Below the pieces are notes generated by a model. That model searched no databases. It saw nothing but the letters and a program-made list of their open reading frames with translations, and had not been told where the DNA came from. Below are positions 1-64,000 of a stretch of DNA of 64,000 nucleotides, piece after piece. The stretch's first letter is position 1, and each line of letters opens with the position of its first letter. This DNA is from a virus. The translations under genes and the position numbers were made by a program. Where the stretch lies: the IMG/VR virus record IMGVR_UViG_3300045988_173642, positions 35,986-99,985 of that record, one strand, 5' to 3'.

Positions 1-414
1 GTTGGGGTTCGGGGATTTCGATTCCGGTAAAATTAAAAAATACGGCAAAATTTTTATATAGTATTAGGTGATTTCAGTGCATTTTTGGACTTTTAATAGA
101 CATGGAATACTGAAAGCCCACAAAATCAATTAGTTAGAAAAGTTCGTAAAATTGGACAAAGTCCAAACCAGAAATGGACCACAACGGACAGGAGAAAACA
201 AAAAAACGGGGCGCAACATCGCTGAAAGATGGCGGCCCGCTTCAAACGAAAGTGCGGCGTTGTTGCGAAATAGAACAAAATACGGGAAGGAGGCGGTTGA
301 CCAAGAATGCCGAAGCCGCTCATCATCAATGCTGCTGAACACAGAAAGAGCGGCAATGCCGCTCATAAGAGTGACACTGCCGCTCACATGGGTTACTGCT
401 GCTGCTCATAAGCG

Positions 415-3400
415 TCACGACTTGCCCTTCATGAATTTTGTTGCCTTGTTCATGCTGTCGTAGAGGTTGCCGTGGCCGAACATATCAATCTTGGCGGGGA
501 TTGGTTCGCTCAGGCGTTTCAAGAGCGCGTTTGCGGCCTGCAAAAGTGCGGCGTTGGCTGCAACATTGCTCGCCATCAAATCATCCGACAGAGAAACGCC
601 AGAGAGCTGAGTGGCGGAATCCGCCACATTGCCGCCGTCAAAGACACGGCGGACACTTCGCCCAGAATAATTGCGGTCGAAGTTGACAAGCGCCTTCAAC
701 AGTTGCGGACTATTCAGCATCATGGCGCGTGTCGTTTCGCGGCCGATAACGATTTCTGGTCCATTCTCGGCAACGAGCGAGGGTTGGCCGTTGATGATGG
801 TTGCCGTTGGCGTTGTCAGTAAGTTCACGCCGCCATGCCGCGCGTTGTCTTCCCGTGCCATGAAAATTTCTCCGGTGTCGGCCACGTATGGCCGCAATTC
901 TTGAACGTTTCCGGAATCGTAAGTCAGCATTCCGGACGTCACCTTGAATTTGTTGGAGTTGGTATCTGCGGCCTTATTGCCTCCAAAGGCACTCGACAAA
1001 GCACCCTTAGCCATCGACAGAAGACCTCCGAGCACTGCACTGATGACGGCAATAAGCGGAATGCCCCACCAACCGAGTTTACCGATAGTCTTGGCAGAAC
1101 CTTCAGCAATGCCAGCGGCCGTTCCGACACTGGCACTTGCAACAGAGGTGTTGGCGTCTTCGATGGCTTGCGCCTTCTTCGTGGCAGACAGTTCAACTTC
1201 TGACTCCGCCATCAACGTGTTGTAGAGCTTTGTCATCACGAACTGTGTGAGTTTTTGTTTTACATATTCGCCCGTGAGGTCGATGAAGGAATTTATCATG
1301 TCGCGCGTAGCTTGCTTTACCGATTTGCTCTCGTCGGTCAGTGCTTCGCCCAAGGCTGTGCCATATTGTTCAATTGGCTTATACCATTTTATCTGCGCTT
1401 CGGCCGTTGCCTTCGCTTTGGCTGCCACGGCATCCATCAAGGAACTATTGAGTTCTGCGACGCGCGCCGCAGCGGCCATGCGGTCTTCGTCGCTGCCTTT
1501 GTGGTCTTCAATAAAACGATAATACTCCTTCGCCTGGTTAAGTTTCAATTTCAGCAATTCAAGTTCAGGGTCGGTGCCCTTGCTCTGGCCCCACGGCAAA
1601 ACGATGTCAGCATTTGCGCCGAAAGAATAGCGACGAGCACTCTCCTTGTTTGTTTCCTCTTTCGCGTCGATAGCTGCCGTCCATTGTTTATTTTCGTCTG
1701 ACTTATTCCACCGATATTCATTCAATTTCTTTCGCTCTTGGTCATTCTTCTTCAGCGCAGCAGTATAATCTTCATCATACTTAATGAGCCGTTCGTAAAA
1801 CAGTTTCCAGGCCTCTGTGTCATCGCCGAGCGTCTGCTTAATGCGGTTGCCGAAACCATCTGCGTCATCGCCAAAAAGCAGATATATGAGCGAAAGACGG
1901 CCTTTCACGCTGCTCACATCTATCGAGAGCACCTTCACAATTTCGCGCCGTGCCTGCTCATACATGTCTAAAATCAAGTCCTTGCGCTTATTAAACGCCT
2001 GGCGGCCTGCTGCGTCGTCTTGATTCTCCAGCTCATTCAGATTGGCGAACCCGAAGCTATTAAACGCGCCATACGCTCCGCTCTTCACTGCATTCGTGAA
2101 GTCAAGTGAAAGAATCTCCTTCTGTCGCGCCTGTTGTTGCTGTGCCGCTAACGTCAAATTGTCTTTCGCATTCTTGGTAGCTTTTTTGAAAATTTCAGCC
2201 ATTACAGAGTGCAGAGGGATGCCGAGTTCCTGAGATAACTTGCCGATTTTCTTTCGCAAGGCTTCAACGTCATTATTCATAATGCTCTCCAGCAGTTCCT
2301 CAGAAAGATTCACCCCCGCAGCATCTTCCTGCTCCAACATCTGCTTCCTCAAAGATTGCTTTAGAGCCTCCCAAACGTTCGCCTTTCCGGCGATAGCCAA
2401 CCGAGCCTGCTCGAGAGCCTTGTTTTCCGCCGCCTTCAGTGGAGCAACATACAACGCCTGCTCCTCCTTGTCCATACCGCGAGCAATAGCTTCTTCGAGC
2501 TTAACATTGATTTGCCGCTCGAAAAAATTAGTAACATTATCCAACAAGGCGTTGGCGTCCGCCTGTGCCTGTTTTAATTCGTCGCGCCGCGACTTTATTC
2601 GTTCGCGACGTTCCCGTGCCAAACGCTTTTCCCTTTCTTCTTCTGTTTCTCCGTCAGACAAAGTACCGAGGTCGTCAATGGGAGGTTCGTAATTGCCAAT
2701 CCAGGGTTTGAAAACGGCATCGATTTCTGACATTGATTTGACAAGTCTATTGCCGCTATTACGATACCAATTAAGAGCCCTCCATAGTCCTGTATCGCCG
2801 TAAGTGATAATCCCAGGGATGCGTCCATTTGGACCATAGCTTACAATGTTATAATCTCCACCAACTTTCCAGTTTAAACCCTTTTCTAACTTACGACTTG
2901 TCGCTCCTTTTATGAATTTGCCAGACATTGGATGCTTTCCGCTATTTATGGCTTCTCGAACAAGCCCCAAATAGATGTCCCACACATTCTTTCCATCCTC
3001 AATGTCATCGATTATAGCGTCATAAGAATCCACCGAAAACCACGGGGTTTTCTGCAAATACCGACGAAGATTAATTGCAGCCCCCTGCTTGTCTCTACGT
3101 CTCTCCTCCCCTACTTCTTCTACCGCCTTCTGCTTGAAACGATAATAAGTTGCCTGGGAAATCGACGTCGACAACTTGTCATAATACTTACGCAAATCGT
3201 CAACAGTCTTGATTTCAATGCCGAGGTTTGTAAGATATTGTCGATATTCCGAATTGATGCGGCGAATGAGTTTCTGCTTATTTTCCTGCGACACGTTGGC
3301 ATCATCCAAGCGCTTTTTGTAGTGATTCAATTTGTCTTGAAGTTTTTCAACCTCCACTGCAGCATCTGTTAACGAGCTCTTCCAAGCATTTGCCTTGCGC

Positions 3401-6003
3401 TTGGCTTCTTCGGCTTCCTCCTGAGCCAATTTCTCGGCATTCACAAGCGACATAATCACTTCAACGGCTGTCATCACCAAAGCAATGAAAGCCCCCAGTG
3501 CATTGGCCTTGAACGCATTGTTGAATGCAGTTTGCGCGGCAGTGGCTGCGTTCGTTTCGGTAATCCAGAGGCGAACAAAAAGAGTCACCTGTTTAATGGC
3601 AACACCCATATTGCGAAACAGCGTCACACCACCGATCAAAGCACGAGCAACCAAGAAATTAATCAAAGAAGGAAGTAGATACACCAACGCTTTGATGTTG
3701 CCAACCACCAACGACAAAGCTCCGCTCAAAGTGCCACGGAACAATGGACTATTAAGCATTTCGTTGGACATGTCATACCACACTTGTGCCAACTGCTTAA
3801 CCATTTCAACACCTTCTGTTGACACAAACGCCTTCTCCCAAAGGTTATTGGCGCGATCAAGGATGCCAACAGCACTCGTCTGCTGCATCTCGTATTCATT
3901 TGTCACCGCTGTCGCTTCCTCAAAAGCCGTTTCTGCCTCATAGAGATGGTCTTTCAGCAGGTCAACGTTTTTCGACATTGTAATCATCGTCGTTATCAAG
4001 CGCTGACCATCCGAACCAAGGTCCTTAAAGATGTCGCCCAGCACGCTCATGTTGCCCTTGTCGCGCATCTTTTCGAGAACCATCACCATTGCTTCCGCAG
4101 TTTTCCGCGATTCAAACATCTTGGAAATGATGCCCTGCTGCAAACCAAGGTCGGTTTCTATCTCTTTATGATTACGTTGCAGCGACACGATAAATTTAGA
4201 AATGGCCGTGGCGCTAACTTCTGGCATAAGGAACAGCGCATCTGAGGCCGAGCCAAGAGCCAACAATTGGTCGGCCGTGATGCCAGCCGTGCGCGAGACA
4301 CCTGTCAATCGTTTAGCAAATTCAACGATATTACCACTCGTCGCAGTACTCGTTGCCGACAATTTAAACATAGCTGAACCCGTTGCAAGCATTGCTTTTT
4401 CGATGCCCATCTTCGGAATCAGTCCCATTGTCTCCACTAGTTTTGCCAATGAAGGCAAAGACTTTTCACCCATCTCTTCACCGATGGCCACGTTGATTTG
4501 GTCGGCAGCACGCACGAAACCAGCCAAACCTTCTGAACCATATTTACCCATGCCGAGCTTCGCACCTTCATAAGCCAGTTTTGCCAAGCCCTCCATGTTG
4601 GTGCGAGTTTCGATTTTCGCCAACGATGCCGAAAGTTTGTCAATTTCTCCTGCCGTGAGACCGCTGACCTTTCGGATGTCGGTCAGTGAGCTGGAATACT
4701 CAAAGTTCTTCTTAATGGCCGACGTAATGACACCTTGCAACATACCGAACACCTGAAAGAGGCCGACGTATGCCGTCAAGTTTTTCAACGCCGTTGACCA
4801 AGCACCGCCCTGCTTTTTTGCCGAGCCCGTCACCTTGTCGATGTCGGCTTTAATTCGCTGCATGTTTTTCTGCGTCTCTACAAACTTCTTACTGCGGATG
4901 TTCACCTGCTTTAGTTTCTCTTCCAATTGCTTGTAAGCCTGGCGCAGTTCTTCGAGCGATGCTTTCCCGTTTTTGCTGCGGGCAATAATATCGTTGAGTT
5001 GCGTCTGCGTCAGTCGCGTGCCCTTCAACGTCTGCTCCAACATCGCATACTGCTTGCGAAGGGCAGCAACGGCATTAGAGCCTGCCGGCAATTGCTGAAT
5101 TTTCTGTGCAATCACCTCCATCGTACGCTTGATGTCCTCACCAGATGCCTTGTTAGGCTCAGACAATACCTGACGCATCTGTTTCCAGCTAATGGTGGCT
5201 TCACGTGCCTTGCCAGACACCGCCTCCAGGCGCTCTTCCACCTGCGCCAACAACTCGTTGTATTTTTGGATGGCTTGCGTATCAGTCACCGACGTGTTGT
5301 CACGCGCCGATGTCAGTGTGGTGCGGGCTCTTCTTAAATCGGAAGCGGTTGTGTCTGGCGCCCCAAGAGCGGCGGCAGACGCATCTGCCTCGCTCATCTT
5401 CCCCTTACGGCGGTCTTCTTCCGCCTCCAACTGCTTCAACGTGGAGAGGTTCGACTGATACGAAGTATCCGTTTTCTGCAGCGAACCGACAAGGTCGCGC
5501 TGCTGTTTGATGGCCTTGTCGAGCCATTGGTCGGACTGAACGTATATGTTTTTCAACCCTTCCTCAATTTTCACATACTGACCTTCAATAAGTCGAATCT
5601 CGTCGCCCACCTGCTTCATCTTCTTACGAATTTCCTCAGCACGCTTCAAGTCCGCTTCCGACCCTGTGAGTTTCGCCAATTCCGCCTTTCCAGAACCAAG
5701 GGCCCGACGGAGGTCGCGAAGTTTCGTGTTGGTCAAATCCTCCACCACCTCACTAAGCCGCTTCGTATCGTTGATGTTGTCGCGCTGCACCTGAGACAGC
5801 GCCTTCAACGTGCTCTCTGCTTTCTTGCAGGCCGCAGAGTTGGCCTCACCGGCCGCCGTCATCTTCTGTATATCGGCGGTGTATTTCTCGACGAGTCGGT
5901 CAATCTCCTCCAACACCTGCTTGGCGGTTGCGGCATTGGCGGTGATGACCACTTTTGCTAATTTTTCTGTTGCCATGTCTATATAATATTGTTTTTGAAT
6001 CAT
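415..6003 (-). CDS. phage tail tape measure protein (1862 aa)
   Basis: Very long ORF with large charged coiled-coil stretches. The central block GSAMFKLSATSTATSGNIVEFAKRLTGVSRTAGITADQLLALGSASDALF resembles the TP901-type tape-measure core and is followed by hydrophobic segments. Two small co-oriented ORFs precede it, as in tail modules. Confidence 0.85.
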   Translation of the reverse strand: MIQKQYYIDMATEKLAKVVITANAATAKQVLEEIDRLVEKYTADIQKMTAAGEANSAACKKAESTLKALSQVQRDNINDTKRLSEVVEDLTNTKLRDLRRALGSGKAELAKLTGSEADLKRAEEIRKKMKQVGDEIRLIEGQYVKIEEGLKNIYVQSDQWLDKAIKQQRDLVGSLQKTDTSYQSNLSTLKQLEAEEDRRKGKMSEADASAAALGAPDTTASDLRRARTTLTSARDNTSVTDTQAIQKYNELLAQVEERLEAVSGKAREATISWKQMRQVLSEPNKASGEDIKRTMEVIAQKIQQLPAGSNAVAALRKQYAMLEQTLKGTRLTQTQLNDIIARSKNGKASLEELRQAYKQLEEKLKQVNIRSKKFVETQKNMQRIKADIDKVTGSAKKQGGAWSTALKNLTAYVGLFQVFGMLQGVITSAIKKNFEYSSSLTDIRKVSGLTAGEIDKLSASLAKIETRTNMEGLAKLAYEGAKLGMGKYGSEGLAGFVRAADQINVAIGEEMGEKSLPSLAKLVETMGLIPKMGIEKAMLATGSAMFKLSATSTATSGNIVEFAKRLTGVSRTAGITADQLLALGSASDALFLMPEVSATAISKFIVSLQRNHKEIETDLGLQQGIISKMFESRKTAEAMVMVLEKMRDKGNMSVLGDIFKDLGSDGQRLITTMITMSKNVDLLKDHLYEAETAFEEATAVTNEYEMQQTSAVGILDRANNLWEKAFVSTEGVEMVKQLAQVWYDMSNEMLNSPLFRGTLSGALSLVVGNIKALVYLLPSLINFLVARALIGGVTLFRNMGVAIKQVTLFVRLWITETNAATAAQTAFNNAFKANALGAFIALVMTAVEVIMSLVNAEKLAQEEAEEAKRKANAWKSSLTDAAVEVEKLQDKLNHYKKRLDDANVSQENKQKLIRRINSEYRQYLTNLGIEIKTVDDLRKYYDKLSTSISQATYYRFKQKAVEEVGEERRRDKQGAAINLRRYLQKTPWFSVDSYDAIIDDIEDGKNVWDIYLGLVREAINSGKHPMSGKFIKGATSRKLEKGLNWKVGGDYNIVSYGPNGRIPGIITYGDTGLWRALNWYRNSGNRLVKSMSEIDAVFKPWIGNYEPPIDDLGTLSDGETEEEREKRLARERRERIKSRRDELKQAQADANALLDNVTNFFERQINVKLEEAIARGMDKEEQALYVAPLKAAENKALEQARLAIAGKANVWEALKQSLRKQMLEQEDAAGVNLSEELLESIMNNDVEALRKKIGKLSQELGIPLHSVMAEIFKKATKNAKDNLTLAAQQQQARQKEILSLDFTNAVKSGAYGAFNSFGFANLNELENQDDAAGRQAFNKRKDLILDMYEQARREIVKVLSIDVSSVKGRLSLIYLLFGDDADGFGNRIKQTLGDDTEAWKLFYERLIKYDEDYTAALKKNDQERKKLNEYRWNKSDENKQWTAAIDAKEETNKESARRYSFGANADIVLPWGQSKGTDPELELLKLKLNQAKEYYRFIEDHKGSDEDRMAAAARVAELNSSLMDAVAAKAKATAEAQIKWYKPIEQYGTALGEALTDESKSVKQATRDMINSFIDLTGEYVKQKLTQFVMTKLYNTLMAESEVELSATKKAQAIEDANTSVASASVGTAAGIAEGSAKTIGKLGWWGIPLIAVISAVLGGLLSMAKGALSSAFGGNKAADTNSNKFKVTSGMLTYDSGNVQELRPYVADTGEIFMAREDNARHGGVNLLTTPTATIINGQPSLVAENGPEIVIGRETTRAMMLNSPQLLKALVNFDRNYSGRSVRRVFDGGNVADSATQLSGVSLSDDLMASNVAANAALLQAANALLKRLSEPIPAKIDMFGHGNLYDSMNKATKFMKGKS

Positions 6004-6530
6004 TAGAGCGGAATGTGAATCTCTGAATCCTCAAAGGCCTTGATGAGCGCCGTTTCGCCACGGAATCCGTAAAAATCCACGAGGTAATTCTGCATGCGCG
6101 ATTGTAAATGGCGCAACTCCATCATAATGGCTGGACGTTGAGAGCGGCCTGCGCCAGTACGCTGCCAAGACTTAACATATCGGCGAGCATAATTCGCCTT
6201 TCGCGCACTGTCGACGTCGTCGTATTTAGTTCCGAGACCAACGCCCATATCAACGAAGCGCATGTAGTCGTTAAACGTGAACTCATAAGTCCAATTCTCT
6301 AGCGTGTCACTCACTATTCTTCCACGGAATGAATTAACACCAACGCCTTCGGCATGCCACTGCCCACGGGCGGCACGGGCGGCATTCACAGCCATGAAGC
6401 CACTGTAGATTTCTTTCGGATAGATGCACTGCGTCTGCGTATTGATTTTCAACTGACGCAACACATCGCCAAGATACCATCTGGCGGTGTCTTTAAACTC
6501 AAAGGCCGGGTCTTGAATCGGTTTTGCCAT
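6003..6530 (-). CDS. hypothetical protein, tail module (in the position of a tail assembly chaperone)
   Basis: 175-aa ORF whose stop overlaps the tape-measure start by 1 nt. No motif recognised; the functional hint is positional only. Confidence 0.6.
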   Translation of the reverse strand: MAKPIQDPAFEFKDTARWYLGDVLRQLKINTQTQCIYPKEIYSGFMAVNAARAARGQWHAEGVGVNSFRGRIVSDTLENWTYEFTFNDYMRFVDMGVGLGTKYDDVDSARKANYARRYVKSWQRTGAGRSQRPAIMMELRHLQSRMQNYLVDFYGFRGETALIKAFEDSEIHIPL

Positions 6531-6535
6531 AATGA

Positions 6536-7132
6536 CTATTTTTTAGTTGTTTCACCCTCTGTTGGTAGAATATAATTCCCATTCATTCCGCAAGCAAAAG
6601 CATAGAGCGGCTTGAACGTCTTCCAGTCAACGCCAGCCACCAACCATTGCCCCGTGTAGATTTCTGGCATGATGCCGAATGAGAACGATGCGGGGTCGAT
6701 GCTGCGCACCTCTACCATGAGTTGCGCGTCTTCCGCAAACTTTCGCCCTGTGACGGGACAAACGCCCGTGCGCTTCACTTCCATCAACCAGGAGATGAGT
6801 TGCAAGCAATGTTGCGTGAGGTCGTCGGTGGCCCGCTCTAATTGCGTGCCATTGAAACGGCCCAACGTCTGCGAGGAGTCTTTCAATTTGGATAAGAACC
6901 AAACTTGGTGCGACACCTCGGCCTTGCGTGCGTCTACAAGTTCACCCGTCGTGACCACGCTTTGCAACATACAAGGCGAATGAAGAATGTTAGCATTACG
7001 GGAAAACGTATTTTCAAGGTCGATATAGCGGATGCGGAAGAAACGTTGGTCTTCCAGGCGCTCGCTCTCTGGATTGTGTGACAAAGGCTTGTAGATACTC
7101 GCCCAATGTTCAAGAATATTGCTGATTGTCAT
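6536..7132 (-). CDS. hypothetical protein, tail module
   Basis: 198-aa ORF, 5 nt upstream of the next gene and first gene after an AT-rich repeat island. No motif recognised. Confidence 0.6.
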   Translation of the reverse strand: MTISNILEHWASIYKPLSHNPESERLEDQRFFRIRYIDLENTFSRNANILHSPCMLQSVVTTGELVDARKAEVSHQVWFLSKLKDSSQTLGRFNGTQLERATDDLTQHCLQLISWLMEVKRTGVCPVTGRKFAEDAQLMVEVRSIDPASFSFGIMPEIYTGQWLVAGVDWKTFKPLYAFACGMNGNYILPTEGETTKK

Positions 7133-7290
7133 GATGATTAATTTGGTTGCGTGTCGTTGAAAACAAACGAATGAAAGAATGGATATTTGAATAAACGATT
7201 AAACAAACAAACATTTGAACAGACAAACGTTTATACGAATGAATGTTTGAATAATTGTTGGTTTATATCATTTTTCAGCATCTTCGTGGC
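7133..7290. repeat. AT-rich island built from CAAACGAA / GAATGTTTG words
   Basis: Contains gttgaaaacaaacgaatg, aaacaaacaaacatttgaac, gacaaacgttt and acgaatgaatgtttgaataa. The same words recur at 33695-34031 and 49440-49570. Confidence 0.6.
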
Positions 7291-7863
7291 CTACTCTCCT
7301 GCCTTTTCCTCTGCTTTTTCATCCATCATCTTTTCATCCTTGGCTGATTCATTCTTTTGGTTTTCGTCTTCTTTATTGCCCTCTATCAGTTCTTTCAACT
7401 TCATATTGAAATGACGTTCCGTCTTATCTGCCACGATTTTCTGCATCACTCGCGCCCATGCCGCCCCGTTGCAAGTGCTCTCGTTTTCGAGGATGGAAAC
7501 AAACTGTACGGCGCAATAAACGGCAGCGAGGTAGTTGGCAAGGTGCAGCTTGTCCATATAGCCAAACAAGCCATCGTCAATGGCCGTTGCCAAAAAGATG
7601 GCCATTATAAGCACGGAGAAGTCCTGCACCATTTTGGCCATTTTCTTCGACCTCAGTTTGCCATCCATTTTACATTTTGGATTTTTCTTGATTTGCTCTC
7701 GGAAGCGGGAATAGATGCGACGGTTGCAGCGCCATGCCGTGTAGCAATCGAGTACGAGGGCGAAGAAGCACACGGCAATGAAATTAAAACTCGGTTCGAT
7801 GTAGCACCACACCACACTGATGATGCTGGCCACTACGCGGGCAAGGGAAAAGGTTGTGTTCAT
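7291..7863 (-). CDS. holin-like membrane protein
   Basis: 190 aa with about four hydrophobic helices (VVASIISVVWCYI, FIAVCFFALVLDCY, FSVLIMAIFLATAI, LAAVYCAVQFVSILENES). The SILEN segment and the acidic C-terminal tail resemble the holin 4_1-type family. Confidence 0.5.
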   Translation of the reverse strand: MNTTFSLARVVASIISVVWCYIEPSFNFIAVCFFALVLDCYTAWRCNRRIYSRFREQIKKNPKCKMDGKLRSKKMAKMVQDFSVLIMAIFLATAIDDGLFGYMDKLHLANYLAAVYCAVQFVSILENESTCNGAAWARVMQKIVADKTERHFNMKLKELIEGNKEDENQKNESAKDEKMMDEKAEEKAGE

Positions 7864-7961
7864 ATTTTTTTATGTTTTTGTGTTTGACAAAGCAAAAATA
7901 GGGAACAAGCATGAGATATATCGGACATCCATCCATTGCCGCAATGTCCTGACGGTGCAAG

Positions 7962-8771
7962 ATGAAAATACTAACTTTACGACAAAACCAACAAAAAACG
8001 AACATGTCAGGATTAACCAACAATACGCTGGCCCGCATTGATAAATGGCTAAGCTACGGGACGAGCATCGAAGCTGCCTTTCCAAAGTTAGAACAACGCT
8101 ATCGCATGCAGGTCTGTTCAGAATTTTACAAACGCTGGGTTCAAAACCGCGACATCGACCCGCGCACCGTGTGTCGCAACATTTCCCGGCGCGACTATGA
8201 AATGTTTTTCAATCAAGCCGCGCAGGGCAATGCAGAAGCGCAGGCCTACGTGCTTGCACTAAAAATCACGCTCGATGACGAGGGAAATATCTGTCCGCGC
8301 ACCGTCACGGAGCTCAACAACGACATCATGGTGTGCAACCATCTCATCCGCTTCTTCCAAACGGATGAGAGTCCGCGCCACAAGGCCATGTTCCTCGGTT
8401 CGGCAGAATGGCTCATCCGAACGGGCAAACAACAAAATAACGACCGCGCCGTGGCAAAGGGCATGGAGGCCCTGGCAAAGGTTTACAAGGATTTCGACGA
8501 AGAACGCGACGCGACGGACGAGATGCCCGACATGAGCCGCATTGCCATCACGCAAGACGTGAGCATCGTGAAACGCGATCGTGTCAACTATACCGAAGAA
8601 GAAAAACTGCGCATGGCACGCAAATATGGTCTTACGACTAAAGACCTCCAAGAGATTGAAGATGAAGAGCTACTCAGCGGGGGAAAGAATGGGAAAAAGC
8701 CAGATTATTTTGAATATTTGGAGATGGAGAACGAGGAAGGAAAAGCGGAAACTAAAGAAGCCAATTTTTAA
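7962..8771 (+). CDS. hypothetical protein (first gene of the plus-strand packaging/modification operon)
   Basis: 269-aa ORF with an acidic C-terminus; an alternative start is M15 at 8004. It could be a small terminase by position only, and no motif supports that. Confidence 0.55.
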   Translation: MKILTLRQNQQKTNMSGLTNNTLARIDKWLSYGTSIEAAFPKLEQRYRMQVCSEFYKRWVQNRDIDPRTVCRNISRRDYEMFFNQAAQGNAEAQAYVLALKITLDDEGNICPRTVTELNNDIMVCNHLIRFFQTDESPRHKAMFLGSAEWLIRTGKQQNNDRAVAKGMEALAKVYKDFDEERDATDEMPDMSRIAITQDVSIVKRDRVNYTEEEKLRMARKYGLTTKDLQEIEDEELLSGGKNGKKPDYFEYLEMENEEGKAETKEANF

Positions 8772-8906
8772 AACAATGTGCCGACACTTTGCATCAAAAC
8801 GTTTAGCCATTAAAAAGCGAATGTTCGAACCTTTTCATCAAAAAATTTGAACTTCAATAAAAACATACCATTGATGGCTTAAAAAAAGTAACAAATCAAC
8901 AGAGGA

Positions 8907-10055
8907 ATGAACATAAACATTACGCTTCCAGAAGCCTTAGACCGCGCTTCGGAACGACTACGAAAGAAGATGCTCCACTCGGTGGAACTATTGCAAAAGG
9001 CAGAGAAAATTGCGCTTAGCTATGATACTGAGCAAGGTTATTATTTAGCCTTCAGCGGCGGCAAGGATTCGCAGGCGCTTTACCACATAGCGCAATTAGC
9101 AGGCGTGAAGTTCCGGGGACACATGAACCTCACGAGCGTTGACCCTCCGGAGGTGATACGTTTCGTTAAGCTAAACTATCCAGAAGTAGAACTTATCAAG
9201 CCCAAGAAATCCATCTTTCAAATTGCGATTGAACGGCAGTACCTTCCGACGATGAGAGCTCGTTGGTGTTGCGAAGAATACAAAGAGAAGGCAGGATCGG
9301 GCAAAGTGACGCTTATCGGCATCCGCAAAGCAGAGAGCGCACGGCGGGCGAAACGCAACGAGGTTGAAATCAGTAGTCGGAAATTCAGCGGCGACCTTGA
9401 AGCGCTGGAGGCCTACAGGCAGGAACAACGCGCAAAACGCGCACGGCTACAGTCAAAGAAAAAGGGCGTTAACATCACAAATGCCGACAAAGAAACAACC
9501 CTTGGTTGCATCCACGGCAAAGAGAGTTTGCTCATCTCGCCCATCATCCACTGGGCGGAACAAGATGTATGGGAATTTCTCAACGACGTGGTGAGCGTGT
9601 CACATTGCGCGCTATACGATGAAGGTTGGCACCGCATCGGCTGCATAGGTTGTCCGATGAGTTCGTACAAGCAGAAAACACTGGAAAACGAACGCTACCC
9701 ACACGTGAAACGCGGTTGGCTTCGGGCCATCAAAAGAATCCGTGATGTGGGGGGACTTCAAAAGAGAATATATCTGGTGGAACATCCGTTCGAACTGGAT
9801 GCCGATGCAAAACGTCGGCAGATTGCTCCGAACGCAGGCGGCTACATCAAGCATCCAGCCCCGGAACACAGGATGGGAAAAACGTTCGGGTTTTCATCTT
9901 GCTCATCTTCTGACCGCTTGAACGATGAGCAAGAAAACGAAATAGCGGAGAACATCTACGACTGGTGGATTTCGGGAAAATCATACAAACGATGGTATGC
10001 TGAGAAATTCCAACAGATGAAATTGGATTTTAAAGAGGAAACTAACAATGGCTAA
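8907..10055 (+). CDS. PAPS reductase / PP-loop ATP-pyrophosphatase family protein (IbrA/DndC-like)
   Basis: PP-loop motif YYLAFSGGKDSQALYH, a conserved cysteine segment RARWCCEEYKE, and C-terminal GCIGCPMSS. 382 aa. Confidence 0.8.
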   Translation: MNINITLPEALDRASERLRKKMLHSVELLQKAEKIALSYDTEQGYYLAFSGGKDSQALYHIAQLAGVKFRGHMNLTSVDPPEVIRFVKLNYPEVELIKPKKSIFQIAIERQYLPTMRARWCCEEYKEKAGSGKVTLIGIRKAESARRAKRNEVEISSRKFSGDLEALEAYRQEQRAKRARLQSKKKGVNITNADKETTLGCIHGKESLLISPIIHWAEQDVWEFLNDVVSVSHCALYDEGWHRIGCIGCPMSSYKQKTLENERYPHVKRGWLRAIKRIRDVGGLQKRIYLVEHPFELDADAKRRQIAPNAGGYIKHPAPEHRMGKTFGFSSCSSSDRLNDEQENEIAENIYDWWISGKSYKRWYAEKFQQMKLDFKEETNNG

Positions 10056-10641
10056 AGACTGGACGGGCGGCACGGCTTCCGTGTTCAAAACATTAGGAGC
10101 GAGCAACCACAAAGACGGGGAACGCCAACGAGAAGATTATTATGCCACAGAGCCGAAAGCAACAGAATGGCTCTGTCGGTTGGAGCAGTTCGAGGGCAGG
10201 ATATTAGAACCTTCGTGCGGCGAAGGGCATATCAGCGAGGTGCTGAAGACGGCCGGATATGAAGTGGTGAGCCGAGACCTGATAGATAGAGGCTACGGCG
10301 AGGTGGCGGATTTTCTTGCCATTGACAATCTGGCATGGGATGGCAACATCGTGACCAACCCGCCATACCGATATGCACAGGAGTTTGTGGAGAAGGCACT
10401 CAGCATCATTCAAGAAGGCAAGAAGGTGGCGATGTTTCTCAAACTGACGTTCCTCGAAGGCAAAGCCCGTCGCCATCTTTTCCGTACTACCCCACCCATT
10501 CGGGTATGGTGCAGCTCGTCACGACTGAAATGCGCCATGAACGGTGATTTCTCGTCGATGGATAGCAGCGCGCAAGCCTACGCCTGGTTTATTTGGGAGA
10601 AAGGATATAAGGGTGAGACCGTGGTGAAATGGTTTAACTGA
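10048..10641 (+). CDS. N6-adenine DNA methyltransferase (small, NPPY type)
   Basis: SAM-binding-like EPSCGEGHI and catalytic IVTNPPYRY. The start overlaps the upstream stop by 8 nt. Confidence 0.8.
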   Translation: MAKDWTGGTASVFKTLGASNHKDGERQREDYYATEPKATEWLCRLEQFEGRILEPSCGEGHISEVLKTAGYEVVSRDLIDRGYGEVADFLAIDNLAWDGNIVTNPPYRYAQEFVEKALSIIQEGKKVAMFLKLTFLEGKARRHLFRTTPPIRVWCSSSRLKCAMNGDFSSMDSSAQAYAWFIWEKGYKGETVVKWFN

Positions 10642-10648
10642 CAAGACA

Positions 10649-11419
10649 ATGATAGAACTCAACAGAATTTACAACGAAAACTGCCTCGAAGGAATGAAGA
10701 AGATTCCGGACGAAAGCGTGGATTGCATTGTGTGTGACTTGCCATACGGCGCATTGAATAAAGGAAACGAAAAAGCGCAATGGGATAACGTTATCCCGAC
10801 GGAACTGCTATTTCGGGAGTATTGGCGTGTAGCAAAAGCCGCCGCGCCCGTTATTCTCTTCTGCCAAGGAATGTTCACGGCGCAACTGATGATGGCAGAA
10901 CGGAAAAACTGGCGATATAACCTCGTGTGGATGAAGGACAGACCTACTGGCTTTCTCAACGCGAAGCGCATGCCTATGCGGAAACATGAGGACATCGCCG
11001 TGTTCTATCGCGCTTTGCCGACGTTCCATCCGCAAATGCAACAAGGGGTTCCATCTCATCCGCGAGGGCACAAACACGTGAAGACGAAGGGAAACGCTTG
11101 CTACGGCAGTTACGACATAGGAATCTATTCCAAGGAAGTGACCACAGAGAAATACCCAACATCCATTATCTACTTTCCCAAAGAGAAACAACTGGGAATG
11201 CACCCAACGCAAAAACCTGTTGCCCTTCTTCAGTATCTCATCCGCACCTACTCCAACGAGGGCGACACAATCTTAGACAACTGCATGGGGAGCGGCACTA
11301 CTGCCATTGCAGCCATCCGAGAAAAACGCAAATTCGTCGGATTTGAACTCAACAAGGAATATTACGAAAAAGCCTGCAAACGCATCCAAAAGGAACAAGC
11401 GCAACTCACGCTGTTCTAA
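10649..11419 (+). CDS. DNA methyltransferase, beta class (N6A/N4C, N4_N6 methylase domain)
   Basis: N-terminal CIVCDLPYG (DPPY-type motif IV) and C-terminal ILDNCMGSGTTAIAA (FxGxG motif I). This motif order is typical of beta-class enzymes. Confidence 0.88.
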   Translation: MIELNRIYNENCLEGMKKIPDESVDCIVCDLPYGALNKGNEKAQWDNVIPTELLFREYWRVAKAAAPVILFCQGMFTAQLMMAERKNWRYNLVWMKDRPTGFLNAKRMPMRKHEDIAVFYRALPTFHPQMQQGVPSHPRGHKHVKTKGNACYGSYDIGIYSKEVTTEKYPTSIIYFPKEKQLGMHPTQKPVALLQYLIRTYSNEGDTILDNCMGSGTTAIAAIREKRKFVGFELNKEYYEKACKRIQKEQAQLTLF

Positions 11420-11439
11420 CACACACCAACACTTAAACA

Positions 11440-11667
11440 ATGAGCAAACACGGACGAAGCAAATATTTCAATAAGATTCCGCCTTTTAAGCCCGACCCGG
11501 AACACTACACACGGAAACAACACTCCTGGAAGGCAAAAGTGGCCTACGAAACGGAGGAAGAAGCGTGGGAGTTCCTGCAACAGAATCCAAAGATGATGGC
11601 GCAGGGCTATCGGGCTTACCGATGCAGGGCGTGCCAGAGATGGCACGTGGGACACAAAGCAAACTAA
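11440..11667 (+). CDS. small Cys/His protein, hypothetical
   Basis: 75 aa ending YRCRACQRWHVGHKAN, immediately upstream of the large terminase. Confidence 0.55.
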   Translation: MSKHGRSKYFNKIPPFKPDPEHYTRKQHSWKAKVAYETEEEAWEFLQQNPKMMAQGYRAYRCRACQRWHVGHKAN

Positions 11668-11701
11668 GGAACGAAGAACAATTCAAAACCAAGAACAAGA
11701 G

Positions 11702-13702
11702 ATGCAACAGGCACACAACATTTATCTAACCAAATTCCAGCAACAGTCGCTCTACATGGGGGCGAAGGATGAGCGCGTGATTGCGGCCCGCCGCGTGGGT
11801 AAGACGGACGGACTTGTGGCTCCTTACGTCTGGACGGCAAGTAACTCAATGCCTGGTATGCTCGGCGCATGGGTGGCGGTGTCGCGCCAACAGGGATTTG
11901 GCAAAACGATTCCAGGGACGATGGCCGCAATGGAGCGTATGTTTGGCTTCACGCAAGGCATTCATTTTGGATGGGGACGACCGCCGAAGCATGCGCGAGA
12001 GAGCATTTTCAAACCGAAGAACTATGACAACTACATTTGGTTTGCCAATGGTGCCGGATGGGTTCTTATTTCTCTCTCGCAGACGGCATCTGCCAACTCC
12101 TATACTTTCTCGGCGATGGTGGGCGACGAAGCCAGATTCTTTCCTTATAAGAAGGTGACGGACGAACTGATGCCGGCACTGTCGGGTCAAACGCATCCGC
12201 TGGGCAATATCAACTTCTCAGACTACAATCCTTGGTATAAGTCGACACGCTTTCTCTCTGATGCCTCACTCACGGCGAAGGGCTCGTGGCTGGAAAAAGA
12301 AGAAGAAAAGCTGGAAAAGGAAGTAGAGATTGGCCCTTTCAAGGGAAAGACGTATCGTTGGGTGCAGGAACGCTTGGAGGAATATGCCGACAAGGTGATA
12401 CGCTACAACGACCTTCTGTATAACGCGAAAAAGACAGGGCACGGAGTACACGTGGTCAACGCCGATCTGCGCACGATGATACGCGCCGTCGCACTGAAGA
12501 TGATGAACCACGAAGGGCCGTTTCGCATAATGCCCAACCACGGCAAACACGTGACAAAAGGCATGGTGGAGATGGCCGTCAATTATAAGCTGGTGCCGCA
12601 AGAAGATGCCGAACTCATTTACGATTACGAATATCTGATTACGCCAGAAGAGGACTTTGAAATGCAAATGTTCCTGCGCTCAAAGAAATTCTCCGAGGAC
12701 TATCTGAGAGAACTTCGCCGCGTGGCTTTCTGTGTGCGACGGGCATCATCGCTCGACAATGTGGACATCCTGGGTGAAGACTATATCCGGCAGATGAAAC
12801 GTGACTTGCCCCCATATACCTTCGCGGTTTCAATTCTCAACGTGAAGGTGCAGAAGTCGAACGACGGTTTTTATTCAAACCTCGACATAGACCATGTTCA
12901 TGGATATATCCCCGACGAAATAGACCCTCTCACGGCCGCCAATTTTAAGACTCAGAAGGCCACGGGCATCATCAACGGCAAGCGCATCACGAGCGAGAGC
13001 TATCAGCCTGACTTCCAAGAACTCGCTGAGCGAAACGACTGCCGCATGGATGCTGACTGCATTAACGCGCTTCCGTTGTATATAGCGTTTGACTACAATG
13101 CCAATCTGAACACGCTCGTTGTTGGGCAACGGTATGAACGCGATGGCATGGATTGCTTGAACGTGATAAAGAGTTTCTACGTGAAGAACGAGCGCAAATT
13201 GCGCGAACTCATTGCGGATTTCTCCGACTATTATGCGCCGAAGCGAGCCATCAACCCCGACGTGACGTTCTTCTATGATGCCACGGCCAAGCAGGGGGCA
13301 TCCTACGCTTCAACAGACGAACGCTTCTACATGACCGTGATTTCGGAACTGGAGAAACGCGGATGGAACGTCACGGCGATTGACATGGGGGCACCGGAAC
13401 GCCACGATGTCAAACACAAGATTATTAATGAAGGCTTGGCCCACCAGTCGCCGCCGGCCATCCGCATCAACCAAACAAACAACCCAGACCTTATCATCGC
13501 CATGCAGCTCTGCGAGGTGGAAATATCTTACAGGGGATTCCACAAAGACAAATCGGGAGAGAAAAAGCCGGAGAGCGAAGATTCGGATTCTCTACCGCTC
13601 CAGCAACGAACGGACTTCACGGATGCTTTCGACACACTGTATCTCGGCGTCAAACTTTTTCTTGGCGGATGGGGATGGGTGGTCATGCCCAGCGGAAGAT
13701 AG
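11702..13702 (+). CDS. terL: terminase large subunit
   Basis: 666 aa. Walker A-like AARRVGKTDG and Walker B-like MVGDEARF, with an acidic nuclease-like C-terminal half (IAFDYNANLNTLVVGQ). Confidence 0.78.
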   Translation: MQQAHNIYLTKFQQQSLYMGAKDERVIAARRVGKTDGLVAPYVWTASNSMPGMLGAWVAVSRQQGFGKTIPGTMAAMERMFGFTQGIHFGWGRPPKHARESIFKPKNYDNYIWFANGAGWVLISLSQTASANSYTFSAMVGDEARFFPYKKVTDELMPALSGQTHPLGNINFSDYNPWYKSTRFLSDASLTAKGSWLEKEEEKLEKEVEIGPFKGKTYRWVQERLEEYADKVIRYNDLLYNAKKTGHGVHVVNADLRTMIRAVALKMMNHEGPFRIMPNHGKHVTKGMVEMAVNYKLVPQEDAELIYDYEYLITPEEDFEMQMFLRSKKFSEDYLRELRRVAFCVRRASSLDNVDILGEDYIRQMKRDLPPYTFAVSILNVKVQKSNDGFYSNLDIDHVHGYIPDEIDPLTAANFKTQKATGIINGKRITSESYQPDFQELAERNDCRMDADCINALPLYIAFDYNANLNTLVVGQRYERDGMDCLNVIKSFYVKNERKLRELIADFSDYYAPKRAINPDVTFFYDATAKQGASYASTDERFYMTVISELEKRGWNVTAIDMGAPERHDVKHKIINEGLAHQSPPAIRINQTNNPDLIIAMQLCEVEISYRGFHKDKSGEKKPESEDSDSLPLQQRTDFTDAFDTLYLGVKLFLGGWGWVVMPSGR

Positions 13703-13715
13703 CAAACACCACGCA

Positions 13716-13753
13716 ACAAAAAAAGGCAGACGTTTCACAACGGCTGCCTTTTT
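13716..13753. terminator. bidirectional rho-independent terminator between convergent operons
   Basis: aaaaaaa-ggcagacg-tttcacaa-cggctgcc-ttttt: a stem flanked by an A-run and a T-run, just after the terL stop. Confidence 0.7.
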
Positions 13754-13818
13754 CGTCTCTTCGCTAAGAGACTCGTTCTTAACTCATGATTTAAATAGTT
13801 CACTACATTATTCACACT

Positions 13819-14148
13819 TTACATCATCTCATGCCGCGCCCCTCGGAGCCACGACTTGAGGTTTATATATTGCTCATGGTCGAAATTGGCATCCCGCCAT
13901 GCAGCATATTGCCTATATGTTAGTTCGTTTTCAACGACACGCACCATGTCTTCCACGCCAAGACAATCACATTCTTCAAAATCGCAGACGCCGCCACGCT
14001 CATCGGCCACCCAATACCAATTGCGACAACCGTCAAACAACTGGCTGTTGACTTCTTCGGCCAGAGCGTCGCACGCTTCCTTGAACACACGAACAGCGCC
14101 AATGGCACCATGCCGCTCCTTAGTTTTCTTCAATATCTTGTTGATCAT
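13819..14148 (-). CDS. hypothetical protein
   Basis: 109-aa ORF, last gene of the minus-strand operon before the convergent terminator. No motif recognised. Confidence 0.55.
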   Translation of the reverse strand: MINKILKKTKERHGAIGAVRVFKEACDALAEEVNSQLFDGCRNWYWVADERGGVCDFEECDCLGVEDMVRVVENELTYRQYAAWRDANFDHEQYINLKSWLRGARHEMM

Positions 14149-14164
14149 ATTCGTTTGGTTTTAA

Positions 14165-14410
14165 TCAAAGCACCGCAAATTCCTGTTGCTTTTGGTCGCG
14201 ATGTGCCTTGATGTATTGTTTGATTTGCTGGATGATGTCGTTTTTTTCTTCGGCCGTTATGTAAGCTTCTAAATCGACGTAACCCATTCCTTTCGCACAT
14301 CGAAAATAATAGAAATCATCTTTGACCGATTCCAAATACAACAGAGTGTCATTAAACCTCGTCAACTCTTTACAGACTTTATTGGCTTTATCTAAATCTT
14401 CCTGTTTCAT
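14165..14410 (-). CDS. hypothetical protein
   Basis: 81-aa ORF with a 4-nt overlap with the upstream gene (coupled). Confidence 0.55.
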   Translation of the reverse strand: MKQEDLDKANKVCKELTRFNDTLLYLESVKDDFYYFRCAKGMGYVDLEAYITAEEKNDIIQQIKQYIKAHRDQKQQEFAVL

Positions 14411-14862
14411 TGTTCCAGTATTAATGGTTTAACTCTTAATCTGCATCCCATCGCATCTAACAAGGCTTGCAATTCATGAACGCCGTGTATGCAGTTCAAA
14501 ACCATTCCGACCTTCCTATCCACGAAACATCCGGGGAAAACAAAAGGGCAAAATCCGTCTCCGTCCACTGATTTTCGGATGCCGATTAACTTGTCATCAA
14601 ATAATCTAACCATCAAAGGACCACCATACACATAGTCCCAGCCGTGCGCCTTCAATATGGCCTCACTCAATGGAAACGGCGACATACTGAGTGCTGATGT
14701 TATGCTATTTTGTGTGCCGCCTTTTTCGTAGATTTCCTTATGGCGTATCATTCCACTTATACTATCAACACCAAGCACGACGGAATACACGTAGCTATTA
14801 AAATGATTATTGTCTTGCACGACGATGTCGCCAATACGCAATGAATTGATGTTAATGCTCAT
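14407..14862 (-). CDS. hypothetical protein, paralog of 15644..16105
   Basis: 151 aa. It shares IRIGDI., ISG.IRH.E.YE..GTQ, MSPFPLS..LLKA.GW and VHELQALLD blocks with the 153-aa ORF 15644..16105. Confidence 0.7.
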   Translation of the reverse strand: MSININSLRIGDIVVQDNNHFNSYVYSVVLGVDSISGMIRHKEIYEKGGTQNSITSALSMSPFPLSEAILKAHGWDYVYGGPLMVRLFDDKLIGIRKSVDGDGFCPFVFPGCFVDRKVGMVLNCIHGVHELQALLDAMGCRLRVKPLILEQ

Positions 14863-14877
14863 AGCTTTTGTGATTTA

Positions 14878-15468
14878 TCATTTCTTAATCAGGTTGAAGT
14901 CCGCCAAAATTTTGATGAATTGTTTGCCACAATACGTGGCGAGATCATTGCTCTTAAAGCAAAGGCAAGAACCGAAGCTCGCATCCGTACACGAGGGGGA
15001 GTAAATCGTACCCGCATAAGCGAAGCCCGCCCAGTCTCCTGAATAGTCGCCTGTTGATATGAGGTGTCGGTCGGCTTTCCATTCGTCACTCTTCTCCGAC
15101 AGTTCTTCTTCCGTCCATAGCGCGAACCAAGGAAACCAACGCCGCTCGTATTTTGTGAACAGAGGTTTCCAACCCTCATTCAGGGCGGCGGCGATGATAC
15201 AAAGCTTCAAGTATGCAATAAAGTCGTGACCGTCACTTGTAAAATTTCCGCTTTTCACAATCGCATGATATTGCTCTACGAAAAGGTTGTCTTCTCCCAA
15301 CTCACGGCAAGCGTCCTCAAAGGTCTTCACACGTTCTATAATCGGGCGATTTGCGACTGTCTGTGCCTCTGTTTCTTTCAATTCGGGTAAGAGAGCAAGA
15401 AGTACTTTTTTGACGCTCTTGTCGGCGGCTTTCAAAGCAGCTTTTGCGTTTTCAATATTGATTTCCAT
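14878..15468 (-). CDS. hypothetical protein
   Basis: 196-aa ORF between the two paralogs. No motif recognised. Confidence 0.6.
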   Translation of the reverse strand: MEINIENAKAALKAADKSVKKVLLALLPELKETEAQTVANRPIIERVKTFEDACRELGEDNLFVEQYHAIVKSGNFTSDGHDFIAYLKLCIIAAALNEGWKPLFTKYERRWFPWFALWTEEELSEKSDEWKADRHLISTGDYSGDWAGFAYAGTIYSPSCTDASFGSCLCFKSNDLATYCGKQFIKILADFNLIKK

Positions 15469-15643
15469 AAATACTGTTATTTTTTGGTTGTTTTCTTTGA
15501 TGTCTTCTTTTGGGGTTCGGCAGCGGGCTGTTTTATTCCGCCCGTTTCAGGGTCAGCACCCACAAGGGCTTGCGCACCCATTTCCTGAGCGATAGCGGCT
15601 GCAGCTCTTTAGAGATTCTCGTATTCTGTAATATCTATGATTG

Positions 15644-16105
15644 TCAGGGTTTGATTTTTACTCTTACTCTTGATATATCTCTTATCTTCCACATATCAAG
15701 CAGCGCTTGCAGTTCATGCACAGAGTCGATTTCGTACATAAACATCGCATCGTGCATTATTTTTGAACTATCTGGAAACAATATCGGGCAGAACGCATCA
15801 TAAAATAACGCAGAAGATATAAGTCCGATGGTAATAGGCTCAAAATCTGCAAAAAGCATGCTTACTCCATTTACTGATGACTTCTGCCATCCGTTTGCTT
15901 TCAGTAATTCTACTGAAAGCGGAAACGGCGACATATCTTCGAATGAAGAAATAGCCATTTGTGTACCTTCATATTCATATACCTCTCTGTGACGAATAGT
16001 ACCGCTGATGTTGTCAATACCTTCAACGATAGAGTATTTATAGCCTTCGTACTTGTTTTCTTTGGTGATAATATCACCAATTCTTATATCACTGATGTTT
16101 ATCAT
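15644..16105 (-). CDS. hypothetical protein, paralog of 14407..14862
   Basis: 153 aa; conserved blocks as listed for 14407..14862. Confidence 0.7.
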   Translation of the reverse strand: MINISDIRIGDIITKENKYEGYKYSIVEGIDNISGTIRHREVYEYEGTQMAISSFEDMSPFPLSVELLKANGWQKSSVNGVSMLFADFEPITIGLISSALFYDAFCPILFPDSSKIMHDAMFMYEIDSVHELQALLDMWKIRDISRVRVKIKP

Positions 16106-16159
16106 TTTATTCCTCCTCGTTTATGGCTGGTATCACTTACTCACGTTTAATTTCTTTCT

Positions 16160-16411
16160 TCAATTTAACTTGTAGCACCACCCGAGAAGGCGATTAAATG
16201 ACAGCGCTAAGTTTTCTGGGCCATGAAGGGACATCATTAGGAAAAAATAACCGCTTTCATCAACTTCACCATCACAATATCCACGATATACCAGTCCGTT
16301 ATCCATCACAAAACAGGCTTCTCGGTTTTCGTCTATTTTCCCCAGTTCTTCTTTGCTTTTCAACACTCTGCGACTTCCATCTGCGAATGTTACTGTTTTT
16401 TTTGTTTCCAT
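16160..16411 (-). CDS. hypothetical protein
   Basis: 83-aa ORF, co-oriented with its neighbours. Confidence 0.5.
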   Translation of the reverse strand: METKKTVTFADGSRRVLKSKEELGKIDENREACFVMDNGLVYRGYCDGEVDESGYFFLMMSLHGPENLALSFNRLLGWCYKLN

Positions 16412-16534
16412 TGTATTTGAATTTTAAAAAGCCGTCCGTACTTGCAAATACGAACGACACCTTAGTATGAATTTATGTAATAGAGAATAGCGAAAGCACT
16501 AATTACATCTATCCATTACGGCCGCCCTTGTTAA

Positions 16535-17188
16535 CTATGGTCTCCCATCATCAACAAGTTTTACATTTAAATTCTTGTTTCCATTAATTAATTCAGCATC
16601 CGCCTGCAGGCAACGCAAGAAATGGTCGTACACGTCTAAATCATACCACCAATCTTCCTTTCCGCTCAGCACATAACGGTTTTCCAGAATCGGCCAGCGG
16701 TCAGCCGTCTGAATCCAATCCGGCGGAATGATGGAATTATAACGCTGAATGTATTTCGTTTGATGCCAAGTATCTGTTGTTCCTTCGTCACGCAACGAAC
16801 GAACAAACTCTGGGAAGTCTTCATCCGTGCGAGCATAAAGCGCATAATATTCGCCGTTGAAACGATAACACACGGCCGACAACAGACCACCGACCTTGCT
16901 GGTCTTGCACGTCACGAGATAGCGATTGCCGCGATGAAGTGCGGCCAAAGTATGAAGATAGTCCTTATGCCCTATGACTGGAACAATGCGCCCCTTCGCG
17001 TTGTAGAAGTAATTGGACCACAAGTCACGGCGGAAAAAATACCACAGGAAATCCATTTCGTCTAAGCTCATCTGTGGTATGGAAGGATAAACAATCTGTT
17101 TCCACACGTGCTGTCGCAAATGACTGCCGCGAGCAAAGCCTTCAACGGCACTGACGAAATCAAAACGATCTAAAAGAAGATGTATCAT
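16535..17188 (-). CDS. hypothetical protein
   Basis: 217-aa Trp/Tyr-rich ORF with a terminator-like hairpin plus T-run downstream (about 16430-16460). Confidence 0.6.
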   Translation of the reverse strand: MIHLLLDRFDFVSAVEGFARGSHLRQHVWKQIVYPSIPQMSLDEMDFLWYFFRRDLWSNYFYNAKGRIVPVIGHKDYLHTLAALHRGNRYLVTCKTSKVGGLLSAVCYRFNGEYYALYARTDEDFPEFVRSLRDEGTTDTWHQTKYIQRYNSIIPPDWIQTADRWPILENRYVLSGKEDWWYDLDVYDHFLRCLQADAELINGNKNLNVKLVDDGRP

Positions 17189-17448
17189 GAGCGGCCGTTT
17201 TTTGATACTCGTTCTTGCATCTGCCGGCGCCCATCACAAATGTGACGATACATCCGTGCGCTCCATTCATCGCCCGACAAACCATAAAGTTCACGGTCGG
17301 CATAGTCAATCAGACAATCTAAGGTGATATATGCACCAAGGTCAAGGGCGTTGTCGCCATTCTTGCGGCAGGCATCAGGCGTGATACCACCAAGTTTCTT
17401 TATCAGCCACATGCGGAATTTACGCATGATTTTATTTGTTTTTTTCAT
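17185..17448 (-). CDS. hypothetical protein
   Basis: 87-aa ORF with a 4-nt overlap with the downstream gene. Confidence 0.55.
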   Translation of the reverse strand: MKKTNKIMRKFRMWLIKKLGGITPDACRKNGDNALDLGAYITLDCLIDYADRELYGLSGDEWSARMYRHICDGRRQMQERVSKNGRS

Positions 17449-17450
17449 AA

Positions 17451-18011
17451 TTAGGAACGGAATAAGTTATACTTAACATCGTCGAATAAAGCCAGCTCCA
17501 CCTGCTTGCCATCGAAATGGCCAACGGCGAGGAGCATGCCATTTTCTTCTGTGGCTTCTTCCATGATGGCGTGTTGACGAATAATCATAATATCGAACTC
17601 CTTAACACAGTTGAGCGATTCAATCGGCAGAGGCTGCATCGTCTCGCGAGCAAATTCGCGGATGCGCACAAGGTCGTCTTTAGTGAGCCCAGGCGTTCGT
17701 TCTTGTGCTTTGCGAACGGCGGCCATCTCCACCTGTATGCGGTGGCGTTCGTAGGCATCCTGAATAATGCGATTGTTTTGCCAAAGTGAAACTTGGTTCA
17801 AAAAATTCAGAAAAGACTTCCGACCACGCGCCAGTTCGGGCAAAGCCAAACGCTCTTCAATCAGCAAAGCGTTGTCTTTCGGCATCCAATGAATGGCGCC
17901 GTCGCGTTCAAAGGCATCAAGATAGGCAAATATCTTGGTCAGATCGCGCAAATCCTGCAAGAGGATTCTGTTGCGCGTGAAACCTAATAAGACTTTTAAT
18001 CGTTTCCACAT
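17451..18011 (-). CDS. hypothetical protein
   Basis: 186-aa ORF, 2 nt from the next gene. Confidence 0.6.
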   Translation of the reverse strand: MWKRLKVLLGFTRNRILLQDLRDLTKIFAYLDAFERDGAIHWMPKDNALLIEERLALPELARGRKSFLNFLNQVSLWQNNRIIQDAYERHRIQVEMAAVRKAQERTPGLTKDDLVRIREFARETMQPLPIESLNCVKEFDIMIIRQHAIMEEATEENGMLLAVGHFDGKQVELALFDDVKYNLFRS

Positions 18012-18020
18012 AATCTAATT

Positions 18021-18065
18021 TTTAAAAAGAAAAGGCCGCCTCTATCCTCACGGACCGAAGCGGCC
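18021..18065 (-). terminator. rho-independent terminator with a GUGA-capped inner stem
   Basis: On the minus strand: ggccgc..tcc-GTGA-gga..gcggcc followed by ttttctttttaaa. It lies after the stop of 18104..18451. Confidence 0.65.
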
Positions 18066-18103
18066 GTACTTATTCAATAATCAATAACACTTTCAATGTT
18101 TTA

Positions 18104-18451
18104 TCAATGCGCCACGAAACGTGTGCCGTCAACCTCCAAAACGAGGATGTCGTTGACCACGCGGATTTCCTTACTACTGACGAACTGCACTTTTCGCTGA
18201 TGGCGCATAACATCAACTGAAAGGCACACACATTCGCCTTCATCAACGTGTCCTGTCTTTGTGAGGAATTTTATGTAGAAGGATTTGCGCTGAACGTTGG
18301 TGGCCGTCTGCGGATGAACGTAGCCAGTCACTTGCTGATGGCTACGCGGGTCGGTCCATTGCCATTTCTCGCAATAGCGACGCAGTTCCGTGAAACTCTG
18401 GGTTGGTCTTGTCCTCATACTAATCATCGTTATATGGCGGAAATTCGTCAT
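18104..18451 (-). CDS. hypothetical protein
   Basis: 115-aa ORF. The annotated start overlaps the upstream gene by 32 nt; an internal Met (MRTRPTQ, about 18418) is more likely. Confidence 0.55.
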   Translation of the reverse strand: MTNFRHITMISMRTRPTQSFTELRRYCEKWQWTDPRSHQQVTGYVHPQTATNVQRKSFYIKFLTKTGHVDEGECVCLSVDVMRHQRKVQFVSSKEIRVVNDILVLEVDGTRFVAH

Positions 18452-19052
18452 GAAGGAACAACATCAACTCTTTGCAGAGCTTCGCTGGCTTCACCTTGCG
18501 AACTTGCTGGCGATGGCGCAACACGTCGGGGAAGAGCACATTGCGGAATGGATGGCTCCACTCTCTTTCCTTTCGCGAATAGGCGTGCATCGGATAGAAG
18601 TTGGCATGGTAGGCTGTCAGGCCGGAATCGATGTAACGCGAATACATCGGTCCCTGGATGATGACCCCACGTTCTTCGTTGTAGAACACTAAATGGGCAG
18701 AAAGGTCGGAAACATCACGGTGGCTGACATAGAGCACACGCGAACGATAGTCGGCTAAATAGCGATCAACCATTGCCTGATAGTCGCCAGAAGTTGAAAG
18801 CACAAGCGCATTTATCCATTTACGTTCAAAACATTGCTGGAGAAAAACGAAGGTCTCCGCAGCGACAACTGGCTGGCTGAGCACCATGACGTGGCCTTCG
18901 TCGACAAGATAGGCAACAGCACGGTAGAACTTTTCCATCGTCACATCGCCGTGCGTGTAAAACGAGAGAGAAAAGCGCTCCGCCTGCATCAACGCCTTTG
19001 GCAAGGTCTTGTCGACGCAGCAAGGCTGGATGAAGAGCATGTTATCGTCCAT
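18420..19052 (-). CDS. hypothetical protein
   Basis: 210-aa ORF directly downstream of the clamp gene. Confidence 0.6.
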   Translation of the reverse strand: MDDNMLFIQPCCVDKTLPKALMQAERFSLSFYTHGDVTMEKFYRAVAYLVDEGHVMVLSQPVVAAETFVFLQQCFERKWINALVLSTSGDYQAMVDRYLADYRSRVLYVSHRDVSDLSAHLVFYNEERGVIIQGPMYSRYIDSGLTAYHANFYPMHAYSRKEREWSHPFRNVLFPDVLRHRQQVRKVKPAKLCKELMLFLHDEFPPYNDD

Positions 19053-19077
19053 TTCTTTAGATTTTATTCGTTATTGG

Positions 19078-20265
19078 TTAGTCATCTATGACCATCGGCA
19101 TACACATGGTGAGCACTGACGGTGCAGGAATATCGGCCGTGAACAACATCTGATGTCTCTCATCCGAAAATTGCATGCGGATGTCTGGCGCATCGATGGC
19201 ACTCAGTGCTGAAGAAAGGTAAGATGAGTTGACGCCGATGCGGAATCCATCAAGACATTCGGCATTGGAGACCAGCACTTGGTCAGCAGCCGACGTAGAG
19301 AAGTCAACGTCGCGCGAAGAGACATCCAAGAACATACCGTTTTTCTCAAGCACAAGCAGGTTGCTCGACTTGTCGCCAAACAGACTAACGAGCTTGATGG
19401 TCTCCAGCATTTCGCGCTTGTTGAACACAACGTAATACGGATTGCCACGCGGAATGACGGAACCGTAATTCGGATATTTCGCCTCGCAAGTTTTACAAAT
19501 GTATTCCATCGACCCTGAAACGAACCTCAAAGAATGTGTGTCACATTCTATGTGAATTTCTTCACATCCGTCAAACACAGAGACGGCGCGGAAATAAAGT
19601 TGCGGAAGCAACATCCTGCTGGGCTGACCACCACGGAAGAAATCTCCACCGCCTGTTGCTGGATTGTTTGTGTAGTTGGTCTTAATAAGTCCGTGTCCAT
19701 CCGAGGCAACAAACACCACATCTGACAAATCTTCTGCCACATCGATGCAGATACAGTTCATCTGCGGCCGGATGATGTCTTTGGCTGTGAACGGAGCGGA
19801 ATTGTCCAACACCTTTGAGAAGAACGGAGACGGCAGGGTAATGCACGTCTTATCTTCCATCAAATCTGGCGAAATCGGGAAGTCCTTGCCATCGAAGTAA
19901 GCGAAATTGGCTTTGCCTTCTTTTACTTGCCCGCCGCTCTCCGTGCAATAGGAAAGTGAAACACTCTTGTTGCTGCCATCGAAATCGAAGGTCAGCGTGC
20001 AATCTGGAAGAGAGGAGATAAACGGCAGAATGGTCTTCACTGGCAACGCGATTGGGGAATCAAGATTGCCGTCGAAGATGGTCAAAGGGGCTGGCAGCGT
20101 TAACTGAGAACTACTTGTAGCGGCCACGAAGAAGAAGACTCCGTCGGCATGGCGAACGAGCAACACGTTATCCAGGATGGCCAACGAGTTTTTGGTGGAG
20201 ATGGCTTTGGAGGCTTTCTGCAAGACCTCTGCAAGCAGGCGTGAGGATTGAGCTTGTAATTTCAT
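19078..20265 (-). CDS. dnaN: DNA polymerase III beta sliding clamp homolog
   Basis: 395 aa. The N-terminus MKLQAQSSRLLAEVLQKASKAISTKNSLAILDNVLLV follows the DnaN pattern, the length fits a three-domain clamp, and it is embedded in replication genes. Confidence 0.75.
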   Translation of the reverse strand: MKLQAQSSRLLAEVLQKASKAISTKNSLAILDNVLLVRHADGVFFFVAATSSSQLTLPAPLTIFDGNLDSPIALPVKTILPFISSLPDCTLTFDFDGSNKSVSLSYCTESGGQVKEGKANFAYFDGKDFPISPDLMEDKTCITLPSPFFSKVLDNSAPFTAKDIIRPQMNCICIDVAEDLSDVVFVASDGHGLIKTNYTNNPATGGGDFFRGGQPSRMLLPQLYFRAVSVFDGCEEIHIECDTHSLRFVSGSMEYICKTCEAKYPNYGSVIPRGNPYYVVFNKREMLETIKLVSLFGDKSSNLLVLEKNGMFLDVSSRDVDFSTSAADQVLVSNAECLDGFRIGVNSSYLSSALSAIDAPDIRMQFSDERHQMLFTADIPAPSVLTMCMPMVIDD

Positions 20266-20280
20266 GCTTCGTTTGTTTTA

Positions 20281-20886
20281 TTAAAATGGAAGGTCGTCTT
20301 CGTTGAAGTTAGAACCAAAGGCATAGGCATCATTCTGTTCGGCCGACGGCACATAAGCCGTTGCTGCGCCTGCCGTCTGATAGTTGGGTTGCGGCGTGGT
20401 TGACGGCGCTGCCTGCTGTTGTGGCTGATAGAGCATAGCCAAACGTTTGTTCATTCGACTGCGAAAGGCTTTAAAGAGATGTGAGGTCTCATCCTGCACG
20501 TTCTGCGTGACGATACCTGGATCGCGATCTTTGTTCTGCTGCTTCACCTGCTCAACGAGACCGGGAGCCTTGGCAGCAATGTACTTGACATAGTCCGTTG
20601 AATAAGACATCTGCACTTCGTGTGTCGGCACATTCACGTTTGCATCGCCGCGTTCCTGCGCCGAGCAGCGGACGGCCTTCTTATAGTTTTCGTTGAGTGG
20701 CCAGATGTTCACACGTAATCCTGCAATCTGTTTGCTGGGGTCGTTTCGCGAAACAGTCAGTTTGATTTCGTTGAAGTCTACAGGAATACAGACATACGCA
20801 CGTTGTGGATTCTTCTGATCTACTCCTGTCATAACCTGTGCACCATTCAAGGCCAACAGGTCAATACTGCCATTGTAACTTGCCAT
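20281..20886 (-). CDS. putative ssDNA-binding protein (non-canonical body with an SSB-type acidic C-terminal tip)
   Basis: 201 aa with a Q/P-rich linker (YQPQQQAAPSTTPQPNYQ) and a terminal NEDDLPF, matching the canonical SSB tail D-D-D-I-P-F. It sits between the clamp and primase-helicase genes. Confidence 0.55.
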   Translation of the reverse strand: MASYNGSIDLLALNGAQVMTGVDQKNPQRAYVCIPVDFNEIKLTVSRNDPSKQIAGLRVNIWPLNENYKKAVRCSAQERGDANVNVPTHEVQMSYSTDYVKYIAAKAPGLVEQVKQQNKDRDPGIVTQNVQDETSHLFKAFRSRMNKRLAMLYQPQQQAAPSTTPQPNYQTAGAATAYVPSAEQNDAYAFGSNFNEDDLPF

Positions 20887-20934
20887 GATTTGTTTGTTTT
20901 TTATTTATTGTTGATGAATGATTATTTGTCGGTT

Positions 20935-21168
20935 TTAATAGAGCCTACCGCGAGGGTCACTCATGTCGTCCATCGTCTTTACGCGAAACCATTTCTTTGG
21001 TCGGTTTTTCTTCTTATAGACCGCTCCAAGACTGATATAGTGAGCGCAGGCGAGATGGAAAGGCGAAATACTGCCGCCGAACAACGGCGAACTTTTCTCA
21101 CGACAACTGTTTTTGATTTGGTCGTATGAGATGCAGTTTTCGCATCTTGGGGGGGTATATGTTCGCAT
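20935..21168 (-). CDS. small Cys-containing hypothetical protein
   Basis: 77-aa ORF that fills the gap between the primase-helicase and SSB-like genes; contains PRCENCISYDQIKNSC. Confidence 0.4.
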   Translation of the reverse strand: MRTYTPPRCENCISYDQIKNSCREKSSPLFGGSISPFHLACAHYISLGAVYKKKNRPKKWFRVKTMDDMSDPRGRLY

Positions 21169-21210
21169 CGTTTTTTTGTTTAAAAATTCTTTCTATAGGT
21201 TTTAGGTGCA

Positions 21211-24200
21211 TCAAAACGGCAAGTCCTCTTCTTTGATTTCCGGCAAGGTTGGCGCCGTTGTGGACGTTGCTGCAGGCATGACCACTCGCCTACCCTGCCT
21301 TCTCATCTTATTGTTTTCCCAACGTTCTTTTTCTTCGTCGGTGAGCGTAACGATTTTGCCATCATCATCGCGGTATGGCAGAGGGTCTGGCTGCTCGGCG
21401 TATTGCTTGGCAATACGTTTCAAATCGCGATAGTTCTTCGGTATAACATCCTTCCCTGGACGATAAAAGAAGAATACGTGCTTAGAAGTTTGAAGATAGC
21501 GAATGAACTTCGGTTCGATGGTGTTGTCATTCTCCCACTCGCGGCCGGTGAAATACTCCTGCGTCACCCAGGCCTGCAATTTAAAGCACTTGCGCTGTTT
21601 GTCGCTCTCATTCTCAAAGAGCTGTTTAGGATTGCACGTGATCGACATATTCTCGCAATAGTCGTATATCTTCTTCTTGAACGTGGCTCGGCTGTATTCC
21701 TTCGACTTGCCTTCAGAGGCATCCGCCCAATCGCGCATAAACTCGTTGAACATATCGTCGGTACATATCGGCACTCCATAAACCTCATTGCGAGAAAAGA
21801 ACCACTCGAAGTAGCGAACGATGCTCTCGGTGAGTTTCTGAACCATTTGACGGCGACGCACGTTGCCTTGCGGTGCGATGGCAAAAGTGTGGTAGCGCAT
21901 CAGGAACTGAACGGCCAAGGCACAGAGATAGATGGTCTGATTGCGGTCGGTGTCGGTGAGCTTTTCGGGATTAGGGTCGAAATGCTTCATAAGTTCGGCC
22001 GGCGAACGTTCTGGCTGTCGCTTCTGCTGATTCTCTCGCGAAAAACGGTCAGAGAAACTGACCAAAGGGAAACGGCCGATAGTTGACGGATCATCGTCGC
22101 TCAGCGGACTATTACTCGTTATGACATGAATGGGGGAATCTTCCATCTTCAATCCGACGGGGTCGCCAAACTTCTTCTCAACCTTGGTGCCTTGCGTCAC
22201 CTTGTTATAAAAGTATTTCATGGGAAAACTCTTTTGTTTGTCTTCCCAATGAACAACGCGATATTTCCCTGGATATACGATTAAATCCGTGAGGGCAAAC
22301 TTGGCATCGGTTATCACCATGAAGTCTTTCATGTCGACGGGCAACACATTAACAGCCGAGCCAACAACCGTGTTCACTAATACCGATTTGCCGGAACCGC
22401 CTGCCGCCTGTTTCTCGTCGGCAATATTGTCCTCCAAGAGGTAAGGCGCGACATTCTTCATACCTTCCCAAGAACGGAAGCACAAACGGCCGATACATGA
22501 GAGCATATTGGCGAAGTGAGCATTCATCACGGCCGTCTCGTCTTCGGTGAGCGGTTGTTTGTTGCGCTGCGCTTCTTTCTCCCGTTCCCAAAGTGTATTG
22601 GAAAAACCACGCACAATGCGGAGAATCGGCCACAAGTCTTGCTCACGTTGCCCTTGCCAGTCAACGAACCAGCGATAAGTCTGTGCCCATTCCATGAGTT
22701 CGCCACGCAGTTTCTTTATCTCGTCGTAGGTGAATACGGAAGAGCCATCCTCGTTCTTCATGGCCTCTTTCTTGTTTATCGCTTCCAGGCGGTCGCGGTA
22801 TTCCTGACGCTCGGTAATGACAAACGGAGTTTTAAACACACGCATCGTGAAATCATACGGCTTTCGTGCGAGTGAAGGAATGAAGAAACTGATGTCGTTG
22901 TATGACACCGGACGGATGTTGTCTGGCGTAATCCTTAGCGCCACATTGCGGAAATAGAAATATTCCGTCTTGGCATTAAAGGCGTCAGCGAAGTTGATGA
23001 CCATGCTCTGCAATCCGCCTGCCGACTTCTCCGTGAAAGTTTTGTCAACCATATTGGCGCAATCAGACATCAAGCGCTGCTCGGTGTCATTATGTCGCCA
23101 GCTCTGTTCAATATATTCAAGCAACAAAATTTTGGCTGCCTGGATAATGCTCTTTGCATCAATATACTCAACGAAGCAACGGTCAAGGTGGATGTATTGT
23201 CCCACGAGGTCAGTGCTCTCAGTGTCAATCATGCGATAATATCCGTGCGCAGTCATGAAGAGCCAAAGGCGCGTTGGCGACACTTTGCAGGTTGGCGGTT
23301 TAGGCTTTCCGCTACGAGGGTCACGGGGGTATTCAATTTCAAATGGCTCCGTGTTTCTCGCTCCGCGCAATCGGGAGTAGAGCGGCAAGCGCAAGTCGTG
23401 GTCAAACTGAAAGTTATCTTCATCGGTCATATTGTATGACAAGAGATAGTCACGCACACTTCTCGGTGAACACCCAAAGAGCCATTTCCATCGCTGGTTA
23501 TAACGCGAGCGGAACTGCTCCGGCAACATGGCATAGTGAATGGCGCTGAATTTGGTAGCTATTGCACCGCAGTCGCGCTGCGAAGCGATGTCGTTGGGAT
23601 AGAGGATGATGACACGTTCGGCAAAACAATTCATCTTCTGATATTGCACGGCGCTGAAATCCAGTTTTTCTTGTTTCCATTCTCCCCGTTCGATGTACCA
23701 GAAGTTTCTTCGCCCGATGGAGAACGCCACGTGATACCAACAATAATCTGCAAAATGCTGGTCGCCATCCTGCTTATCAAGTCGGAGCGAACGCATGGCG
23801 TAATACACGCTCAAGGCATCTTCGGGGGTGCGGCAGAAAACGATGTTGCGAGCTTTGATTTCATTGGTCGGTATCTTCACGTCAATTCTCTTGAACGTGC
23901 CTTTCGGCTCTCCGTCCTTCGTTTCGTTTTCTTCCCATTCTTCACGGGTCTCGGTGTATTTCTCCTCCGGCTCTATCTGATTGATGGCGGCATGGACGGC
24001 GGTGTTGTCGCTCTTGCGGTGGTCCATCGCATAAACAAAAACGTTGTCGCCCATGAGCCATTTGCTCACCTTCCGCACGCTATGCTCCTCGGCGGTGGAG
24101 AACACAATCGGTTCGCTGCCCCCCATTGCAGGACGGAAGAAACATCCGTATGAGTTTTGCGGGCCAAATTCTTGAGAGGCGAAACAGACGAAGAGCGGAT

Positions 24201-24885
24201 TCCACGGCGTGCCGTGGATGATTTCGCTGACATGCTGACCATTTCGGATAACGTCTGGCAGTGTGACGCTCAGCAGGGAATAGATGCGAAAGTCTTTGTT
24301 GAGCAAATCTGGTGTGAACGTCCGACCGAAACCGAAACGTGGAAGACCTTTTTCTAACGTCACCTCACATCCAAGCGCCGCCAGTTCTTGCGGAGAGAAA
24401 TCCATTTTCGGCATAAACGAGAATGTCTCAATGGTCTGCTGCGCAACGGTGCGGTAATCCATGTTGCCGAATACTTCTGGGAATGCAGCTCGCGTTTCTT
24501 CCGTGTCGCCGTAGCATTTCAACACCAATGCCTTGCAGATTCTTAGTAAACTTTGCCCGTGCATCAGAAGGTGATGGACGGCGGCATACAGTTCAATGGC
24601 ACCATAACCTTTTTTCCCAGTCTTTGTACACATCCACTTCACGGCGCCATGTTGCGCCAGACTGTCACCTTCAACCCCCACTCCATCGTACAAACCGCCA
24701 CGTTCATTATTATATATGATGAAATGTGGTGTACGCGCCGATCTGCCGTCTGCAGCAGCTTCGTCTTTCTCACAAAAGGGACAGAAACAGGCTGTCTGCC
24801 CTTCGACGCGCTGCTCGTCAGAAGGCCGCACCAATAATGCCAAGTCGATGTTGGCAAGCTGGTTGAGTATCGGGTGATATATCAT
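21211..24885 (-). CDS. primase-helicase (D5/P4-type NTPase fused to an N-terminal primase-like region)
   Basis: 1224 aa. N-terminal Cys cluster CFCPFCEKDE; Walker A AAGGSGKSVLVN and Walker B-like YRVVHWEDK in the C-terminal third. It ends with an SSB-like tip, EIKEEDLPF. Confidence 0.72.
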   Translation of the reverse strand: MIYHPILNQLANIDLALLVRPSDEQRVEGQTACFCPFCEKDEAAADGRSARTPHFIIYNNERGGLYDGVGVEGDSLAQHGAVKWMCTKTGKKGYGAIELYAAVHHLLMHGQSLLRICKALVLKCYGDTEETRAAFPEVFGNMDYRTVAQQTIETFSFMPKMDFSPQELAALGCEVTLEKGLPRFGFGRTFTPDLLNKDFRIYSLLSVTLPDVIRNGQHVSEIIHGTPWNPLFVCFASQEFGPQNSYGCFFRPAMGGSEPIVFSTAEEHSVRKVSKWLMGDNVFVYAMDHRKSDNTAVHAAINQIEPEEKYTETREEWEENETKDGEPKGTFKRIDVKIPTNEIKARNIVFCRTPEDALSVYYAMRSLRLDKQDGDQHFADYCWYHVAFSIGRRNFWYIERGEWKQEKLDFSAVQYQKMNCFAERVIILYPNDIASQRDCGAIATKFSAIHYAMLPEQFRSRYNQRWKWLFGCSPRSVRDYLLSYNMTDEDNFQFDHDLRLPLYSRLRGARNTEPFEIEYPRDPRSGKPKPPTCKVSPTRLWLFMTAHGYYRMIDTESTDLVGQYIHLDRCFVEYIDAKSIIQAAKILLLEYIEQSWRHNDTEQRLMSDCANMVDKTFTEKSAGGLQSMVINFADAFNAKTEYFYFRNVALRITPDNIRPVSYNDISFFIPSLARKPYDFTMRVFKTPFVITERQEYRDRLEAINKKEAMKNEDGSSVFTYDEIKKLRGELMEWAQTYRWFVDWQGQREQDLWPILRIVRGFSNTLWEREKEAQRNKQPLTEDETAVMNAHFANMLSCIGRLCFRSWEGMKNVAPYLLEDNIADEKQAAGGSGKSVLVNTVVGSAVNVLPVDMKDFMVITDAKFALTDLIVYPGKYRVVHWEDKQKSFPMKYFYNKVTQGTKVEKKFGDPVGLKMEDSPIHVITSNSPLSDDDPSTIGRFPLVSFSDRFSRENQQKRQPERSPAELMKHFDPNPEKLTDTDRNQTIYLCALAVQFLMRYHTFAIAPQGNVRRRQMVQKLTESIVRYFEWFFSRNEVYGVPICTDDMFNEFMRDWADASEGKSKEYSRATFKKKIYDYCENMSITCNPKQLFENESDKQRKCFKLQAWVTQEYFTGREWENDNTIEPKFIRYLQTSKHVFFFYRPGKDVIPKNYRDLKRIAKQYAEQPDPLPYRDDDGKIVTLTDEEKERWENNKMRRQGRRVVMPAATSTTAPTLPEIKEEDLPF

Positions 24886-24901
24886 AATTAAATTTGAGAA
24901 T

Positions 24902-25348
24902 CTACAAGTTCACGAATGTTTCCAATTTATAATGCCTAATGGAACAGTTGCATACGTTCTTCATACGTGTAATGAGCAACGAAGTGAAATCTTTCAACGA
25001 GATGAATTGTTCGTCTAAACCATGAATTTGAATCATGGTGCGCCAATAACATTTCCCGTTGCACCAACGGCATGAATGTTCTCGGTCAATCACTAAATCT
25101 TCAACCTTTCCGTTCATCATATTAAAGACATACAAACAAACATCGCGCAGCAAGTCAAACGGAGCGCCATAAAACAGCAATGTCGGGATATTGTCTTTCT
25201 CGCCGCGTAGGTCTTCTGAATAAGCAATGCGGTGCAGATACGAATAAGGCGTGGGACGGCCCATTTTCTTTTTGTTGCTTCGGTTTGGAACGTATGGAAC
25301 AGACAAATAACTTCTTTCCATCTTATTCCATCGATTTCTCGTTAACAC
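24902..25348 (-). CDS. hypothetical protein
   Basis: 148-aa ORF. The annotated start overlaps the exonuclease gene by 26 nt; Met10 (MERSY, about 25321) would remove almost all of that overlap (3 nt remain, spanning the exonuclease stop codon). Confidence 0.55.
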   Translation of the reverse strand: MLTRNRWNKMERSYLSVPYVPNRSNKKKMGRPTPYSYLHRIAYSEDLRGEKDNIPTLLFYGAPFDLLRDVCLYVFNMMNGKVEDLVIDREHSCRWCNGKCYWRTMIQIHGLDEQFISLKDFTSLLITRMKNVCNCSIRHYKLETFVNL

Positions 25349-25991
25349 ATTGCTTCAACTGCTTCATCATCTGCCACGTAGAATAGATGCTCCGCTTACA
25401 ATCATAAAGCGGAGAATGAACGATGTTTTCTCCGTCGTCGAAATCCTCTGCAAAATCGCTATATCTGATTTCATCGCGACCGCCACGACTTAAAAGCCGA
25501 GCCCCTTCCAAGAAGAAAGTTCGATGGTCGCGAAATTTGGTGTAGCGAACGGGAATTTGCTTATTATATCGATGGCAGATGTGGCGCAAGATGGCTATGT
25601 CGAAATCTGTGCCCTGCGACCATAAATATAGATTGTCTGCCGACAAATCTTCAGACAGCCCCTTAATCCAGGCAAAGAAATGCTCCAGTACGCCTTCAAT
25701 GGAAAGCAAGGGCGTGGCATCATCGTCACTAAGAAGTTCTTGCTTGGCCTTAGCGTCTTTCTCCTTCCACCAAATTGAAGTGGAAGCATCAAACGTGAAG
25801 CCATCCAAAAACTGCGAGCGCAAATCAACGTGCTTGTAAAACTGGCAAATGGTTTTCATGCCATTGCCTTCGCCGAAGAACGGCGTATTCTCAAAGTCGC
25901 GCCCCCAAGCAACTGCACCAATACTCATCACGGCGGCCGTTGGGCAAAGCGCACAAGTCTCGAGATCAAAAGTTATATCCAAAATATCCAT
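25323..25991 (-). CDS. DEDD-family 3'-5' exonuclease
   Basis: Exo I ITFDLETCAL, Exo II LWSQGTDFDIAIL, Exo III HSPLYDCKRS (DEDDh pattern). Confidence 0.82.
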   Translation of the reverse strand: MDILDITFDLETCALCPTAAVMSIGAVAWGRDFENTPFFGEGNGMKTICQFYKHVDLRSQFLDGFTFDASTSIWWKEKDAKAKQELLSDDDATPLLSIEGVLEHFFAWIKGLSEDLSADNLYLWSQGTDFDIAILRHICHRYNKQIPVRYTKFRDHRTFFLEGARLLSRGGRDEIRYSDFAEDFDDGENIVHSPLYDCKRSIYSTWQMMKQLKQCVNEKSME

Positions 25992-26017
25992 ATTGCGAAT
26001 GTCTTTTTTGAGACTAA

Positions 26018-26560
26018 TTATTCGTTATTATCATTCCCTGCGGTAAATTCATCAAGAATGGCGCGTACTCCTTTCAGTTCCCACAATTTCCAAGAGTTTT
26101 CGGCAAAACGGGTACGCACAGTCACCTGTGACTTCATGCCACGTGCGGCCATGAACTCACACAACTTGATACCGATTTTCAAGTCAGTGACCATCCGGTA
26201 AAAATCTCGGCGGTCATATTCCCCGTCCTGCCTCAGCACATAGCCATAGCCGCGAGAGCCTTCTTCGCCCTCACCATTGTGGTCGGTTCCGCATTGTTCA
26301 GTTAGAAAAAATTCATACTGAACCTTTGATATTCCCTCTATTTCCCATTCGTCGAAACCTTTCTCAAACAATCGACGATAGCAGGTACTCTGACAGAGTT
26401 CATAACGATCAAAGAGTTCATACAATCGAATTTTTTCGGCAGGAGTAAGGTCTTTTACGCTTAATATGCCGCCACCTTTGACTTTTTCTATAACATCCTT
26501 GGTCATTCCGATTATAATTTCTAAATTTATCACCGCAAAGATACAAAGAAACTTTGTCAA
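26018..26560 (-). CDS. hypothetical protein (likely true start ATG at 26506)
   Basis: The ORF opens with a TTG at 26560, but a minus-strand TATCTTTG promoter box lies at 26536-26543, inside that extension. That favours MTKDVIEK at 26506. Confidence 0.6.
   Translation of the reverse strand: MTKFLCIFAVINLEIIIGMTKDVIEKVKGGGILSVKDLTPAEKIRLYELFDRYELCQSTCYRRLFEKGFDEWEIEGISKVQYEFFLTEQCGTDHNGEGEEGSRGYGYVLRQDGEYDRRDFYRMVTDLKIGIKLCEFMAARGMKSQVTVRTRFAENSWKLWELKGVRAILDEFTAGNDNNE
26536..26543 (-). promoter_or_regulatory. Bacteroidota -7 box (TATCTTTG on the minus strand)
   Basis: Plus strand reads caaagata, with a CAAA (-33 TTTG) 18 nt further upstream at 26562-26565. The ATG at 26506 lies downstream. 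Confidence 0.5.
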
Positions 26561-26608
26561 TCAAAGACTATTTCAAATTTTAACACTATTCAATACGGAT
26601 ATTCAAAG

Positions 26609-27274
26609 TTGGATAATACAATAACTAAAATTAAAAACATAATGAATATACACAATTTTGTTTACAATTACGGATTCTTGGCCGACTGGATAAAAGCTAA
26701 CCCTGATATTCTTCGTAAAGACCTTTTAGAAAGTTTAGAAATGTACGATTATGGCACACTCAACAAATGGATTGACGGAATAACCATGATGCCGCTGGCG
26801 CAGATGATGAAGTTCTGCAATGCTTGGAACGTACCAATCACGGCCTTCTTCTTTGATGAACAAGCAGACGAAAATGATGTGTGCGCCCCCATTACACCAG
26901 AATCCCAAATTGAACCAAACGGCGGTTGGCCTGACCCAAACAGAAAGAATGGTCCAAAGGTCTGCGACCCTCGAACGACAGTCCACCAAAATTCCAAACT
27001 TCCGAATTATGTAAGAACGGCCAAGACGAGAAGAAGTGCGAGTAATGATGCGCATACGACGGAAAATGAGACTGCTGCGAAAACTCAGACCGAAATACCA
27101 AGCATGGAGCGCATGCGCTATCTTGACATCATCGAAAAGCAAAACGAAAGGATGATGAATCTTGTGAACGAAATCAACGAATTACACCGTCAACTGCAGA
27201 AAAAATATTACGTGCATTACGAACAAGATACTTCCGTCCTCCCAATGGTTGCTGAAAACGACTCAATGGAATAA
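26609..27274 (+). CDS. putative HTH DNA-binding regulator
   Basis: 221 aa, divergent from the minus-strand operon. The N-terminal part (LLESLEMYDYGTLNKWIDGITMMPLAQMMKFCNAWNVPITAFFFDE) has an XRE-like helix-turn-helix layout. The first ATG is at 26642. Confidence 0.4.
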   Translation: MDNTITKIKNIMNIHNFVYNYGFLADWIKANPDILRKDLLESLEMYDYGTLNKWIDGITMMPLAQMMKFCNAWNVPITAFFFDEQADENDVCAPITPESQIEPNGGWPDPNRKNGPKVCDPRTTVHQNSKLPNYVRTAKTRRSASNDAHTTENETAAKTQTEIPSMERMRYLDIIEKQNERMMNLVNEINELHRQLQKKYYVHYEQDTSVLPMVAENDSME

Positions 27275-27285
27275 AACAACAAAAA

Positions 27286-27360
27286 GCGTCGCCGATCCTC
27301 ACGGACAGGCGACGCCACCTAATCTAAAAACCATGAAAACATGAGCCTACGCTTAGGCTC
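27286..27360. terminator. pair of hairpins between convergent genes
   Basis: First hairpin: gcgtcgcc-gatcctcacggaca-ggcgacgc (27286-27315), which has an inner GUGA-capped stem on the minus strand and is preceded by aaaaa. Second hairpin: gagccta-cgct-taggctc (27343-27360). Confidence 0.6.
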
Positions 27361-27383
27361 GATACAAAAAACAAATAATAACT

Positions 27384-27908
27384 TCAGCTTTCGTTCACCG
27401 CAGCTAAACGGCGGCGATAAAATTCTTTTTCTGTAATGGGCTGCATATCGGCATGCTGGCTCTCATAAGGCACTCTTACATACCAATATCCATGATGCCG
27501 GAACAAAACAGGGGTTTTGTCGCCAAACGTGAAAGGCGCTTTCATGCCGTTTCTGGTCACACTTGGCTGGAGGGATAAAATGGGCACAAGCTCCGTCTCG
27601 GCAACAATCGGAAGAGCATTTATTTCTTTTATCAATTCGGAGCCTGCCTCTGGCACAAATATTGCGCCGCCGTCTTGTATCTCAATACGATCCCACCCTT
27701 TCTTGTATAACACATGGTCAAATTCAACGGCCGCGACGCCTCCAGCCATGCCGACTGGCGATTCATAATAATGCTCTGCACCTTGACGCTTCACCCATGC
27801 CTTCGCCGCTTCTTCGGCTTCTTGGCATTTCTTTACAAATAGGGTCAATCGGATGCCAACTTCTGATTCTACTGCTGTTTTATACAGAAAATATTTTGCA
27901 TGTTTCAT
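27384..27908 (-). CDS. hypothetical protein
   Basis: 174-aa ORF; no motif recognised. Confidence 0.6.
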   Translation of the reverse strand: MKHAKYFLYKTAVESEVGIRLTLFVKKCQEAEEAAKAWVKRQGAEHYYESPVGMAGGVAAVEFDHVLYKKGWDRIEIQDGGAIFVPEAGSELIKEINALPIVAETELVPILSLQPSVTRNGMKAPFTFGDKTPVLFRHHGYWYVRVPYESQHADMQPITEKEFYRRRLAAVNES

Positions 27909-27920
27909 AAAATAGATATT

Positions 27921-28202
27921 TTATTTGATTTTTGCATAAATGACCGGCTCGCCACATTCATCGTCCACCATCTTAAAGCCGCGTGCTGCCAGTTCTTCTA
28001 AGTACAAGGCAAGAGGATCGCCCAAAGGACAGACAACGGCTTTGAAATACGTGCGCAACTGATAATCAGTGAACACGTCGCAATCTTCTGTCCAATGAGA
28101 GCATGGCGCATACTTGGCGCAAAACGCTTCAATCTTGGCATAGATAACGAAATCTTGCAAGGTCACTTGCGGCTGCTCATCCATCATTATTTCTTTCTTC
28201 AT
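27921..28202 (-). CDS. hypothetical protein
   Basis: 93-aa ORF, tightly packed with its neighbours. Confidence 0.55.
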   Translation of the reverse strand: MKKEIMMDEQPQVTLQDFVIYAKIEAFCAKYAPCSHWTEDCDVFTDYQLRTYFKAVVCPLGDPLALYLEELAARGFKMVDDECGEPVIYAKIK

Positions 28203-28206
28203 CTGA

Positions 28207-28878
28207 CTACTTTTTTATTTTCTTCTCAATAACCAAAACGAAACAAGCAACGACAACGAATAACGAGGCAGCCAATAATAGCATGCTTGTCAGCCGCATA
28301 CCTCCGAAACGTGTTTCCGGCGTGTTCCGTTGTTTGTCTGCGGCAATACTATCGTTTGCCTGTCGATGATTCAGCGTTGCCTGGTTCATCTGCAGCGCCA
28401 TGCTGTCTTCTAATGTGGACTGCGTTTGTGTGCGTGCATCCGTCGTTGAAGAATGCGTCTCGCTGCCCGTTTGTTGTTGATAATTACCGACGCGGTGTAT
28501 AACGCGTTCCGTCACTCTTATGTGCTGCCCGATACTGTCAGTATATTCTGTCACACGTTCTGTTATAATCTCTTCTTGCCTCGCACTTGCAGCGGAAGAA
28601 CTCATAGCGGTTTTATCAATAGAGACATCATGAGACAGACTGTCTCTTCCGTAGTTTTTCACACTTACTTCTTCCGCCTGCTCAATATGCAGACTGTCGT
28701 TACTGCTTCGTGTCACCCGCTCCATGCTCTGTCTCGAAGAACTGCAAGCTGACATCAGAACGAGACACAAGCAAAACATTAAACTGTTTTTCTTCATTTT
28801 CATTTTTAATGGTTGATGGTGCAAAGATAGGTTTTTGAGTTTGGGCCGTCCGGACATAAAAAAGGCATCGCGCTGCAC
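28207..28878 (-). CDS. lipoprotein with a C-terminal transmembrane anchor (u-spanin-like topology); likely start at 28803
   Basis: MKMKKNSLMFCLCLVLMSAC has a signal peptide plus lipobox, and the C-terminal LTSMLLLAASLFVVVACFVLVI is a TM helix. A promoter box at 28822-28829 lies inside the long ORF extension. Confidence 0.55.
   Translation of the reverse strand: MQRDAFFMSGRPKLKNLSLHHQPLKMKMKKNSLMFCLCLVLMSACSSSRQSMERVTRSSNDSLHIEQAEEVSVKNYGRDSLSHDVSIDKTAMSSSAASARQEEIITERVTEYTDSIGQHIRVTERVIHRVGNYQQQTGSETHSSTTDARTQTQSTLEDSMALQMNQATLNHRQANDSIAADKQRNTPETRFGGMRLTSMLLLAASLFVVVACFVLVIEKKIKK
28822..28829 (-). promoter_or_regulatory. Bacteroidota -7 box (TATCTTTG on the minus strand)
   Basis: Plus strand reads caaagata, 19 nt upstream of the ATG at 28803. 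Confidence 0.5.
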
Positions 28879-28927
28879 GTGGCGGCGCGATGCCTAATGA
28901 ATTGGAAATTTCGATTAGTTAGACTGA

Positions 28928-29530
28928 CTATTCTAATTGTACTGGAGGGCACGACGTGGCGACAGATTCAGAATTGGCCATGTCATTAAAGGTAATTAAA
29001 AGGGAGTATTCATCAACGGAGTCACGGGAAAATATCAAATCTATTTCGCCAATAGGCGAAAACCAAGAAGAAGGTAAGAGCCTATTTAAGAAACCAAACG
29101 AAAAACCTTTTTCGTAGACATTAAATAAGATTTCGCTAAAATCTCTTTTCTTCGTCGGTATTTTATCTATCGTGTAAATGGACTCATATTCCTTCAAAAA
29201 GTCGTTTACAAACGATTTACACTCCGAACCATTATAAATTTTCATCGTCAACATAACAGTGCATACCTTACGAGTTTTTCCGTTCCAACCCAAGAAAACA
29301 TTGGCGTTATAACCTCTAAAATTCCCCATAAAGAACACACCATCTTCATAATATCGTTTCGATAAAGAATTGTCAATGAAGCCTTTTTTCTTCAATTTAT
29401 CACAAAACGAATACGCATCCCCATCAATCGGAATACCCAGGAATGTGAGATGCGACTGCGACCGCGCAGACAAGCAAAGTATAACGGCCAAAAAGACCAA
29501 CGTGATAATTTTTTTCATTGGTTTAAACAT
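28928..29530 (-). CDS. secreted protein, paralog of 31676..32275
   Basis: Signal peptide MKKIITLVFLAVILCLSARSQS, then HLTFLGIPIDGDAYSFCDKLKKKGF. Compare AHMKFMGIPLTGHVDLFTQKLKAKGL in the paralog. Confidence 0.65.
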   Translation of the reverse strand: MFKPMKKIITLVFLAVILCLSARSQSHLTFLGIPIDGDAYSFCDKLKKKGFIDNSLSKRYYEDGVFFMGNFRGYNANVFLGWNGKTRKVCTVMLTMKIYNGSECKSFVNDFLKEYESIYTIDKIPTKKRDFSEILFNVYEKGFSFGFLNRLLPSSWFSPIGEIDLIFSRDSVDEYSLLITFNDMANSESVATSCPPVQLE

Positions 29531-29539
29531 TAAGTGATT

Positions 29540-31099
29540 TCAAAATCCGCGTACCAGTACGCGAGCAGCGTTTTTGCCAATCAATTCGGCAAGCAAGTTC
29601 ATCAAGTTCTCGTAATCCGTCTTGTTCTTTGGGTCATCGCAAGCCGCATTAAAGGCATTCAACGTTTCCCGGTCGGCAAAACGGATAGACATGAAACCTG
29701 CGGCATTGGCACCATAATGACGCGCCTGCAACAATAACGGCTTCAAGCTGCCTTCATACCTTGACAGTAAAATCTTCCATTCTTGGGCGTATTTGCCGGG
29801 GAAATCTTCGATTTTTTTCGTCTGTGCCGTTTTACTTGAAGCATCCAACAGACTGAACAAGTCAGGTTCTACGGACAAAACTGCTTTACGACTATGGTCT
29901 TTCAACCATTGTTCCAAGACATGGAAAACCAATCCTTCATGTGTTCCGCCCCATTGTCTGGGGCGTTCAACGGCCTTTGGAAGTCCGTTATAGGCAAAAG
30001 TCTTAAACTCACTCCAAAGAATTTCCGGAACAGAGACAACAAATGATTTGAGTTTTTCTTCGTCAAGGCTCGGATAAACGCCCATGATTTTTTCGCATAC
30101 ACGCTTAACCGAGGTGTTACGATGCAGGTTTAAATCACGTGCGACACCAAGCGGTGTACGCTTAATATGGAATCTGATCTTATCAGGATTGCCGCGTTTC
30201 GCTTTTCCCGTGTAAACGGGTTCATATCCTTCGGGACATTCATCCGTAGACTCCAACATGATTTCGATCTTGTTTTCTTTACATAACCGAACCATATCAT
30301 TTCTGGCTACGTTGAGCACTTGTGTGCGGAATCTTGCAAACTTCTGGTATTTATCCTTGGCTATGACGTCTGATTTCGGCATTCTCTCGAAAATACCTAA
30401 GAAATCCTTCAATTCAAAATAATCTATAACAGGGTGCATCTGACCTTTGCTGACATATTTCATCAACAACAGATAAAGGCGTGAAGTGAACACTGAATTA
30501 CAGAACAAAGCAATATGCTCAAGATGATTGAAATAACCATGACTCATGCCGAATATCGCCATTGCAGCTTCAACATTGATGGTCACTTCAACGAATCCAT
30601 CACGCCTTAACACATTCGATGATTTCCCTTCTTCGGTATCACCAGGGTATGTATTTCCCTCTTTAGATGAAACGCTTTGCGGAACGAAAACCCTGCTGAA
30701 TATCGGCATATAATCATCACCTTTCCTCAATCCTGTTTCCAAATCAAAACGAGGTAAATGAAAAGTAATATCTGTAATCTCCTTAATTTTCTCCACTAAT
30801 TCATTATAATGGTTATATACTCCCAATTCGGACAAACTCAAACGGATAGGTCCCATCTTCAGTAAATCTTCTTTAGATATGCCACCTTGCGGGTATTGAT
30901 CATTCAAAAAACGCCGTTCGTCCAAATATTTAGTGAAATGGCTTTGCAATTTACCGCTTACATGCAACATAACATTTTGCTGGCACAACGAAAAACTCTT
31001 GCAAAATTTCGTATAAGATACAGGAGTAATTATCCAGTTATGATGCTCCAACGCAGACTTAACATCAATTTCTTCTTCTTTTTTATTCTTCTTAGCCAT
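29540..31099 (-). CDS. rep: plasmid-type replication initiator (Rep_3/RepB-like)
   Basis: 519 aa. The iteron array starts 45 nt upstream of its ATG. NSVFTSRLYLLLMKY resembles the Rep_3 signature S.YS.RLYELL. Confidence 0.65.
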   Translation of the reverse strand: MAKKNKKEEEIDVKSALEHHNWIITPVSYTKFCKSFSLCQQNVMLHVSGKLQSHFTKYLDERRFLNDQYPQGGISKEDLLKMGPIRLSLSELGVYNHYNELVEKIKEITDITFHLPRFDLETGLRKGDDYMPIFSRVFVPQSVSSKEGNTYPGDTEEGKSSNVLRRDGFVEVTINVEAAMAIFGMSHGYFNHLEHIALFCNSVFTSRLYLLLMKYVSKGQMHPVIDYFELKDFLGIFERMPKSDVIAKDKYQKFARFRTQVLNVARNDMVRLCKENKIEIMLESTDECPEGYEPVYTGKAKRGNPDKIRFHIKRTPLGVARDLNLHRNTSVKRVCEKIMGVYPSLDEEKLKSFVVSVPEILWSEFKTFAYNGLPKAVERPRQWGGTHEGLVFHVLEQWLKDHSRKAVLSVEPDLFSLLDASSKTAQTKKIEDFPGKYAQEWKILLSRYEGSLKPLLLQARHYGANAAGFMSIRFADRETLNAFNAACDDPKNKTDYENLMNLLAELIGKNAARVLVRGF

Positions 31100-31143
31100 G
31101 ATTTCCTATTATTTTTCGTTTCAATATTACATGCTGCAAATTT

Positions 31144-31231
31144 TCCCTCCCTATTTATGTACCAACTCCTCCCTATTTATGTACCAACTCCTCCCTATTT
31201 ATGTACCAACTCCTCCCTATTTATGTACCTC
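31144..31231 (+). repeat. four tandem 22-bp iterons (CTCCTCCCTATTTATGTACCAA)
   Basis: Head-to-tail copies at 31144, 31166, 31188 and 31210. The inner two are identical; the outer two differ at their ends. Confidence 0.95.
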
Positions 31232-31397
31232 ATTGCACATAACTTTCTGATTTCAAGCGCATTGTGACCCGCGTAAAATAATATAATATAAATAAGGAAA
31301 ATCTCTTTTTTTATTAAAAAGGAAGAAGGAACCAATATTATATTATATTATATTACGCAATTTACAACGGGCTGAATATTAATATGTTAAGCTTAAT

Positions 31398-31485
31398 GAG
31401 GTACATAAATAGGGAGGAGTTGGTACATAAATAGGGAGGAGTTGGTACATAAAAGAGGAGGAGTTGGTACATAAATAGGGAGGTC
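31398..31485 (-). repeat. four tandem 22-bp iterons in inverted orientation
   Basis: TTGGTACATAAATAGGGAGGAG copies at 31398, 31420, 31442 (two mismatches) and 31464. Confidence 0.95.
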
Positions 31486-31491
31486 TATGCA

Positions 31492-31563
31492 AGGTAAACT
31501 ATCTTAGTAGAAGTTTACCTCATTCGCCGATAGAAGGTAAACCATCTTAGTAAGAGTTTACCT
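31492..31563. repeat. two palindromic sites AGGTAAAC-N13-GTTTACCT
   Basis: Sites at 31492-31520 and 31535-31563. A lone GTTTACCT half-site recurs at 32314-32321, at the stop of the RHH gene. Confidence 0.8.
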
Positions 31564-31678
31564 CAATCCTCCAACTTATTCCGTCTCAGAAACTCAATCA
31601 CGGCACGCAAGGCAAAATCACGGCGGGGGATGCCGGTGCGGATTTTGAGGAAGATATTTGCCGGTCTACGAAAAATCA
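31563..31678 (-). pseudogene. remnant of an RHH-protein 3' end (partial duplicate of 32321..32433)
   Basis: Translates without any Met as RFVIFRRPANIFLKIRTGIPRRDFALRAVIEFLRRNKLED*, versus ...ISFLKIRTGIPIRDLALQAVIEFLERNKLED* in the intact gene. About 125 bp at roughly 75-80 percent identity. Confidence 0.7.
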
Positions 31679-32275
31679 CAAATCGTCATAATTATTTTTT
31701 TCGTTTTTATTAAAATTGGCGACATCACAATAGGAGAGACTGATGCGATAGTATTTTTCATGAATGCCATCTGGCAGGATAGTAGTCTGTATGATGAGCC
31801 CCATCAGATTCTTTTTTTCTTTGTCAAATATGCGAAATTGAATGCCATTGGCGTCGCCATCGCTATTTTTTGACAAACCAAGCACAGCGTCAGGATATTT
31901 CTCCTTTAATTGAGCCGCAATATCAACAAATTGCGATTTTACCGATTCCAATGTAGGGTACTCTATGTCGACTACCACTGAAAATACAGTTTTATCTTTT
32001 GAGTTAAACATTATCATAAATTCAGCATCCTCCCCCATAAATACTCCTTTGTAATATTTCGTACCAGAAGGAGCTACTTTTGTTTTCGCAACATCGCAAG
32101 TAAGTCCTTTGGCTTTTAACTTCTGCGTAAACAAATCTACATGCCCGGTTAATGGAATACCCATGAATTTCATGTGTGCCTGTCCTTGCACCATCAGACA
32201 GAACAAAGACAGCATTAAAGTAACTATGATTTTTTTCATTGTTGTTTTAAATTTTATGGTTATTAATATTTTCAA
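31676..32275 (-). CDS. secreted protein, paralog of 28928..29530
   Basis: Signal peptide MKKIIVTLMLSLFCLMVQGQA (probable start at Met13, about 32239) and the shared FMGIPL.G block. Confidence 0.65.
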   Translation of the reverse strand: MKILITIKFKTTMKKIIVTLMLSLFCLMVQGQAHMKFMGIPLTGHVDLFTQKLKAKGLTCDVAKTKVAPSGTKYYKGVFMGEDAEFMIMFNSKDKTVFSVVVDIEYPTLESVKSQFVDIAAQLKEKYPDAVLGLSKNSDGDANGIQFRIFDKEKKNLMGLIIQTTILPDGIHEKYYRISLSYCDVANFNKNEKNNYDDL

Positions 32276-32320
32276 TAATATGGCAAATATGTCTGCCAGT
32301 TTGTATAGTAAGGGTTTACC

Positions 32321-32788
32321 TCAATCCTCCAACTTATTCCGCTCCAAGAACTCAATCACGGCCTGTAAAGCCAAGTCGCGGATGGGGATGCCCGTACGGA
32401 TTTTTAGGAAAGAAATTTGTCTGTAATATTTCATCGACACTTTAATACTGATGCCTGCTTCTGATTTCTGCGACTTGGTTGCCAATGTAGGCAAGGGAGT
32501 TGATTCGTTTTGTACAGCTGCCATTTCTTCTTCTTTTGTTTCTTGATTTGTTTCCTGGTTTGTCTCTTGGTTTGTTCCCTGAACAACTGCTTCTGGTTCT
32601 ATCACTTCACCCTGGGCTGATTCCGCTTCGGTTGCCTGATGCAATGCAGGAACGTCATCCTTCGTCGTTGATTGCACTTTATCGCCCGATTGTCCCAAGC
32701 AATTTGCATGATCCATCGCGCCGTCAATTACCTGCGCACATGGGGTTTTGTCAATTTGGAAGTTATTATTACTTGCTTTTCGTGCCAT
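32321..32788 (-). CDS. ribbon-helix-helix protein, candidate centromere-binding partner of ParA (ParG/CopG-like)
   Basis: 155 aa directly downstream of parA. The C-terminal KVSMKYYRQISFLKIRTGIPIRDLALQAVIEFLERN fits a strand-helix-helix fold; there is an acidic NQETNQETNQET repeat linker. Confidence 0.5.
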   Translation of the reverse strand: MARKASNNNFQIDKTPCAQVIDGAMDHANCLGQSGDKVQSTTKDDVPALHQATEAESAQGEVIEPEAVVQGTNQETNQETNQETKEEEMAAVQNESTPLPTLATKSQKSEAGISIKVSMKYYRQISFLKIRTGIPIRDLALQAVIEFLERNKLED

Positions 32789-32821
32789 GTTGATTAAATG
32801 TTTTCGTGGTTATTATTCCTA

Positions 32822-33694
32822 TTATTCTGGCATACTTTCCAGTAATTCGATGGTGAACTGCTTATAGTCCAATCCAACGCGACTATAAGGCGCATAGGTA
32901 AATATATCCTCATTTAACGCCTGCGCTTCCACCATCTTTGTATCACGGCGTGTATAAGAATCAAACATATAGTCGTTGAACTTGCCACCGAGGTATTGTT
33001 TAAACTGCTTCGTCGCATTCGTCTGGTCGTTGCTCATGACCATCAATAAGCCGCGAACCTCCAAGTAAGGGTTCAAATCTTCACGTGTCTCACTGACCGC
33101 CGCAATGATGTCGGCAATGCCCTTCGTTGCCAACATCTCCAGCTGCACGGGCAATACCACGCTCGAAGCGGCCGTTAAGGCATTAAACGTCAACAGAGAC
33201 ATGGCTGGCGGGCAGTCAATCAAAATGTAGTCAAAGGCATCCAACGCATGGGTAACGCCCTCTCCTGCCAGTTCGTTGCCTTTCATTTCCTTCAGCGGCC
33301 GGGAAAGGATTTTACAAAGGGCTTTTCTGGGTACGGACATTTGATTCAAAAACGGGTCAATGCCAATCAGTTTTCCACTCGCTGGCGCAAGATAGATGCC
33401 TTCACGCATTTGGTAAACAGGTAACTGACCCTGCTGCACAATTGCATCATAAACCGTTGGTAAATCCGCACTCTGCATCTCGCTCCAGCCAAACAGGAAG
33501 GAGACACAAGCCTGCGGGTCAAGATCAATAATTAAAACACGTGGAAGACAGGATGACCCGTCGGCGTTCTTGCCAAAATATCCCTTGCCAAATCTTCTGA
33601 GGCCCGTTGCAAGGCTTTGCACCGTTGTCGTCTTGCCCACCCCACCCTTGTGGTTGACAAAGGCAAGCACTTCTTTTAATCGCTTAGTTTCCAT
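32822..33694 (-). CDS. parA: ParA/Soj-family partition ATPase
   Basis: Deviant Walker A FVNHKGGVGKTTTV, plus IIDLDPQ and LIDCPP motifs. Confidence 0.9.
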   Translation of the reverse strand: METKRLKEVLAFVNHKGGVGKTTTVQSLATGLRRFGKGYFGKNADGSSCLPRVLIIDLDPQACVSFLFGWSEMQSADLPTVYDAIVQQGQLPVYQMREGIYLAPASGKLIGIDPFLNQMSVPRKALCKILSRPLKEMKGNELAGEGVTHALDAFDYILIDCPPAMSLLTFNALTAASSVVLPVQLEMLATKGIADIIAAVSETREDLNPYLEVRGLLMVMSNDQTNATKQFKQYLGGKFNDYMFDSYTRRDTKMVEAQALNEDIFTYAPYSRVGLDYKQFTIELLESMPE

Positions 33695-34031
33695 TTTTCG
33701 CTTAATGTTAGTGTTCTTTTAAATGTTTGTTCATTGATTTGTTGAAACAAATAAACGAACAAATAAACAAATAAATGAACGAATGTTTGTTTAAACAATT
33801 CAACAAAAATATGATTGAATAATTAAATAGCCGATTTACAGACCATTAATCATTATTGTTGTCTCATTTCGATTACAAATTTAAATATTATAATTCATTT
33901 GAGCAAATAAATTCATGAATATTTGTTTGATTGTTTGTTTATTTAGTTGTATGTTTGTTGAAACAATTAAATAAATAAATAATTAAACAAATAAACAAAC
34001 GAATAAATGAATGTTTGTTTGCTTGTTTAAA
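33695..34031. repeat. AT-rich repeat arrays upstream of parA (candidate centromere/operator region)
   Basis: Two related blocks (33720-33800 and 33940-34030) made of ATGTTTGTT (4 copies), GTTGAAACAA (2 copies) and AAATAAACAAA/ACGAA words flank a central segment that carries a promoter box. Confidence 0.55.
33876..33883 (-). promoter_or_regulatory. Bacteroidota -7 box (TAAATTTG on the minus strand) with a -33 TTTG
   Basis: Plus strand caaattta, with CAAA at 33904-33907 (20-nt spacer). This would give parA a leader of about 175 nt that crosses one repeat block. Confidence 0.5.
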
Positions 34032-34670
34032 TCAATTGTCCCACTTATCGTTGATAGTGATGTAAACTGCACTGCTTTCCGCAATGCGTTCGGAGCGAAT
34101 GGGCAAGATGCAGTAGTTTGTCTTCTGTCCTGCTTTCGTCACATTGCCATGAGGCACAAAGGTGTAATAGTCGCCTGTACCAAACTGAGTGCTGTCAAGT
34201 TGGTAATTCCGGTCTTCTGGCGCATCGTAGCAGAGGATGCGCTGTCGGCTGTTCCAATAATCAGACGGAAGAGACACGTTTTTCAGTAGCGCCACGACCT
34301 CTAATTTCCTCGGGATTCTATAACGCGAGCCGTGCAACAACACGGAAGGGCTGGGCAAATCAAACAGGCGCACATCGGTGATTTCGTTTCGCGCAACATA
34401 GAACTTCGCCGTGTCGTTTTGCGCAATCATGATTTCGTCTGGCGTATCGCCAGGGTAGGTGCCGCCTCCTGGCTCCTCGGTTGGTGGTTCTTCTTCGTCA
34501 TCGTTGAAAACAATAGGGTGATAGCAGGCAGACAACAAGCAGGCTGCGAAACAAGTAGTGAACAATGCGAAAATCTTCATGAGATGGAATTGTGGATTTA
34601 ATGATGAAACGGACAGGGCGCCTGCAATCAGACGTAAACATTTAAAACGAAAAGCATCCGGCAAACGCAT
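34032..34670 (-). CDS. lipoprotein, hypothetical (likely start at 34580)
   Basis: The internal Met gives MKIFALFTTCFAACLLSAC, a signal peptide plus lipobox. Confidence 0.6.
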   Translation of the reverse strand: MRLPDAFRFKCLRLIAGALSVSSLNPQFHLMKIFALFTTCFAACLLSACYHPIVFNDDEEEPPTEEPGGGTYPGDTPDEIMIAQNDTAKFYVARNEITDVRLFDLPSPSVLLHGSRYRIPRKLEVVALLKNVSLPSDYWNSRQRILCYDAPEDRNYQLDSTQFGTGDYYTFVPHGNVTKAGQKTNYCILPIRSERIAESSAVYITINDKWDN

Positions 34671-34709
34671 GAGCGTTAACTCACGCCTCGCCAGATGCTC
34701 TTGGTTGTT

Positions 34710-35663
34710 TTAGATTTGAATTTCGTTGCCTTCGGCGCTCCAAGCGTCGTTCAACGTAATAGAAAGGCCCTGCTGATGATTGTAGAATGAGCCTGTAATG
34801 GTTGTCACCTTGTTGCGCTCCAGCTTCACGCCCGGCACTGTGATTGTGGAGAAGGGCGTGCCTTGTTTCCGATTGGTAGTGAAGGTGACATCGGTAGTGT
34901 AGCCTTCTTCTGGCACAAGCAAAAAATAAGAAACAGTAGTTCCTTTCTTGCCTGCCAACGACGATACGTCTGAAATCCTCTGATTTTTCACCTTCCCGAT
35001 GACGGAGAAGTCGGCAAAAGAAAACTGCCGGTATTCGTCTAAGTCAACATCGATGGTGGAGCAATCGGCTGGAAACTCATCGGTGCTGTTCACTTTAAGG
35101 CGTGCCACCAATCGGTCTAACACTATGCTGACGGCCTGACTTTGCCCAATGCCCACCGTCACCTCTTTCAGAGCGCCGAAACTATCTGAGGTCTTGTCGC
35201 TCGTCCAGCAAACTGGCACGGAAGCGGATGAAACAGGCGTCAGAATGTTGGGAGTTAACGCCCATGGTGATGCTGCTGCATCCAACAACGAGGGCGACAC
35301 ACTGGCCGTTGCCACCACTTTCAAAACGTGATCGCCGTAATCCAACGTTAAATCGGGTTCGGCAAAATCGTCCGCCGTGCTTGTCTGGTGCAGCACTTGC
35401 AACAAGCGGCCCGACGCTTTGTCGTAGTCGAAGATGTAGAGGTCGGTGAGTTCTCTGCCGTTGGCTGTCAGTACGGCGCGTGGCGCAATGCCTTGCGGCG
35501 TTCCCTTCGCCTGGCTTCCAGCCTTAAATCCGCAAACGAGTTTGATGTGTGCCTTGCCTGCAGGTGTTGTTTCGCCACCTGGTTCAAGGGGTGTGGCTTC
35601 ATTGTCGCATGATGTGACCACACACATGGTGGCCATCATCGCCGAAAAAAGGATATTCTTCAT
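34710..35663 (-). CDS. lipoprotein, possibly a fimbrillin-like (FimB/Mfa2-type) fold
   Basis: MKNILFSAMMATMCVVTSC contains a lipobox. The beta-rich body with LVARLKVNSTDEFPADCSTIDVDLDE resembles Bacteroidales fimbrial subunits at pattern level only. Confidence 0.4.
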   Translation of the reverse strand: MKNILFSAMMATMCVVTSCDNEATPLEPGGETTPAGKAHIKLVCGFKAGSQAKGTPQGIAPRAVLTANGRELTDLYIFDYDKASGRLLQVLHQTSTADDFAEPDLTLDYGDHVLKVVATASVSPSLLDAAASPWALTPNILTPVSSASVPVCWTSDKTSDSFGALKEVTVGIGQSQAVSIVLDRLVARLKVNSTDEFPADCSTIDVDLDEYRQFSFADFSVIGKVKNQRISDVSSLAGKKGTTVSYFLLVPEEGYTTDVTFTTNRKQGTPFSTITVPGVKLERNKVTTITGSFYNHQQGLSITLNDAWSAEGNEIQI

Positions 35664-35745
35664 GATTATTGATTAATTGATTAAGTAAATAAATTAATGT
35701 TTTATGCAAAAAATCTGCATAATATGCTAATTTGTTGACTTCTCG

Positions 35746-37443
35746 TCATCGCGTGCAGGCAAATCCACCTGCAATCAACGGGAACAAGAAGAAGGGCAAA
35801 CCAAACAACGACAAGGCCGCGGAGAGGGCAATAAATGCCAGCACCCAGGTCAGCAATTGACAGAGGATGTTTTTAGGCTTTAACCGCTCGCGCCTGGCCC
35901 TTTCCCGTTCTTCGCGTTCTTCGCGTTCAAATTCTGCGTCTCTCTTCTTAAAGTACTCCTCGTCGTCCACCATAATGTAATGGCGCTTTGGTTGACGTTT
36001 TTTAGGTACATCAAACATGGCTTTCAGCCGTTCTAATTCGGCCTCGTATTCTGGCGTGCCTTCTTGGTCGACGACGGCACGTTCAAGGGCGATAACTTGT
36101 TGTTCGTCTACGGCTTCATCCGCCGCAGGCGAATCCGTAGTTACCGCAGGCGCATCCGCCGTTATTTCAAGGGCGGTAACTTGTTCCGCCGTAGGCGCAT
36201 CTTCCATTATGGCAGGCGCATCCGCCACATTCTCCTGCACTTGTTCTGGCTTTTGAATCTCTGAGACGACCGATTCTTCCACCCTTCCATCTACACACAC
36301 AATCACGTCACCGTGCAGACTCACTTCAATCTGGCATCCAGGACTCAATCTCTTCGACATAAAAGAGCGTTCACTGCCGCAGTTGGCATGGGCAAAACGG
36401 TGCCCATTCATTTCCACTTCGTCAAAGTCGGCCACATAAGTGACCTTACCCGTCTTTTCGCCAATGGTGGTATGATACCAACGGTAAATGGTTACGGCCT
36501 TGTGTATCGGGCGAAATTTAAACGCGCAGTTGAATTTCGCATCATGATTTGTGCAGCCAATGCGGTCATAAACCGCGTAATCATCAAACTTAAATACCAG
36601 TCCATCGGTCGGCCACGGCAACTCGGCACGGCGCGTTTCGGCTTCACACACAATTTGCTCCACCGCCTGCTCCAACTCTGCCATGTTGCCATTGAAATGA
36701 AAACCATCCACCATGCCTGAAATCAAGAACCCAAGGCGCTCCAGTTCACGCATCGCATCGCATTGTGTAGAGTAAGCGTCCGACAGCAAGCGGAAAGGGT
36801 GGAACTCCAACAGGCGACAATCGGCAGCCACGGCTATTTTCTTTGACATGATGCCGTTGCTCGTCACGCGCGGTGATTTCCCAGCCTTGCTATAACGAGA
36901 GAAGGTGTCAAGAGAAATGATCACCTCCCCGCGTACCTCCGTGCGAGGTGTGTCGCGCCAGGCTTCCACATATCCAGGCACGCCCTGCACGTGGCGAATG
37001 TGCGCCAAACAGTCGTTGCCCATCAACTCTTTTCCGTGGCCGTAGGTAGCTTCAGCAAGATGCCCATTAATATATACAAGTGCCACCGTTTCGCCGTCAA
37101 ATTTCCATTCGACATCGATAAAGACATCTTCAAGACGTGCAGCCGTCTGCTGCGCTTTAAGGTATTTCACCATGTCTGCCGCGGTATGCACTTTCTTCAT
37201 AGATAGGCAGGGCGTGCGGCGTGCCACGGTGCGTTTCCCGTTCCCGTTCTCGCTATAGCACGTCTGCGTCGGCGAATCGGCCAACACGTCCTCCGGGTGC
37301 TTGTCCTCATATTCCTGCAAGGCAAAATAAAGCGCATCATACGCTTCGTCGCTGATTTCCGGCGCATTCAGCGTAAAATATAGGTAATCGTGCTTTTTAA
37401 CCTGGTCAACGGCAGCACAATAGTCTTTCTGTGTCTCAATCAT
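35746..37443 (-). CDS. NAD-dependent DNA ligase (LigA)-like adenylation+OB core fused to an acidic repeat region and a C-terminal membrane anchor
   Basis: HDYLYFTLNAPEISDEAYDALYFALQEYEDKHPE..DSPTQ, KxDG motif VEWKFDGETVAL, EVRGEV, DGLVFKFDD and AFKF are present. There is no Zn-finger, HhH or BRCT. The tail has ADAPA-type repeats, a basic EREEREERERARRERLK stretch, then LTWVLAFIALSAALSLFGLPFFLFPLIAGGF. Confidence 0.7.
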   Translation of the reverse strand: MIETQKDYCAAVDQVKKHDYLYFTLNAPEISDEAYDALYFALQEYEDKHPEDVLADSPTQTCYSENGNGKRTVARRTPCLSMKKVHTAADMVKYLKAQQTAARLEDVFIDVEWKFDGETVALVYINGHLAEATYGHGKELMGNDCLAHIRHVQGVPGYVEAWRDTPRTEVRGEVIISLDTFSRYSKAGKSPRVTSNGIMSKKIAVAADCRLLEFHPFRLLSDAYSTQCDAMRELERLGFLISGMVDGFHFNGNMAELEQAVEQIVCEAETRRAELPWPTDGLVFKFDDYAVYDRIGCTNHDAKFNCAFKFRPIHKAVTIYRWYHTTIGEKTGKVTYVADFDEVEMNGHRFAHANCGSERSFMSKRLSPGCQIEVSLHGDVIVCVDGRVEESVVSEIQKPEQVQENVADAPAIMEDAPTAEQVTALEITADAPAVTTDSPAADEAVDEQQVIALERAVVDQEGTPEYEAELERLKAMFDVPKKRQPKRHYIMVDDEEYFKKRDAEFEREEREERERARRERLKPKNILCQLLTWVLAFIALSAALSLFGLPFFLFPLIAGGFACTR

Positions 37444-37490
37444 GTCAAATATAATGTTAGTGTTTCTAATTTGTGTCTATAACTGGAGGA

Positions 37491-37961
37491 TCAATCCGCC
37501 TCAAACCAGAACTGGTCGTACTTAACAGCATCGATGGCGGCTGCAACGTTGTCGGCTATTGGATGACCGATGTCTAATTTCGCGTAAACGCTTAAGCGGG
37601 CACCAGATTTGAAGAAAAGCATCATCGCATCTTCTTCAAAATCGCCGCCCTCTTCCGGCGCCCAAAATTGGTAACTCTCCACTTCGCGAGCATCAAAAGT
37701 CAATATACTACCGTCGCAGTCTGACTCTTCGTCAAATCTACGCGCGGAGATATATGGCCACACTCTTTGTCGTTCGCTCTTCGCCGTTCCCTCCTGCTTA
37801 TCCGGAGAAACGGCCATAATTGCGCGGATGGTGTCAGTCAGATATTTGCTGCCACCATGTCCAAAAATCCATTGATGCACATCGTCGGGCACCACATATT
37901 GATGCTTTCGGCCTTCAGCGGCAGGACGACCGACCTTCGCGTTTGTTTCGTTGTTGTTCAT
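37491..37961 (-). CDS. hypothetical protein
   Basis: 156-aa ORF with a basic N-terminus (KVGRPAAEGRK) and an acidic C-terminal half. Confidence 0.6.
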   Translation of the reverse strand: MNNNETNAKVGRPAAEGRKHQYVVPDDVHQWIFGHGGSKYLTDTIRAIMAVSPDKQEGTAKSERQRVWPYISARRFDEESDCDGSILTFDAREVESYQFWAPEEGGDFEEDAMMLFFKSGARLSVYAKLDIGHPIADNVAAAIDAVKYDQFWFEAD

Positions 37962-38019
37962 GTTCGTGTTATTTTTTAATTTTAATCTGCATTTTTTTGC
38001 TTGACAAAAATAAATTTAT

Positions 38020-38027
38020 TATCTTTG
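38020..38027 (+). promoter_or_regulatory. Bacteroidota promoter (-7 TATCTTTG; -33 TTTG at 37996-37999)
   Basis: Exact TAnnTTTG with a 20-nt spacer to TTTG. Confidence 0.65.
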
Positions 38028-38029
38028 CA

Positions 38030-38176
38030 ATGTCTTCGGAGGCTTTTAATCGAACCATCATGGAATTGAAAGAAAAATACACTTCCGTGGACACGCTCTA
38101 AGAGCGAATTTCTACTATTGTAGATTGCGAGCGGAAGGCTCGCACCAGCCCTGGCCTATGTGCCGGGGCTTTTTTA
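38030..38176 (+). ncRNA. candidate small RNA of about 140 nt (promoter to terminator), antisense to the minus-strand operon
   Basis: Downstream of the promoter come hairpins cgctc-taa-gagcg, tctac-tatt-gtaga and gcgagc-ggaag-gctcgc. The terminator is agccctgg-cctatgtg-ccggggct followed by tttttatt. Only a 23-codon ORF (38030-38101) is present. Confidence 0.45.
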
Positions 38177-38183
38177 TTGCTTG

Positions 38184-38263
38184 TCACTCCAACAGGAATC
38201 GAACCTGCACCATGCCGACCACGGAGAGCGGTGGGGCGTCGCTATCCTCACGGACAACGACAG
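38184..38263 (-). ncRNA. tRNA-like element A (T-arm plus acceptor-like 3' strand; not a complete tRNA)
   Basis: Minus strand reads gcagg-TTCGATT-cctgt tggagtg a, preceded by a ccac/gtgg hairpin and a GUGA-capped hairpin. No D arm and no complementary 5' acceptor strand were found. Confidence 0.3.
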
Positions 38264-38301
38264 CCTAAAAACAAAAAAGATTATGAATTTAAATAACGTG
38301 T

Positions 38302-38368
38302 TGCCGCCAGCGGAGTCGAACCGCTGCAAGGCCAGACCGGGCGCGGATGCCTCGTTTTTTCGCGAGGC
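38302..38368 (-). ncRNA. tRNA-like element B (T-arm plus acceptor-like 3' strand)
   Basis: Minus strand reads gcctcg-cgaaaaaa-cgaggc ... ctggccttgc agcgg-TTCGACT-ccgct ggcggca. It starts 13 nt after the stop of 38381..39265 and is homologous to element C. Confidence 0.3.
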
Positions 38369-38380
38369 TATAAAGAGGGA

Positions 38381-39265
38381 TTAATCCACTTTTAAGTTAA
38401 TTACACCAATCGCATAGTGCCAGTCGTCTTCTTCGTAATCCATAACGCATCCACCAGGACGCTCAAAGACATCATAGGCCGTCCCGACACGTCGCCACAG
38501 GCTCCAGCCGCTGCGACGCTCAAAATGCTGAATCTGTAGGTGATTTTCTTTGGCCATTGTTTTTGCTTCATCGAAGGACTTAAAGCCAACGATGGCAGGA
38601 TGAAGGTGGCTGGGGTAGCCGATAGCGCTGTTTGTCGTCTGAATAACCTTCAAGTCACCATCCGCCAATTCTTCCAATTCGTCATCTGAAGGGGCAACGA
38701 TAATGTCCTCTTTGTCGCAAATCTCTTGCAGGCTCATAACCTCCGGGAAATCGTAATCATTATCTTCCGTGACGCTCTCCTCAAATTCTTCCCTATATTC
38801 CCGTATGGTGGCATTCCATTCTTCTTCAATGCTACGAAAATCTGAATATGGTATCACCTTTTCTCCAGTTTCGTGATCGCGTTCCACCTTATTTTCAATG
38901 TCGCCGATAATATCATGGAGTTCAGACCAGATAAAACCTTTTCGGCAAAGGTGCTGTTTAACCCTATCAACGGCTGCGTAATTCACCGAAGTCCATACGT
39001 CGTCACATAGGTCGTCATCAGCGGCTTCAACATTAATCACGTCAGCCACCATAATCTCGCAATCATCGACGTACGAACCATAACCGTCTTCATAGTTCAT
39101 CAACGAGTAGCAGCCATTATACTGGCTAACGGGGTAGCATCCAGTGTCATGGGCGACCGCCAGAGGCTCAACGCCGGGCATTTCATACGTATCTGCCAAG
39201 AACACCTGCTGGCCCTTATAGCGATAAATATACTTAGGGAGTTGTTTGTTATTCTGTTTCTCCAT
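38381..39265 (-). CDS. hypothetical acidic protein
   Basis: 294-aa ORF, strongly acidic (many D/E runs), with its own promoter box upstream. Confidence 0.65.
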   Translation of the reverse strand: MEKQNNKQLPKYIYRYKGQQVFLADTYEMPGVEPLAVAHDTGCYPVSQYNGCYSLMNYEDGYGSYVDDCEIMVADVINVEAADDDLCDDVWTSVNYAAVDRVKQHLCRKGFIWSELHDIIGDIENKVERDHETGEKVIPYSDFRSIEEEWNATIREYREEFEESVTEDNDYDFPEVMSLQEICDKEDIIVAPSDDELEELADGDLKVIQTTNSAIGYPSHLHPAIVGFKSFDEAKTMAKENHLQIQHFERRSGWSLWRRVGTAYDVFERPGGCVMDYEEDDWHYAIGVINLKVD

Positions 39266-39340
39266 AATCCAGACTTCACCGTGTTGTCGAGGGCTTAATG
39301 TGTTAATGTTCTTTATTAATTATCTTCTTGTTTACATCTG

Positions 39341-39348
39341 CAAAGTTA
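39341..39348 (-). promoter_or_regulatory. Bacteroidota -7 box (TAACTTTG on the minus strand)
   Basis: Plus strand caaagtta, 76 nt upstream of the ATG at 39265. Confidence 0.45.
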
Positions 39349-39439
39349 GCAATTATATTTGAATCCGCCAATTAAAAATACATATAAATTCAAATTTAAT
39401 TGTATTTTATTCGTGATTAAACATTTTACAGACGTTTTT

Positions 39440-39499
39440 GCACCCGTCGGCGGAATCGAACCGCCGCAAGGCCATCCAGGCACGGGATTCCTGGGCTGC
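39440..39499 (-). ncRNA. tRNA-like element C (T-arm plus acceptor-like 3' strand)
   Basis: Minus strand reads ccagg-aatcccgtg-cctgg atggccttgc ggcgg-TTCGATT-ccgcc gacgggt g. It begins right after the stop of 39501..39698. Confidence 0.3.
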
Positions 39500-39500
39500 G

Positions 39501-39698
39501 TCAAAAGGTTTGGCGCAAGCAGGTGAACAGTGCGTCTAGTCCCATGTTGTACTCTATGCGCTCCTTGCTGCCGAACTCGTCGGGATTGGGAGAATTGAGG
39601 GTGATATACTCTATGATGCGTGTCATGGCCTCACGGAGGCTCGCCTTGTCCATATCTATTGTTATAACTGTCTTTTCCATTGTCGTTTTGATTTGCAT
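39501..39698 (-). CDS. hypothetical small protein
   Basis: 65 aa. The N-terminus MEKTVITIDMD (from Met7) is shared with 40387..40815 (MENTVITIDMD). Confidence 0.5.
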   Translation of the reverse strand: MQIKTTMEKTVITIDMDKASLREAMTRIIEYITLNSPNPDEFGSKERIEYNMGLDALFTCLRQTF

Positions 39699-39991
39699 TT
39701 TAGATAATTGAATTATTTGCGAATGTTAATACCTTCTTTATCTTCCCTCAAAGTACGTCTTTATCTCTTGGTCGGTACTCTGTTTTGTTAATTGTTAAAT
39801 CATATTGTTTTGCCTAAAAATTGAAAATCTCTGATTTTTCGCACACTCTATAACGAGGCATGTGTTACCACTTTATAGAGATAACCGTCGCTACGAACAT
39901 AACCACCACGCCGAAGCCGAGGTACTGCCAAACTTATAATAATCTATTTTTGCCATAATTTTCTGTCGTTTTTTAGGGGTTCTATAATATA

Positions 39992-40243
39992 CTATTCGTT
40001 AATAATTTCAATTCGTAACAATTCATTATCCACATGGATTTCGTACCCCTTATAATTGATGCCATAGCCTATGCAACCATAGCTACAAAAAAGAGGTTCA
40101 CAAATCATTCTGGAGCCATACCAGGTGAATCCACATGGATTACGATTATATCCATTAAGCCAATTTTCGCAATCGCCACAACGTTTTAAAATAGTGTTGA
40201 TTAGGCGCTTCAATTCGTTAGGTATCTCTTTCGGTGCTCTCAT
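39992..40243 (-). CDS. hypothetical small Cys-rich protein
   Basis: 83-aa ORF with the conserved intergenic motif upstream (40267-40277). Confidence 0.55.
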   Translation of the reverse strand: MRAPKEIPNELKRLINTILKRCGDCENWLNGYNRNPCGFTWYGSRMICEPLFCSYGCIGYGINYKGYEIHVDNELLRIEIINE

Positions 40244-40266
40244 TTTCCGTCGTTTTTTTTTAAGAT

Positions 40267-40277
40267 TCTATAATAGG
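40267..40277 (-). promoter_or_regulatory. conserved intergenic motif copy
   Basis: Plus strand tctataatagg, 24 nt upstream of the ATG at 40243. A second, related copy, gctataaataggg, is at 40322-40334. Confidence 0.45.
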
Positions 40278-40386
40278 TTTTATTTTCTGGGCGTGTGCGG
40301 AATCCTTAAAATTTCACACACGCTATAAATAGGGAGATTATCAAGCCGCCAGGGTTTGCTGCCCTGGCTGGCTTGTGTGGTGCGTG

Positions 40387-40815
40387 TCATCTCCTTGCAG
40401 ACTCCTGCATCATTCCCACCATAACAATTTTTTTTGGGACGGAGAGATGACGGCCGGCAGAGGCGGGGGCGGCACACACGGCTGCTCCGTAGTATATCAG
40501 AATGCGGGTAAGGTAATCGAGGGAGGAGCACCAAACGGGCAGTGGGGCGGCGTGGGAAACCGAGAGTGCGGCATTCACAGACATAAAATCGGCATCGGCG
40601 GGGATGGCGTCGCGGTCCGCGGTGGGCGCGTTGTGGGCTAACCAATCGCGTACATTTTCGCGTAGACTGGCGGGCGCATTGTATCGCACGCCCAAAATGG
40701 AAAAAGTTTTTCCGTTTTTTCTGCCGTCGGCAATATCAACCAGCGCCAGTCCTTCTGCGGGTGCTTCGTCGTCCTGTGCGGCGTCCATGTCGATGGTGAT
40801 AACTGTATTTTCCAT
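40387..40815 (-). CDS. hypothetical protein
   Basis: 142 aa. The N-terminal 25 aa include a 60-bp segment identical to part of 43057..44727. The GC-rich 3' half is open in other frames too, so the extent is uncertain. Confidence 0.45.
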   Translation of the reverse strand: MENTVITIDMDAAQDDEAPAEGLALVDIADGRKNGKTFSILGVRYNAPASLRENVRDWLAHNAPTADRDAIPADADFMSVNAALSVSHAAPLPVWCSSLDYLTRILIYYGAAVCAAPASAGRHLSVPKKIVMVGMMQESARR

Positions 40816-40837
40816 GTTTTTATCGTTTTAGTGGTTG

Positions 40838-40851
40838 TCTATAATAGGGGG
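40838..40851 (-). promoter_or_regulatory. conserved intergenic motif CCCCCTATTATAGA (minus strand)
   Basis: Plus strand tctataataggggg, 23 nt upstream of the ATG at 40815. Member of a family of at least 8 copies (see findings). Confidence 0.5.
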
Positions 40852-40853
40852 AC

Positions 40854-41141
40854 TTATCGCAATTCGCTTAATTCCACACTGCCGTATATCAATTTACATT
40901 GCAGATCGTAGAAGAATCCGGAAGCGTTGTCGCGTTTTTCGTCGGCCTTCAGCCGCTTAATCTGCTCTTCTCGTGGCGCGTTTTCGTCCTCATACGCGAA
41001 AGTGCCATCTTCGATGCAGCATATAATGGTCTTCACCAATCGCTGAAATCCTGCCTTGGTTGAAGGCCAGGTGCCGAACAAGCTGAAAGAACTAAGCGTT
41101 TTCCACTCGTCGCAGGTGTTCAAAATTAAAATTTGTTTCAT
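40854..41141 (-). CDS. hypothetical protein
   Basis: 95-aa ORF with the conserved motif copy just downstream of its stop. Confidence 0.55.
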   Translation of the reverse strand: MKQILILNTCDEWKTLSSFSLFGTWPSTKAGFQRLVKTIICCIEDGTFAYEDENAPREEQIKRLKADEKRDNASGFFYDLQCKLIYGSVELSELR

Positions 41142-41153
41142 TATGTATCACTT

Positions 41154-41438
41154 TCAATCATACAATATTACGCGGTCATGTGTGATGGTGATTTCAGCCG
41201 GTAGATATATATTATCGCAATGGCCGCGGGCATTGGCAAACGTCCAGCGTTCCCCTATCTTATGTGTATAAGCAAGGATGGCGGCGGTTTTCTTGAAGAG
41301 TCCTGCGGCTTTGCGCATGCCATGCAAGAACTTCACCACGTCGGTTTCTTCGCACGACAAAGTTGTAATTAACTGCTTAATTTCTCCGCCGACGCACAAC
41401 ACGAAGGCATAAACTTTTCGACTTTCCATAATCTTCAT
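41154..41438 (-). CDS. hypothetical protein
   Basis: 94-aa ORF with a motif copy upstream (41450-41464). Confidence 0.55.
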   Translation of the reverse strand: MKIMESRKVYAFVLCVGGEIKQLITTLSCEETDVVKFLHGMRKAAGLFKKTAAILAYTHKIGERWTFANARGHCDNIYLPAEITITHDRVILYD

Positions 41439-41449
41439 TTTTTAAACGT

Positions 41450-41464
41450 TCTATAATAGGGGGG
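41450..41464 (-). promoter_or_regulatory. conserved intergenic motif copy
   Basis: Plus strand tctataatagggggg, 12 nt upstream of the ATG at 41438, preceded on the minus strand by a small G5/C5 hairpin. Confidence 0.5.
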
Positions 41465-41480
41465 AACGTCCCCCGTAGCC

Positions 41481-42272
41481 TTATTTTTCGTCCTTCCTTA
41501 ATACCGTCCTCACGCTATAATAGGGCGTATTGAACGGATATTTAACTTCGTAAATGTAGTACACCGCCATCGGTTCGCTCATGAGCAGTGTGTCGCGACA
41601 TTCCACGCGGCCGGCCATGCCGTGTGCCATGAAGTTCAAGGCACACATCTTGCACGCGATAGGGTCTTTATCTTGCGCCACATATTCAAAGCGGCGGCCG
41701 GCGGAATGGTCTTTTTGGCTTTTGTCCATATAGTGGGCAAGGAGCAGGCGGCCGCTACCTGCCGCGCAGTCGTTCACCATTCCGCTGTCTTTGTCTCCGC
41801 GGTTGAGAATCCGCGACATTAGGTCCGACACGTCATGTGGCGTGAAGAACTGGCCCGTTTTCGAGGCTTTTCCGCGACTGAGGTACATTTCCTCATACAA
41901 GATGCCGAACACATCCAGCCATCGGCCCTTTTCCATGTCCTCCGCCACGTCCTGGAGCCATTGCAGCGCAAGCCCCGTAAACTCCGGATTTTTTTCCGCG
42001 CAACGCAAAATGTGCTGGCTATATTCGGCCGTTCCTCCCTTGAAGGCGTCAATGCTGAATAACTCTAAAAGGTAGTCGCAGAAGTCGCTCAAGGCCATTT
42101 CTTGTGGTCGGTGGTTTTTGTCGGCCTGTTCGGTCAATATGTCTATATATTTATTTTTATCCATGATTTCTGATTTTTTAGATGTTTTATAATAGGGGCT
42201 GCGCTGCTCTGTTAGGCACAGCCCGTGACCTATGTCAATAATCACTTCCACATAGCAGAAGGGTAGACGCAT
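41481..42272 (-). CDS. truncated N6-DNA-methylase-like (HsdM-type) SAM-binding protein; likely start at 42164
   Basis: GQFFTPHDVSDLM (motif X-like), VNDCAAGSGRLLL (motif I) and MCALNFMAHGMAG..RDTLL are present, but the ORF stops about 35 aa later with no NPPF/Y catalytic motif. A motif copy at 42186-42198 favours Met37. Confidence 0.5.
   Translation of the reverse strand: MRLPFCYVEVIIDIGHGLCLTEQRSPYYKTSKKSEIMDKNKYIDILTEQADKNHRPQEMALSDFCDYLLELFSIDAFKGGTAEYSQHILRCAEKNPEFTGLALQWLQDVAEDMEKGRWLDVFGILYEEMYLSRGKASKTGQFFTPHDVSDLMSRILNRGDKDSGMVNDCAAGSGRLLLAHYMDKSQKDHSAGRRFEYVAQDKDPIACKMCALNFMAHGMAGRVECRDTLLMSEPMAVYYIYEVKYPFNTPYYSVRTVLRKDEK
42186..42198 (-). promoter_or_regulatory. conserved intergenic motif copy
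   Basis: Plus strand tttataatagggg, 22 nt upstream of the ATG at 42164. Confidence 0.45.
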
Positions 42273-42396
42273 GTGCTCAACGCATTATCACGGGCATACG
42301 CGCGAATTTCATAATCGTAGCCCTTTATTTCCTTCATTATGGATTCCGCTTTTCGCGCAAGGCGCAGATAAGCAGAATACTTCTTCTTGGAATCCT

Positions 42397-43011
42397 TCAA
42401 TTCTGAATGTCTGCCATCAATTCTTTCTTATAGAAAGCTATAACGACGACTGCCTTTTGTGCGTCCAAGCGATCCCCAGTGTTCCATAACCAAAGCCATT
42501 CAATATCACAATATTGATTTCGCCCGTGGCTCGAATCGGCCATCATAGACACGAAGGGTCTATTATTGTTATTGTATTCCCGGCCATAGTACGTTATCTT
42601 ATAATTATTCCCCCCAAAACCGCTCTTAAAACCGGTTTCGGCTTCCACGGCATCGTGAAAACGCTTATTAAGCACCTTCCCGTCGAATTGACGGCACACT
42701 TGAATCAGGCCGTCCAGGGCTTTCACTTCCAACTGCGTGCGCTTGATTAGCTTGTCAACATGTTGGCAATATCTTTGCACCTCCTTAGCCTTCTTGACGG
42801 TCTTAAAATCCGCCTCGCTGCCAATGCTGTAAGAAGATGCCGGAATATTGCGCTCGAGGTCTTCCTGGTTGCATAACGCGGCGAACTTCTGCGCATCTTT
42901 GTCAGAAGAAAAACGATTAAACCACTCTGGACTATCGGTGTTCCATAACCATACATTACCATCATTGTTGATAAGATTCTTCGCTTCATTAAATATTACT
43001 TTCATAATCAT
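42397..43011 (-). CDS. hypothetical protein
   Basis: 204-aa ORF with a motif copy upstream (43025-43038). Confidence 0.6.
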   Translation of the reverse strand: MIMKVIFNEAKNLINNDGNVWLWNTDSPEWFNRFSSDKDAQKFAALCNQEDLERNIPASSYSIGSEADFKTVKKAKEVQRYCQHVDKLIKRTQLEVKALDGLIQVCRQFDGKVLNKRFHDAVEAETGFKSGFGGNNYKITYYGREYNNNNRPFVSMMADSSHGRNQYCDIEWLWLWNTGDRLDAQKAVVVIAFYKKELMADIQN

Positions 43012-43024
43012 GTATTTTTTTTAA

Positions 43025-43038
43025 ACTATAATAGAGGG
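43025..43038 (-). promoter_or_regulatory. conserved intergenic motif copy
   Basis: Plus strand actataatagaggg, 14 nt upstream of the ATG at 43011. Confidence 0.45.
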
Positions 43039-43056
43039 CCGCACGCGAGCGGGGGC

Positions 43057-44727
43057 TTACACCCCGAACCACTCGCGCAAGCATGCCACGGCCTCTGGTG
43101 CGCTGGCCTGCCACTGCTGTTCTGCCTTGTTCCAGGTCGCGCCGTGCGCCTTGATGGCCTTGCGGTTGCGGTAGGTCGTTCGCCCATCGCCTACCACCGC
43201 CACGCCGTCGGCAATATCAACCAGCGCCAGTCCTTCTGCGGGTGCTTCGTCGTCCTGTGCGGCATCCTGAACGGCTGCGGCTGTATCGGTGCGCTCGTCC
43301 AACGTTGGGCTGGCTGGCGCCGTTGTTGGCGTGTAGCTGCGAAGGGTCCATACGTGACGGGCAATACTATCGGCTGTTGCAGTTGAGCTGTGAAAGAATA
43401 AAGGGCGCATATTGACGCCAAGGGCGTCGGCAAGGGCGTCCACCTCTTGCAACGAATAGCTATAATAGCCATTCTGCCCATATTCATTTTTAACATTCGC
43501 GGCCGGCACAACGGAGAGTACTTCAGCCAATATCTCATTGCGTGCTTCATCCGACATTTTCCGCTTGATTGCAATATCTCCAGCGTTGTTGCCCATAGTT
43601 TTGCGGGCAAAATCGACGAACTCAGAATAAAATACATCTGTCGAATCGTCCCAACCGTTGAACGTGTCGCGACGGCTGCAGAACAGATCTAAATCCGTTT
43701 TTTCCGAAAATTCTTCTTCGGTCGGTCCGTCGGTCCAAGTTACCTCGAAATCAGCGCCCCAGCCGCGGCGCACAGATACGGAGAACTTGACGCCGGGGAA
43801 AGCCGCGGTGCACATCGCCAAAATATTTGCCTTTCGCGCGTTGTCAATCTTTCGCGCCGTGGTCTTACCGTCCTTCTCCAGTTCTTCAACGTTGCGCATG
43901 AGGTGAGACCATCTGGCGCAGCGTTCGCGGTATTCGGCGAGGCGTGCCGCCTTCGCTTCGGCTTCCTGGCGTTCCTCTTCCGCTTTTCTGGCTTCTTCGG
44001 CCGCCTTAACGGCTGCCAATTCGTCGGCGAATAAGACAGGCCACACGATTGGTAGATATATATAGCGGGCATAATCATAGCCCTCAGAATCAATGAGGAA
44101 GTACTTGCCAGACGGTGAAACGACAAGCGCACCGACGGTGTAGAATGTGGCCCAGTCTTCTTCGTTGTACGTACCAGTAGAGGCATCGTCGGACACATCT
44201 TCAGAACGACTGAAACCGCGCAAGGTGTAGCGGGCCACAAGTTCATCCGCCAATTCTGGACGTTGGAAATATTCTTCCGTTACATTGATTATTCGTTCTA
44301 CGCAACAGAGTCGGGCAGGCTGCTCTCCTGCCTTGGTGTAGTAGGTGAGGTTATGCAGTTCCTCGAATAAGCCGCGTCCGCCGTCGCATTTGAGGCCGCT
44401 ATTGTCGGCCCAAAAGAAGCCGCCGACGGCGGGAATACCTTCGAGGCGGTCGGCCTCTTTAGCATGCTCTGCATACTTGGTGCGCTGGCGTGCGGCCTCT
44501 TTGTTTGCGATAAGCTCGCGAGCAGCGACTTCGGCTGCCTCTGTCGTGGCCTTGCCGAATGTCTTCACGTACGCCGGGCGTGAGATAGGCGACATAGGGC
44601 CGCACCAACCACACAAGCAAATATATTGTTCGTTATCGCTGTAATACTGTGCACGTTGAGCCTTGTCTTTTAAAACCTTAGATAAGTTCTCGGCAATCAC
44701 GTTAAGGGGTACATTCTTTGTAGTCAT
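43057..44727 (-). CDS. multidomain hypothetical protein (resembles polyvalent plasmid/ICE/phage proteins)
   Basis: 556 aa with a central coiled coil (AAVKAAEEARKAEEERQEAEAKAARLAEYRE). FPGVKFSVSVRRGWGADFEVTWTDGPTEEE and the C-terminal KAHGATWNKAEQQWQ block recall domains of polyvalent proteins; this is from memory and needs an HMM search. Confidence 0.4.
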   Translation of the reverse strand: MTTKNVPLNVIAENLSKVLKDKAQRAQYYSDNEQYICLCGWCGPMSPISRPAYVKTFGKATTEAAEVAARELIANKEAARQRTKYAEHAKEADRLEGIPAVGGFFWADNSGLKCDGGRGLFEELHNLTYYTKAGEQPARLCCVERIINVTEEYFQRPELADELVARYTLRGFSRSEDVSDDASTGTYNEEDWATFYTVGALVVSPSGKYFLIDSEGYDYARYIYLPIVWPVLFADELAAVKAAEEARKAEEERQEAEAKAARLAEYRERCARWSHLMRNVEELEKDGKTTARKIDNARKANILAMCTAAFPGVKFSVSVRRGWGADFEVTWTDGPTEEEFSEKTDLDLFCSRRDTFNGWDDSTDVFYSEFVDFARKTMGNNAGDIAIKRKMSDEARNEILAEVLSVVPAANVKNEYGQNGYYSYSLQEVDALADALGVNMRPLFFHSSTATADSIARHVWTLRSYTPTTAPASPTLDERTDTAAAVQDAAQDDEAPAEGLALVDIADGVAVVGDGRTTYRNRKAIKAHGATWNKAEQQWQASAPEAVACLREWFGV

Positions 44728-44765
44728 AATCTTTTTTATTGTTGTTTGTTTCTTGTTTTCGAGTG

Positions 44766-44773
44766 CAAAGATA
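44766..44773 (-). promoter_or_regulatory. Bacteroidota promoter (-7 TATCTTTG on the minus strand; -33 at 44794-44797)
   Basis: Plus strand caaagata with a 20-nt spacer to CAAA. It drives 43057..44727. Confidence 0.6.
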
Positions 44774-44777
44774 TAAA

Positions 44778-44847
44778 GATATATTTATATCGCCAAAGAT
44801 AAAACAAAGAAATATTTGAGTTTAACACCTATTAATATAAATATATC
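44778..44847. promoter_or_regulatory. 13-bp perfect inverted repeat pair (GATATATTTATAT ... ATATAAATATATC), candidate operator
   Basis: Arms at 44778-44790 and 44835-44847, lying between divergent promoters next to an XRE-type regulator gene. Confidence 0.55.
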
Positions 44848-44869
44848 TTCATATTTGGTTTTTTACCCG

Positions 44870-44877
44870 TATCTTTG
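44870..44877 (+). promoter_or_regulatory. Bacteroidota -7 box TATCTTTG
   Basis: 24 nt upstream of the ATG at 44901. Confidence 0.55.
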
Positions 44878-44900
44878 CAGCGTTAAAAACATATAGAACA

Positions 44901-45239
44901 ATGAAAGTATATATTAAAGAGATGTTAGCCCTTAAAGGGCTGACGCAAAAAGACATCGCGGAGAGGATGGGCGTAACGCAATCCAACGTTTCGGCCACAA
45001 TATCCAGGCCTTCCTTCCCCACGTTGGAACGCATTGCAGAAGCCTTGCAAGTTGAACCCTGGCAACTGTTGGCACCGCCTTCAATCGTGGAAGAACTCCA
45101 ACAGGCGAGAGCGCAGCAGGGATGCGAGCGCGGACTTGTAGGCGTTGTCCGCGTCGGGTGTGAGATATACACGGCCGATTCGGTGAATCAATTACGCGCC
45201 ATTGTGGAACGGCTGGAACAAGCAGAAAAAAACAAATGA
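44901..45239 (+). CDS. XRE-family HTH transcriptional regulator
   Basis: IKEMLALKGLTQKDIAERMGVTQSNVSATISRPSFPTLERIAEALQV is a classic HTH_3 layout. Confidence 0.8.
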   Translation: MKVYIKEMLALKGLTQKDIAERMGVTQSNVSATISRPSFPTLERIAEALQVEPWQLLAPPSIVEELQQARAQQGCERGLVGVVRVGCEIYTADSVNQLRAIVERLEQAEKNK

Positions 45240-45295
45240 AAAAGAAATCCCGGCAGGCTCAACCTGGCGGGATTTCTTTTGCAATTTTAAAACGC

Positions 45296-45649
45296 TCAAT
45301 TATTCAGAGCGTCTATAATGTTAGTTTTATACCACACTGCCGCCTGGCCCATCGTATCGCGAAGTTCCTGCAGGTATTCCTTATAATTCGCCTGCGTGAT
45401 CGTGATGCGACGCTCAGGGTGTTGACCGTCGGTGTCGCCACTTGCCAAGTGGAGAATACAAAAGGTGCGGTCTGTCTCGTGGTGTGCCACGTAGCCCTGT
45501 CTTTTGCAGATCTCCACGGTGCGGGCGAAGTCCGCGGGCGTGGTCGGGATGACTTGCAACACGCTCCAGGGGTATTCTTGAGCGGTTAAAAGTACTTGCC
45601 CTTCACGTTCAGACACGCGAAAGGCATGAATAGTTTTGGAAGTTTCCAT
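45296..45649 (-). CDS. hypothetical protein
   Basis: 117-aa ORF with a motif-like tctataaagata upstream (45669-45680). Confidence 0.55.
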   Translation of the reverse strand: METSKTIHAFRVSEREGQVLLTAQEYPWSVLQVIPTTPADFARTVEICKRQGYVAHHETDRTFCILHLASGDTDGQHPERRITITQANYKEYLQELRDTMGQAAVWYKTNIIDALNN

Positions 45650-45719
45650 TTTCTCGTTTTTTTATCAGTCTATAAAGATAGTTATTTTGTTTGGATTGAC
45701 AAGGGGAGAGAACGGCATA

Positions 45720-45885
45720 AAGCCACGATGGACAAGGGCGGGCAACGAAAGGGCGGCCTCTACTCAGCCAAGCAGGGCGGCCAACATGAAGCCAGGACGG
45801 GCAACGACGGGCAACGGACGGCAGCCCCCCATGTAGCCAAGGGCGGCAACATGAAGCCAGGGCGGGCAACATAGCCGGCACCCCA
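45720..45885. repeat. GC-rich degenerate direct-repeat array
   Basis: AGGGCGG(C)CAACATGAAGCCAGG occurs twice (45773, 45839) and (A/G)CGGGCAAC five times. The region is open in several frames on both strands, which suggests it is non-coding. Confidence 0.65.
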
Positions 45886-45942
45886 AAAAAATATAACGCC
45901 GTTTGCGCCGTGTGCGTTCCTGATCTGGAACACGCACGGCGC
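45885..45942 (-). terminator. long hairpin plus T-run after 45964..46320
   Basis: A 16-bp stem with one mismatch, gcgccgtgtgcgttcc-tgatct-ggaacacgcacggcgc (45905-45942). On the minus strand it is followed by a T7 run 13 nt downstream. Confidence 0.55.
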
Positions 45943-45963
45943 GACGTTTGCGAAACAAAACAC

Positions 45964-46320
45964 TCAAAACATATTATAAAGATTATTAAACATTTGGTAT
46001 TTTTGGTCTTTATTCAGGTAGGCCAAAAATTCAGCTGAGCGTTTCTTGGTTATTATCTTATAACCGTTTAGGCGCTTAAACGCTTCACGCGCCAAGGCTT
46101 TGTCCCGGTCGACGGCCTCCATAATAACCATACGGATGGCCGTGCGATATTCGTAACTTTCCCAAGTTCGGTCGTAATAACGCAATCTTATCCGCCCTAT
46201 TTGGTTTGTTCCCTGATAGAGGGTAACTTCATGCCCCCAACTGTTACGGGTTTTCCACGTTGAGCAAAAAAGGGTGAAATTGTTTCCATTTATTATTTTT
46301 TCGTATATCATAGTTTTCAT
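45964..46320 (-). CDS. hypothetical protein
   Basis: 118-aa ORF. Confidence 0.6.
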   Translation of the reverse strand: MKTMIYEKIINGNNFTLFCSTWKTRNSWGHEVTLYQGTNQIGRIRLRYYDRTWESYEYRTAIRMVIMEAVDRDKALAREAFKRLNGYKIITKKRSAEFLAYLNKDQKYQMFNNLYNMF

Positions 46321-46347
46321 TTTTAACGGCCTGAAGGCCTTATTTTT

Positions 46348-46581
46348 TTAAAATTGAATACAAAGCAGGAGTGCCACAACGGCCAAAATGCAGTTATACA
46401 CGACGAGTTTTGCCCCGGTTAGCCGCAACGGGTCACCGTCGCCAGCAAAAAAATCGTGTTCGGCCTTCAGCCAACGGCGGAGAGATGCAGCGCAACGGCG
46501 AAGGGCGCCGGCACGGATAACGCGTGCAGCTGGAGCGGCGGCGCGTGGTGTGGTGTAAATGGTAGTTGTTTCCATAATCAT
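46348..46581 (-). CDS. hypothetical small membrane protein
   Basis: 77 aa with a C-terminal hydrophobic helix, LVVYNCILAVVALLLCIQF. Confidence 0.5.
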   Translation of the reverse strand: MIMETTTIYTTPRAAAPAARVIRAGALRRCAASLRRWLKAEHDFFAGDGDPLRLTGAKLVVYNCILAVVALLLCIQF

Positions 46582-46599
46582 TTATTTTTTTCGTTAGTG

Positions 46600-46649
46600 T
46601 AGCCGCCGGGGGACTTGAACCCCCGGCGAGGCCTGGAACCTCCGCGGCT
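46600..46649 (-). ncRNA. 50-nt D-armless tRNA-like mini-cloverleaf (element D)
   Basis: On the minus strand: acceptor AGCCGC(g)/(g)GCGGCT (6 bp); arm GAGG-TTCCAGG-CCTC (7-nt loop, central CCA); linker GCC; T-arm GGGGG-TTCAAGT-CCCCC; discriminator A. Its first nucleotide is the last A of the TAA stop of 46649..47047. Confidence 0.4.
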
Positions 46650-47047
46650 TATTTGGCATGCTTACAGGCATTTTCGTAGTCTTCCAATAATTTCCACCGC
46701 TCATAAATGGGACCCCTAACGCCTCTATATTTCCCGGCGTTGGCCGACAAATAAGAGTTAACGGCGGTGAAGGCGTCGCGCCGTACGCGCCCCGTTAGTT
46801 CGACGTGTTCTCCGCAAGCACCGCCGCGCGGTGCGTTGTTGTAGCACTTGTGGGCCACGCCCGCAGCGGTTAAGACCTTGTGCACCTCGTGGGTCTCCAC
46901 ATGATAAGTCCTTTTGTCACTGTAGCCAGTTTGGGCCACGCCCTTAAGCAAAAGAGTTATTATATGGTTATATGTGCGCGTATTTTTGCGAAGGCCGAAG
47001 GGGCGAGGGTCGCGAACCACCTGTAATAATATGGAAAACTGTTTCAT
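46649..47047 (-). CDS. hypothetical protein
   Basis: 132-aa ORF. Confidence 0.6.
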   Translation of the reverse strand: MKQFSILLQVVRDPRPFGLRKNTRTYNHIITLLLKGVAQTGYSDKRTYHVETHEVHKVLTAAGVAHKCYNNAPRGGACGEHVELTGRVRRDAFTAVNSYLSANAGKYRGVRGPIYERWKLLEDYENACKHAK

Positions 47048-47049
47048 GG

Positions 47050-47403
47050 TTATATCTTATATCTAATTTCTTTGCAATTCTGTAAATCAAAAATAGCAAT
47101 TTGCGCGTTACTCTTTCCAAGCTCCAGCGCGTCCGCCAAGGCATACGCAATGATCACTGCGTCGTAGTAATAGAGGCCGTTTTCTTCATTATACCACCCG
47201 CCAAAGGCGTTCACCTCATGGTGAGTCTTCGCGTATTCAATTACGCGGGCAAGACCCTCAGGGCCGAAACTGTTTTGAGTGGCGGCAACGGCAACGGCGT
47301 AGCCCTTTTGGATTGGTTGCAAGGTGGTGGCGTCGACGGTGTAACCATGTTTGTTGTTGGCGGCTATTAATGATAAGGCCGCAAAAATAGTGTTAGTGTT
47401 CAT
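47050..47403 (-). CDS. hypothetical protein
   Basis: 117-aa ORF, 2 nt from the next gene. Confidence 0.6.
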   Translation of the reverse strand: MNTNTIFAALSLIAANNKHGYTVDATTLQPIQKGYAVAVAATQNSFGPEGLARVIEYAKTHHEVNAFGGWYNEENGLYYYDAVIIAYALADALELGKSNAQIAIFDLQNCKEIRYKI

Positions 47404-47689
47404 TTCTTTTTTGTTTTGTGCCGGGTTCCGGCGGTGATTATATAGCGATCTTCACGTCGTTTAACAGGTTTATATTGGACATTGTCAAGCAACGCCAAAA
47501 ACGATCTTTGGTAAATTATAATATATCCGTAATGAATGGCATACATTCGTTTTTTCGCGATTGATAGAATCAATCATAATATGCAGAAAACATTGTTCAT
47601 CTTCTGACAGTTTGAAGGCGTTTACAATAGATCCCATTTCTTTAACTGTGATTATTTTTTTTCATAATCTTATTTTTTGTTTACGAGTG

Positions 47690-47697
47690 CAAAGTTA
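47690..47697 (-). promoter_or_regulatory. Bacteroidota promoter (-7 TAACTTTG on the minus strand; -33 at 47718-47721)
   Basis: Plus strand caaagtta with a 20-nt spacer to CAAA. It lies at the head of the minus-strand small-gene operon; a 50-codon ORF (47485-47637) follows it. Confidence 0.55.
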
Positions 47698-48138
47698 CAA
47701 ATATGATAACGCATAAGCAAACAAAAAAGATATTATTTTCACCTTCCACCCATTATTTAACATCACAAAACATCTAAATAGTAAAAGTGGAAGGCGTACA
47801 TGTCAAAAAGCAATGGCAAAGCGTCTTATATATATAGGAGTGCAGCGGGGCGGGTGCCGCGCTCAAGTTGGCCGCCGCCATTGTCGTTTGCCCGCGACGC
47901 TGCCACGCGTCGGCATATTCGGGCGGCATCCTCAAGGCGGGGGCAGGCTGTGGAACTCAGTGCGGCGTGGGCTCTCGCTTGAAAACCAACCTTTTAAGGC
48001 AAAAAGCAAACTTGCGATTTCTTTGTATTTCAATTATTTATGTGTCCCTATTGGGAGCAGCCGTTTTTCAAGCTAAATAACGCCACGGGGAAATTTAGAG
48101 GATAAATCGCAAGAGGAACGGGGAAAAAGAATAATATA

Positions 48139-48169
48139 GCTATATATTAAACATAGTTTAATATATAGC
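48139..48169. promoter_or_regulatory. perfect 14-bp palindrome GCTATATATTAAAC-ata-GTTTAATATATAGC, candidate operator
   Basis: About 105 nt upstream of the promoter of the XRE-type gene at 48311. Confidence 0.55.
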
Positions 48170-48274
48170 ATGAGGATAGACAAAACGGGCAGTGGAAAGA
48201 AGCCTTTTTCAATGTAAAAACAAACAGAAATGCAAAATAGCGCCAATAAATTTGCGTAACACAAACAAAAATGC

Positions 48275-48282
48275 TATCTTTG
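48275..48282 (+). promoter_or_regulatory. Bacteroidota promoter (-7 TATCTTTG; -33 TTTG at 48251-48254)
   Basis: 20-nt spacer; 28 nt upstream of the ATG at 48311. Confidence 0.65.
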
Positions 48283-48310
48283 CACTATCAAACTATATAA
48301 CAATGGAATC

Positions 48311-48724
48311 ATGGAAACAAAGAACGAACCAAAATCAAAAGTGAATCTCCGCAAACTCATGAAAAAGTTGGGCATGAGAACAAGACAATTTGCAAAAGCA
48401 ACTCATCTCTACGACGCGACTTTGGCGCGTTATCTTCGCACGGACTCCATCACTGCAAATCAAATCTACAAAATTGCGATGGCGCTCGATATTGACCCGC
48501 GCGATATGTTCTTTCCAACGGACGAAAAGGAGGACGAAAATTTGCTCTTCACGGACGACGAAGAGGAGCAGGAGGAGATGAAGGAAGAAGTTTCGGAAGA
48601 AGTGGTAGAAGAAGTGGCGGAAAAAGATAAGCAAGACGCTGCACCTGCACAACTGCAAACAACGGCCTTCTGCCCACACTGTGGCGCAAAGGTGCGCGTG
48701 GGCGTGGTGCTCATGCAGGAATGA
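48311..48724 (+). CDS. XRE-type HTH regulator with an acidic linker and a C-terminal zinc-ribbon-like motif
   Basis: LRKLMKKLGMRTRQFAKATHLYDATLARYLRTDSITANQIYKIAMALDIDPRDMFF forms the HTH. It is followed by an EEEQEEMKEEVSEEVVEEV linker and FCPHCGAKV. Confidence 0.7.
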   Translation: METKNEPKSKVNLRKLMKKLGMRTRQFAKATHLYDATLARYLRTDSITANQIYKIAMALDIDPRDMFFPTDEKEDENLLFTDDEEEQEEMKEEVSEEVVEEVAEKDKQDAAPAQLQTTAFCPHCGAKVRVGVVLMQE

Positions 48725-48752
48725 GCGCACGCTAAGTAATGGTAAAAGAAAA

Positions 48753-48815
48753 CTGCGGCATGCAGCCTGCCAACCGTTCCGAAGAACGGCGGACAGGTGC
48801 ATGCCGCAGTTTTTT
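48753..48815. terminator. long bidirectional terminator hairpin
   Basis: ctgcggcatgca...(inner ccgttc-cgaa-gaacgg)...tgcatgccgcag, flanked by aaaa on the left and tttttt on the right, between convergent genes. Confidence 0.75.
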
Positions 48816-48844
48816 GTTGGTTGAAGGGGAATAGCCCGTGGCAA

Positions 48845-49285
48845 CTATCCGTCGATGTCGCCTCCAGCATCGCCGCCTGGCTTTCCGCTTGGCGGGCTGC
48901 CACCAGAGACAACGCCTCCCGTGAGTTCGTTGCCGTGGAGCATGATTTTCATGTCGTCGGTCACGAGGGAGCGCAAGAAGGAATACGGATTGCCAATCTT
49001 GTGCTGCGCCTTAAACGCTTTCATAACGGCGAGGTAAGCCTCGGTGCCCGCTGTGTTGGAAGCCGAAGGGCGGTTCTGTCTCCACCAAGAAGCCGCGAAT
49101 TTCGCCTTTTTGGCGAAGTCGGCTTTTGTGGCCTGTTGTTTCTCACTGTTCGGCTGAACGCATCCATGATAGCCAGCAGAATACATCTTGCCCGTTTGCT
49201 TGTTTACTGCAAGATAGGTGGTGTCTTTCTTGCATAACTTACCACTGATAGAAGTAATCAAATGGTTCGTCACAATAATAGCCAT
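48845..49285 (-). CDS. hypothetical protein
   Basis: 146-aa ORF with a Gly/Pro-rich C-terminus (GGSPPSGKPGGDAGGDIDG). Confidence 0.6.
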   Translation of the reverse strand: MAIIVTNHLITSISGKLCKKDTTYLAVNKQTGKMYSAGYHGCVQPNSEKQQATKADFAKKAKFAASWWRQNRPSASNTAGTEAYLAVMKAFKAQHKIGNPYSFLRSLVTDDMKIMLHGNELTGGVVSGGSPPSGKPGGDAGGDIDG

Positions 49286-49344
49286 AATGCAAAAATTTTA
49301 AGGTTAAACATGGCCCGAAATGGGCGTTGGTTGAAAAGAGAGCA

Positions 49345-49388
49345 AGTCCTACGAGAGTCCTATGAAAGTCCTACGAAAGTGCTCTGAT
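49345..49388. repeat. 3.5 tandem copies of the 11-bp unit AGTCCTAYGAR
   Basis: agtcctacgag agtcctatgaa agtcctacgaa agtgctctgat, 60-100 nt upstream of the ATG at 49285. Confidence 0.85.
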
Positions 49389-49439
49389 TGTAAAGGTACA
49401 AAAGGGCGAGAGAATACACCGGACATAGAGGCGCTGAAG

Positions 49440-49570
49440 ATGGGCACGAAGGGCGTTTTTCTGATGATTCGTTTGATTATTTAATGATTTGTTTGTTTGT
49501 TGATTTATTCAAACGAATCAACAAACGAACAAACGTTTGTTTGAACAAATGAACGAAATAACAAGAGACT
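49440..49570. repeat. AT-rich island of CAAACGAA / TGTTTG words (third copy of this island type)
   Basis: gattcgtttgatt, gatttgtttgtttgttgattt, caaacgaatcaacaaacgaacaaacgtttgtttgaacaaatgaacgaaataac. Confidence 0.6.
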
Positions 49571-49610
49571 AAAACGGAGGGATTTGTTTGGTCGTCCCGT
49601 CTGTTTTCGC

Positions 49611-49747
49611 TAACTTTGCTCGTAATTAAATAATGTTAGTGTCTGCCCGTGGCTCGTGAGAGTAGCAGGCAGTGTTTCAAATCATTTATTATTTTTTTGT
49701 TTACAATTTTAGGCCGCTCGTCTGTGAAGATAGGCGGCCTTGTTTTT
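49611..49747 (+). ncRNA. candidate small non-coding unit U1 (promoter to terminator, about 120 nt)
   Basis: -7 TAACTTTG at 49611-49618 with a -33 TTTG at 49587-49590. Internal ctgcc-cgtgg-CTC-GTGA-GAG-tagc-aggcag hairpin. Terminator aggccgc..tct-GTGA-aga..gcggcct followed by tgttttt. No ORF longer than 8 codons. Confidence 0.45.
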
Positions 49748-49811
49748 GCAGGAAAATAAGAGATAGACCAAGATTTTTTCAAAAAGGCTTGGATAAACCA
49801 ATGATAAGTTA

Positions 49812-49966
49812 TACTTTTGCAGTGGTAAATTTTGAATATCGTAGTAAATTTCAAACAATTCTTCCCAATTGTCCGTGGTTCGTGAGAATAGCGTACACAC
49901 AAGACTCTAATAAGAAAATTCCGTTAGTAGCCCTTCGTCTGAGCGCAGATGGAGGGCTGCTTTTTT
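49812..49966 (+). ncRNA. candidate small non-coding unit U2 (about 140 nt)
   Basis: -7 TACTTTTG at 49812-49819. Internal tccgtgg-TTC-GTGA-GAA-tagc, homologous to U1. Terminator agcccttcgtct-gagcgc-agatggagggct followed by tttttt. Confidence 0.4.
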
Positions 49967-50026
49967 GTTAATGGTCTGTCAAATATTAAAAATGATATTG
50001 GCCTTTGACTATCCACTAATTTGGCG

Positions 50027-50188
50027 TATCTTTGCAAGTGAAATAGTCAAGATTACATTTTACCGCTGCCAGCGGTCTGCGAAGATAGCTGGCGGGCTTT
50101 TAGGCAAAAATGCTGTAAGAACTAAGAACATAATTGTGTCTATGTAAAGAAGCCGCTCATCTGTGAAGATGGGCGGCTTCTATTTTTA
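50027..50188 (+). ncRNA. candidate small non-coding unit U3 (about 150 nt)
   Basis: -7 TATCTTTG at 50027-50034 with a -33 TTTG at 50004-50007. Internal gccagc..tct-GCGA-aga..gctggc hairpin. Terminator gaagccgc..tct-GTGA-aga..gcggcttc followed by tattttta. It converges on the 3' end of the fibre gene. Confidence 0.45.
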
Positions 50189-50209
50189 TGCCTGATGGCA
50201 GGGGGAGCG

Positions 50210-53200
50210 TTAGATTTGCAATTGGAAATCGTAAGAGGCTCCATCGTCTTTCTGCTTCCACGTGAGTTTTCCAGTCTTGTCTTGTCGGCCAGAGGTGAAG
50301 TGATAGAGGCGTTCAAAATAGGCGACATAGTCGGGCGTTGTGCCCATGTCTGGCGTGATGATGGTGGTGTCAGTGGGGTGTACCCCATTGTTGACGGCTG
50401 CATACCATCCGTCTGGAATCAATTCGCCCGTCGGCAAGTCTTGCGCCAGTTGGGCGTTTTGGTAATAAAGACCAAGCTGCTCAGGCGGCGTGTTGGAACT
50501 CGTGCCGCCATACCAATAGACCACGGCGGTGTCGGTCTTCGTCTGTTTTGGGAAAAACTGATAATAGGGTAGGGCATCTGGGTTGCCAATGTAAGCCACG
50601 GCCAACCAAACGTCATAGGCATTGTTGACGCTGATGATTTTCAAGCGCGAGATGGGAAAATAGGCCGCAGTGGTGGTGATTTTGTCAAGGCCGTTGGGGC
50701 CGAGATTATACATCTTCTGTCCGTCTTTACTGTAGAACTCCAAGATAGCACAACCGTCGGCATCTACGCCCACTTTGATATTTGGGAAAGCCAACGAGCC
50801 AAACATCTCTACCACGCCATCATGCACCTCTACGTGGCTGTCGTTGCCGTCAATGCGCATATTGCCGTTGATGACGCTGAATTTATTGCCCGACCAGATG
50901 TCGCCCTGGCGATTGACGCGCATAACGGCATCGGCAGGTGTTGCCCCACCAAACCAAAGCGGATATTCCATGTCTGTGCCGCCGCCAAAAGCACCGTAGG
51001 GCGTGCCGTTTTCGTCAGTGATCTGAATTTGACTGACCTGCAAGAATTGGATAAAGGCCGTCATGATGTCGGCGAAGGAGGTGCGCAGGGGGCGCAGGTC
51101 ATTGATAGGTTCCCAGAAGTCGTTGCCCGTTCCAAAAGGTTTATTCGCTGACTCAGACAGGATGCCATTGTGCGAAGGGCGGGCGAGATACCATTTCGGC
51201 GTGCCGCTCTTGAGGTCAGTCACACTGACTTCGTCGAGATAGCGGTTGCCGTCGGGGGCCGTGGTGTCGCCACTATCGTTGCGATAGAGCACGCCCGCTT
51301 CCCATTCTCCGCGACGCACTGTCACGCCAGTATATCCGCGTGGGCCTGGGGCACCAGGGGCGCCAGTGTCGCCCTTCGCGCCGTTTTGCCCGTCTTCGCC
51401 TTCGCGGTTTTGCGCGATGGTGGCGGTGGCGGTGGCGGTGCCGTAGTCCGTGACAAGCGTGAAGGTCATGAAAGCATCCTCAGGCGTTGCGCCGTCCACT
51501 TCCACGCCCACGAAGCCTTTCAGCGTGACGTGGTAGGTCAGGCTCTTACCATCGGCGGCAACAACGGCCGTGTACGTCAGTTCAACAGGCGTGGTGGCGT
51601 CGCCCGTTCCATAAGTGGCCTTTCCGCTACGCACATCGAGCGGCTGCGTGCCGGAAAACACTTGTGCCGTGATGTCGAAAGAGATGTCATCGGGGGCGGC
51701 CGTATCGTACCAGTCCGAGATGGCCACACTGATGATGTTCTTATTCAGCACAACGGTCAAGGCCGTGGGGTCGGCAGCATGGAAGGCCACGTTGCTCACG
51801 CCATAGGTACCATCGGAATAAGTGTAGAGCCATTGTTGCCACACCACGCGATTGGAAGGCGAAGGCGTCAGCGGTTCTGTCTGCCATTCGCCTTTGACGT
51901 AGGAGAGGTGGTCTTCAGCAACGCGGATGCCGTCGGGCAGGATTTCCACGGCAGGTGTGGAGAGGAAATAGAGCTGCTGCGTCACGATGGAGGGAACGCG
52001 GTCGAACTGGTCGACCATGCCCCACATATAGATGTTGCCCGTGGCTATACCTTCGCCCTCCAGTTCTTTGAGCGCTTCGACAAACTCCTTCTTCTCTTTG
52101 TCCCAAACACGCTGCAACATTGTGAAGCCGTTGAGCCAGCCGATGATGAGCTGCATGTTGTCTTGCGTGTACGTCCAATTGGTCATGCCGGCCAAGTGCA
52201 GCTGATAAGTCGTCGTGGTCAAGCAAGAGCGTTGGCGCGTGCTGTCGGTCTCATTGGCATAGCAGGCAAAGTGCATCGCTGGCTGCGGATGTGATTCATC
52301 CGTCCATCGGTTGCGGTCTTCCGCAGGGAGGTCGGCACAGGTGGCGGCACGCAGTTCATAGCGGAAGAACTGGTTGAGGGCTGGCGTGCCATCCGCTGCC
52401 GTCTGCTCCTTAATTGGGGCAGGCAACGTGGCTGGCGTATAAATTTCTTTTACGCGAAAATAGATGGTCGTGAAGCCTGCGAAATGGAAGTTGCCATCGT
52501 GAGGGTCAGAGGTGGAGAGGTCGTTGCGGCGGTTGGTGAAATGAAACACACCCTGGCATTTGTCGTTGACGGCCACGGCACCCACTTCCCCCGTTTCCAA
52601 TTTCAATTGCACCACGCCTTCGAGCGAAGTAAATCCGAGCGCGGAGAGCGCTTCATCGGCACCCGTCCACACCTGCTGGATGATACCGCCGCCCTGCGTC
52701 TGCCATTTATTCCCAACTGTGATGGTCGTGCGGTTGAAACGCAGTTCGGGCACCTCCAGGAATGACCTTGCAACGATGCCTTCAAATTCAGCATTGCCGT
52801 AGAAGTCGACCTTCGCGCCTTCAACGCCTTTGTTGAACGTACCGACCGTCAAATCGCCATGCAACGTTGTCGGTCGTCGTTTCTCTGGCGTTCCAACCGT
52901 CAGAGCGCCCTCCACGAGTGCATCCCCGTGGATGACCGTGTTGCCGAAGATGTCGGCCGCGCCGTTGACCTTCAGGTCGTGCATGGCGAGGTTGAAGGGC
53001 GTTTCGTCGTCGTGGCGCTTCGAGAGCGCATTGTCGTCCATGAGCTTCGGCGTGACGATTTTCGTGGCATCGTCTAAGGGGGTGTCGGCATCCCCGATGC
53101 CCGTTATCTCGCCCTGCTGTCCTTCAAACGTGATGCGGCCGCCGGAAACAATCTTCAGCGTGCTAACGAAGAGGTCGCGGAACACCGTGCCTGCCTTCAT

Positions 53201-53737
53201 CGTGAGGTCTTTGAGGAACGTCAAAGTTTGGTCGAAAACATCATAGCGATACCAGTCTGTTTCTGCTGGCCCCGCGTTGATGGCTTCATCCGAAGAAAGG
53301 TAGCCCGACACGATGCGCTGCCGCCAGACGCGCTTCTCTGTGCCGTTTTCGCCAGAGGAGGAGAGAATGCCTTGCAGGAAGATATAGTAATACTCCTCTG
53401 AGCCTATTTGCTGCTCTTCGGCGTTCCGTCCGTAGATGTCAATTTCCTCAGAGGGGAACACGATGTTAGCAGCGTTGCCAACGGATTCTGTGCGCGGAAT
53501 GGCGGCATAGACATATTTTTCTGTGTGTGTGTTGAACACTGTCGGAGAGGCTTGCAGTCGCCAGCGGCGGTAATTATGCCCGGCATCATAGTCGATGATG
53601 CCTTTGACGTACACAAGAATTTGCGCATTACCGACACACGAGGCCTGCACGTAGTCGGGCATGGCCAGGGCGTTGCGTTCGATGAAGAGCGCGTCGGGCG
53701 AAATCCAATAATCTGTGGTCGTTGCTTTCGTTGTCAT
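50210..53737 (-). CDS. tail fibre protein with a short collagen-like segment (1175 aa)
   Basis: Gly-X-Y run GEDGQNGAKGDTGAPGAPGPRGYTG (51326-51400) in a large beta-rich ORF in the fibre module. The upstream 99-aa ORF overlaps it by 4 nt. Confidence 0.6.
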   Translation of the reverse strand: MTTKATTTDYWISPDALFIERNALAMPDYVQASCVGNAQILVYVKGIIDYDAGHNYRRWRLQASPTVFNTHTEKYVYAAIPRTESVGNAANIVFPSEEIDIYGRNAEEQQIGSEEYYYIFLQGILSSSGENGTEKRVWRQRIVSGYLSSDEAINAGPAETDWYRYDVFDQTLTFLKDLTMKAGTVFRDLFVSTLKIVSGGRITFEGQQGEITGIGDADTPLDDATKIVTPKLMDDNALSKRHDDETPFNLAMHDLKVNGAADIFGNTVIHGDALVEGALTVGTPEKRRPTTLHGDLTVGTFNKGVEGAKVDFYGNAEFEGIVARSFLEVPELRFNRTTITVGNKWQTQGGGIIQQVWTGADEALSALGFTSLEGVVQLKLETGEVGAVAVNDKCQGVFHFTNRRNDLSTSDPHDGNFHFAGFTTIYFRVKEIYTPATLPAPIKEQTAADGTPALNQFFRYELRAATCADLPAEDRNRWTDESHPQPAMHFACYANETDSTRQRSCLTTTTYQLHLAGMTNWTYTQDNMQLIIGWLNGFTMLQRVWDKEKKEFVEALKELEGEGIATGNIYMWGMVDQFDRVPSIVTQQLYFLSTPAVEILPDGIRVAEDHLSYVKGEWQTEPLTPSPSNRVVWQQWLYTYSDGTYGVSNVAFHAADPTALTVVLNKNIISVAISDWYDTAAPDDISFDITAQVFSGTQPLDVRSGKATYGTGDATTPVELTYTAVVAADGKSLTYHVTLKGFVGVEVDGATPEDAFMTFTLVTDYGTATATATIAQNREGEDGQNGAKGDTGAPGAPGPRGYTGVTVRRGEWEAGVLYRNDSGDTTAPDGNRYLDEVSVTDLKSGTPKWYLARPSHNGILSESANKPFGTGNDFWEPINDLRPLRTSFADIMTAFIQFLQVSQIQITDENGTPYGAFGGGTDMEYPLWFGGATPADAVMRVNRQGDIWSGNKFSVINGNMRIDGNDSHVEVHDGVVEMFGSLAFPNIKVGVDADGCAILEFYSKDGQKMYNLGPNGLDKITTTAAYFPISRLKIISVNNAYDVWLAVAYIGNPDALPYYQFFPKQTKTDTAVVYWYGGTSSNTPPEQLGLYYQNAQLAQDLPTGELIPDGWYAAVNNGVHPTDTTIITPDMGTTPDYVAYFERLYHFTSGRQDKTGKLTWKQKDDGASYDFQLQI

Positions 53738-54033
53738 GAATGCTTGGAGATTTTAAGAATGAGACGCGAAAACGGCACCATCATGAGATAGGCCCAAGAA
53801 AGGCGGCTGGGATATTGAAGATCGGCATCCGCCGTGTGTGAGCGCAAGATGTGAAGGCGATAGAGCGCGTTGTGGGCCAGCCATTCCGCTTTCAGCGAGC
53901 GCAGACTGCGCTTCCAAACATTAGAATTAGGAAAGAGCGAGCGCACGTAACGCAATTTGTTGTCCATTTCCGCTTCGCTGTACTTATAGGATTGATGAAT
54001 GTGGAGATTGTTGTCAGTGATGGTGTAAATCAT
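53734..54033 (-). CDS. hypothetical protein
   Basis: 99-aa ORF, translationally coupled (ATGA) to the fibre gene. Confidence 0.55.
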   Translation of the reverse strand: MIYTITDNNLHIHQSYKYSEAEMDNKLRYVRSLFPNSNVWKRSLRSLKAEWLAHNALYRLHILRSHTADADLQYPSRLSWAYLMMVPFSRLILKISKHS

Positions 54034-54053
54034 GTTTTCTGAGATTTTTAAAC

Positions 54054-54104
54054 GATAAAAAAACGTTCTACTTTTGTCTGTTGTCAGAACAAAGGTAGAA
54101 CGTT
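54054..54104 (-). terminator. rho-independent terminator closing the DGR accessory operon
   Basis: Stem aaacgttctac (54061-54071) pairs with gtagaacgttt (54095-54105), abutting the stop at 54105. On the minus strand it is followed by a T7 run. Confidence 0.65.
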
Positions 54105-54626
54105 TTAAGGTTTTTCATCGGACATTCCCATGTGTCGCGACAAAGAAAGGTGGTGCTGGAGGATGCGGATGTTATGGCGCAAATCGTCGAGCGTGGCGTG
54201 CTCTACGTCAATCATTGACACCAACACACAAACGTCATGCTCCGCTTCGGTGCGTGAATGATGGGCGTCTTGAGCGGGCGTGGGGGAAGGAGGAGAGGGG
54301 AGTGGTTGCACTGATGTTCCAGTCTGTTCCGCCAGTTCTTCCGACAACGCAAGCACATAATGTTTACCAGAATCATCCGTGCTGATTTCCACTTCCGGAT
54401 GCGCCTTCTTCAATCGTCGCAAAACGCCATCAATGGCGGAGCAGGGGATGCCAAGCTGATGAACAGTGTGTCCAGCAAGCGGAACGGCGCGGATGCGGTA
54501 GCCTGTGATGTTCTGCATGAACGCAGCGCAGGCGTTGAAAGCATGGAAAAACAATCCTTGCTGAATGAGATAGAGCCTGCGGCCATCCGTCTGTTCCTGC
54601 TCCGCAATGGCTTCAGCCACTTTCAT
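54105..54626 (-). CDS. MutS-domain-I-like small protein (candidate DGR accessory factor, MSL-type)
   Basis: RRLYLIQQGLFFHAFNACAAFMQNITGYRIRAVPLAGHTVHQLGIPCSAIDGVLRRL parallels E. coli MutS [32 protein letters not shown]...PMAGIPYHAVENYLAKL. The mismatch-binding F-x-E is FFH here. It overlaps the upstream ORF by 4 nt. Confidence 0.4.
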   Translation of the reverse strand: MKVAEAIAEQEQTDGRRLYLIQQGLFFHAFNACAAFMQNITGYRIRAVPLAGHTVHQLGIPCSAIDGVLRRLKKAHPEVEISTDDSGKHYVLALSEELAEQTGTSVQPLPSPPSPTPAQDAHHSRTEAEHDVCVLVSMIDVEHATLDDLRHNIRILQHHLSLSRHMGMSDEKP

Positions 54627-55081
54627 GCCTCTTCTATCTTGAAGGCCGGTTTGGCCAATGCCTTGCAGCGTTCGGCAAAGGCTGTCACTTGCTCCAGGTC
54701 GGTTGTGTCACCAAGCAATGCCTTGCGGTGAGCGCACAACTCTTCTGCATAAGAATATCGAGCGCCAATGAGATAAGCGGCCAAGGTATGATAATCTGAG
54801 ATGCGGTACACGGCCACAAGTTCTTTGATGAATGCCGCGTCAAGACTGTCAAATAAGCCCTGCTGATAAATGGTCTGCAGCAATGTCTGTGCCGTCATTC
54901 GTCCTTCATGCGAAATGGCCAGTGTGGTGCAACGAACGCGCTGCTCTCCTGCATCATTCTTATAAGATGAAGGGGAGAGGTTGATGGTCAAGAACTCCGT
55001 GTTCTTGGAATAAGAGCGAACGATGTGGCGGGGATTTTCCGTCAAATCTTCGCATTGGCGAAGGGGAATTTTTTCTCTCAT
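54623..55081 (-). CDS. hypothetical protein in the DGR operon
   Basis: 152-aa ORF, coupled by 4-nt overlaps to the RT upstream and the MutS-like ORF downstream. Confidence 0.6.
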   Translation of the reverse strand: MREKIPLRQCEDLTENPRHIVRSYSKNTEFLTINLSPSSYKNDAGEQRVRCTTLAISHEGRMTAQTLLQTIYQQGLFDSLDAAFIKELVAVYRISDYHTLAAYLIGARYSYAEELCAHRKALLGDTTDLEQVTAFAERCKALAKPAFKIEEA

Positions 55082-56553
55082 AAAATAGATGTTTGAATCA
55101 TTTTACATTTGTTTCGCAAACGAATCCGCTCAAAATGGCCATGAATGTAAAAGAACTCGTAGAAGACATGTTCAAAAATAGATAGTGTCGTTTTACGTAA
55201 GAGGTAAGACCTTTTATTCTTGAAAAAACCGAGGTACGAGTTGATGACTTGTTCCATGCGACGAAGGTCGCACAAGGATATAATGGATTTTTCGCGCAAC
55301 ATTTGGTTGAATCCAAAAACGCGCTCACGGAAACGAGCAACGGTGCGGCTGGACAGGTATATACGATAGTAACGGATGTAGGCTCCAACAAACATAACAC
55401 CATGTGAAGCTAATTGAAAATGATATTTGGTGACGTGAAGCGTAATACCAAGTTCAGACGACAGAAACAAGCGAGCGTCAATGATGAAGGCTTTTAAAGC
55501 AGACTTGCTGATGCAAATGACAACAAAATCATCTACAAAACGCGTGTAGTAGACCTCAAATCCACGGAGTTTGAACCATTGAATTACGAAATCATCAAAG
55601 AATGACATAAGGAAATTCACGAACACTTGCGTTGTGATATTCCCAATTGGCATTCCGAAGGCAACATCGCTGCCGAAAAGCGACTTATGGCGCTCAATAT
55701 GCTTGTGCCATTCATCTGGCGATGTGTTGAACACACAATTTTGCTCGGGACAATGAAACACGATGGTTTTGGATGCGGCGAACAATTGTTTCAAGTATTG
55801 GCCTTTGTATTGTTCGCGGATGAACGGTTCCAGTTTTGACCATAATATACGCTTGTCTATCGACATGAAGAACGAGACGATGTCGCCCTTAAACACCCAT
55901 GCAGGGCGGCTATAATTGCAAGTTGCCTTCTTGATGTTGTCATATACGGCCTTCTGAGCCGCAAGGGTGCCAAATCCTTTTCGGCAATTGAATGACACAT
56001 TACCTTGTTCAATAAAACGCCGCTCAAAATACGGATTGAGAAAAAGAATAATGAAATGATGAACGATGCGATCGCGAAAGCAAGCCGCAAAAACCTCTCT
56101 ATATTTCGGGTATTTCACAAGGAAACACGTGCTGACGCCTGGCTTATATGCTCCAGTATATAATTCATGTGCCAATGCTGGCAAATCATGTTCGGCTATC
56201 TCGCAATAGTCGATACATGCACGGCTGGTGCGTTTACGCTGGCAACAATCGTCAAAAGCAAAAAGCACAAGATCAAGAAAGTCGGTAGGAATATCAAAAG
56301 CGACGACAGGACGAACCACAAACCCGTTGTACTTATTGTTGTTGTTGATGTTGCCATTGCCGAAGTTGCTGTTCCAACTGTTGTTGCGGTTATACTCCGT
56401 GGCGCTCCATCGGTTGGCCTGAACGTTTACTTTGGGCATTGAAATAGCATAACCACTCCAGACATTTTCATACGAACCATTGCCGTATGAACATAAATCT
56501 AAATAGGTATGCCCACCTTTTAACAGTCCTCTCGGCTCTCTGTCACAATTCAT
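55078..56553 (-). CDS. DGR-type reverse transcriptase
   Basis: Motifs FRDRIVHH, VSFNCRKGFGT, GDIVSFFMSID, GMPIGNITTQVFVNFLMSFFDD (the DGR hallmark I/LGNxxSQ region) and YTRFVDDFVVI (YxDD). The ATG-started ORF runs through the TR; the RT body begins near residue 90. No ATG lies between the TR and the RT body, but an in-frame GTG is at 56268. Confidence 0.9.
   Translation of the reverse strand: MNCDREPRGLLKGGHTYLDLCSYGNGSYENVWSGYAISMPKVNVQANRWSATEYNRNNSWNSNFGNGNINNNNKYNGFVVRPVVAFDIPTDFLDLVLFAFDDCCQRKRTSRACIDYCEIAEHDLPALAHELYTGAYKPGVSTCFLVKYPKYREVFAACFRDRIVHHFIILFLNPYFERRFIEQGNVSFNCRKGFGTLAAQKAVYDNIKKATCNYSRPAWVFKGDIVSFFMSIDKRILWSKLEPFIREQYKGQYLKQLFAASKTIVFHCPEQNCVFNTSPDEWHKHIERHKSLFGSDVAFGMPIGNITTQVFVNFLMSFFDDFVIQWFKLRGFEVYYTRFVDDFVVICISKSALKAFIIDARLFLSSELGITLHVTKYHFQLASHGVMFVGAYIRYYRIYLSSRTVARFRERVFGFNQMLREKSIISLCDLRRMEQVINSYLGFFKNKRSYLLRKTTLSIFEHVFYEFFYIHGHFERIRLRNKCKMIQTSIL
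56296..56422 (-). repeat. DGR template repeat (TR), 127 bp
   Basis: Matches 57194-57320 at 114 of 127 positions. All 13 mismatches are plus-strand T in the TR, which is A on the coding strand. Read in frame it is rich in AAY codons (NRNNSWNSNFGNGNINNNNKYNG). Confidence 0.93.
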
Positions 56554-56577
56554 AAGACAAGTGATTTAAATGATTAT

Positions 56578-57039
56578 TTAAGCACTTACAGAATTACTAC
56601 CTTGCGAAAATCTGACCAGAGAAGATGCGCGCCATGCTGAAACCTGTAAGGAACAGGAAGCGACGAGCGACTTAATCTTCTTAAAATCATCATTACTGAT
56701 GCAGCCCAATGTCTTCATGATGCAAATAATAGATTTAATAGCATCTATATGAGCTGCAGCAATAGTCAGCTGCGGCACTCGTGAATACATATCAGCAAAT
56801 GCAATAGACAAACTCACCAATAAACCCGCGCATTCTGAATACATCGGATTGACCACAGGACGATATTTGACTGGACACGTCTTGTTGATTTGCGCCAAGA
56901 CGAGATACAATTGCTGAGAATCGCGAAACACCTGCTGCTGATGGATGGTCCGAACTTTCTCTTTCTTGAGCTTTTTACTTCTTTCTTTTTGTTCTGTTGT
57001 TATTTGTATATATTGTGGTTCTTTGTTGTCATTTACCAT
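56578..57039 (-). CDS. avd: accessory variability determinant (Avd)-like four-helix-bundle protein
   Basis: 153 aa between the target and the TR, with a basic N-terminus (KERSKKLKKEK). The helical body with FRDSQQLYLVLAQINKTCPVKYR...LSIAFADMYSR...IDAIKSIICIMKTLGCISNDDF fits the Avd / four-helix-bundle family pattern. Confidence 0.6.
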   Translation of the reverse strand: MVNDNKEPQYIQITTEQKERSKKLKKEKVRTIHQQQVFRDSQQLYLVLAQINKTCPVKYRPVVNPMYSECAGLLVSLSIAFADMYSRVPQLTIAAAHIDAIKSIICIMKTLGCISNDDFKKIKSLVASCSLQVSAWRASSLVRFSQGSNSVSA

Positions 57040-57073
57040 ACAATTTCCAATTTTATAATTAAATTGTTCACCG

Positions 57074-57081
57074 CAAAGTTA
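57074..57081 (-). promoter_or_regulatory. Bacteroidota promoter for avd-TR-RT (-7 TAACTTTG on the minus strand; -33 at 57102-57105)
   Basis: Plus strand caaagtta with a 20-nt spacer to CAAA; 35 nt upstream of the avd ATG. Confidence 0.6.
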
Positions 57082-57114
57082 ATAACAATTTTTGATATAA
57101 ACAAAAATAATTCA

Positions 57115-57171
57115 GCCGGCTTACGCCGGCAATGGCATTTTCGTTGAGCGACGCGCTAAAAAGCGCGTCGC
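57115..57171 (-). terminator. two GC-rich hairpins immediately downstream of the VR and target stop
   Basis: gcgacgcgc-taaaaa-gcgcgtcgc (57148-57171) has a 9-bp stem and lies 7 nt after the stop. gccggc-ttac-gccggc (57115-57130) has a GUAA loop on the minus strand and is followed there by a T-rich run. Confidence 0.6.
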
Positions 57172-57178
57172 AAAAAGG

Positions 57179-60100
57179 TTAAAGGATGAAGGGAAAAGCG
57201 ACGACAGGACGAACCACAAACCCGCTGTACTTATAGCTGTTGTAGACGTTGCCATCGCCGAAGTAGCTGCGCCAACTGTAGTAGCGGTCATACTCCGTGG
57301 CGCTCCATCGGTGGGCCTGACGAGGATTGCGCACCGGACAGCCCAGATTGGCGTCTTTCGCGCGTTTCTGCAAGTTTGCATAGAAAGGGCGGCGAGCATC
57401 CGTCGGCTCATGCGGTCGCAGTTCGTTGCCTTCGTCGGAAAAATCCGCCGTTGGCGTACCAGTGTCAGATGGCGTCAGCGCACGGCTATTGCGGAAGAAA
57501 ATATACAGACGGAACATATCACCGCTGCCATGCAGATACCATTTCCCTTTTTCAAACCACGGCGAAAGGCCGTCAATGGGCTTGCCGCCATTGCTCGGCT
57601 CGAACAGGGAACAAGCGTAGGCGGCAGGATAGGCTAACTGACGCCATCGTTTGTCGCCGCCGATATTTCCAAGCGCCACGCAGAGATCGGCCAGCTCTTC
57701 CATCGTTTCTGGAATGATATGGTCGCGTACTGCGGGAAGGTAGTCGAAGATGGTGTGACCATCGCTATCTGTCAACAGTCCTTCCCCGACATATTGTGTC
57801 AGAATACGATTGGCATGTGCCACGATTGAGGCGGTGTCCTTTTTGCCATCCCATCTGTTGGGCGCAGTATTACCTTCATAGACCTTGAATCCGTCACTTT
57901 CGTTATCATCATAAGCCTGCAAGTCTTTGATGTAATACGTTTTTTCGCCTTTTTCGTCCACCATACCAACATCTGTACAATCATTACAAGCGGGGATATT
58001 CGTCAAATCGTCATCAGAGACGGATAATGCTTCAGCAATCACCTTGCGTTCGTCGGGTGTAAATCCCAATTCACCAGTGCCTTGCGGATAAATACCCCAT
58101 GAAAACTCACTGATGGAGTTAGCCTTATCTGAGGACGTAATGGTCAGTTCTTCCACGTTTTCGATCAACACTTCATACAGTGTTTTGCCCGAATTATATT
58201 GCGCCGAGATTTCTTCATCCTGCAAATATTCGTTCAAAAGATTCGTTGGTAGGTCGGCATAAGGCGTCACCTTATATACCCAGCCAATAACCTTTTTACC
58301 CGGATATAACACGGAATCAAACTCACCATTATAGTAAGCGAAATCGCCTAATTTCGGAATGCGGTTGAAAAGTTTCAACACCACTGATGTGCTAAGCGAT
58401 TTTCCTCCAATCAAGGTAGCTGTAACAGTCAACGTCGCAGTTGGGTTATTACTTTCCTCGCCGACCGATGGCGCATGCAACACGCCAGTCTCTGCATCCA
58501 CCGTCACATTAAAATCATTCTCAGAGATAGACCACCTTAAATCCGTGAAGTTGTTGGCCATCGTTGGCAACACGGAACATTGGTAAGGATAATCTCCTGG
58601 TTCGGCAATAACAAAGCGTTGCGTAATGATATTCAAGCCTGTCACGCTGCGCAAAGAATAAGTGATATACAAATCATTATTCTCAGAGTCGATTTCGCCG
58701 AACTTGCGCAACAAGGCGAGTTTCAATTCTGCATCCACATTCTGCCCTTCTGTCACGGCAATTCGTCCATACAAAGAGCAATATAGAATCCCAGTTATAT
58801 AGAATAATACGCTTGGCGCAACATCTGTCCAATCAATTCCATCTATGCGCAACGTGCTCAACTTTGCGCCAGCCTCACTACATCCACGCACCAAAGAGCG
58901 CGTGTCAAAACCGCAATTGAGGGCGGTGATCGAAGTTAAACGAGCGTAGCCATCCAGCGTGAGCGTCTGTAACTGCGGCATATCGCGCACTTCAAGTTGT
59001 GAGAGCTCCGCACCGAAGCGAGCCACGGTAAGTTGTGGTGAGGACGGCATACGCACCTGCCCGTATTTCGTTCCGCGAAGGTCGAGTGTTTGCAGTCGTG
59101 AAGCCTTAGAGAGGTTGAATGTTCCGCTGGATGTGCTAACACCATTCAGAGACAGACGCTGCAAATTGGCGGCATCTACATCTATCTGCTTCGGCGCAAA
59201 CGCACTGCTACCTGCTTTAGGCTCAGCAATAAACTCCGTCATTCGGCGTCCCTGAATGGTGAAGTTATTATTGCCAACCACCATGTTACCCACGTTACCG
59301 ATGGAACGATAATAGTTAGTGGCAGCAAGTCCGACTGATGAGTCGCCAGGAATCGGTGTGGAAGCAGGATTTACTGTGAAGGCATAGTGTCGCCCCGGTA
59401 TCATGCGGAAATGCGGGTTGATGAGCGCACGGTCGCGCACGCCACAGGGATAGAGGTACTGATGAGGAACAAGGTCAAATGTGTATTCGCCTCCCGTGCG
59501 CCCAGAACCAGGCGTGAACTGCAAACCAGCGCTGGCGTCCACCAATCCAGTAGAACCAGTGTTCACACCACTTGAGAAGTCACCCCATGCCGCATACGAA
59601 CAGACAAGAGCCAGTCGGCGTGTCATATACTGAATCTCGCTCTCCAACTGGTCGCCAATGCCCTGCGTGACGGCGAGAATACCACGCGCCTGGTTGCCGT
59701 AACTCTCATAGCCCCACGATGCGGGCCAGTCGTATCGGATGCGCTGCTGTTCCGCCCATGCTACCTCGGCAAAGTACTTTTGAACTGAGAAGAAATACTT
59801 GTGTATACAACCGTATGGCGTTTGGCGTTGTGTCGTTGTAAGGCCGTCTATATTCTCATTCGCCCCAACCAACGTACACATGGCCGTCAACACTTCACGC
59901 ATATTGGCCGGCAATGCCGTTTGGTCGAGCGTTTCCCATGCCGCCTCCATGACATTGAACAAAGCCGATGCCGTGCCTTCATAGTCCTTCTGCTTTTTCA
60001 GTCCGTCCTTCGTGTCTTGAACGTCGAAATAACGAGAAAGGAAATACACCTTTGTCTGTCGTCCGTTGTTGTCAGTCTTAAAGATGGTATCAAGGTCATC

Positions 60101-63100
60101 TTGATAGAGCCAGCTCAAGCCTGTAGTTATATCAATGGTATAATACGTGTTCTTCGAACAATTGTCGGTACCAGCAATCATGAAGTTCACAAGATTATAA
60201 TGTACTTGATGATTCTTCTTGTTGAGATACTTTCCGCAGTGCTCGTTGAACGATGCTGCGATAGCCATTTGGAAACGAGTGTTCAACTTAGCATAGTCGC
60301 CTACATCCTCACTCTGCTTCCACTCCTCGTAGGTGGCTTTCGTGATGGCATCCGTGGCGAGATTACGAACGCCAGCCTTATATCCGTCGGAATCCGTCCA
60401 AGTTCCTGCATCAACGAATTTACCAGTGACATAGTTGAAACGCAGCAGATGAAAAGCTTCGTCACCATCGCGCAACCAATATTTCGTGGTCTGCATCTCG
60501 TCGAGCAATTGCGTATCGGCATCCGTTGCTCCAACGGCCGTGGCTCTGTCATATACGTTGGCATAATGCGCGTCAAACGCGGCGCGGTCGCCACGGAAAT
60601 ACTTCATACGCACATCGTGGGCATATATGAAGTTGCAGTAACGACGGAACAAAGCATCGTTCTTTGCCACAGGCGTTCCGTCATCGTTTGTCTTACCCAA
60701 CGAATACTCAAACGACTTGATGCCGTTATACACCCATGATTCATCATCCACGTTATACGTCACATCCTCGTCGGCCGGTACGCGAAAGTCACACAAAGGC
60801 AAGTTGTTATTCAAACCTTCAAAAGCAAACATTTTGCTCTTGTCGTAGCCCCACGTAGCCTTGTCACACTTGCCTGAACCAAATGTACCGAAGCCGACGA
60901 ACACTGGTTCCTTCTCGCCTTCTGGCTGGTTGAAGAAATAGTAATTGTCTTCATACACCGCAAAACGCGCACCCGTTTTGTTTGCAAACCAATCCGGCAG
61001 TTCGTCCTTGCATACAGTCTTCATCACATCGTTGTACAACCGCGTTGCGCCCATCTTGTGCGACTGCATCGGCGAAGCATAATTAATTTTATTGACGAGC
61101 TTCGTTGCCTTTGGACCACCGATCACAGGTGTATAGAACTGGCCGTGGTACATACCATTACCGTCAATCCAACCATCCAACACGTCAATCTGAAGGCGTT
61201 CTTTCTCCAGATCGCTCAATGTGCTGACAGCATCGCCCTGAATCTGGTTGCCGTCAAGATACAATGGGTTAGCCGCCGCCACCTCTTCTGTGAAGTTAGA
61301 CATAGAAGCCTTCCATCCGAAATCTTTGTGAAGTGTGGAGAATAGAATCACAATGCGATACGTCACCTTGTCCAGCTTCGTCTGCTCGTTGTTCCACCAA
61401 TACGTGTTGGCCGTACTTCCTTGCGCCGTGTTCATCAAACACTTCTTGCCGCCGAGCGTTCCCGATACATAAGCCAGATAAGCCGCCTTGCCGATAGTTC
61501 CAGACAATTCCGGAATATATTTCCCATTGTTGTCGTAATAGTCAATTCGCCAATAGCAAGCATAGCCAACCTTCTTGTCCTGGTTCATTTTATAGTTGTC
61601 TGTCCCGACGAGTGTCAGACAACGTTTGCCCTTCTCCTTCACCTTTCGGTAAGAGATACGTCCATTTCCGTCCAAGATGTCGTTGCGCTGACGGATGGCA
61701 TTCTTTGTCTCGGCGTCGGGGCGTGTGGCTGTGAAATTCTGAAGCACGTTTTGCGCGGACAACGTCACGCCACGGTAACAACGAATGGTGTAGATGTCGA
61801 GGTCGCATGAAGGATGGCCAAAGCGGATGCCGCCGTGTCCTTCGCCCTGAATCCATACGCCGTTGGTGTCCACGCTATATTGAACGGCACGCTGCGGTTT
61901 GCCGTTGACATATACCTTCACGGTGGGGCGGTTAGACGGCGTTTTATTGGGTGTCTGCCATTTAAATTCATCACTGCCCTTAGCCACAAGCGCTGGTGTG
62001 AGCGTCACAACGAGATGCACGCGTTTATCCTCCTCAAAAGCGAAATCTTGGTCATCCTCGTTCTGCTTTTCCTGCGCCCAGACCGCGCCAGTGAGCGGTT
62101 TGATGATGATGCCCAATTTCTCCAACGTGCTTTCGATGGTCTGAGAGATACTAATGACAGGGTCATCCTCTGCCGTAATGTTGCGCACGGCAAACTCCAT
62201 CTCCAACGACATGGCCGCAGATGGGTTTGTTTTAAACGCTTCAAATGGTTCGTAACCGATGGTCAGCGTGCGTCCGCTCGGAATGCGGAGCACCTTCACG
62301 CCATCATCATCCTGCATCCAGGCATCGCCAGTTCCGGAGAAACCATTCCAAACCGAAGGCACTTCCTCCTGCGTCTGCTTGTTGATGATGGTTTGATAGT
62401 GCGTCTCAGTGTTGTTGCGCACCTTTGGGTCAAGGTAGAAATGCGCACCCGCAACGGGCGAATAGTCGTTCTTGTTATCCACCGTGAACACCACAAAGCG
62501 ATTGCCTTGGCTCTCACGCAAGAAGTTTACAATCTCTTCGCCATTGTAACGAAACACACGCAAGTAAGCCTGATAAGACGCCGGACTCTCGCCCGTAGAT
62601 GAATTTTCAATTTCGATGGTAGTGTCAATCGGGTAACGCTCACCAACCACGGCTTTCTGTTCCGACACGAAATAAGAAGCCGTATAATCCAAATCGCCGT
62701 CGCCAGCGTTCGTGATACGGATGCTGACGGGCAGAGGGTCTGTGGCGGGCAGGGTAGGGGCTTCCGCGCTCTGAGGCACCCACACCGCAAAGTAGGAAAT
62801 GACCGTGCGCACATAGTTCTCCACCACGCTCTGCACGCCCTGTAACATGAGATAAGGCTGCGCCAGTTGCGACGGGTTTGCCGTTGCCTCGTTCACCACC
62901 ATAAATCGGTTGACCTGCACCTCTGACGACAATTCACCGCCCATGCCATCGTCACACGTCACCCATGCCGTCACGGTATGCACGCCATGCGACAATAATC
63001 CATAAGCCGTAATCTCCTGCTGCGTCCACGAATAAGGATTAGCTTCCGGCCGCTGCTCATCAGCCAGAAACGTCTTAGGCTCCATCGTCCATGTGCCAGA

Positions 63101-63877
63101 CGCACCCGTCATCGTGACGTGCAATTTCTTGTCAACGGCCCCCATCACGGAGAATGAAAACGGGAATCCTCCGTCTGAGGCAAGGATGCGTTTCGACCAG
63201 TCTGTCAGGTTTTTGACCGTTAGGTTGACGGCATTGATGGAGTAGATAAGGTCACCAAAAAACTCACGCTGCACGCCGTTTTCATCCTCATAATAAGAAG
63301 TCACTCTGATGCGCACATTCTGACGCCCCTCTGTGAGATATTTTCCGACATCCACACTCACTGGATAGGATGCTGCGCTCTCCGCGTCATAGTTTTCCTC
63401 TTGAGAAACTATATTAGTCTGCACGTAATGGTTTTGCCAGGTGTCAGAACCTTCCTTTTTGATGTCAACGCGCAACGTTCCTGGCACATCGCGATAGTTC
63501 ACGCGGTCGCCAAGCTGCGTAATCTTCAGTGCCATGTAGCGTACGTTGACGGTCAAGGCATCGCCCACCTTCACGTTTCGGTCGCCTTTGAGGTCAGAAG
63601 CCAAACGGATGGCATAGCTATCGCTTTCCACCATCTGATTAAACGACACTAAACCATTTGCGTCTGGCTCATAAGTGATATTATTAAACTGAACAGCCTT
63701 AACGCTTTTTTTCGCGTCTTGTTGCAGTTCTTGTATAGGCGTTACAATTTTCTGCACGAAATCCTCTGCCGTCAAATATTCATTCGTCGGCAAGCCTGCC
63801 GAGTCAATTTCTTCTCGTGCTTCTTCGTTGTTGGTCTTACGAAGTAAGTCGTTGATATTGGTAAAATCCTGTGCCAT
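57179..63877 (-). CDS. giant tail fibre / receptor-binding protein, DGR target (2232 aa)
   Basis: The C-terminal 42 codons form the VR, inside a DUF1566/C-type-lectin-like end (GKWYLHGSGDMF ... RWSATEY...FVVRPVVAF). Upstream are Big_2-like and LRR-like (LQRLSLNG..LQTLDLRG..LQTLTLDG) segments and a CotH-like stretch (AGTDNCSKNTYYTIDITTGLSWLYQDDLDTIF). Confidence 0.8.
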   Translation of the reverse strand: MAQDFTNINDLLRKTNNEEAREEIDSAGLPTNEYLTAEDFVQKIVTPIQELQQDAKKSVKAVQFNNITYEPDANGLVSFNQMVESDSYAIRLASDLKGDRNVKVGDALTVNVRYMALKITQLGDRVNYRDVPGTLRVDIKKEGSDTWQNHYVQTNIVSQEENYDAESAASYPVSVDVGKYLTEGRQNVRIRVTSYYEDENGVQREFFGDLIYSINAVNLTVKNLTDWSKRILASDGGFPFSFSVMGAVDKKLHVTMTGASGTWTMEPKTFLADEQRPEANPYSWTQQEITAYGLLSHGVHTVTAWVTCDDGMGGELSSEVQVNRFMVVNEATANPSQLAQPYLMLQGVQSVVENYVRTVISYFAVWVPQSAEAPTLPATDPLPVSIRITNAGDGDLDYTASYFVSEQKAVVGERYPIDTTIEIENSSTGESPASYQAYLRVFRYNGEEIVNFLRESQGNRFVVFTVDNKNDYSPVAGAHFYLDPKVRNNTETHYQTIINKQTQEEVPSVWNGFSGTGDAWMQDDDGVKVLRIPSGRTLTIGYEPFEAFKTNPSAAMSLEMEFAVRNITAEDDPVISISQTIESTLEKLGIIIKPLTGAVWAQEKQNEDDQDFAFEEDKRVHLVVTLTPALVAKGSDEFKWQTPNKTPSNRPTVKVYVNGKPQRAVQYSVDTNGVWIQGEGHGGIRFGHPSCDLDIYTIRCYRGVTLSAQNVLQNFTATRPDAETKNAIRQRNDILDGNGRISYRKVKEKGKRCLTLVGTDNYKMNQDKKVGYACYWRIDYYDNNGKYIPELSGTIGKAAYLAYVSGTLGGKKCLMNTAQGSTANTYWWNNEQTKLDKVTYRIVILFSTLHKDFGWKASMSNFTEEVAAANPLYLDGNQIQGDAVSTLSDLEKERLQIDVLDGWIDGNGMYHGQFYTPVIGGPKATKLVNKINYASPMQSHKMGATRLYNDVMKTVCKDELPDWFANKTGARFAVYEDNYYFFNQPEGEKEPVFVGFGTFGSGKCDKATWGYDKSKMFAFEGLNNNLPLCDFRVPADEDVTYNVDDESWVYNGIKSFEYSLGKTNDDGTPVAKNDALFRRYCNFIYAHDVRMKYFRGDRAAFDAHYANVYDRATAVGATDADTQLLDEMQTTKYWLRDGDEAFHLLRFNYVTGKFVDAGTWTDSDGYKAGVRNLATDAITKATYEEWKQSEDVGDYAKLNTRFQMAIAASFNEHCGKYLNKKNHQVHYNLVNFMIAGTDNCSKNTYYTIDITTGLSWLYQDDLDTIFKTDNNGRQTKVYFLSRYFDVQDTKDGLKKQKDYEGTASALFNVMEAAWETLDQTALPANMREVLTAMCTLVGANENIDGLTTTQRQTPYGCIHKYFFSVQKYFAEVAWAEQQRIRYDWPASWGYESYGNQARGILAVTQGIGDQLESEIQYMTRRLALVCSYAAWGDFSSGVNTGSTGLVDASAGLQFTPGSGRTGGEYTFDLVPHQYLYPCGVRDRALINPHFRMIPGRHYAFTVNPASTPIPGDSSVGLAATNYYRSIGNVGNMVVGNNNFTIQGRRMTEFIAEPKAGSSAFAPKQIDVDAANLQRLSLNGVSTSSGTFNLSKASRLQTLDLRGTKYGQVRMPSSPQLTVARFGAELSQLEVRDMPQLQTLTLDGYARLTSITALNCGFDTRSLVRGCSEAGAKLSTLRIDGIDWTDVAPSVLFYITGILYCSLYGRIAVTEGQNVDAELKLALLRKFGEIDSENNDLYITYSLRSVTGLNIITQRFVIAEPGDYPYQCSVLPTMANNFTDLRWSISENDFNVTVDAETGVLHAPSVGEESNNPTATLTVTATLIGGKSLSTSVVLKLFNRIPKLGDFAYYNGEFDSVLYPGKKVIGWVYKVTPYADLPTNLLNEYLQDEEISAQYNSGKTLYEVLIENVEELTITSSDKANSISEFSWGIYPQGTGELGFTPDERKVIAEALSVSDDDLTNIPACNDCTDVGMVDEKGEKTYYIKDLQAYDDNESDGFKVYEGNTAPNRWDGKKDTASIVAHANRILTQYVGEGLLTDSDGHTIFDYLPAVRDHIIPETMEELADLCVALGNIGGDKRWRQLAYPAAYACSLFEPSNGGKPIDGLSPWFEKGKWYLHGSGDMFRLYIFFRNSRALTPSDTGTPTADFSDEGNELRPHEPTDARRPFYANLQKRAKDANLGCPVRNPRQAHRWSATEYDRYYSWRSYFGDGNVYNSYKYSGFVVRPVVAFPFIL
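57194..57320 (-). repeat. DGR variable repeat (VR), 127 bp
   Basis: Counterpart of the TR, ending 12 nt before the target stop codon. The last 31 nt (coding direction) are identical to the TR and contain no A (an IMH-like G/C/T stretch: gggtttgtggttcgtcctgtcgtcgctttt). Confidence 0.93.
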
Positions 63878-64000
63878 TGTGATATTTTTTGATGCTTATT
63901 TTTCTGGAAATTATCATGCGTTTCCTATGCAAAACGGAAGGGGAAACGCATGGGGAAAACAGGTAACGTGAGTTTGCCACTGCTTTCAAACTCTCCAATC

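Follow-up and report, generated by a model that had tools for sequence, protein, structure and literature searches.

In this study, we analyzed a 64,000-nt stretch of viral DNA (hereafter the window) and identified what is almost certainly a complete and functional diversity-generating retroelement (DGR), which would diversify a giant protein at its C-terminal tip in an uncultured phage of gut Bacteroidales with a genome of roughly 93-102 kb. All parts that a preliminary description of this DNA had named were recovered on the minus strand where it had placed them, and its central claim, a complete and intact DGR acting on the C-terminal tip of a protein, was supported in every test run. The element is a clean but fairly ordinary case of a well-known system with a few new accessory details, and it leaves the current understanding of DGRs and their function unchanged. 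Possibly novel are the family of a 152-aa ORF and an RNA stem-loop that shows covariation and directly precedes the template repeat.

Organization of the DGR cassette

The features of the cassette are as follows:

57179-63877, minus strand: DGR target gene, 2232 aa (from the ORF list)
57194-57320, minus strand: variable repeat (VR) of 42 codons; 4 codons separate it from the stop
57194-57223, minus strand: A-free, G+C-rich, IMH-like 3' end of the VR, read from the sequence
57171-57148, minus strand: hairpin 1, GCGACGCGCT-TTTT-AGCGCGTCGC, from folding
57130-57105, minus strand: hairpin 2, GCCGGC-GTAA-GCCGGC plus a T-run, from folding
57105-57074, minus strand: promoter consensus TTTG-N20-TAACTTTG; the ATG of avd follows 35 nt past its end
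56578-57039, minus strand: Avd-like accessory ORF, 153 aa, between the target and TR/RT
55078-56553, minus strand: reverse transcriptase (RT) ORF, 491 aa counted from the first ATG
56433-56515, minus strand: conserved RNA stem-loop directly 5' of the TR, in the 5' extension of the RT ORF
56296-56422, minus strand: template repeat (TR), 127 nt, 38 adenines, 13 AAY codons
54623-55081, minus strand: ORF152, 4-nt overlap with the upstream RT
54105-54626, minus strand: ORF173, MutS-domain-I-like (MSL), 4-nt overlap with the upstream ORF152
~54104-54055, minus strand: terminator-like hairpin and U-run closing the cassette, z-score -5.2

All ORFs of the cassette are intact, and its order is preserved in more than 10 related loci that kept the RT. 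Three relatives (L024-L026) have lost it entirely, and the cassette is therefore dispensable. Enrichment of the promoter motif, together with matches in Bacteroidales and Paludibacteraceae MAGs, points to a host within Bacteroidales.

Adenine-specific transfer from TR to VR

The TR and VR form the sole long direct repeat within 52-64 kb of the window (127 nt, 90% identical). They differ at 13 of 127 positions, all confined to codon positions 1 or 2, and each of the 13 is a TR-A to VR-N change; the chance of every mismatch landing on the 38 adenines of the TR is P ~3e-8. Both copies share an identical 30-nt A-free 3' end, past which similarity stops abruptly. The repeat alignment bore out the proposed location of the VR in the last 42 codons of the 2232-aa ORF, and the VR is followed by PFIL and the stop codon and nothing else. 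The TR was likewise present where it had been reported, though not as an intergenic element separating avd from RT: it sits within the ATG-initiated RT ORF, in frame with it and in the same reading frame as the VR.

In five close relatives retrieved from metagenomes, 66 of 67 TR/VR differences were on TR adenines. VR variation affected 26 of the 35 columns that are always A, compared with 1 of 78 invariant non-A columns, and every non-A polymorphic cell of the TR was mirrored in the cognate VR (57/57), while the TR itself stays A-rich and conserved across relatives. The same pattern extends to more distant relatives, with 10/10, 11/11, 9/9 and 5/5 mismatches at A; differences were 100% adenine-only in L005, L017, L022 and the phage BS-TP1, and adenine-specific mismatches were found in six independent TR/VR pairs. 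The lone non-adenine mismatch among the 67 lies in L001, at the repeat edge.

At the protein level, those codons of the VR whose template has an A in position 1 or 2 had a mean entropy of 1.87 bits across 18 homologous C-termini, compared with 0.53 bits for the other VR codons and 0.57 bits for the upstream 110 residues, giving the tip a pattern of scaffold and hypervariable positions. Each VR has evolved in concert with its own TR. Because the mismatches are tied to adenines and the VRs copy the polymorphisms of their cognate TRs across relatives, the transfer from TR to VR has been ongoing, and this comparative evidence supports unidirectional mutagenic retrohoming.

Hairpins, promoter and RNA structure

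Two hairpins past the VR had been noted and both were located, the region folding with a z-score of -6.8. Hairpin 1 lies 22 nt past the VR, at the position of the target-recognition hairpin/cruciform of BPP-1, and has a 10-bp G+C-rich stem and a TTTT loop without a trailing U-run. It is kept in seven lineages, with double-sided compensatory changes at two pairs (6 cells), and 0 of 500 shuffles reached the observed level of covariation. A comparable hairpin also trails the VR of a distant DGR (L027). The GC-rich IMH-like element at the VR 3' end and the hairpin downstream of it would represent the homing signals. Hairpin 2 with its T-rich tail is likely the intrinsic terminator of the target gene.

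The promoter proposed upstream of the Avd-like ORF was found as well. Its motif, which we take to be the Bacteroides -33/-7 promoter consensus, is enriched across the window, with 10 occurrences against 1.55 expected (0 of 100 shuffles reach 10). A hairpin with a U-run was also identified at the cassette end, where a terminator had been predicted.

The stem-loop directly 5' of the TR was absent from the parts listed in the preliminary description. RNAalifold predicted 17 pairs with a 12-nt conserved internal loop, and the single-sequence MFE gave an identical fold. Compensatory changes were present at 12 of the 17 pairs and 94% of cells pair, compared with 24-47% in slid controls; again, 0 of 500 shuffles reached the observed level. 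Both the post-VR hairpin and the pre-TR stem-loop are under structural selection.

ORF152 and ORF173

Two further coupled ORFs had been described past the RT, and the 4-nt overlaps agree with this. ORF152 is a candidate for an extra DGR accessory protein, translationally coupled to the RT. It had no match in Pfam, PHROG or NCBIfam; its AF2 model (pLDDT 92.8) had no Foldseek match in PDB and weak ones only in BFVD. Homologues are located directly 3' of the RT in RT-bearing relatives. In the distant DGR of L027, whose target is short (497 aa), the RT is followed by a protein with an ORF152-related C-terminal helical domain (hhalign probability 94.7%).

ORF173 (173 aa, pI 6.0; AF2 model of poor quality) had been called MutS-like, which is supported at the family level and not for the window protein alone, whose match to Pfam MutS_I has an E-value of 0.14. 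In its family, 27 of 41 members match MutS_I (best 9e-7), and the family profile has its top PDB match in domain I of Taq MutS, over residues 30-92 (E 0.004), where GDFYE and GlFYHAY are aligned.

ORF152 and the MSL protein may both act in the DGR, for example by handling the mismatched cDNA:VR heteroduplex. It is somewhat unlikely that ORF152, and possibly ORF173 too, are instead unrelated phage genes (e.g. fibre-assembly factors) that lie by chance between the RT and the fibre gene that comes next. ORF152 lacks a recognisable nucleic-acid-related domain and all but one of its contexts belong to one phage clade in which synteny is conserved; however, it overlaps or abuts the RT stop upstream of the cassette terminator, is sandwiched between the RT and a member of a published DGR accessory class (MSL), and its C-terminal helical domain recurs after the RT of a different DGR, that of L027. 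ORF173 is dispensable because many relatives have the DGR but no ORF173 (L006, L008, L017, L020-22), and BS-TP1 carries a DUF4376 protein in this slot instead, whereas a distant member of its family lies directly 3' of an RVT_1 gene in an unrelated contig, which argues for a role in the DGR.

The target protein

Phage DGR targets are classically receptor-binding tail proteins, as in the case of Mtd of BPP-1. The target identified here is probably a giant multidomain, tail-associated virion protein with the VR at its C-terminus. It matches PHROG 24896 (function unknown, E 1.7e-54) and is homologous over its full length to gp27, the DGR target of BS-TP1 (26% identity, E 3e-134). Its last 200 aa have a sub-threshold match to Pfam Lcl_C/DUF1566 (E 0.0024), from which the tip may adopt a C-type-lectin fold.

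The preliminary description had called this protein a fibre. The 2232-aa target with a C-terminal VR is as described, but its identity as a fibre comes from context, and no fibre or RBP family matched it in the Pfam, PHROG and NCBIfam searches. We consider it unlikely, though still plausible, that the diversified protein is another surface-exposed virion protein, such as a glycan or mucus adhesin, in which case the DGR would tune something besides host range. Such a role would be compatible with the lack of fibre or RBP matches, with the unannotated genes that flank the target in relatives, and with the absence of most of the protein from L024-L026, because of which it is possibly not essential for infection. 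Against it, the neighbour of the target is a collagen-repeat protein of 1175 aa that weakly matches tail-fibre PHROGs; the BS-TP1 homologue is near gp20, a gene with a structural annotation match (Baseplate_J), and the authors of that study describe their DGR targets as tail-related (PMC12694917). The target is probably a receptor-binding tail protein.

Activity of the element

The activity of this DGR is visible on an evolutionary scale only, through the comparison of related phages, and not in this individual genome. The TR and VR of L006 are identical (128/128), and diversification is therefore not continuous in every lineage. This identity, as well as the loss of the cassette in L024-L026, might be expected if the cassette were a decayed and inactive relic whose TR/VR differences are fossils, but we regard this as very improbable: its ORFs are all intact and under purifying selection (pN/pS 0.08-0.11 for the RT), and the catalytic and DGR signature motifs of the RT are present. 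Moreover, in genomes with 94-98% identical RTs the VR allele is different in each and tracks its own TR at 57 of 57 non-A polymorphic cells, a pattern that requires recent and repeated homing.

RT and Avd-like protein

The preliminary description had staked its reading in part on the grouping of the RT, and our searches place it with DGR RTs and not with group II intron or retron RTs. The ORF matches Pfam RVT_1 (3.5e-12) and PHROG 1423 (8.5e-60), and its top PDB match is bRT of BPP-1 (8ub7, E 5e-18), while the same PDB search returned no group II intron or retron RT at <= 1e-3. Equivalents of R74 and I181 of bRT are kept and the catalytic motif FVDD is present; all five RT motifs quoted previously were found in the translation. 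The motif IGNITTQ fits, with a conservative S to T change, the signature [I/V/L]GxxxSQ that DGR RTs have in place of QGxxxSP (PMC7826257). In a tblastn search against a phage collection, the best matches were phage-encoded RT genes led by those of Bacteroides phages, including BS-TP1 (43%, best), F2, F4 and Bacuni_F1, and Bordetella phage records matched too. The conserved RT core begins directly past the TR, with no ATG between them.

It is barely credible that the RT belongs to a group II intron, a retron or a defence system and that the repeat of 127 nt is an ordinary diverged duplication: although its top-scoring NCBIfam model is a group II intron RT (E 7e-17) and comparable RTs are often labelled 'retron-type' by GenBank annotators, it scores 61.6 bits against a 300-bit cut-off for that model (TIGR04416), the closest RT in PDB is the DGR bRT, and ordinary divergence is unable to confine 66 of 67 changes to adenines in just one of the copies. 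Two specific candidates were rejected. A group II intron RT/maturase has a score far under the cut-off and the wrong motif (IGxxxTQ, not QGxxxSP, in the window), and a retron or Drt RT has NCBIfam scores far under the cut-offs (retron St85, 31 bits versus 235; Drt3a, 34 versus 200; Drt4, 22 versus 450); for both, no Rfam group II intron or retron RNA was found in the window.

The Avd-like ORF reported between the target and the RT is present, and its Avd-family matches are sub-threshold but consistent. The protein is basic (pI 9.56) and matches PHROG 3206, 'Avd protein of DGR' (E 1.4e-4). All six homologues match Pfam bAvd, each under the gathering score (best 1.1e-3), and four of the six match the PHROG Avd family (best 2.3e-6), while hhalign against Avd of BPP-1 was not significant (E 0.8).

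Proposed mechanism and implications

By analogy with BPP-1, we infer an RNP mechanism for this DGR. A Bacteroides-type promoter would drive an operon of avd, RT, ORF152 and MSL, in which the TR is nested in the 5' part of the RT gene. On the transcript, the structured element would precede the TR, and the RT-coding sequence past the TR would play the part of a spacer. A complex of RT and Avd may bind this RNA, and the RT would copy the TR into cDNA with misincorporation opposite adenines only. The cDNA would then take the place of the VR where the gene of the 2232-aa target ends, presumably guided by the A-free GC-rich 3' end common to both repeats and by the hairpin downstream of the VR. The outcome would be variation at 23 codons (13 AAY) of a DUF1566/Lcl_C-type ligand-binding tip, with at least about 1e15 possible peptide variants.

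To our knowledge, the DGR RNP model has so far been based almost entirely on BPP-1. It is possible, and we suggest it tentatively, that the retrohoming machine of this lineage differs: TR and stem-loop would double as RT coding sequence and DGR RNA, the RT being translated from the ATG upstream of the TR, and ORF152 would be a dedicated accessory protein acting with or instead of MSL. As part of the same tentative proposal, ORF152 would represent a previously undescribed family, whose confidently predicted fold matches no solved structure. The ORF152 family, the covarying pre-TR stem-loop and the RT frame running through the TR are leads that could refine the RNP model.

For annotation, this element is a textbook-quality positive, as the DGR was recognisable from raw sequence by a first-pass reader. 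The comparative evidence for an ongoing transfer from TR to VR is unusually clean and comes from an uncultured gut phage clade with genomes of about 95 kb, whose closest isolate, BS-TP1, was published only in 2025.

Comparison with known systems

The prototype, the DGR of Bordetella phage BPP-1 (mtd-avd-TR-brt), and the window DGR both have, in the same order and on one strand, a target with a C-terminal VR, an avd or Avd-like gene, TR and RT. They also have in common adenine-only TR/VR differences, an AAY-rich TR, a homing end that is GC-rich and free of A, and, just past the VR, a GC-rich hairpin. Among solved RTs, that of BPP-1 (8ub7) is closest to the window RT, which keeps the R74 and I181 equivalents and a motif of the [I/V/L]GxxxSQ type. 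On the other hand, the target is 2232 aa compared with 381 aa in BPP-1, the VR is of the DUF1566/Lcl_C type (by a sub-threshold match) and not of the Mtd type, the RT ORF contains the TR, which in BPP-1 has a 140-nt non-coding spacer context, FVDD stands in place of YMDD as the catalytic motif, and the promoter is Bacteroides-type. The window also has the covarying stem-loop 5' of the TR and two extra coupled ORFs past the RT.

The layout had been said to go beyond the textbook. This is true with respect to BPP-1, but MSL accessories, TR/RT overlap and targets of ~2000 aa have all been published: MSL (MutS-like) proteins of 112-283 aa constitute architecture D (Wu et al., 2018; PMC5758913), a TR overlapping the RT ORF defines DiGReF group 3 (PMC3521204), and targets of ~2000 aa were reported in Bacteroides temperate phages in 2025 (PMC12694917).

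BS-TP1 (PQ571274; Gut Microbes 2025, PMC12694917) carries a giant target that is homologous to that of the window from end to end (gp27, 2187 aa; 26% identity), and an RT ORF (~490 aa, 43% identical) that encloses the TR as in the window; its Avd/four-helix-bundle gene overlaps the RT ORF, and both phages have a Bacteroidales host. Its backbone is distantly related to that of the window phage, with no match at the nucleotide level. BS-TP1 has no ORF152 or MSL homologue, and its RT is followed by the DUF4376 protein.

MSL DGRs, as matched by description, resemble the window in having a small neutral protein past the RT, MutS-domain-I-like at the family level in the window, as well as an avd or Avd-like gene. 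ORF173 falls inside the published size range, and its pI and co-occurrence with the Avd-like ORF also agree with the description. Architecture D covers Legionella-type DGRs with DUF1566/CLec2 VRs (PMC5758913), and the window VR resembles DUF1566/Lcl_C, as in category 'd' of Wu et al. (2018; PMC5758913). Unlike these DGRs, the window inserts the conserved ORF152 between RT and MSL.

Organization of the cassette

The element at 54054-63877 is almost certainly a genuine and complete DGR that has been active on an evolutionary timescale. This interpretation had been put forward in a preliminary description of the sequence, and our analyses support it overall; all of the ORFs, hairpins, promoter and terminator named there were found on the minus strand. 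ORF positions are from the ORF list and the terminator was located by folding:

57179-63877, minus strand: 2232-aa target ORF
57171-57148, minus strand: hairpin 1, with a 10-bp G+C-rich stem and a TTTT loop, after the VR
57130-57105, minus strand: hairpin 2 with a T-rich tail, downstream of hairpin 1
57105-57074, minus strand: promoter pattern TTTG-N20-TAACTTTG, ending 35 nt ahead of the 153-aa ORF
56578-57039, minus strand: 153-aa Avd-like ORF
55078-56553, minus strand: 491-aa RT ORF
56515-56433, minus strand: RNA stem-loop within the RT ORF, adjoining the TR on its 5' side (RNAalifold; alignment A9 columns 79-164)
54623-55081, minus strand: ORF152 (152 aa)
54105-54626, minus strand: ORF173 (173 aa)
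~54104-54055, minus strand: long hairpin and U-run closing the cassette

The RT ORF, ORF152 and ORF173 are linked in a chain by 4-nt start/stop overlaps, and the two post-VR hairpins taken together have a fold z-score of -6.8. The TTTG-N20-TAACTTTG consensus is that of the Bacteroides -33/-7 promoter. Over the whole window and both strands, TTTG-N18-22-TAnnTTTG occurred 10 times against 1.55 expected, an enrichment that fits a Bacteroidota host. Other candidate promoters of this type lie, for example, at 26536, 33876, 37996, 44766, 47690, 48251, 49587 and 50004. Loci related to the cassette were found in Bacteroidales and Paludibacteraceae MAGs, which, together with the promoter enrichment, supports Bacteroidota as the probable host. 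Neither Rfam families nor tRNAs were detected in the window.

Adenine-specific differences between TR and VR

The TR (56296-56422) and the VR (57194-57320) form a 127-nt direct repeat of 90% identity, the sole long direct repeat in the 52-64 kb region. As previously described, the VR occupies the last codons of the 2232-aa ORF (42 codons, followed by just PFIL and the stop codon). The TR was likewise present as listed in the preliminary description, but not at the separate position between avd and RT given there: it lies within the RT ORF, which opens with an ATG, and is read in the frame of the VR. At all 13 differing positions the TR, which is the downstream copy, has A and the VR, at the end of the large ORF, has G, T or C; every difference falls on codon position 1 or 2, and 10 of the 12 affected codons are AAC/AAT. 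The chance that 13 random differences would all land on the 38 TR adenines is ~3e-8. No second VR was found in the window.

Elsewhere in the window, a 64-nt direct repeat, mismatched at one position and not adenine-related, was observed at 40723-40786 and 43204-43267, 2.5 kb apart. Its copies are inside two minus-strand ORFs (40387-40815 and 43057-44727) and probably encode a peptide module common to both.

For comparison, we collected close relatives whose RTs were 94-98% identical, drawn from an ENA assembly, from IMG/VR (two genomes, 93 and 98 kb) and from a metagenome (one contig, 102 kb), and added further, more distant ones. Every relative, close or distant, had its own TR/VR pair; scanning of metagenome contigs for additional VR alleles yielded one extra locus only. 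The expectation that variation should track TR adenines was borne out in these assembled genomes: in the five close genomes, TR adenines accounted for 66 of 67 TR/VR differences, the sole exception being in the first column, which is outside the repeat in L001, one of the related loci. The VR was variable at 26 of 35 columns in which the TR is always A, compared with 1 of 78 invariant non-A TR columns. Moreover, 14 columns differed among the TRs themselves, and there all non-A TR bases (57/57) were matched in the cognate VR. In distant relatives, mismatches were also at adenines (10/10, 11/11, 9/9 and 5/5). When 18 homologous C-termini were aligned, mean entropy was 1.87 bits in VR codons templated by A at position 1 or 2, versus 0.53 bits in the remaining VR codons and 0.57 bits in the upstream 110 residues. 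At the level of sequence comparison, the pattern in the close genomes is the signature left by repeated copying in one direction, from TR to VR, with errors specific to adenines.

One relative (L006; GCA_963637645.1, contig CAVHPB010000034.1) has an otherwise intact cassette in which VR (3912-4039) and TR (4787-4914) are identical over 128/128 positions. Recent non-mutagenic homing, a reset VR or assembly collapse are possible causes.

With regard to homing, TR and VR end in an identical, adenine-free stretch of 30 nt, beyond which similarity ends abruptly. Hairpin 1 is kept in seven lineages with a 9-bp core, and two of the hairpin's pairs carry compensatory changes on both sides (A-T replaced by G-C or C-G, and C-G by G-C or T-A); these changes comprise 6 cells, a value reached by 0 of 500 shuffles. 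A comparable GC-rich hairpin is present downstream of the VR in a distant DGR, that of locus L027. The BPP-1 DGR has a target hairpin/cruciform after its VR, in the same position as hairpin 1. Hairpin 1 is a candidate homing signal that may act as DNA or as RNA.

Reverse transcriptase

The RT matched Pfam RVT_1 and PHROG 1423 (8.5e-60). When all PDB sequences were searched, its closest relative was BPP-1 bRT (8ub7, E 5e-18), and the only further match was a Cas6-RT-Cas1 (7e-4). The alternative that it belongs to a group II intron or retron found no support: no such RT appeared among PDB sequences at 1e-3, and with NCBIfam's group II intron RT, retron St85, Drt3a and Drt4 models the protein scored far under every cut-off. 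DGR RTs have the signature [I/V/L]GxxxSQ, as opposed to QGxxxSP in introns and retroviruses, and both Arg74 and Ile181 of bRT promote adenine mutagenesis (PMC7826257). The window RT has IGNITTQ, the DGR signature with an S to T change, and conserves the equivalents of both residues in the alignment to 8ub7. Its earlier assignment to the DGR type is supported by the bRT relationship, this motif and the low scores of the group II/retron models.

By tblastn, the RT matched 53 of 50,697 deposited phage records. The top match was the isolated Bacteroides phage BS-TP1 (43%). Next came two human-fecal records that lack annotation, titled 'Bacteriophage sp.', and Bacteroides phages F2, F4 and Bacuni_F1; the matches also included records of Bordetella phages. 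Megablast of the cassette against the same records matched nothing.

RT extension and stem-loop upstream of the TR

In the window and in its relatives alike, no ATG occurs on the way from the TR to the RT core. A conserved ATG, placed just past avd or overlapping it, opens the RT ORF in 13 of 13 related loci, and the frame is open through the TR; read-through was observed in L005, L006, L008, L017, L020-23 and BS-TP1 (L010 8692-10173), and in BS-TP1 the annotated RT CDS also encloses the TR. Five distinct extension lengths were found, all of which keep the frame. For the 44 pre-TR codons, pN/pS was 0.31 in frame versus 1.72 and 0.44 out of frame, and that of the RT core was 0.08-0.11. Considering the five frame-keeping lengths and the in-frame value, translation of the RT extension through the TR remains likely.

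It could be supposed that this extension is conserved for its peptide. This is weakened by the identity of its conserved blocks at third codon positions too and by a covarying RNA helix. The stem-loop directly 5' of the TR comprises 17 pairs, 12 of which have compensatory double changes across 10 loci, with 94% of cells paired; 0 of 500 shuffles equalled it, and slid controls paired 24-47%. Folding of the window sequence alone gave the same structure, for which no Rfam family was found. Most lineages have TACGAAGATGCA as the 12-nt internal loop; the clade of the window has TATGCTATTTCA. Based on the third-position identity and the covariation, we take the pre-TR segment to be a structured portion of the DGR RNA; it is probably translated as well.

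Candidate accessory proteins

The product of the 153-aa ORF is basic (pI 9.56) and matches the PHROG 'Avd protein of DGR' (1.4e-4). All six aligned homologues matched Pfam bAvd, each under the gathering score, and four of the six matched the Avd PHROG (best E 2.3e-6); hhalign of the family against BPP-1 Avd was not significant. On this combined evidence (the sub-threshold Pfam matches, the PHROG matches and the pI), we accept the earlier designation of the protein as Avd-like.

The MutS-like ORF of the preliminary description stands as a family-level match: 27 of 41 members of the ORF173 family individually match Pfam MutS_I (best E 9e-7), but the window protein by itself gives E=0.14, and the link is visible only with the 41-member family profile. 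A profile of eight close homologues gave noise only against PDB sequences, and the AF2 model from the same eight (pLDDT 38) was unusable for fold search. An exhaustive profile search yielded 43 representative clusters of nearly all small proteins. The top PDB match of the family profile was Taq MutS domain I (residues 30-92, E 0.004), in which the mismatch-binding GDFYE aligns with GlFYHAY of the family, with Phe kept and Glu replaced by His. A distant member is directly 3' of an RVT_1 gene on an unrelated contig. Many members (alignment A4) also have a C-terminal motif, approximately D/N-L-x-x-x-(S/T)-P-(M/L)-(D/E)-A-(M/I)-N-F-(I/V)-x-x-L-(Q/K), which is degenerate in the window protein and resembles the helix-turn-helix at the very C-terminal end of MutS domain V. 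MSL proteins are an accessory class of DGR architecture D, small, neutral and found alongside avd (Wu et al., 2018; PMC5758913), and on its family-level evidence ORF173 is probably a member of this class.

ORF152 had no family match in Pfam, PHROG or NCBIfam. Its AF2 model, which is confident (pLDDT 92.8), shows a four-stranded sheet and a five-helix bundle; Foldseek returned no PDB match at E of 1e-3 or better (TM about 0.2) and, in BFVD, marginal matches only, to uncharacterised phage proteins. ORF152 homologues are always immediately 3' of the RT, also in relatives without MSL, and the C-terminal helical domain recurs (hhalign probability 94.7%) in the protein after the RT of another DGR, whose target has 497 aa. 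Homologues of ORF152 and ORF173 were absent from the 50,697 phage records (tblastn). A relationship between ORF152 and BS-TP1 gp24 (DUF4376) was rejected, as hhalign found none.

Three IMG/VR contigs of 49-94 kb (L024, L025 and L026) have the cassette deleted at about 7300-8300 of each locus. They lack Avd, RT, MSL and ORF99 and retain broken target N-terminal fragments and a truncated ORF152 homologue, with the next fibre gene directly after. We rejected these loci as showing that ORF152 is an independent fibre-linked gene, because they are deletion scars with target pseudogene fragments.

Target protein and its neighbourhood

The 2232-aa target had no Pfam, NCBIfam or PDB-sequence match; full-length homology (26% identity, E 3e-134) links it to gp27 of BS-TP1, the DGR target of this isolated Bacteroides salyersiae phage (PMC12694917). 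Multidomain, 'tail-related' DGR targets some 2000 aa long are reported for Bacteroidaceae temperate phages in the same study (PMC12694917). Downstream of the cassette are a 99-aa ORF and then a collagen-repeat protein of 1175 aa, for which tail-fibre PHROGs gave weak matches; the tape-measure gene is about 44 kb away in the window, and PHROG comparison was uninformative for the genes that precede the target in relatives. Given the collagen-repeat neighbour and the 'tail-related' targets of Bacteroidaceae phages, it is a reasonable inference, rather than a result, that the target is a receptor-binding fibre.

The 99-aa ORF (53734-54033, minus strand), past the cassette terminator, encodes a basic protein (pI 9.9) with no family match and has a 4-nt overlap with the beginning of the collagen-repeat fibre gene. 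Most relatives keep this ORF; it is missing in L022, another related locus, and in the deletion variants.

Comparison with known DGRs

The departures from the textbook layout noted in the preliminary description, a MutS-like accessory and a giant target, are real but already published, and a TR overlapping the RT ORF was catalogued earlier as DiGReF group 3 (PMC3521204). Three features may be new: the ORF152 family, a candidate for an accessory factor; the stem-loop that covaries on the 5' side of the TR; and an RT that is apparently translated through the TR. It is conceivable that this lineage has its own variant of the DGR ribonucleoprotein, although we hold this view tentatively. The target tip resembles, with a match below threshold, the Lcl_C/DUF1566 VR type, CLec2 'category d' of Wu et al. 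In BPP-1, RT-Avd is enveloped by RNA from both sides of the TR, and the conserved elements listed for that system do not include a stem-loop 5' of the TR (bioRxiv 10.1101/2023.10.23.563531), whereas the DGR described here has one.

Follow-up and report, generated by a model that had tools for sequence, protein, structure and literature searches.

MutS-like (MSL) genes have been described as an accessory family of DGRs and belong to architecture D of these elements (Wu et al. 2018, NAR 46:11, PMC5758913); the first-pass annotation of the present locus, made from the sequence alone, had correctly stated that such genes are mentioned in DGR surveys. The published members are proteins of 112–283 aa that are roughly neutral (pI 7.2 ± 1.7), were identified in only 16 of 372 DGRs, and are found together with avd but in no case alongside an HRDC gene (PMC5758913). 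Among the Bacteroides pilus DGRs, Msl has been credited to Bfr, Bth and Bun, and not to Bov (bioRxiv 10.1101/2024.11.15.621889). According to the same study, deletion of mutS increased VR mutagenesis 5–10-fold in the Bov DGR, host MutS removed 80–90 % of events, and repair at Bov seemed to be all-or-nothing (bioRxiv 10.1101/2024.11.15.621889). In engineered DGR systems, a dominant-negative MutL has been added for higher yield (10.64898/2026.07.21.739853). A literature search identified no test of Msl itself.

Our analysis concerned a window of 64,000 nt that carries a complete, seemingly active DGR of an uncultivated Bacteroidales phage of ∼93–101 kb (Table 1). Its cassette is ordered as target gene (with the VR), Avd, TR/RT, ORF152, MSL and terminator. 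The TR and VR differ at 13 positions and, as every one of these differences falls on a TR adenine (13/13), the element looks active. The target gene, which probably encodes a phage tail or receptor-binding protein, has a variable CLec-type end at its C-terminus (...RWSATEYDRYYSWRSYFGDGNVYNSYKYSGFVVRPVVAF), and the TR-encoded copy of its variable segment gave a weak match to Pfam Lcl_C (E = 0.005). DGRs use a VR-proximal hairpin in target recognition, and by analogy the GC-rich hairpin found downstream of the target gene is possibly a candidate for this element. The Avd-like ORF also matched Pfam bAvd (E = 0.016), and an in-frame GTG just past the TR, which lies within the RT ORF, may be the true RT start. 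A Pfam scan of the five cassette ORFs gave no match to HRDC, and neither megablast nor tblastn detected a match to the locus in the annotated phages of INPHARED. The DGR of crAssphage LMMB (PMC7290462), considered as a counterpart, is of another type (lineage 3, without avd).

Table 1. Features of the DGR locus, in window coordinates and listed in the direction of the minus strand
Feature	Coordinates	Strand	Description or evidence
DGR target gene, 2232 aa	57179..63877	-	ORF; VR at its 3' end
VR	57194..57320	-	127-nt direct repeat of TR, 90 % identical
GC-rich 6-bp hairpin, GTAA loop	57115..57130	-	Terminator-like site, ∼50 nt 3' of target stop codon
Avd-like accessory gene, 153 aa, pI 9.6	56578..57039	-	PHROG 3206 'Avd protein of DGR', E = 1.4e-4
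DGR RT, 491 aa as longest ORF	55078..56553	-	Pfam RVT_1, E = 3.5e-12; PHROG 1423, E = 8.5e-60
TR	56296..56422	-	38 adenines; in frame within 5' part of RT ORF
ORF152, unannotated, 152 aa, pI 6.4	54623..55081	-	ATGA overlaps; translationally coupled to RT
MSL (MutS-like) accessory gene, 173 aa, pI 5.97	54105..54626	-	Profile and structure evidence
MSL residues 1–100, MutS domain I fold	54327..54626	-	AF2 per-block pLDDT 94–98; Foldseek
MSL codons F26-F27-H28, equivalent of MutS Phe-x-Glu	54543..54551	-	HMMER and hhalign alignments
MSL residues 127–170, C-terminal helix-loop-helix	54117..54248	-	AF2 helices 127–138 and 146–170
Intrinsic-terminator-like hairpin and U-tract	54057..54106	-	RNA fold; closes Avd-RT-ORF152-MSL unit

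The two small genes lie directly 3' of the RT on the minus strand, ORF152 preceding the 173-aa ORF. An ATGA at 55078–55081 is common to the RT stop and the ORF152 start, and a second, at 54623–54626, is common to the ORF152 stop and the start of the 173-aa ORF. Downstream, an interrupted 20-bp hairpin begins at the MSL stop codon and is followed by U7; its fold of −21.8 kcal/mol (z = −4.46) was equalled by none of 200 shuffles, and it had been missed in a simple terminator scan because of its long inner loop. Two proposals of the first-pass annotation, that both ORFs are joined to the RT by 4-nt overlaps and that the unit is closed by a terminator, were thus borne out. Compared with three related phage contigs, ORF152 and the 173-aa ORF gave dN/dS values of 0.14–0.27; both are under purifying selection and are real genes.

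The first-pass annotation had also aligned the 173-aa ORF by eye with MutS domain I, and had set a significant profile or structural match beforehand as the test of this resemblance. For the 173-aa protein alone, the match to Pfam MutS_I (PF01624) was below threshold (E = 0.14; 12.8 bits, cut-off 20.6), and as such the homology to MutS rests on family-level and structural evidence. Single-sequence searches of PHROGs, NCBIfam and PDB sequences returned nothing relevant, and the sole matches in a word-indexed protein search were relatives of at least 82 % identity. An exhaustive HMMER search provided 43 relatives, and MutS_I was matched by 38 of the 45 members of the family (best E = 9e-7). The top match of the family profile among PDB sequences was Taq MutS, residues 30–91 (HMMER, E = 0.0095), and hhalign paired MSL residues 17–82 with E. 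coli MutS 27–93 (E = 2.9e-4), placing F26 on F36, H28 on E38 and G59-I60-P61 on G70-I71-P72. The by-eye alignment is therefore reproduced by profiles, and the match is significant at the level of the family, both for MutS_I and for the structural comparison described below. Neither the 173-aa protein nor its family gave a Pfam match to MutS_II to MutS_V, in keeping with the initial remark that the rest of MutS is missing. The protein is a domain-I homolog and not a MutS: in contrast to the latter it lacks domains II–V, including the connector, the DNA clamp and the ABC ATPase, and hence also those parts through which E. coli MutS binds MutL.

The AF2 model of MSL reached a pLDDT of 86.9 when built from a 45-sequence alignment (38 from an 8-sequence alignment), and shows a predicted architecture of a MutS domain I fold (residues 1–100), a Pro/Ser-rich linker and a C-terminal helix-loop-helix. 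The top 22 Foldseek matches to this model in the PDB were all MutS (probability 1.00), with alignments to domain I that span 70–98 columns and 1ewq_B as the best (E = 3.3e-4); the solved E38A/T/Q mutants of E. coli MutS were also matched. MSL and MutS domain I (PF01624; Taq MutS 1EWQ, E. coli MutS 1E3M) thus have the same predicted fold, the GxF...GIP core and the stacking Phe in common. The top three viral Foldseek matches were MutS-like N-terminal domain proteins, and small viral proteins with an MSL-like fold are found in Klosneuvirus (A0A1V0SJ64, 135 aa; E = 4e-4) and in Siphoviridae sp. ctZro7 (A0A8S5PPT8, 153 aa; E = 4e-3). Nearly all family members (148 of 152) retain the Phe that stacks on mismatches. 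Differing from the Phe-x-Glu of MutS, the Glu position is occupied by His in 130 of the 152 (86 %), as in MSL itself (His28), and otherwise by Arg (11), Leu (5), Asn (3), Gln (2) or Thr (1), and never by Glu or Asp; the replacement of this glutamate, already spotted in the single sequence, therefore extends to the whole family.

For the C-terminal tail, a relationship to the MutS C-terminal oligomerisation domain is suggestive only. A family tail profile run along full-length E. coli MutS had its best match at 826–850, and against the MutS CTD alone it gave P = 3e-4, with none of 100 shuffles equally good. One relative, P0033, had 3zlj_C as its sole PDB match (E = 0.14) and the end of TIGR01070 as its sole NCBIfam match (E = 0.044), both weak. 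The AF2 helix-loop-helix lies in the same register as the MutS CTD match, and the tetramerisation domain of E. coli MutS (801–853; PDB 2OK2, 3ZLJ chain C) similarly forms a helix, a 'TP' loop and a helix at the extreme C-terminus. The match of the MSL family to that domain is weak, however, and MSL itself has TL at the 'TP' motif, whose Pro is conserved in its relatives. A 93-tail HMMER profile found nothing in E. coli MutS, a six-sequence subfamily tail profile matched FlgI and TFIIS-like motifs instead of the MutS CTD, and ten individual MSL tails had no MutS match in NCBIfam; the link comes only from hhalign and from the single relative P0033.

Homologs of MSL are found in DGR cassettes of phages and of Prevotella/Bacteroidaceae, i.e. 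in two unrelated settings, the tail-fibre cassettes of phages and the Mfa-type pilus operons of bacteria. The order Avd-RT-ORF152-MSL was seen in all seven phage-type loci, and a DGR RT was present in 11 of the 24 bacterial-type loci, most of the others adjoining Avd, the TR or a VR-type target; the second test set beforehand in the first-pass annotation, enrichment of homologs beside DGR RTs, is accordingly passed. Prevotella/Bacteroidaceae cassettes are arranged as pilin-type target, MSL, TR, Avd and RT, such that the gene directly follows the VR and often separates it from the TR (L013, L010), and 'orphan' bacterial copies follow VR-type target genes with no RT nearby. Since homologs occur in DGR cassettes of both phages and Prevotella/Bacteroidaceae, the 173-aa protein is a member of the MSL family. 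Its size and pI fall within the published ranges, it has MutS-domain homology, and it sits in a DGR cassette with avd and without HRDC; the HMMER relatives in Mfa-pilus DGR loci recall the Bfr/Bth-type cassettes. On these published criteria, and through the indirect link provided by the Mfa-pilus relatives, we assign it as a divergent new MSL member. It is 25–37 % identical to the bacterial members, lacks their C-terminal 'ACESPxG' extension, and is encoded by a large phage, where its gene follows RT and ORF152 instead of separating target and Avd. Avd-RT-ORF152 cassettes without MSL were also found (L003, L005, L045–L047 and L053; RTs 59–65 % identical), and in this clade of cassettes MSL is thus optional. 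A single deletion in L050, a related phage, has eliminated Avd and the RT together with the larger part of the target gene and the first half of ORF152, and the 6-kb flanks yielded no MSL.

ORF152 gave no informative match in Pfam, PHROGs, NCBIfam or PDB sequences. It is not a relative of MSL or of Avd (hhalign probabilities of 3 % and 0.1 %, respectively). CH1 proteins, as described, have a lower pI (4.7) and are confined to DGRs without avd (PMC5758913), whereas the ORF152 protein has a pI of 6.4 and avd is present; by this description it differs from them. Homologs directly follow the RT in L001–L006, L016–L020, L045–L047 and L053 (L017–L020 being the same loci as L042–L044 and L048), and a remote homolog follows a 30–32 %-identical RT in L052/L054 and L058; matches of an ORF117 query at L059–L061 were short and spurious. 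With a dN/dS of 0.16–0.26, and following DGR RTs in two divergent phage lineages, ORF152 is a candidate DGR accessory gene and is a more constant partner of the RT than MSL.

As to what MSL does, we favour the reading, at not quite an even chance, that it shields the cDNA/VR heteroduplex from host mismatch repair. Adenine-mutagenised cDNA pairing with the VR would create dense mismatches, which MSL would occupy via its conserved Phe wedge. Having no ATPase, and with the 'repair-authorising' Glu changed to His, it would be unable to license repair and would thereby keep host MutS from restoring the parental sequence, such that more mutagenised VRs would be fixed when MutS is kept off the heteroduplex. 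E38 mutants of E. coli MutS retain DNA binding and lose repair authorisation. The C-terminal hairpin would probably serve to oligomerise MSL, for avidity, or to dock it on host MutS, and MSL would be an optional booster and not core machinery. Counting against shielding by an isolated domain I is that MutS domain I binds DNA jointly with clamp domain IV; the mildly acidic character of MSL (pI 6.0), unusual in a stand-alone DNA binder, also speaks against the model. Dominant-negative MutL(E32K) and mutS deletion, employed for better yield in oligo recombineering and in engineered DGR mutagenesis, offer a functional analogy to the proposed role, in that repair is suppressed and a mismatched annealed strand becomes fixed, with no homology implied; these are engineered, global mutators, whereas MSL would be natural and element-encoded. 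A further-reaching proposal, which we consider doubtful though worth stating, is that MSL is a mini-MutS acting as a local, natural, element-encoded inhibitor of mismatch repair, and that ORF152 represents an undescribed DGR accessory family in at least two divergent phage lineages. Such a protein would have kept both ends of MutS (domain I with its Phe wedge and Glu replaced by His, and the C-terminal helix-loop-helix) and lost the middle, and would inhibit repair either through its occupancy of mismatches or by forming mixed oligomers with host MutS.

The same features could serve other roles. MSL might act earlier, in a manner unrelated to mismatch repair, as a nucleic-acid-binding subunit of retrohoming that helps to prime or target the cDNA. 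We regard this as unlikely, together with the ligands that it would entail: a TR-RNA/cDNA hybrid mispaired at template adenines, or the VR-proximal hairpin/IMH region. The placement of the bacterial gene right after the VR and often between VR and TR, the 'orphan' copies that follow VR-type targets without a nearby RT, and the translational coupling of phage MSL to RT and ORF152 would all suit an early role. The absence of MSL from equivalent Avd-RT-ORF152 cassettes, whose RTs are 59–65 % identical, nevertheless means that it is not a core component, its presence in only 16 of 372 DGRs (Wu et al., PMC5758913) argues likewise, and the fact that the residue retained is the very Phe that stacks on mismatches suggests mispaired duplex DNA as the ligand.

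MSL could instead redirect host repair: it would mark the cDNA/VR heteroduplex, and its tail would recruit the sliding clamp or host MutS or MutL, directing excision to the parental strand and thereby fixing the cDNA sequence. Docking on host MutS would be consistent with a tail that resembles the C-terminal oligomerisation motif of MutS, a His in place of the Glu can still form hydrogen bonds, and a clamp-like processivity factor is encoded by the phage itself. Even so, we judge redirection improbable: host MutS was purely inhibitory in the one DGR tested (bioRxiv 10.1101/2024.11.15.621889), MSL is devoid of any MutS region known to bind MutL, and the tail similarity goes no further than suggestive. 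That MSL stands beside the DGR by chance, be it as a general phage factor that counters mismatch repair or promotes recombination, or as a decaying mutS fragment, seems very improbable. Its being optional among related phages would fit, but its homologs accompany DGR components in both of the unrelated genomic settings, a dN/dS of about 0.2 clearly indicates purifying selection, and the Phe-x-His signature is conserved family-wide. Likewise, in L050, the deletion that removed most DGR parts is accompanied by no MSL detected within the 6-kb flanks.

Compared with the described systems, new here are a suggestive MutS-CTD-like tail, the optional nature of MSL within a cassette clade, and the occurrence of ORF152 after the RTs of two divergent lineages. 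The locus and its family offer several handles, namely the Phe-x-His signature, a tail that may be of the MutS oligomerisation type, natural pairs of cassettes that differ in the presence of MSL, and a second, unannotated RT-coupled gene. A locally acting block of repair, if that is what MSL provides, would make it a compact natural means of obtaining a higher yield of DGR- or oligo-based genome diversification without a whole-cell mutator. Among the steps of DGR retrohoming, the fixation of mutagenised cDNA in its target is the one least understood, and MSL is an obvious candidate for an element-encoded countermeasure to host MutS.

Searched alone, the 173-aa ORF that follows the reverse transcriptase (RT) of the diversity-generating retroelement (DGR) aligned over residues 16–82 with Pfam MutS_I at E = 0.14 and 12.8 bits (cut-off 20.6), and no relevant match was returned from PHROGs, NCBIfam or PDB sequences. 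A word-indexed protein search retrieved only relatives of at least 82 % identity; an exhaustive HMMER search identified 43, with a lowest identity of ∼20–25 %. When scanned singly, 38 of 45 family members matched MutS_I (best E = 9e-7), and a second search found the precomputed PF01624 annotation on many of the family. The best match of the family profile to PDB sequences was Taq MutS residues 30–91 (E = 0.0095), and hhalign paired residues 17–82 with E. coli MutS 27–93 (E = 2.9e-4). These profile methods give the same alignment that the first-pass annotation had drawn by eye (GLFFHAF with GDFYELF; LGIPCSA with AGIPYHA). AF2 modelling from a 45-sequence alignment reached a mean pLDDT of 86.9 (94–98 for residues 1–100), compared with 38 from a shallow alignment of relatives at least 82 % identical. 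In a Foldseek search of PDB with this model, the first 22 matches were all MutS (probability 1.00, best E = 3.3e-4), among them Taq, E. coli, the 5x9w/5yk4 'Mismatch Repair Protein' entries and human MutS-beta; against viral proteins, the first three were MutS-like N-terminal-domain proteins. The protein is therefore correctly identified as MutS-domain-I-like, with a match that is significant at the level of both family and structure. It is not a MutS, as it is without domains II–V and without the Glu of the Phe-x-Glu motif, both of which the first-pass annotation had already noted as missing.

Within this motif, F26 aligns to the Phe that stacks on the mismatch (F39 in Taq, F36 in E. coli) and H28 to the Glu. 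The motif could be placed in 152 family members; the Phe is present in 148 of them, whilst the Glu position is occupied by His (130), Arg (11), Leu (5), Asn (3), Gln (2) or Thr (1), and in none by Glu or Asp. As this position is mostly His and never acidic, Phe-x-His is a signature of the family rather than a sporadic loss of Glu.

MutS-like proteins (MSLs) were defined by Wu et al. (2018, PMC5758913) as an accessory class present in 16 out of 372 DGRs, with lengths of 112–283 aa and a pI of 7.2 ± 1.7, always accompanied by avd and never by HRDC. For 11 of these 16, MutS homology had strong to moderate support from Phyre2, and three were annotated as MutS homologs in GenBank. Since the 173-aa ORF agrees with this description on every definable point, it is a new, divergent, phage-borne MSL, belonging to a family that is itself already known.

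Beyond domain I, the AF2 model contains a low-confidence Pro/Ser-rich linker (residues 101–125) and a tail of two helices (127–138 and 146–170). The family tail motif, roughly FNLSxSTPMDAMNFIxxLQ, resembles the tetramerisation domain at the very C-terminal end of E. coli MutS; the window protein carries Leu at the position of a Pro conserved in its relatives. For P0033, a relative with 34 % identity, the tail aligns gap-free to MutS 820–853 (Smith–Waterman score 64, z = 10, equalled by 0 of 200 shuffles), with 3zlj chain C, from the C-terminal domain of MutS, as its sole PDB match (E = 0.14); the sole NCBIfam match of P0033 was TIGR01070 mutS1 positions 807–839 of 840 (E = 0.044), and both matches are weak. 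A profile of 92 tails, from which P0033 was left out, scored 19.4 against the E. coli MutS domain (P = 3e-4; shuffles 8.2 ± 2.1, maximum 15.0), and over the full 853 aa of MutS it matched residues 826–850 best. A HMMER profile of the tails did not match MutS, a six-sequence subfamily tail profile matched a similar short motif in FlgI and not MutS, and none of ten tails searched individually retrieved a MutS model. On balance, an architecture comprising 'both ends of MutS' is suggested for MSL, at slightly better than even confidence. Many Prevotella/Bacteroidaceae MSLs end, after the helix-loop-helix, in a conserved 'ACESPxGxxE' peptide that is absent from the phage subfamily of the window and could be a short docking motif.

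The surrounding features are listed below. TR and VR, the template and variable repeats, differ at 13 positions, all 13 at TR adenines, and the cassette is a complete and apparently active DGR. As TR lies in frame within the RT 5′ extension, the longest RT ORF starts with ∼95 residues copying the variable C-terminus of the target (RWSATEYNRNN...VVRPVVAF); an in-frame GTG just 3′ of TR could be the real start, and the distant L052 cassette (4428–6071) has its TR likewise in frame. Some 50 nt downstream of the target-gene stop codon is a fully paired 6-bp GC stem capped by a GTAA loop; it resembles the VR-proximal hairpin through which DGRs recognise their targets.

Features of the phage genome window and its DGR cassette
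Feature	Position (nt)	Strand	Match or remark
Tape-measure protein, 1862 aa	415–6003		
PAPS-reductase-like protein	8907–10055		
Clamp-like DNA polymerase processivity factor	19078–20265		
NAD-dependent DNA ligase	35746–37443		
99-aa ORF, then 1175-aa collagen-repeat protein	50210–54033	minus	Downstream of terminator
Terminator hairpin with seven U	54057–54106		Begins at stop codon of 173-aa ORF
173-aa ORF (MSL)	54105–54626	minus	
152-aa ORF (ORF152)	54623–55081	minus	
491-aa ORF, reverse transcriptase	55078–56553	minus	Pfam RVT_1 3.5e-12; PHROG 1423 8.5e-60
TR	56296–56422	minus	127-nt repeat inside 5′ part of RT ORF
RT 5′ extension containing TR	56296–56553	minus	
153-aa ORF, Avd-like	56578–57039	minus	PHROG 'Avd protein of DGR' 1.4e-4; Pfam bAvd 0.016
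Hairpin near VR	57115–57130	minus	
2232-aa ORF	57179–63877	minus	DGR target gene, VR at 3′ end
VR	57194–57320	minus	127-nt repeat at 3′ end of 2232-aa gene

The proposed coupling of ORF152 and MSL to the RT by 4-nt overlaps was borne out, with ATGA shared by stop and start codons at both junctions, and the unit is indeed closed by a terminator, a long hairpin of −21.8 kcal/mol (z = −4.46; 0 of 200 shuffles equal it). The inner loop hid this hairpin from a simple terminator scan, in which no above-chance site appeared inside the Avd-RT-ORF152-MSL unit. Compared with three related phage contigs, dN/dS is 0.14–0.27 for ORF152 and MSL; both are under purifying selection and are real genes. Downstream, the 99-aa ORF is likewise coupled through ATGA to the 1175-aa protein, which has a collagen-like G-X-Y stretch; this pair is kept after the DGR in related phages, with or without MSL.

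The carrier is a large uncultivated phage: the nearest relatives of the window lie on IMG/VR viral contigs of 74–101 kb, no counterpart was found in INPHARED, and the window has no close relative among deposited phage genomes. Related sequences occur in Bacteroidales and Paludibacteraceae MAGs, and a larger MSL subfamily in Prevotella/Bacteroidaceae genomes. Enrichment of homologs beside DGR RTs was confirmed, the order Avd-RT-ORF152-MSL being found in all seven distinct MSL-bearing phage-type loci (L001, L002, L016–L020). Among 24 distinct bacterial-type loci, an RT adjoins MSL in 11 and two end in Avd at the contig edge; elsewhere MSL is flanked by VR and TR with no RT (L010), lies ∼100 nt after a gene with a typical DGR variable CLec C-terminus (...YWSSxEY...VRPVLAF; L007, L022, L025, L036) or directly follows DNA resembling a VR 3′ end (L023, L038, L040). 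A typical complete layout, in L013, is Mfa-type pilin target(VR)-MSL-TR-Avd-RT, and the Msl-bearing DGRs described in Bacteroides likewise have Mfa-type (Type V) pilus targets (bioRxiv 10.1101/2024.11.15.621889).

In bacterial loci (L007/L021, L022, L025, L036; L010–L012; L013) MSL follows the target VR by ∼100 nt, and some loci have TR on its other side. 'Orphan' copies also occur, next to a VR-type target but lacking an RT in the flanking DNA, and several MAGs have MSL at two or three loci. The gene seems to keep company with the target/VR no less than with the RT. In the MSL relative P0066 (348 aa), an N-terminal MSL domain I is fused to HisKA and HATPase_c, forming a histidine kinase. Separate HATPase_c genes also occur in Prevotella-type DGR loci, just downstream of the RT in L013 (8659–9522), and in L010 (9049–9639), for which no RT was identified, some kilobases 3′ of MSL.

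Searches of Pfam, PHROGs, NCBIfam and PDB sequences with ORF152 returned nothing informative and, by profile comparison, it is unrelated to MSL and Avd. In all the intact cassettes recovered, its homologs (36–96 % identity) are the next gene 3′ of the RT, which they mostly overlap by 4 nt. The C-terminal ∼55 residues (DYxxLxxxLIxxRY[ST]xxEELxxHRK...FxExCKxxAKxxF) have matches of 29 and 21 bits in small ORFs of L052/L054 and L058 that overlap the end of DGR RTs only 30–32 % identical, in unrelated 20–37-kb phage contigs; L055 (37 kb) and L056 (28 kb) show the same order by homology to such a small ORF. This constant position, together with remote homologs after divergent RTs, makes ORF152 a credible candidate for a further accessory family, which may coincide with a 'PAG' candidate of Wu et al. 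In L050/L051, a single deletion has eliminated Avd, the RT, the 5′ half of ORF152 and the bulk of the target gene. The scar, seen in related ∼90-kb phages (L050 5327–6258, also L049 and L051), joins a remnant of the 2232-aa target gene to the C-terminal half of ORF152, after which comes the tail-fibre-like gene.

Other cassettes (L003, L005, L045–L047, L053) have the order Avd-RT-ORF152, with RTs 59–65 % identical, and are without MSL, ORF152 being directly followed by a 94-aa ORF and a tail-fibre-like gene. The existence of such cassettes argues for a modulatory role of MSL rather than an essential one. That it is a mere bystander we consider very improbable.

The first-pass annotation had suggested that MSL shields the cDNA/VR heteroduplex from mismatch repair. 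In a Bacteroides DGR not listed as Msl-bearing, host MutS reverts 80–90 % of retrohoming events in an all-or-nothing manner (bioRxiv 10.1101/2024.11.15.621889). Annealing of cDNA seems to take place at the replication fork, as with a recombineering oligo. Dominant-negative MutL improves engineered DGR systems, and the existence of MutS-like homologs has been cited as a hint that mismatch repair matters (10.64898/2026.07.21.739853). MSL, which has no ATPase or clamp domains, would sit on the dense mismatches of the heteroduplex, or engage host MutS via its tail, and be unable to license repair; newly written diversity would thereby be protected. We infer such protection, by mismatch occupancy or MutS engagement, at close to even confidence. 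Caveats are that DNA binding by an isolated domain I may be weak and that the protein is mildly acidic (pI 6.0). MSL acting earlier, in cDNA synthesis or target recognition, appears unlikely, and redirection of repair onto the parental strand a little less likely still.

For a specialist, a new member of a known family is a moderate surprise; the value of these findings lies in sharpening the now testable question of MSL function, to which they add the Phe-x-His signature, the ORF152 family, a possible MutS-type tail and natural pairs of cassettes that have or lack MSL.

Follow-up and report, generated by a model that had tools for sequence, protein, structure and literature searches.

A DGR, very probably complete, with a 2,232-residue target protein in a tailed phage of the Bacteroidales

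The prototype of the diversity-generating retroelements (DGRs) is that of the Bordetella phage BPP-1, in which the components are arranged in the order mtd-avd-TR-brt and the target is a small fibre protein, Mtd. The DGRs of the Bacteroides uniformis siphophages Bacuni_F1 and Bacuni_F2 (PMC8143477) come from the Bacteroidales host group shared by the phage described here; they have a bAvd gene, DUF1566-type variable repeats (VRs) with A-only mismatches and small targets of ~250 aa, and their template repeat (TR) lies in a separate 81-codon ORF, named a 'putative DUF1566 domain protein', with a 4-nt overlap with the start of the reverse transcriptase (RT) gene. Variable proteins of more than 2,000 aa, with CotH-kinase-like, carbohydrate-binding and leucine-rich-repeat (LRR) parts, form 'domain group 3' of the Bacteroides DGRs (Macadangdang et al., bioRxiv 2024.11.15.621889). 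Among cultured phages the nearest relative is the Bacteroides phage BS-TP1 (PQ571274), whose DGR has the order gp27 (target), gp26 (Avd, annotated as 'four helix bundle protein') and gp25 (RT) inside a tail and baseplate module (Gut Microbes 2025, PMC12694917).

The window analysed here, a 64-kb stretch of viral DNA, very likely carries a complete DGR of a tailed Bacteroidales phage with a genome of ~93–102 kb. Its parts all lie on the minus strand in the canonical DGR layout, namely the target gene with the VR, a GC-rich hairpin, a gene like that for the accessory variability determinant (Avd, a four-helix bundle), the TR and the RT. BPP-1 has the order target(VR)-avd-TR-RT as well, and each of the three ORFs here, for target, Avd and RT, is intact. 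The element is a DGR of an already described kind, since a BS-TP1 DGR with a ~2,000-aa target was published in 2025 and Bacteroides variable proteins of more than 2,000 aa appeared in a 2024 preprint. Gene order and strand are as in BS-TP1, but the sequences are distantly related: the RTs are 43% identical, and gp27 (2,187 aa, versus 2,232 aa here) shows 25.5% identity over 89% of the target length, with an insertion in its C-terminal domain that is ~35 aa longer. At the nucleotide level no INPHARED phage gave a match. Downstream of the RT, BS-TP1 encodes a DUF4376 protein, whereas in the window the RT is followed by two small ORFs that lack annotation and by the gene for a collagen-repeat protein of 1,175 aa.

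The TR (56296–56422, minus strand) and VR (57194–57320, minus strand) are each 127 nt long and stand at a constant offset of 898 nt. The first-pass annotation had paired them with 114 identities and 13 differences, all at template adenines, and an ungapped comparison returns exactly these figures. At 13/13 differences the TR has A on the coding (minus) strand, against which the VR carries six G, five T and two C (plus-strand C, A and G); re-alignment gave no mismatch (0/13) at a non-A template position. The substituted adenines are 13 of the 38 in the TR (34%), which had been put at about one third, and they fall ten times on the first codon position, three times on the second and never on the third. 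Twelve residues change, 11 at Asn (AAY) codons, of which the TR holds 13, and one at an Ile codon, in agreement with the earlier description of mostly AAY Asn changes. The statistical check that had been proposed gives a hypergeometric P of 2.8e-8 for 13/13 on A (38 A in 127 nt). Homology ends abruptly on both sides in the base comparison. The two copies, checked as a possible ordinary dispersed repeat, proved to stand alone: no third copy was found in the 64-kb window, and a scan of it that ignored A positions gave nothing further above 41/89 non-A matches. Both adenine-specific mutagenesis and the AAY codon substrate are as in BPP-1, and the TR/VR mismatches of BS-TP1 are likewise at adenines. 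The reading as a DGR TR/VR pair is also borne out by its surroundings, with an adjacent DGR-type RT, an Avd-like gene and a large ORF whose 3′ end holds the VR.

One part of the earlier description needs qualifying. The A-free, IMH-like 3′ segment of the VR (57194–57224, minus strand; 31 nt), which comes after the last mutated site, is indeed identical to TR 56296–56326, and its invariance had been described as what an IMH-type homing boundary would show, for which it carries no weight alone; because the segment is A-free, adenine mutagenesis could not have altered it, and it is uninformative within one genome.

Fifteen related loci, each with its own TR/VR pair, were compared with this one (16 loci in all), and A-restricted variation recurs independently in the 15. 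In two IMG/VR contigs with RTs 96–97% identical to this one, 10/10 and 19/19 mismatches are on TR adenines. Across the ungapped cores of the 16 family loci the figure is 192/194, and in gapped local alignments, which extend into the fuzzy 5′ edges of the repeats, it is 258/280 (binomial P ~1e-103). The direction of copying is also evident. Eight TR columns vary between lineages, and at all eight the cognate VR tracks its own TR: seven are identical in the VR, and at the eighth the TR of relative L002 has A and its VR has G, an allowed change. The G-to-T changes that relatives carry in the A-free TR segment (columns 100 and 106) recur in the cognate VR. Information thus flows from TR to VR. Among close relatives, whose genomes are ~95% identical, the TRs are 96–97% and the flanks 93–100% identical (93–98% for the flanking target gene), against 78–84% for the VRs, which differ by 21–28 positions per 127 nt. 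The VR is hypervariable among near-identical genomes and the TR, as donor, is conserved; of the two copies, the one adjacent to the RT is the conserved one in each of the 16 loci.

The RT proper (55078–56259, minus strand) is aa 99–491 of an ORF at 55078–56553. It matches Pfam RVT_1 (E = 3.5e-12) and PHROG phrog_1423 (E = 8.5e-60, the match beginning at aa 99), and its best PDB match by far is the BPP-1 bRT (8ub7_A, E = 5.2e-18; the next match is at 7e-4), a homologous RT with which the PIGxxTxQ and xxDD motifs align. The first of these reads PIGNITTQ, with T where bRT PIGSLTSQ has S, and RFVDD is intact; the catalytic motifs are invariant in the family alignment. The tblastn matches to the RT include phages of Bordetella and of Bacteroides as well as others, and DGRs are documented for those of Bacteroides; identity to the RTs of Bacuni_F1/F2 is 32–35%. 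Scores from models of group II introns and retrons are far under the cut-offs.

The RT ORF includes the TR in frame, an arrangement that is conserved across the family and that is less well studied, but has been catalogued since 2012. The leader of this frame (56423–56553, minus strand) opens with an ATG at 56553–56551, followed by 43 codons and two bases to the TR, and has a second in-frame ATG at 56439–56437. Across the family the ATG is conserved, the leader has five different lengths, all multiples of three, and there are no in-frame stops in 12/12 distinct sequences; no third-codon-position bias was found in the leader. RT homology begins ~12 codons past the TR, and the sole canonical alternative RT start past the TR is a GTG at 56268–56266. 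In BS-TP1, too, the annotated RT CDS takes in the TR in frame. BPP-1 differs in this respect, there being no non-coding TR-RT spacer here, and so do Bacuni_F1/F2, in which no in-frame fusion joins the TR ORF to the RT.

Between VR and TR lies a gene of 153 aa (56578–57039, minus strand), in the position of gp26 in BS-TP1. Its product matches PHROG phrog_3206, 'Avd protein of DGR' (E = 1.4e-4), and, weakly, Pfam bAvd PF22296 (E = 0.016; 16 bits versus a cut-off of 40); the latter match covers profile positions 14–105 of 107, and the profile is matched by 7/8 family members. No PDB relative was found, profile search included. We consider the gene to be Avd-like, an assignment suggested by this sub-threshold profile match.

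The target gene (57179–63877, minus strand; 2,232 aa) has the VR within its last 47 codons. It begins at the third base of codon 2186 and ends with codon 2228, after which come PFIL and the stop codon, and the substituted residues are within aa 2189–2218. The protein matches phrog_24896, of unknown function (E = 1.7e-54). The variable domain appears to be a C-terminal, C-type-lectin-type domain like DUF1566/Lcl_C (PF07603), the CLec2 class, which is category 'd' of the DGR variable domains of Wu et al. (PMC5758913). The protein's own matches to Lcl_C are weak and sub-threshold (aa 2186–2225, E = 0.006–0.075), as is that of the TR translation (weak, E = 0.005), and a family profile reaches E = 0.014 with the C-terminal domain of Legionella Lcl (8q4e). 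Family-profile searches also retrieved distant homologues of the C-terminal domain (E = 1e-38 to 1e-7) whose precomputed annotation includes PF07603; the columns that vary in them line up with the TR's AAY codons. AF2 predicted structures with low confidence (pLDDT 44 and 56), and the fold search was uninformative. If so assigned, the domain differs in type from that of Mtd in BPP-1, and a target of this length differs from those of BPP-1 and Bacuni_F1/F2. The target resembles the group 3 proteins in being a multi-domain protein of more than 2,000 aa with a diversified, putatively ligand-binding C-terminal end, and perhaps in having an LRR-like stretch (aa 1571–1603; weak LRR_4 match, E = 0.028); in the PDB the family profile gave only weak matches to LRR proteins (E = 1.6–9). 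No CotH-like domain was found in Pfam (E up to 10) or, with single sequence or family profile, in the PDB, so that membership of group 3 is not established; this negative holds at the level of sequence, since the published CotH assignment relied on predicted structures.

Seven nt past the target stop codon, and 22 nt beyond the last base of the VR, lies a GC-rich hairpin, GCGACGCGCT-TTTT-AGCGCGTCGC (57148–57171, minus strand), with a 10-bp stem, a 4-nt TTTT loop and no T-run after it; the TR has no equivalent. The GC-rich inverted repeats of phage DGRs have a stem of 7–10 bp, a 4-nt GRNA loop and a position shortly downstream of the VR; BPP-1 (loop GAAA) requires the 5′-GRNA consensus, and the distance from the VR is given as 4–34 bp (PMC3240598). 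The GC-rich inverted repeat 3′ of the VR is a likeness to BPP-1 and its loop a difference, TTTT being found in most family members. Since such repeats are found in only 34% of DGRs (PMC5758913), they are not strictly defining. All family loci have a hairpin at the equivalent place, with stems of differing sequence in which three pairs show two-sided compensatory changes and none a one-sided change, and BS-TP1 also has a GC hairpin past its target stop codon. The IMH at the 3′ end of the VR and the IMH* at the end of the TR are identical here, unlike in BPP-1, and because the 31-nt segment is the same in TR and VR, no difference between donor and recipient is visible within the repeat. For other cases of identical IMH and IMH*, Wu et al. 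(PMC5758913) infer that recognition must reach downstream; what lies downstream of the VR here is the stop codon and then the conserved hairpin, which may have a role in homing. A second hairpin, GCCGGC-GTAA-GCCGGC followed by TGAATTATTT (57115–57130, minus strand), was flagged as terminator-like and probably ends transcription of the target gene. The 111 nt that include both hairpins (57090–57200) fold as DNA at -26.5 kcal/mol (z = -5.4). A motif TTTG-N20-TAACTTTG (57074–57105, minus strand), located by regular expression 34 nt upstream of the avd ATG, has the form of a Bacteroidetes-type promoter and may serve as one; it is present in L002, the one close relative scanned, and distant relatives lack the strict consensus.

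Could the pair be paralogous segments of an ordinary duplication, shaped by mutation, selection or gene conversion and not by reverse transcription? Solely the fact that two 127-nt copies stand 898 nt apart speaks for it, and it is effectively refuted by the restriction of changes to adenines of one copy, at the probabilities given above for this locus and for the family, by an asymmetry that is constant in 16/16 loci with the RT-side copy conserved, and by a cassette context that is canonical for a DGR. A fossil element, active in ancestors of this phage group but dead in this genome, with the 13 differences as a frozen record, is very improbable. One assembled sequence cannot show ongoing activity, and the phage's own Avd-like protein matches Avd profiles weakly. 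However, the ORFs are intact and the RT catalytic motifs invariant, and TR and VR show none of the non-A differences that would be expected to build up after inactivation. The near-identical flanks of close relatives, together with their very different VRs, argue for homing since these relatives diverged. From such comparisons we infer that a working DGR is present in this genome.

The function of the target leaves more room. Synteny alone suggests that it is a tail component; it is encoded among tail-fibre and baseplate genes and most likely binds a host-surface ligand. We consider it unlikely, but less so than a fossil element, that a working DGR diversifies a protein other than the host-receptor-binding one, such as a large virion protein or injected protein of several domains, with a variable lectin-like tip for binding, for example, mucus, host glycans or another bacterial surface structure. 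Profile searches recognised no receptor-binding or tail-fibre domain in the target, a separate collagen-repeat, tail-fibre-like protein (the 1,175-aa product) is encoded just downstream, and the group 3 proteins of Macadangdang et al., with their CotH-kinase-like, carbohydrate-binding and LRR parts, would fit, as would the weak LRR match and a conserved motif, AGTDNxSKNTYY...QDDLDTIF. Against this, the CotH similarity is unconfirmed by sequence searches, and the BS-TP1 homologue sits between tail-fibre/baseplate-hub genes and a baseplate-J-like gene. In the phage systems that have been studied, of which BPP-1 is one, DGR targets that end in a C-type-lectin tip serve as receptor-binding proteins.

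By analogy with BPP-1, the avd-TR-RT unit of this working DGR would be transcribed, and the RT with the Avd-like protein would copy the TR-containing RNA into cDNA, with random bases placed opposite template adenines during synthesis. The cDNA would then substitute for the VR in the 3′-terminal part of the adjoining target gene, guided by the A-free segment common to both repeats and assisted by the GC hairpin, which is present after the VR alone. Up to ~25 codons, 13 of them AAY, could vary in the C-terminal domain, a theoretical repertoire of ~7e21 proteins. Since the target most likely binds a host-surface ligand, the element would allow the phage to retain its receptor specificity or to alter it.

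The 127-nt direct repeat reported in the first-pass annotation lies at 56296-56422 and 57194-57320, with an offset of 898 nt, and every gene in this cassette region is coded on the minus strand. On that strand the downstream copy, the template repeat (TR), carries an A at each of the 13 positions at which the two copies differ, as had been claimed, and the bases opposite these mutated adenines in the variable repeat (VR) are G (6), T (5) and C (2). There are 38 A among the 127 nt of the TR, and the statistical test of adenine restriction proposed earlier gives a hypergeometric P of 2.8e-8 for 13 random differences all falling on A. Ten of the differences hit the first codon position and three the second, and 12 residues are altered, 11 of them at Asn (AAY) codons; the 3' 31 nt lack A and are the same in TR and VR. 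The 12 altered residues, mostly Asn, and the invariant A-free end are as first described. The alternative of an ordinary dispersed repeat was also checked, and the 64-kb window holds just two copies; a scan scoring only the 89 non-A positions found no further or remote VR in the window. The original observation is fully confirmed, being correct in every statement. The TR adenines are distributed over codon positions 1:2:3 as 19:18:1, with 13 AAY codons and only one codon (AAG) prone to become a stop under adenine mutagenesis, and the maximum theoretical repertoire is ~6.6e21 proteins.

The repeats are embedded in a cassette whose order, target(VR)-avd-TR-RT, is that of the prototype diversity-generating retroelement (DGR) of Bordetella phage BPP-1. 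The target ORF (63877-57179, minus strand) encodes 2,232 aa and has the VR at its 3' end, followed by four codons (PFIL) and the stop. Seven nt past this stop there is a hairpin with a perfect 10-bp GC-rich stem and a TTTT loop (57171-57148, minus strand), and after it on the same strand a second one, GCCGGC-GTAA-GCCGGC, with a T-rich tail; the second hairpin scores as terminator-like and does look like the terminator of the target gene. A promoter-like motif of Bacteroidetes type, TTTG-N20-TAACTTTG, called with the Bacteroidetes promoter consensus, lies on the minus strand 34 nt upstream of the ATG of the next ORF, and in distant relatives its conservation is not strict. That ORF (57039-56578, minus strand; 153 aa) encodes a protein like the accessory variability determinant (Avd), matching the PHROG 'Avd protein of DGR' (E 1.4e-4) and Pfam bAvd (E 0.016); bAvd is matched by seven of eight family homologues, and PDB searches by sequence, with the protein alone and as a family profile, gave no match. 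The TR-RT ORF (56553-55078, minus strand; 491 aa) has the TR at codons 44-86 and the reverse transcriptase (RT) domain from about residue 99 (RVT_1, E 3.5e-12; phrog_1423, E 8.5e-60). Its best solved relative is the BPP-1 RT, bRT (8ub7_A, E 5.2e-18), with PIGNITTQ aligned opposite PIGSLTSQ and RFVDD opposite RYMDD. Three small minus-strand ORFs of 152, 173 and 99 aa (54105-55081 and 53734-54033) lie between the RT and a tail-fibre-like gene, and none has a Pfam or PHROG match.

The closest relatives are two IMG/VR contigs of 93 and 98 kb, with RTs 96-97% identical to that of the window, and a metagenome scan with the target C-terminal domain contributed 13 more loci. Each of these family loci has its own TR/VR pair, and 192 of 194 mismatches in the ungapped cores are at TR adenines; gapped local alignments, which extend into the ragged 5' ends, place 258 of 280 mismatches on adenines, at an A content of 31% (binomial P about 1e-103). 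When the window is compared with the two IMG/VR contigs, eight TR columns show lineage-specific substitutions, and the cognate VR follows its own TR in all eight, the hallmark of repeated unidirectional copying of the TR into the VR. Among these three the VRs are 78-84% identical, compared with 96-97% for the TRs and 93-98% for the flanking target gene. In the protein homologues a scaffold of W, ATE, W, F, G, K and VRPVVAF is fixed, and the columns encoded by AAY vary freely. The mirroring of TR changes in the VR, together with VR hypervariability among relatives, argues that homing has probably occurred repeatedly since the window phage and its close relatives diverged. These comparisons support the DGR interpretation of the repeat pair, and a DGR mechanism is assigned with high confidence from homology and this very strong comparative signal. 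We note that two loci, L010 (5064-5183 / 5944-6063) and L015 (5066-5189 / 6003-6123), each have one non-adenine (C) TR/VR difference, with an additional 3-nt length difference in L015; non-canonical events of this kind are also on record (Wu et al., PMC5758913).

The cultured Bacteroides phage BS-TP1 (PQ571274) has the same cassette, with 43% identity in the RT and 25.5% identity across 89% of the target's length, and a DUF4376 protein where the window has the three small ORFs. At the nucleotide level no relative of the cassette was found among deposited phages (megablast, 50,697 phage records), where relatives are seen at the protein level only. A genome-collection scan with a single RT sequence as query found no close prophage, and a scan of the collection with the family RT profile recovered many distant relatives, mostly Bacteroidales. 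The C-terminal 400 aa of the target are rare in a large protein collection, with 15 homologues, the best 67% identical.

A GC-rich hairpin follows the target stop at the same place in all family loci, albeit with different stem sequences. In an alignment of ten distinct sequences three stem pairs are changed on both sides and no pair on one side alone; pairing holds in 83% of cells, as opposed to 18-53% in slid controls. The 10-bp hairpin that BS-TP1 carries at this position is unrelated, and there is no equivalent on the TR side. As an intrinsic terminator this first hairpin was rejected, because a T-run follows it in none of the family members. Guo et al. (PMC3240598) showed that such a structure is needed for efficient homing in BPP-1, and described GC stems of 7-10 bp, GRNA loops of 4 nt and a spacing of 4-34 bp. 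The window hairpin, at 22 nt, fits this description in spacing as well as in stem and loop size, but its loop is T-rich rather than GRNA, and a conserved target-side hairpin with this non-consensus T-rich loop is common to all 16 family loci. Because the A-free 31 nt, in the position of the homing segments IMH (VR) and IMH* (TR), are the same in both repeats, it is likely the hairpin-bearing sequence downstream of the VR that tells the recipient VR from the donor TR; downstream recognition was anticipated for DGRs with identical IMH and IMH* (Wu et al., PMC5758913).

In all 16 family loci the stop-to-stop frame of the RT continues upstream across the TR, in the frame of the VR, to a conserved ATG that lies one to a few codons past a stop (17 codons in L008). 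The observation was made on the window (56296-56553, minus strand) and on loci L001-L017, L003, L022 and L023-L102. That the leader is open by chance seems unlikely, since its indels are in frame and stops are absent: the five ATG-to-TR lengths (111, 126, 135, 138 and 141 nt) are all multiples of three, and none of the 12 distinct sequences has an in-frame stop, against 2-4 and 0-5 stops in the other frames, the chance of an open frame being 0.03-0.13 per sequence. Four of the 16 loci have no ATG, GTG or TTG between the TR and the RT core, and homology to bRT and to the RT of the Bacuni phages starts about 12 codons past the TR. A functional leader peptide is counted against by the leader substitutions, which show no excess at third codon positions, unlike those of the RT. 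We regard it as possible, albeit somewhat doubtful, that translation of the RT takes in the TR, which would then be more than a non-coding template. If so, the N-terminus of the RT would carry an Asn-rich remnant of the target's putative lectin domain, and the ribosome making the RT would cross the RNA segment that the RT copies, which could link translation to the capture of the template in cis, or regulate that capture.

The arrangement is common and already catalogued, as, of 57 more distant RT relatives from genomes, 41 enclose the whole TR in the RT frame, the GenBank annotation of the BS-TP1 RT likewise includes it, and DiGReF (2012) lists TRs overlapping the 5' end of annotated RT ORFs as 'group 3'. 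In Bacuni_F1/F2, by comparison, the TR is in a separate small 'DUF1566' ORF with a 4-nt overlap with the RT start. In a more distant gut-phage DGR, L021 (MT836212.1, 1669-2991; RT 39% identical), the TR and the start of the RT frame overlap but are not in frame with each other, and the RT frame has no ATG ahead of the conserved N-terminal helix, which suggests a non-ATG start or a frameshift from a TR-containing ORF.

The target matches Pfam Lcl_C weakly over the VR (E 0.075 full-length, 0.006 with the C-terminal 400 aa alone), and the family profile matches the C-terminal domain of Legionella Lcl (8q4e, E 0.014). More distant homologues recovered by profile search (E 1e-38 to 1e-7) carry precomputed PF07603. 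These matches would put the VR in the DUF1566/CLec2 class (Wu et al., PMC5758913), exemplified by the Legionella DGR. PDB sequence searches with single sequences (target C-terminus and full-length target) gave no match. AlphaFold2 models were of low confidence (pLDDT 44 for the C-terminal 400 aa with 16 sequences; 56 for the C-terminal 182 aa with 52 sequences), and Foldseek of the latter against the PDB found nothing with E < 0.8. Elsewhere the target has a weak LRR_4 match (aa 1571-1603, E 0.028) and a conserved motif, AGTDNxSKNTYY...QDDLDTIF. This motif and a 2024 preprint (Macadangdang et al., bioRxiv 2024.11.15.621889), which describes Bacteroides variable proteins of >2,000 aa with CotH-like, carbohydrate-binding and LRR parts, pointed to a CotH-like domain, which Pfam and PDB profile searches did not detect. 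The BS-TP1 homologue of the target, gp27, precedes a baseplate-J-like gene and has the genes for tape measure, baseplate hub and tail fibre ahead of it. The cassette of the window is followed by a collagen-repeat protein of 1,175 aa (50210-53737), which has weak PHROG matches to tail fibres, and a 1,862-aa tape measure protein (415-6003) is also encoded there. From this synteny we infer a tail or receptor-binding role for the 2,232-aa protein.

The window also encodes a PAPS-reductase-like gene (8907-10055), a gene with a weak large-terminase match (11702-13702), a sliding-clamp-like protein (19078-20265) and an NAD-dependent DNA ligase (35746-37443); tRNA and Rfam scans found no tRNA genes or Rfam families in the whole window. 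Two arrays of a 22-bp unit, CCTCCCTATTTATGTACCAACT, at 31146-31251 and 31400-31483, are in opposite orientation about 150 nt apart, each with four copies, the final copy of the first being truncated; they sit just beyond the start of a 519-aa ORF (29540-31099) with no PHROG match, and have the look of replication-origin iterons or of some other array of protein-binding sites. Adjoining them are a 105-nt direct repeat (31548-31652 / 32306-32410; 83% identical, 758 nt apart) and a 35-nt tandem pair (31491-31568). A 64-nt repeat (40723-40786 / 43204-43267; 98% identical, 2.5 kb apart) lies within two minus-strand ORFs (40387-40815 and 43057-44727) and may be a shared domain or a recent duplication. 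Directly downstream of the tail-fibre-like gene, a 35-nt hairpin plus T-run element (GCCGCTCGTCTGTGAAGATAGGCGGC...TTTTT) occurs three times (49713-49747, 50068-50102 and 50152-50186), and these look like repeated terminators. Intergenic A/T-rich stretches of AAACAAAC- and GTTTGTTT-like units are found in three places (7183-7252, 33723-34020 and 49473-49558).

DGRs are well characterised in BPP-1 and are especially dense in gut phages, and those of Bacteroides phages on record include Hankyphage, the Bacuni phages (PMC8143477), Quimbyviridae and crAss-like phages. The layout of the window cassette is that reported in 2025 for BS-TP1 and other temperate Bacteroides phages (PMC12694917), in which the first gene encodes the target, a multi-domain protein of about 2,000 aa that lacks annotation, and the next two a four-helix-bundle protein and an RT. 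The departures from established DGR biology are only small variations, namely that IMH and IMH* are identical, that the hairpin loop is T-rich and that TR and RT share a reading frame. The questions raised are what ligand the giant variable protein binds and whether the in-frame TR is translated, and neither answer would overturn the understanding of DGRs. With this locus a well-resolved family, 16 loci in all, joins the Bacteroides-phage DGRs with targets of roughly 2,000 aa that were reported recently. For a gut Bacteroidales phage, its DGR is a clean, complete case of targeted hypermutation, with about 7e21 theoretical variants at the tip of a very large tail-module protein.
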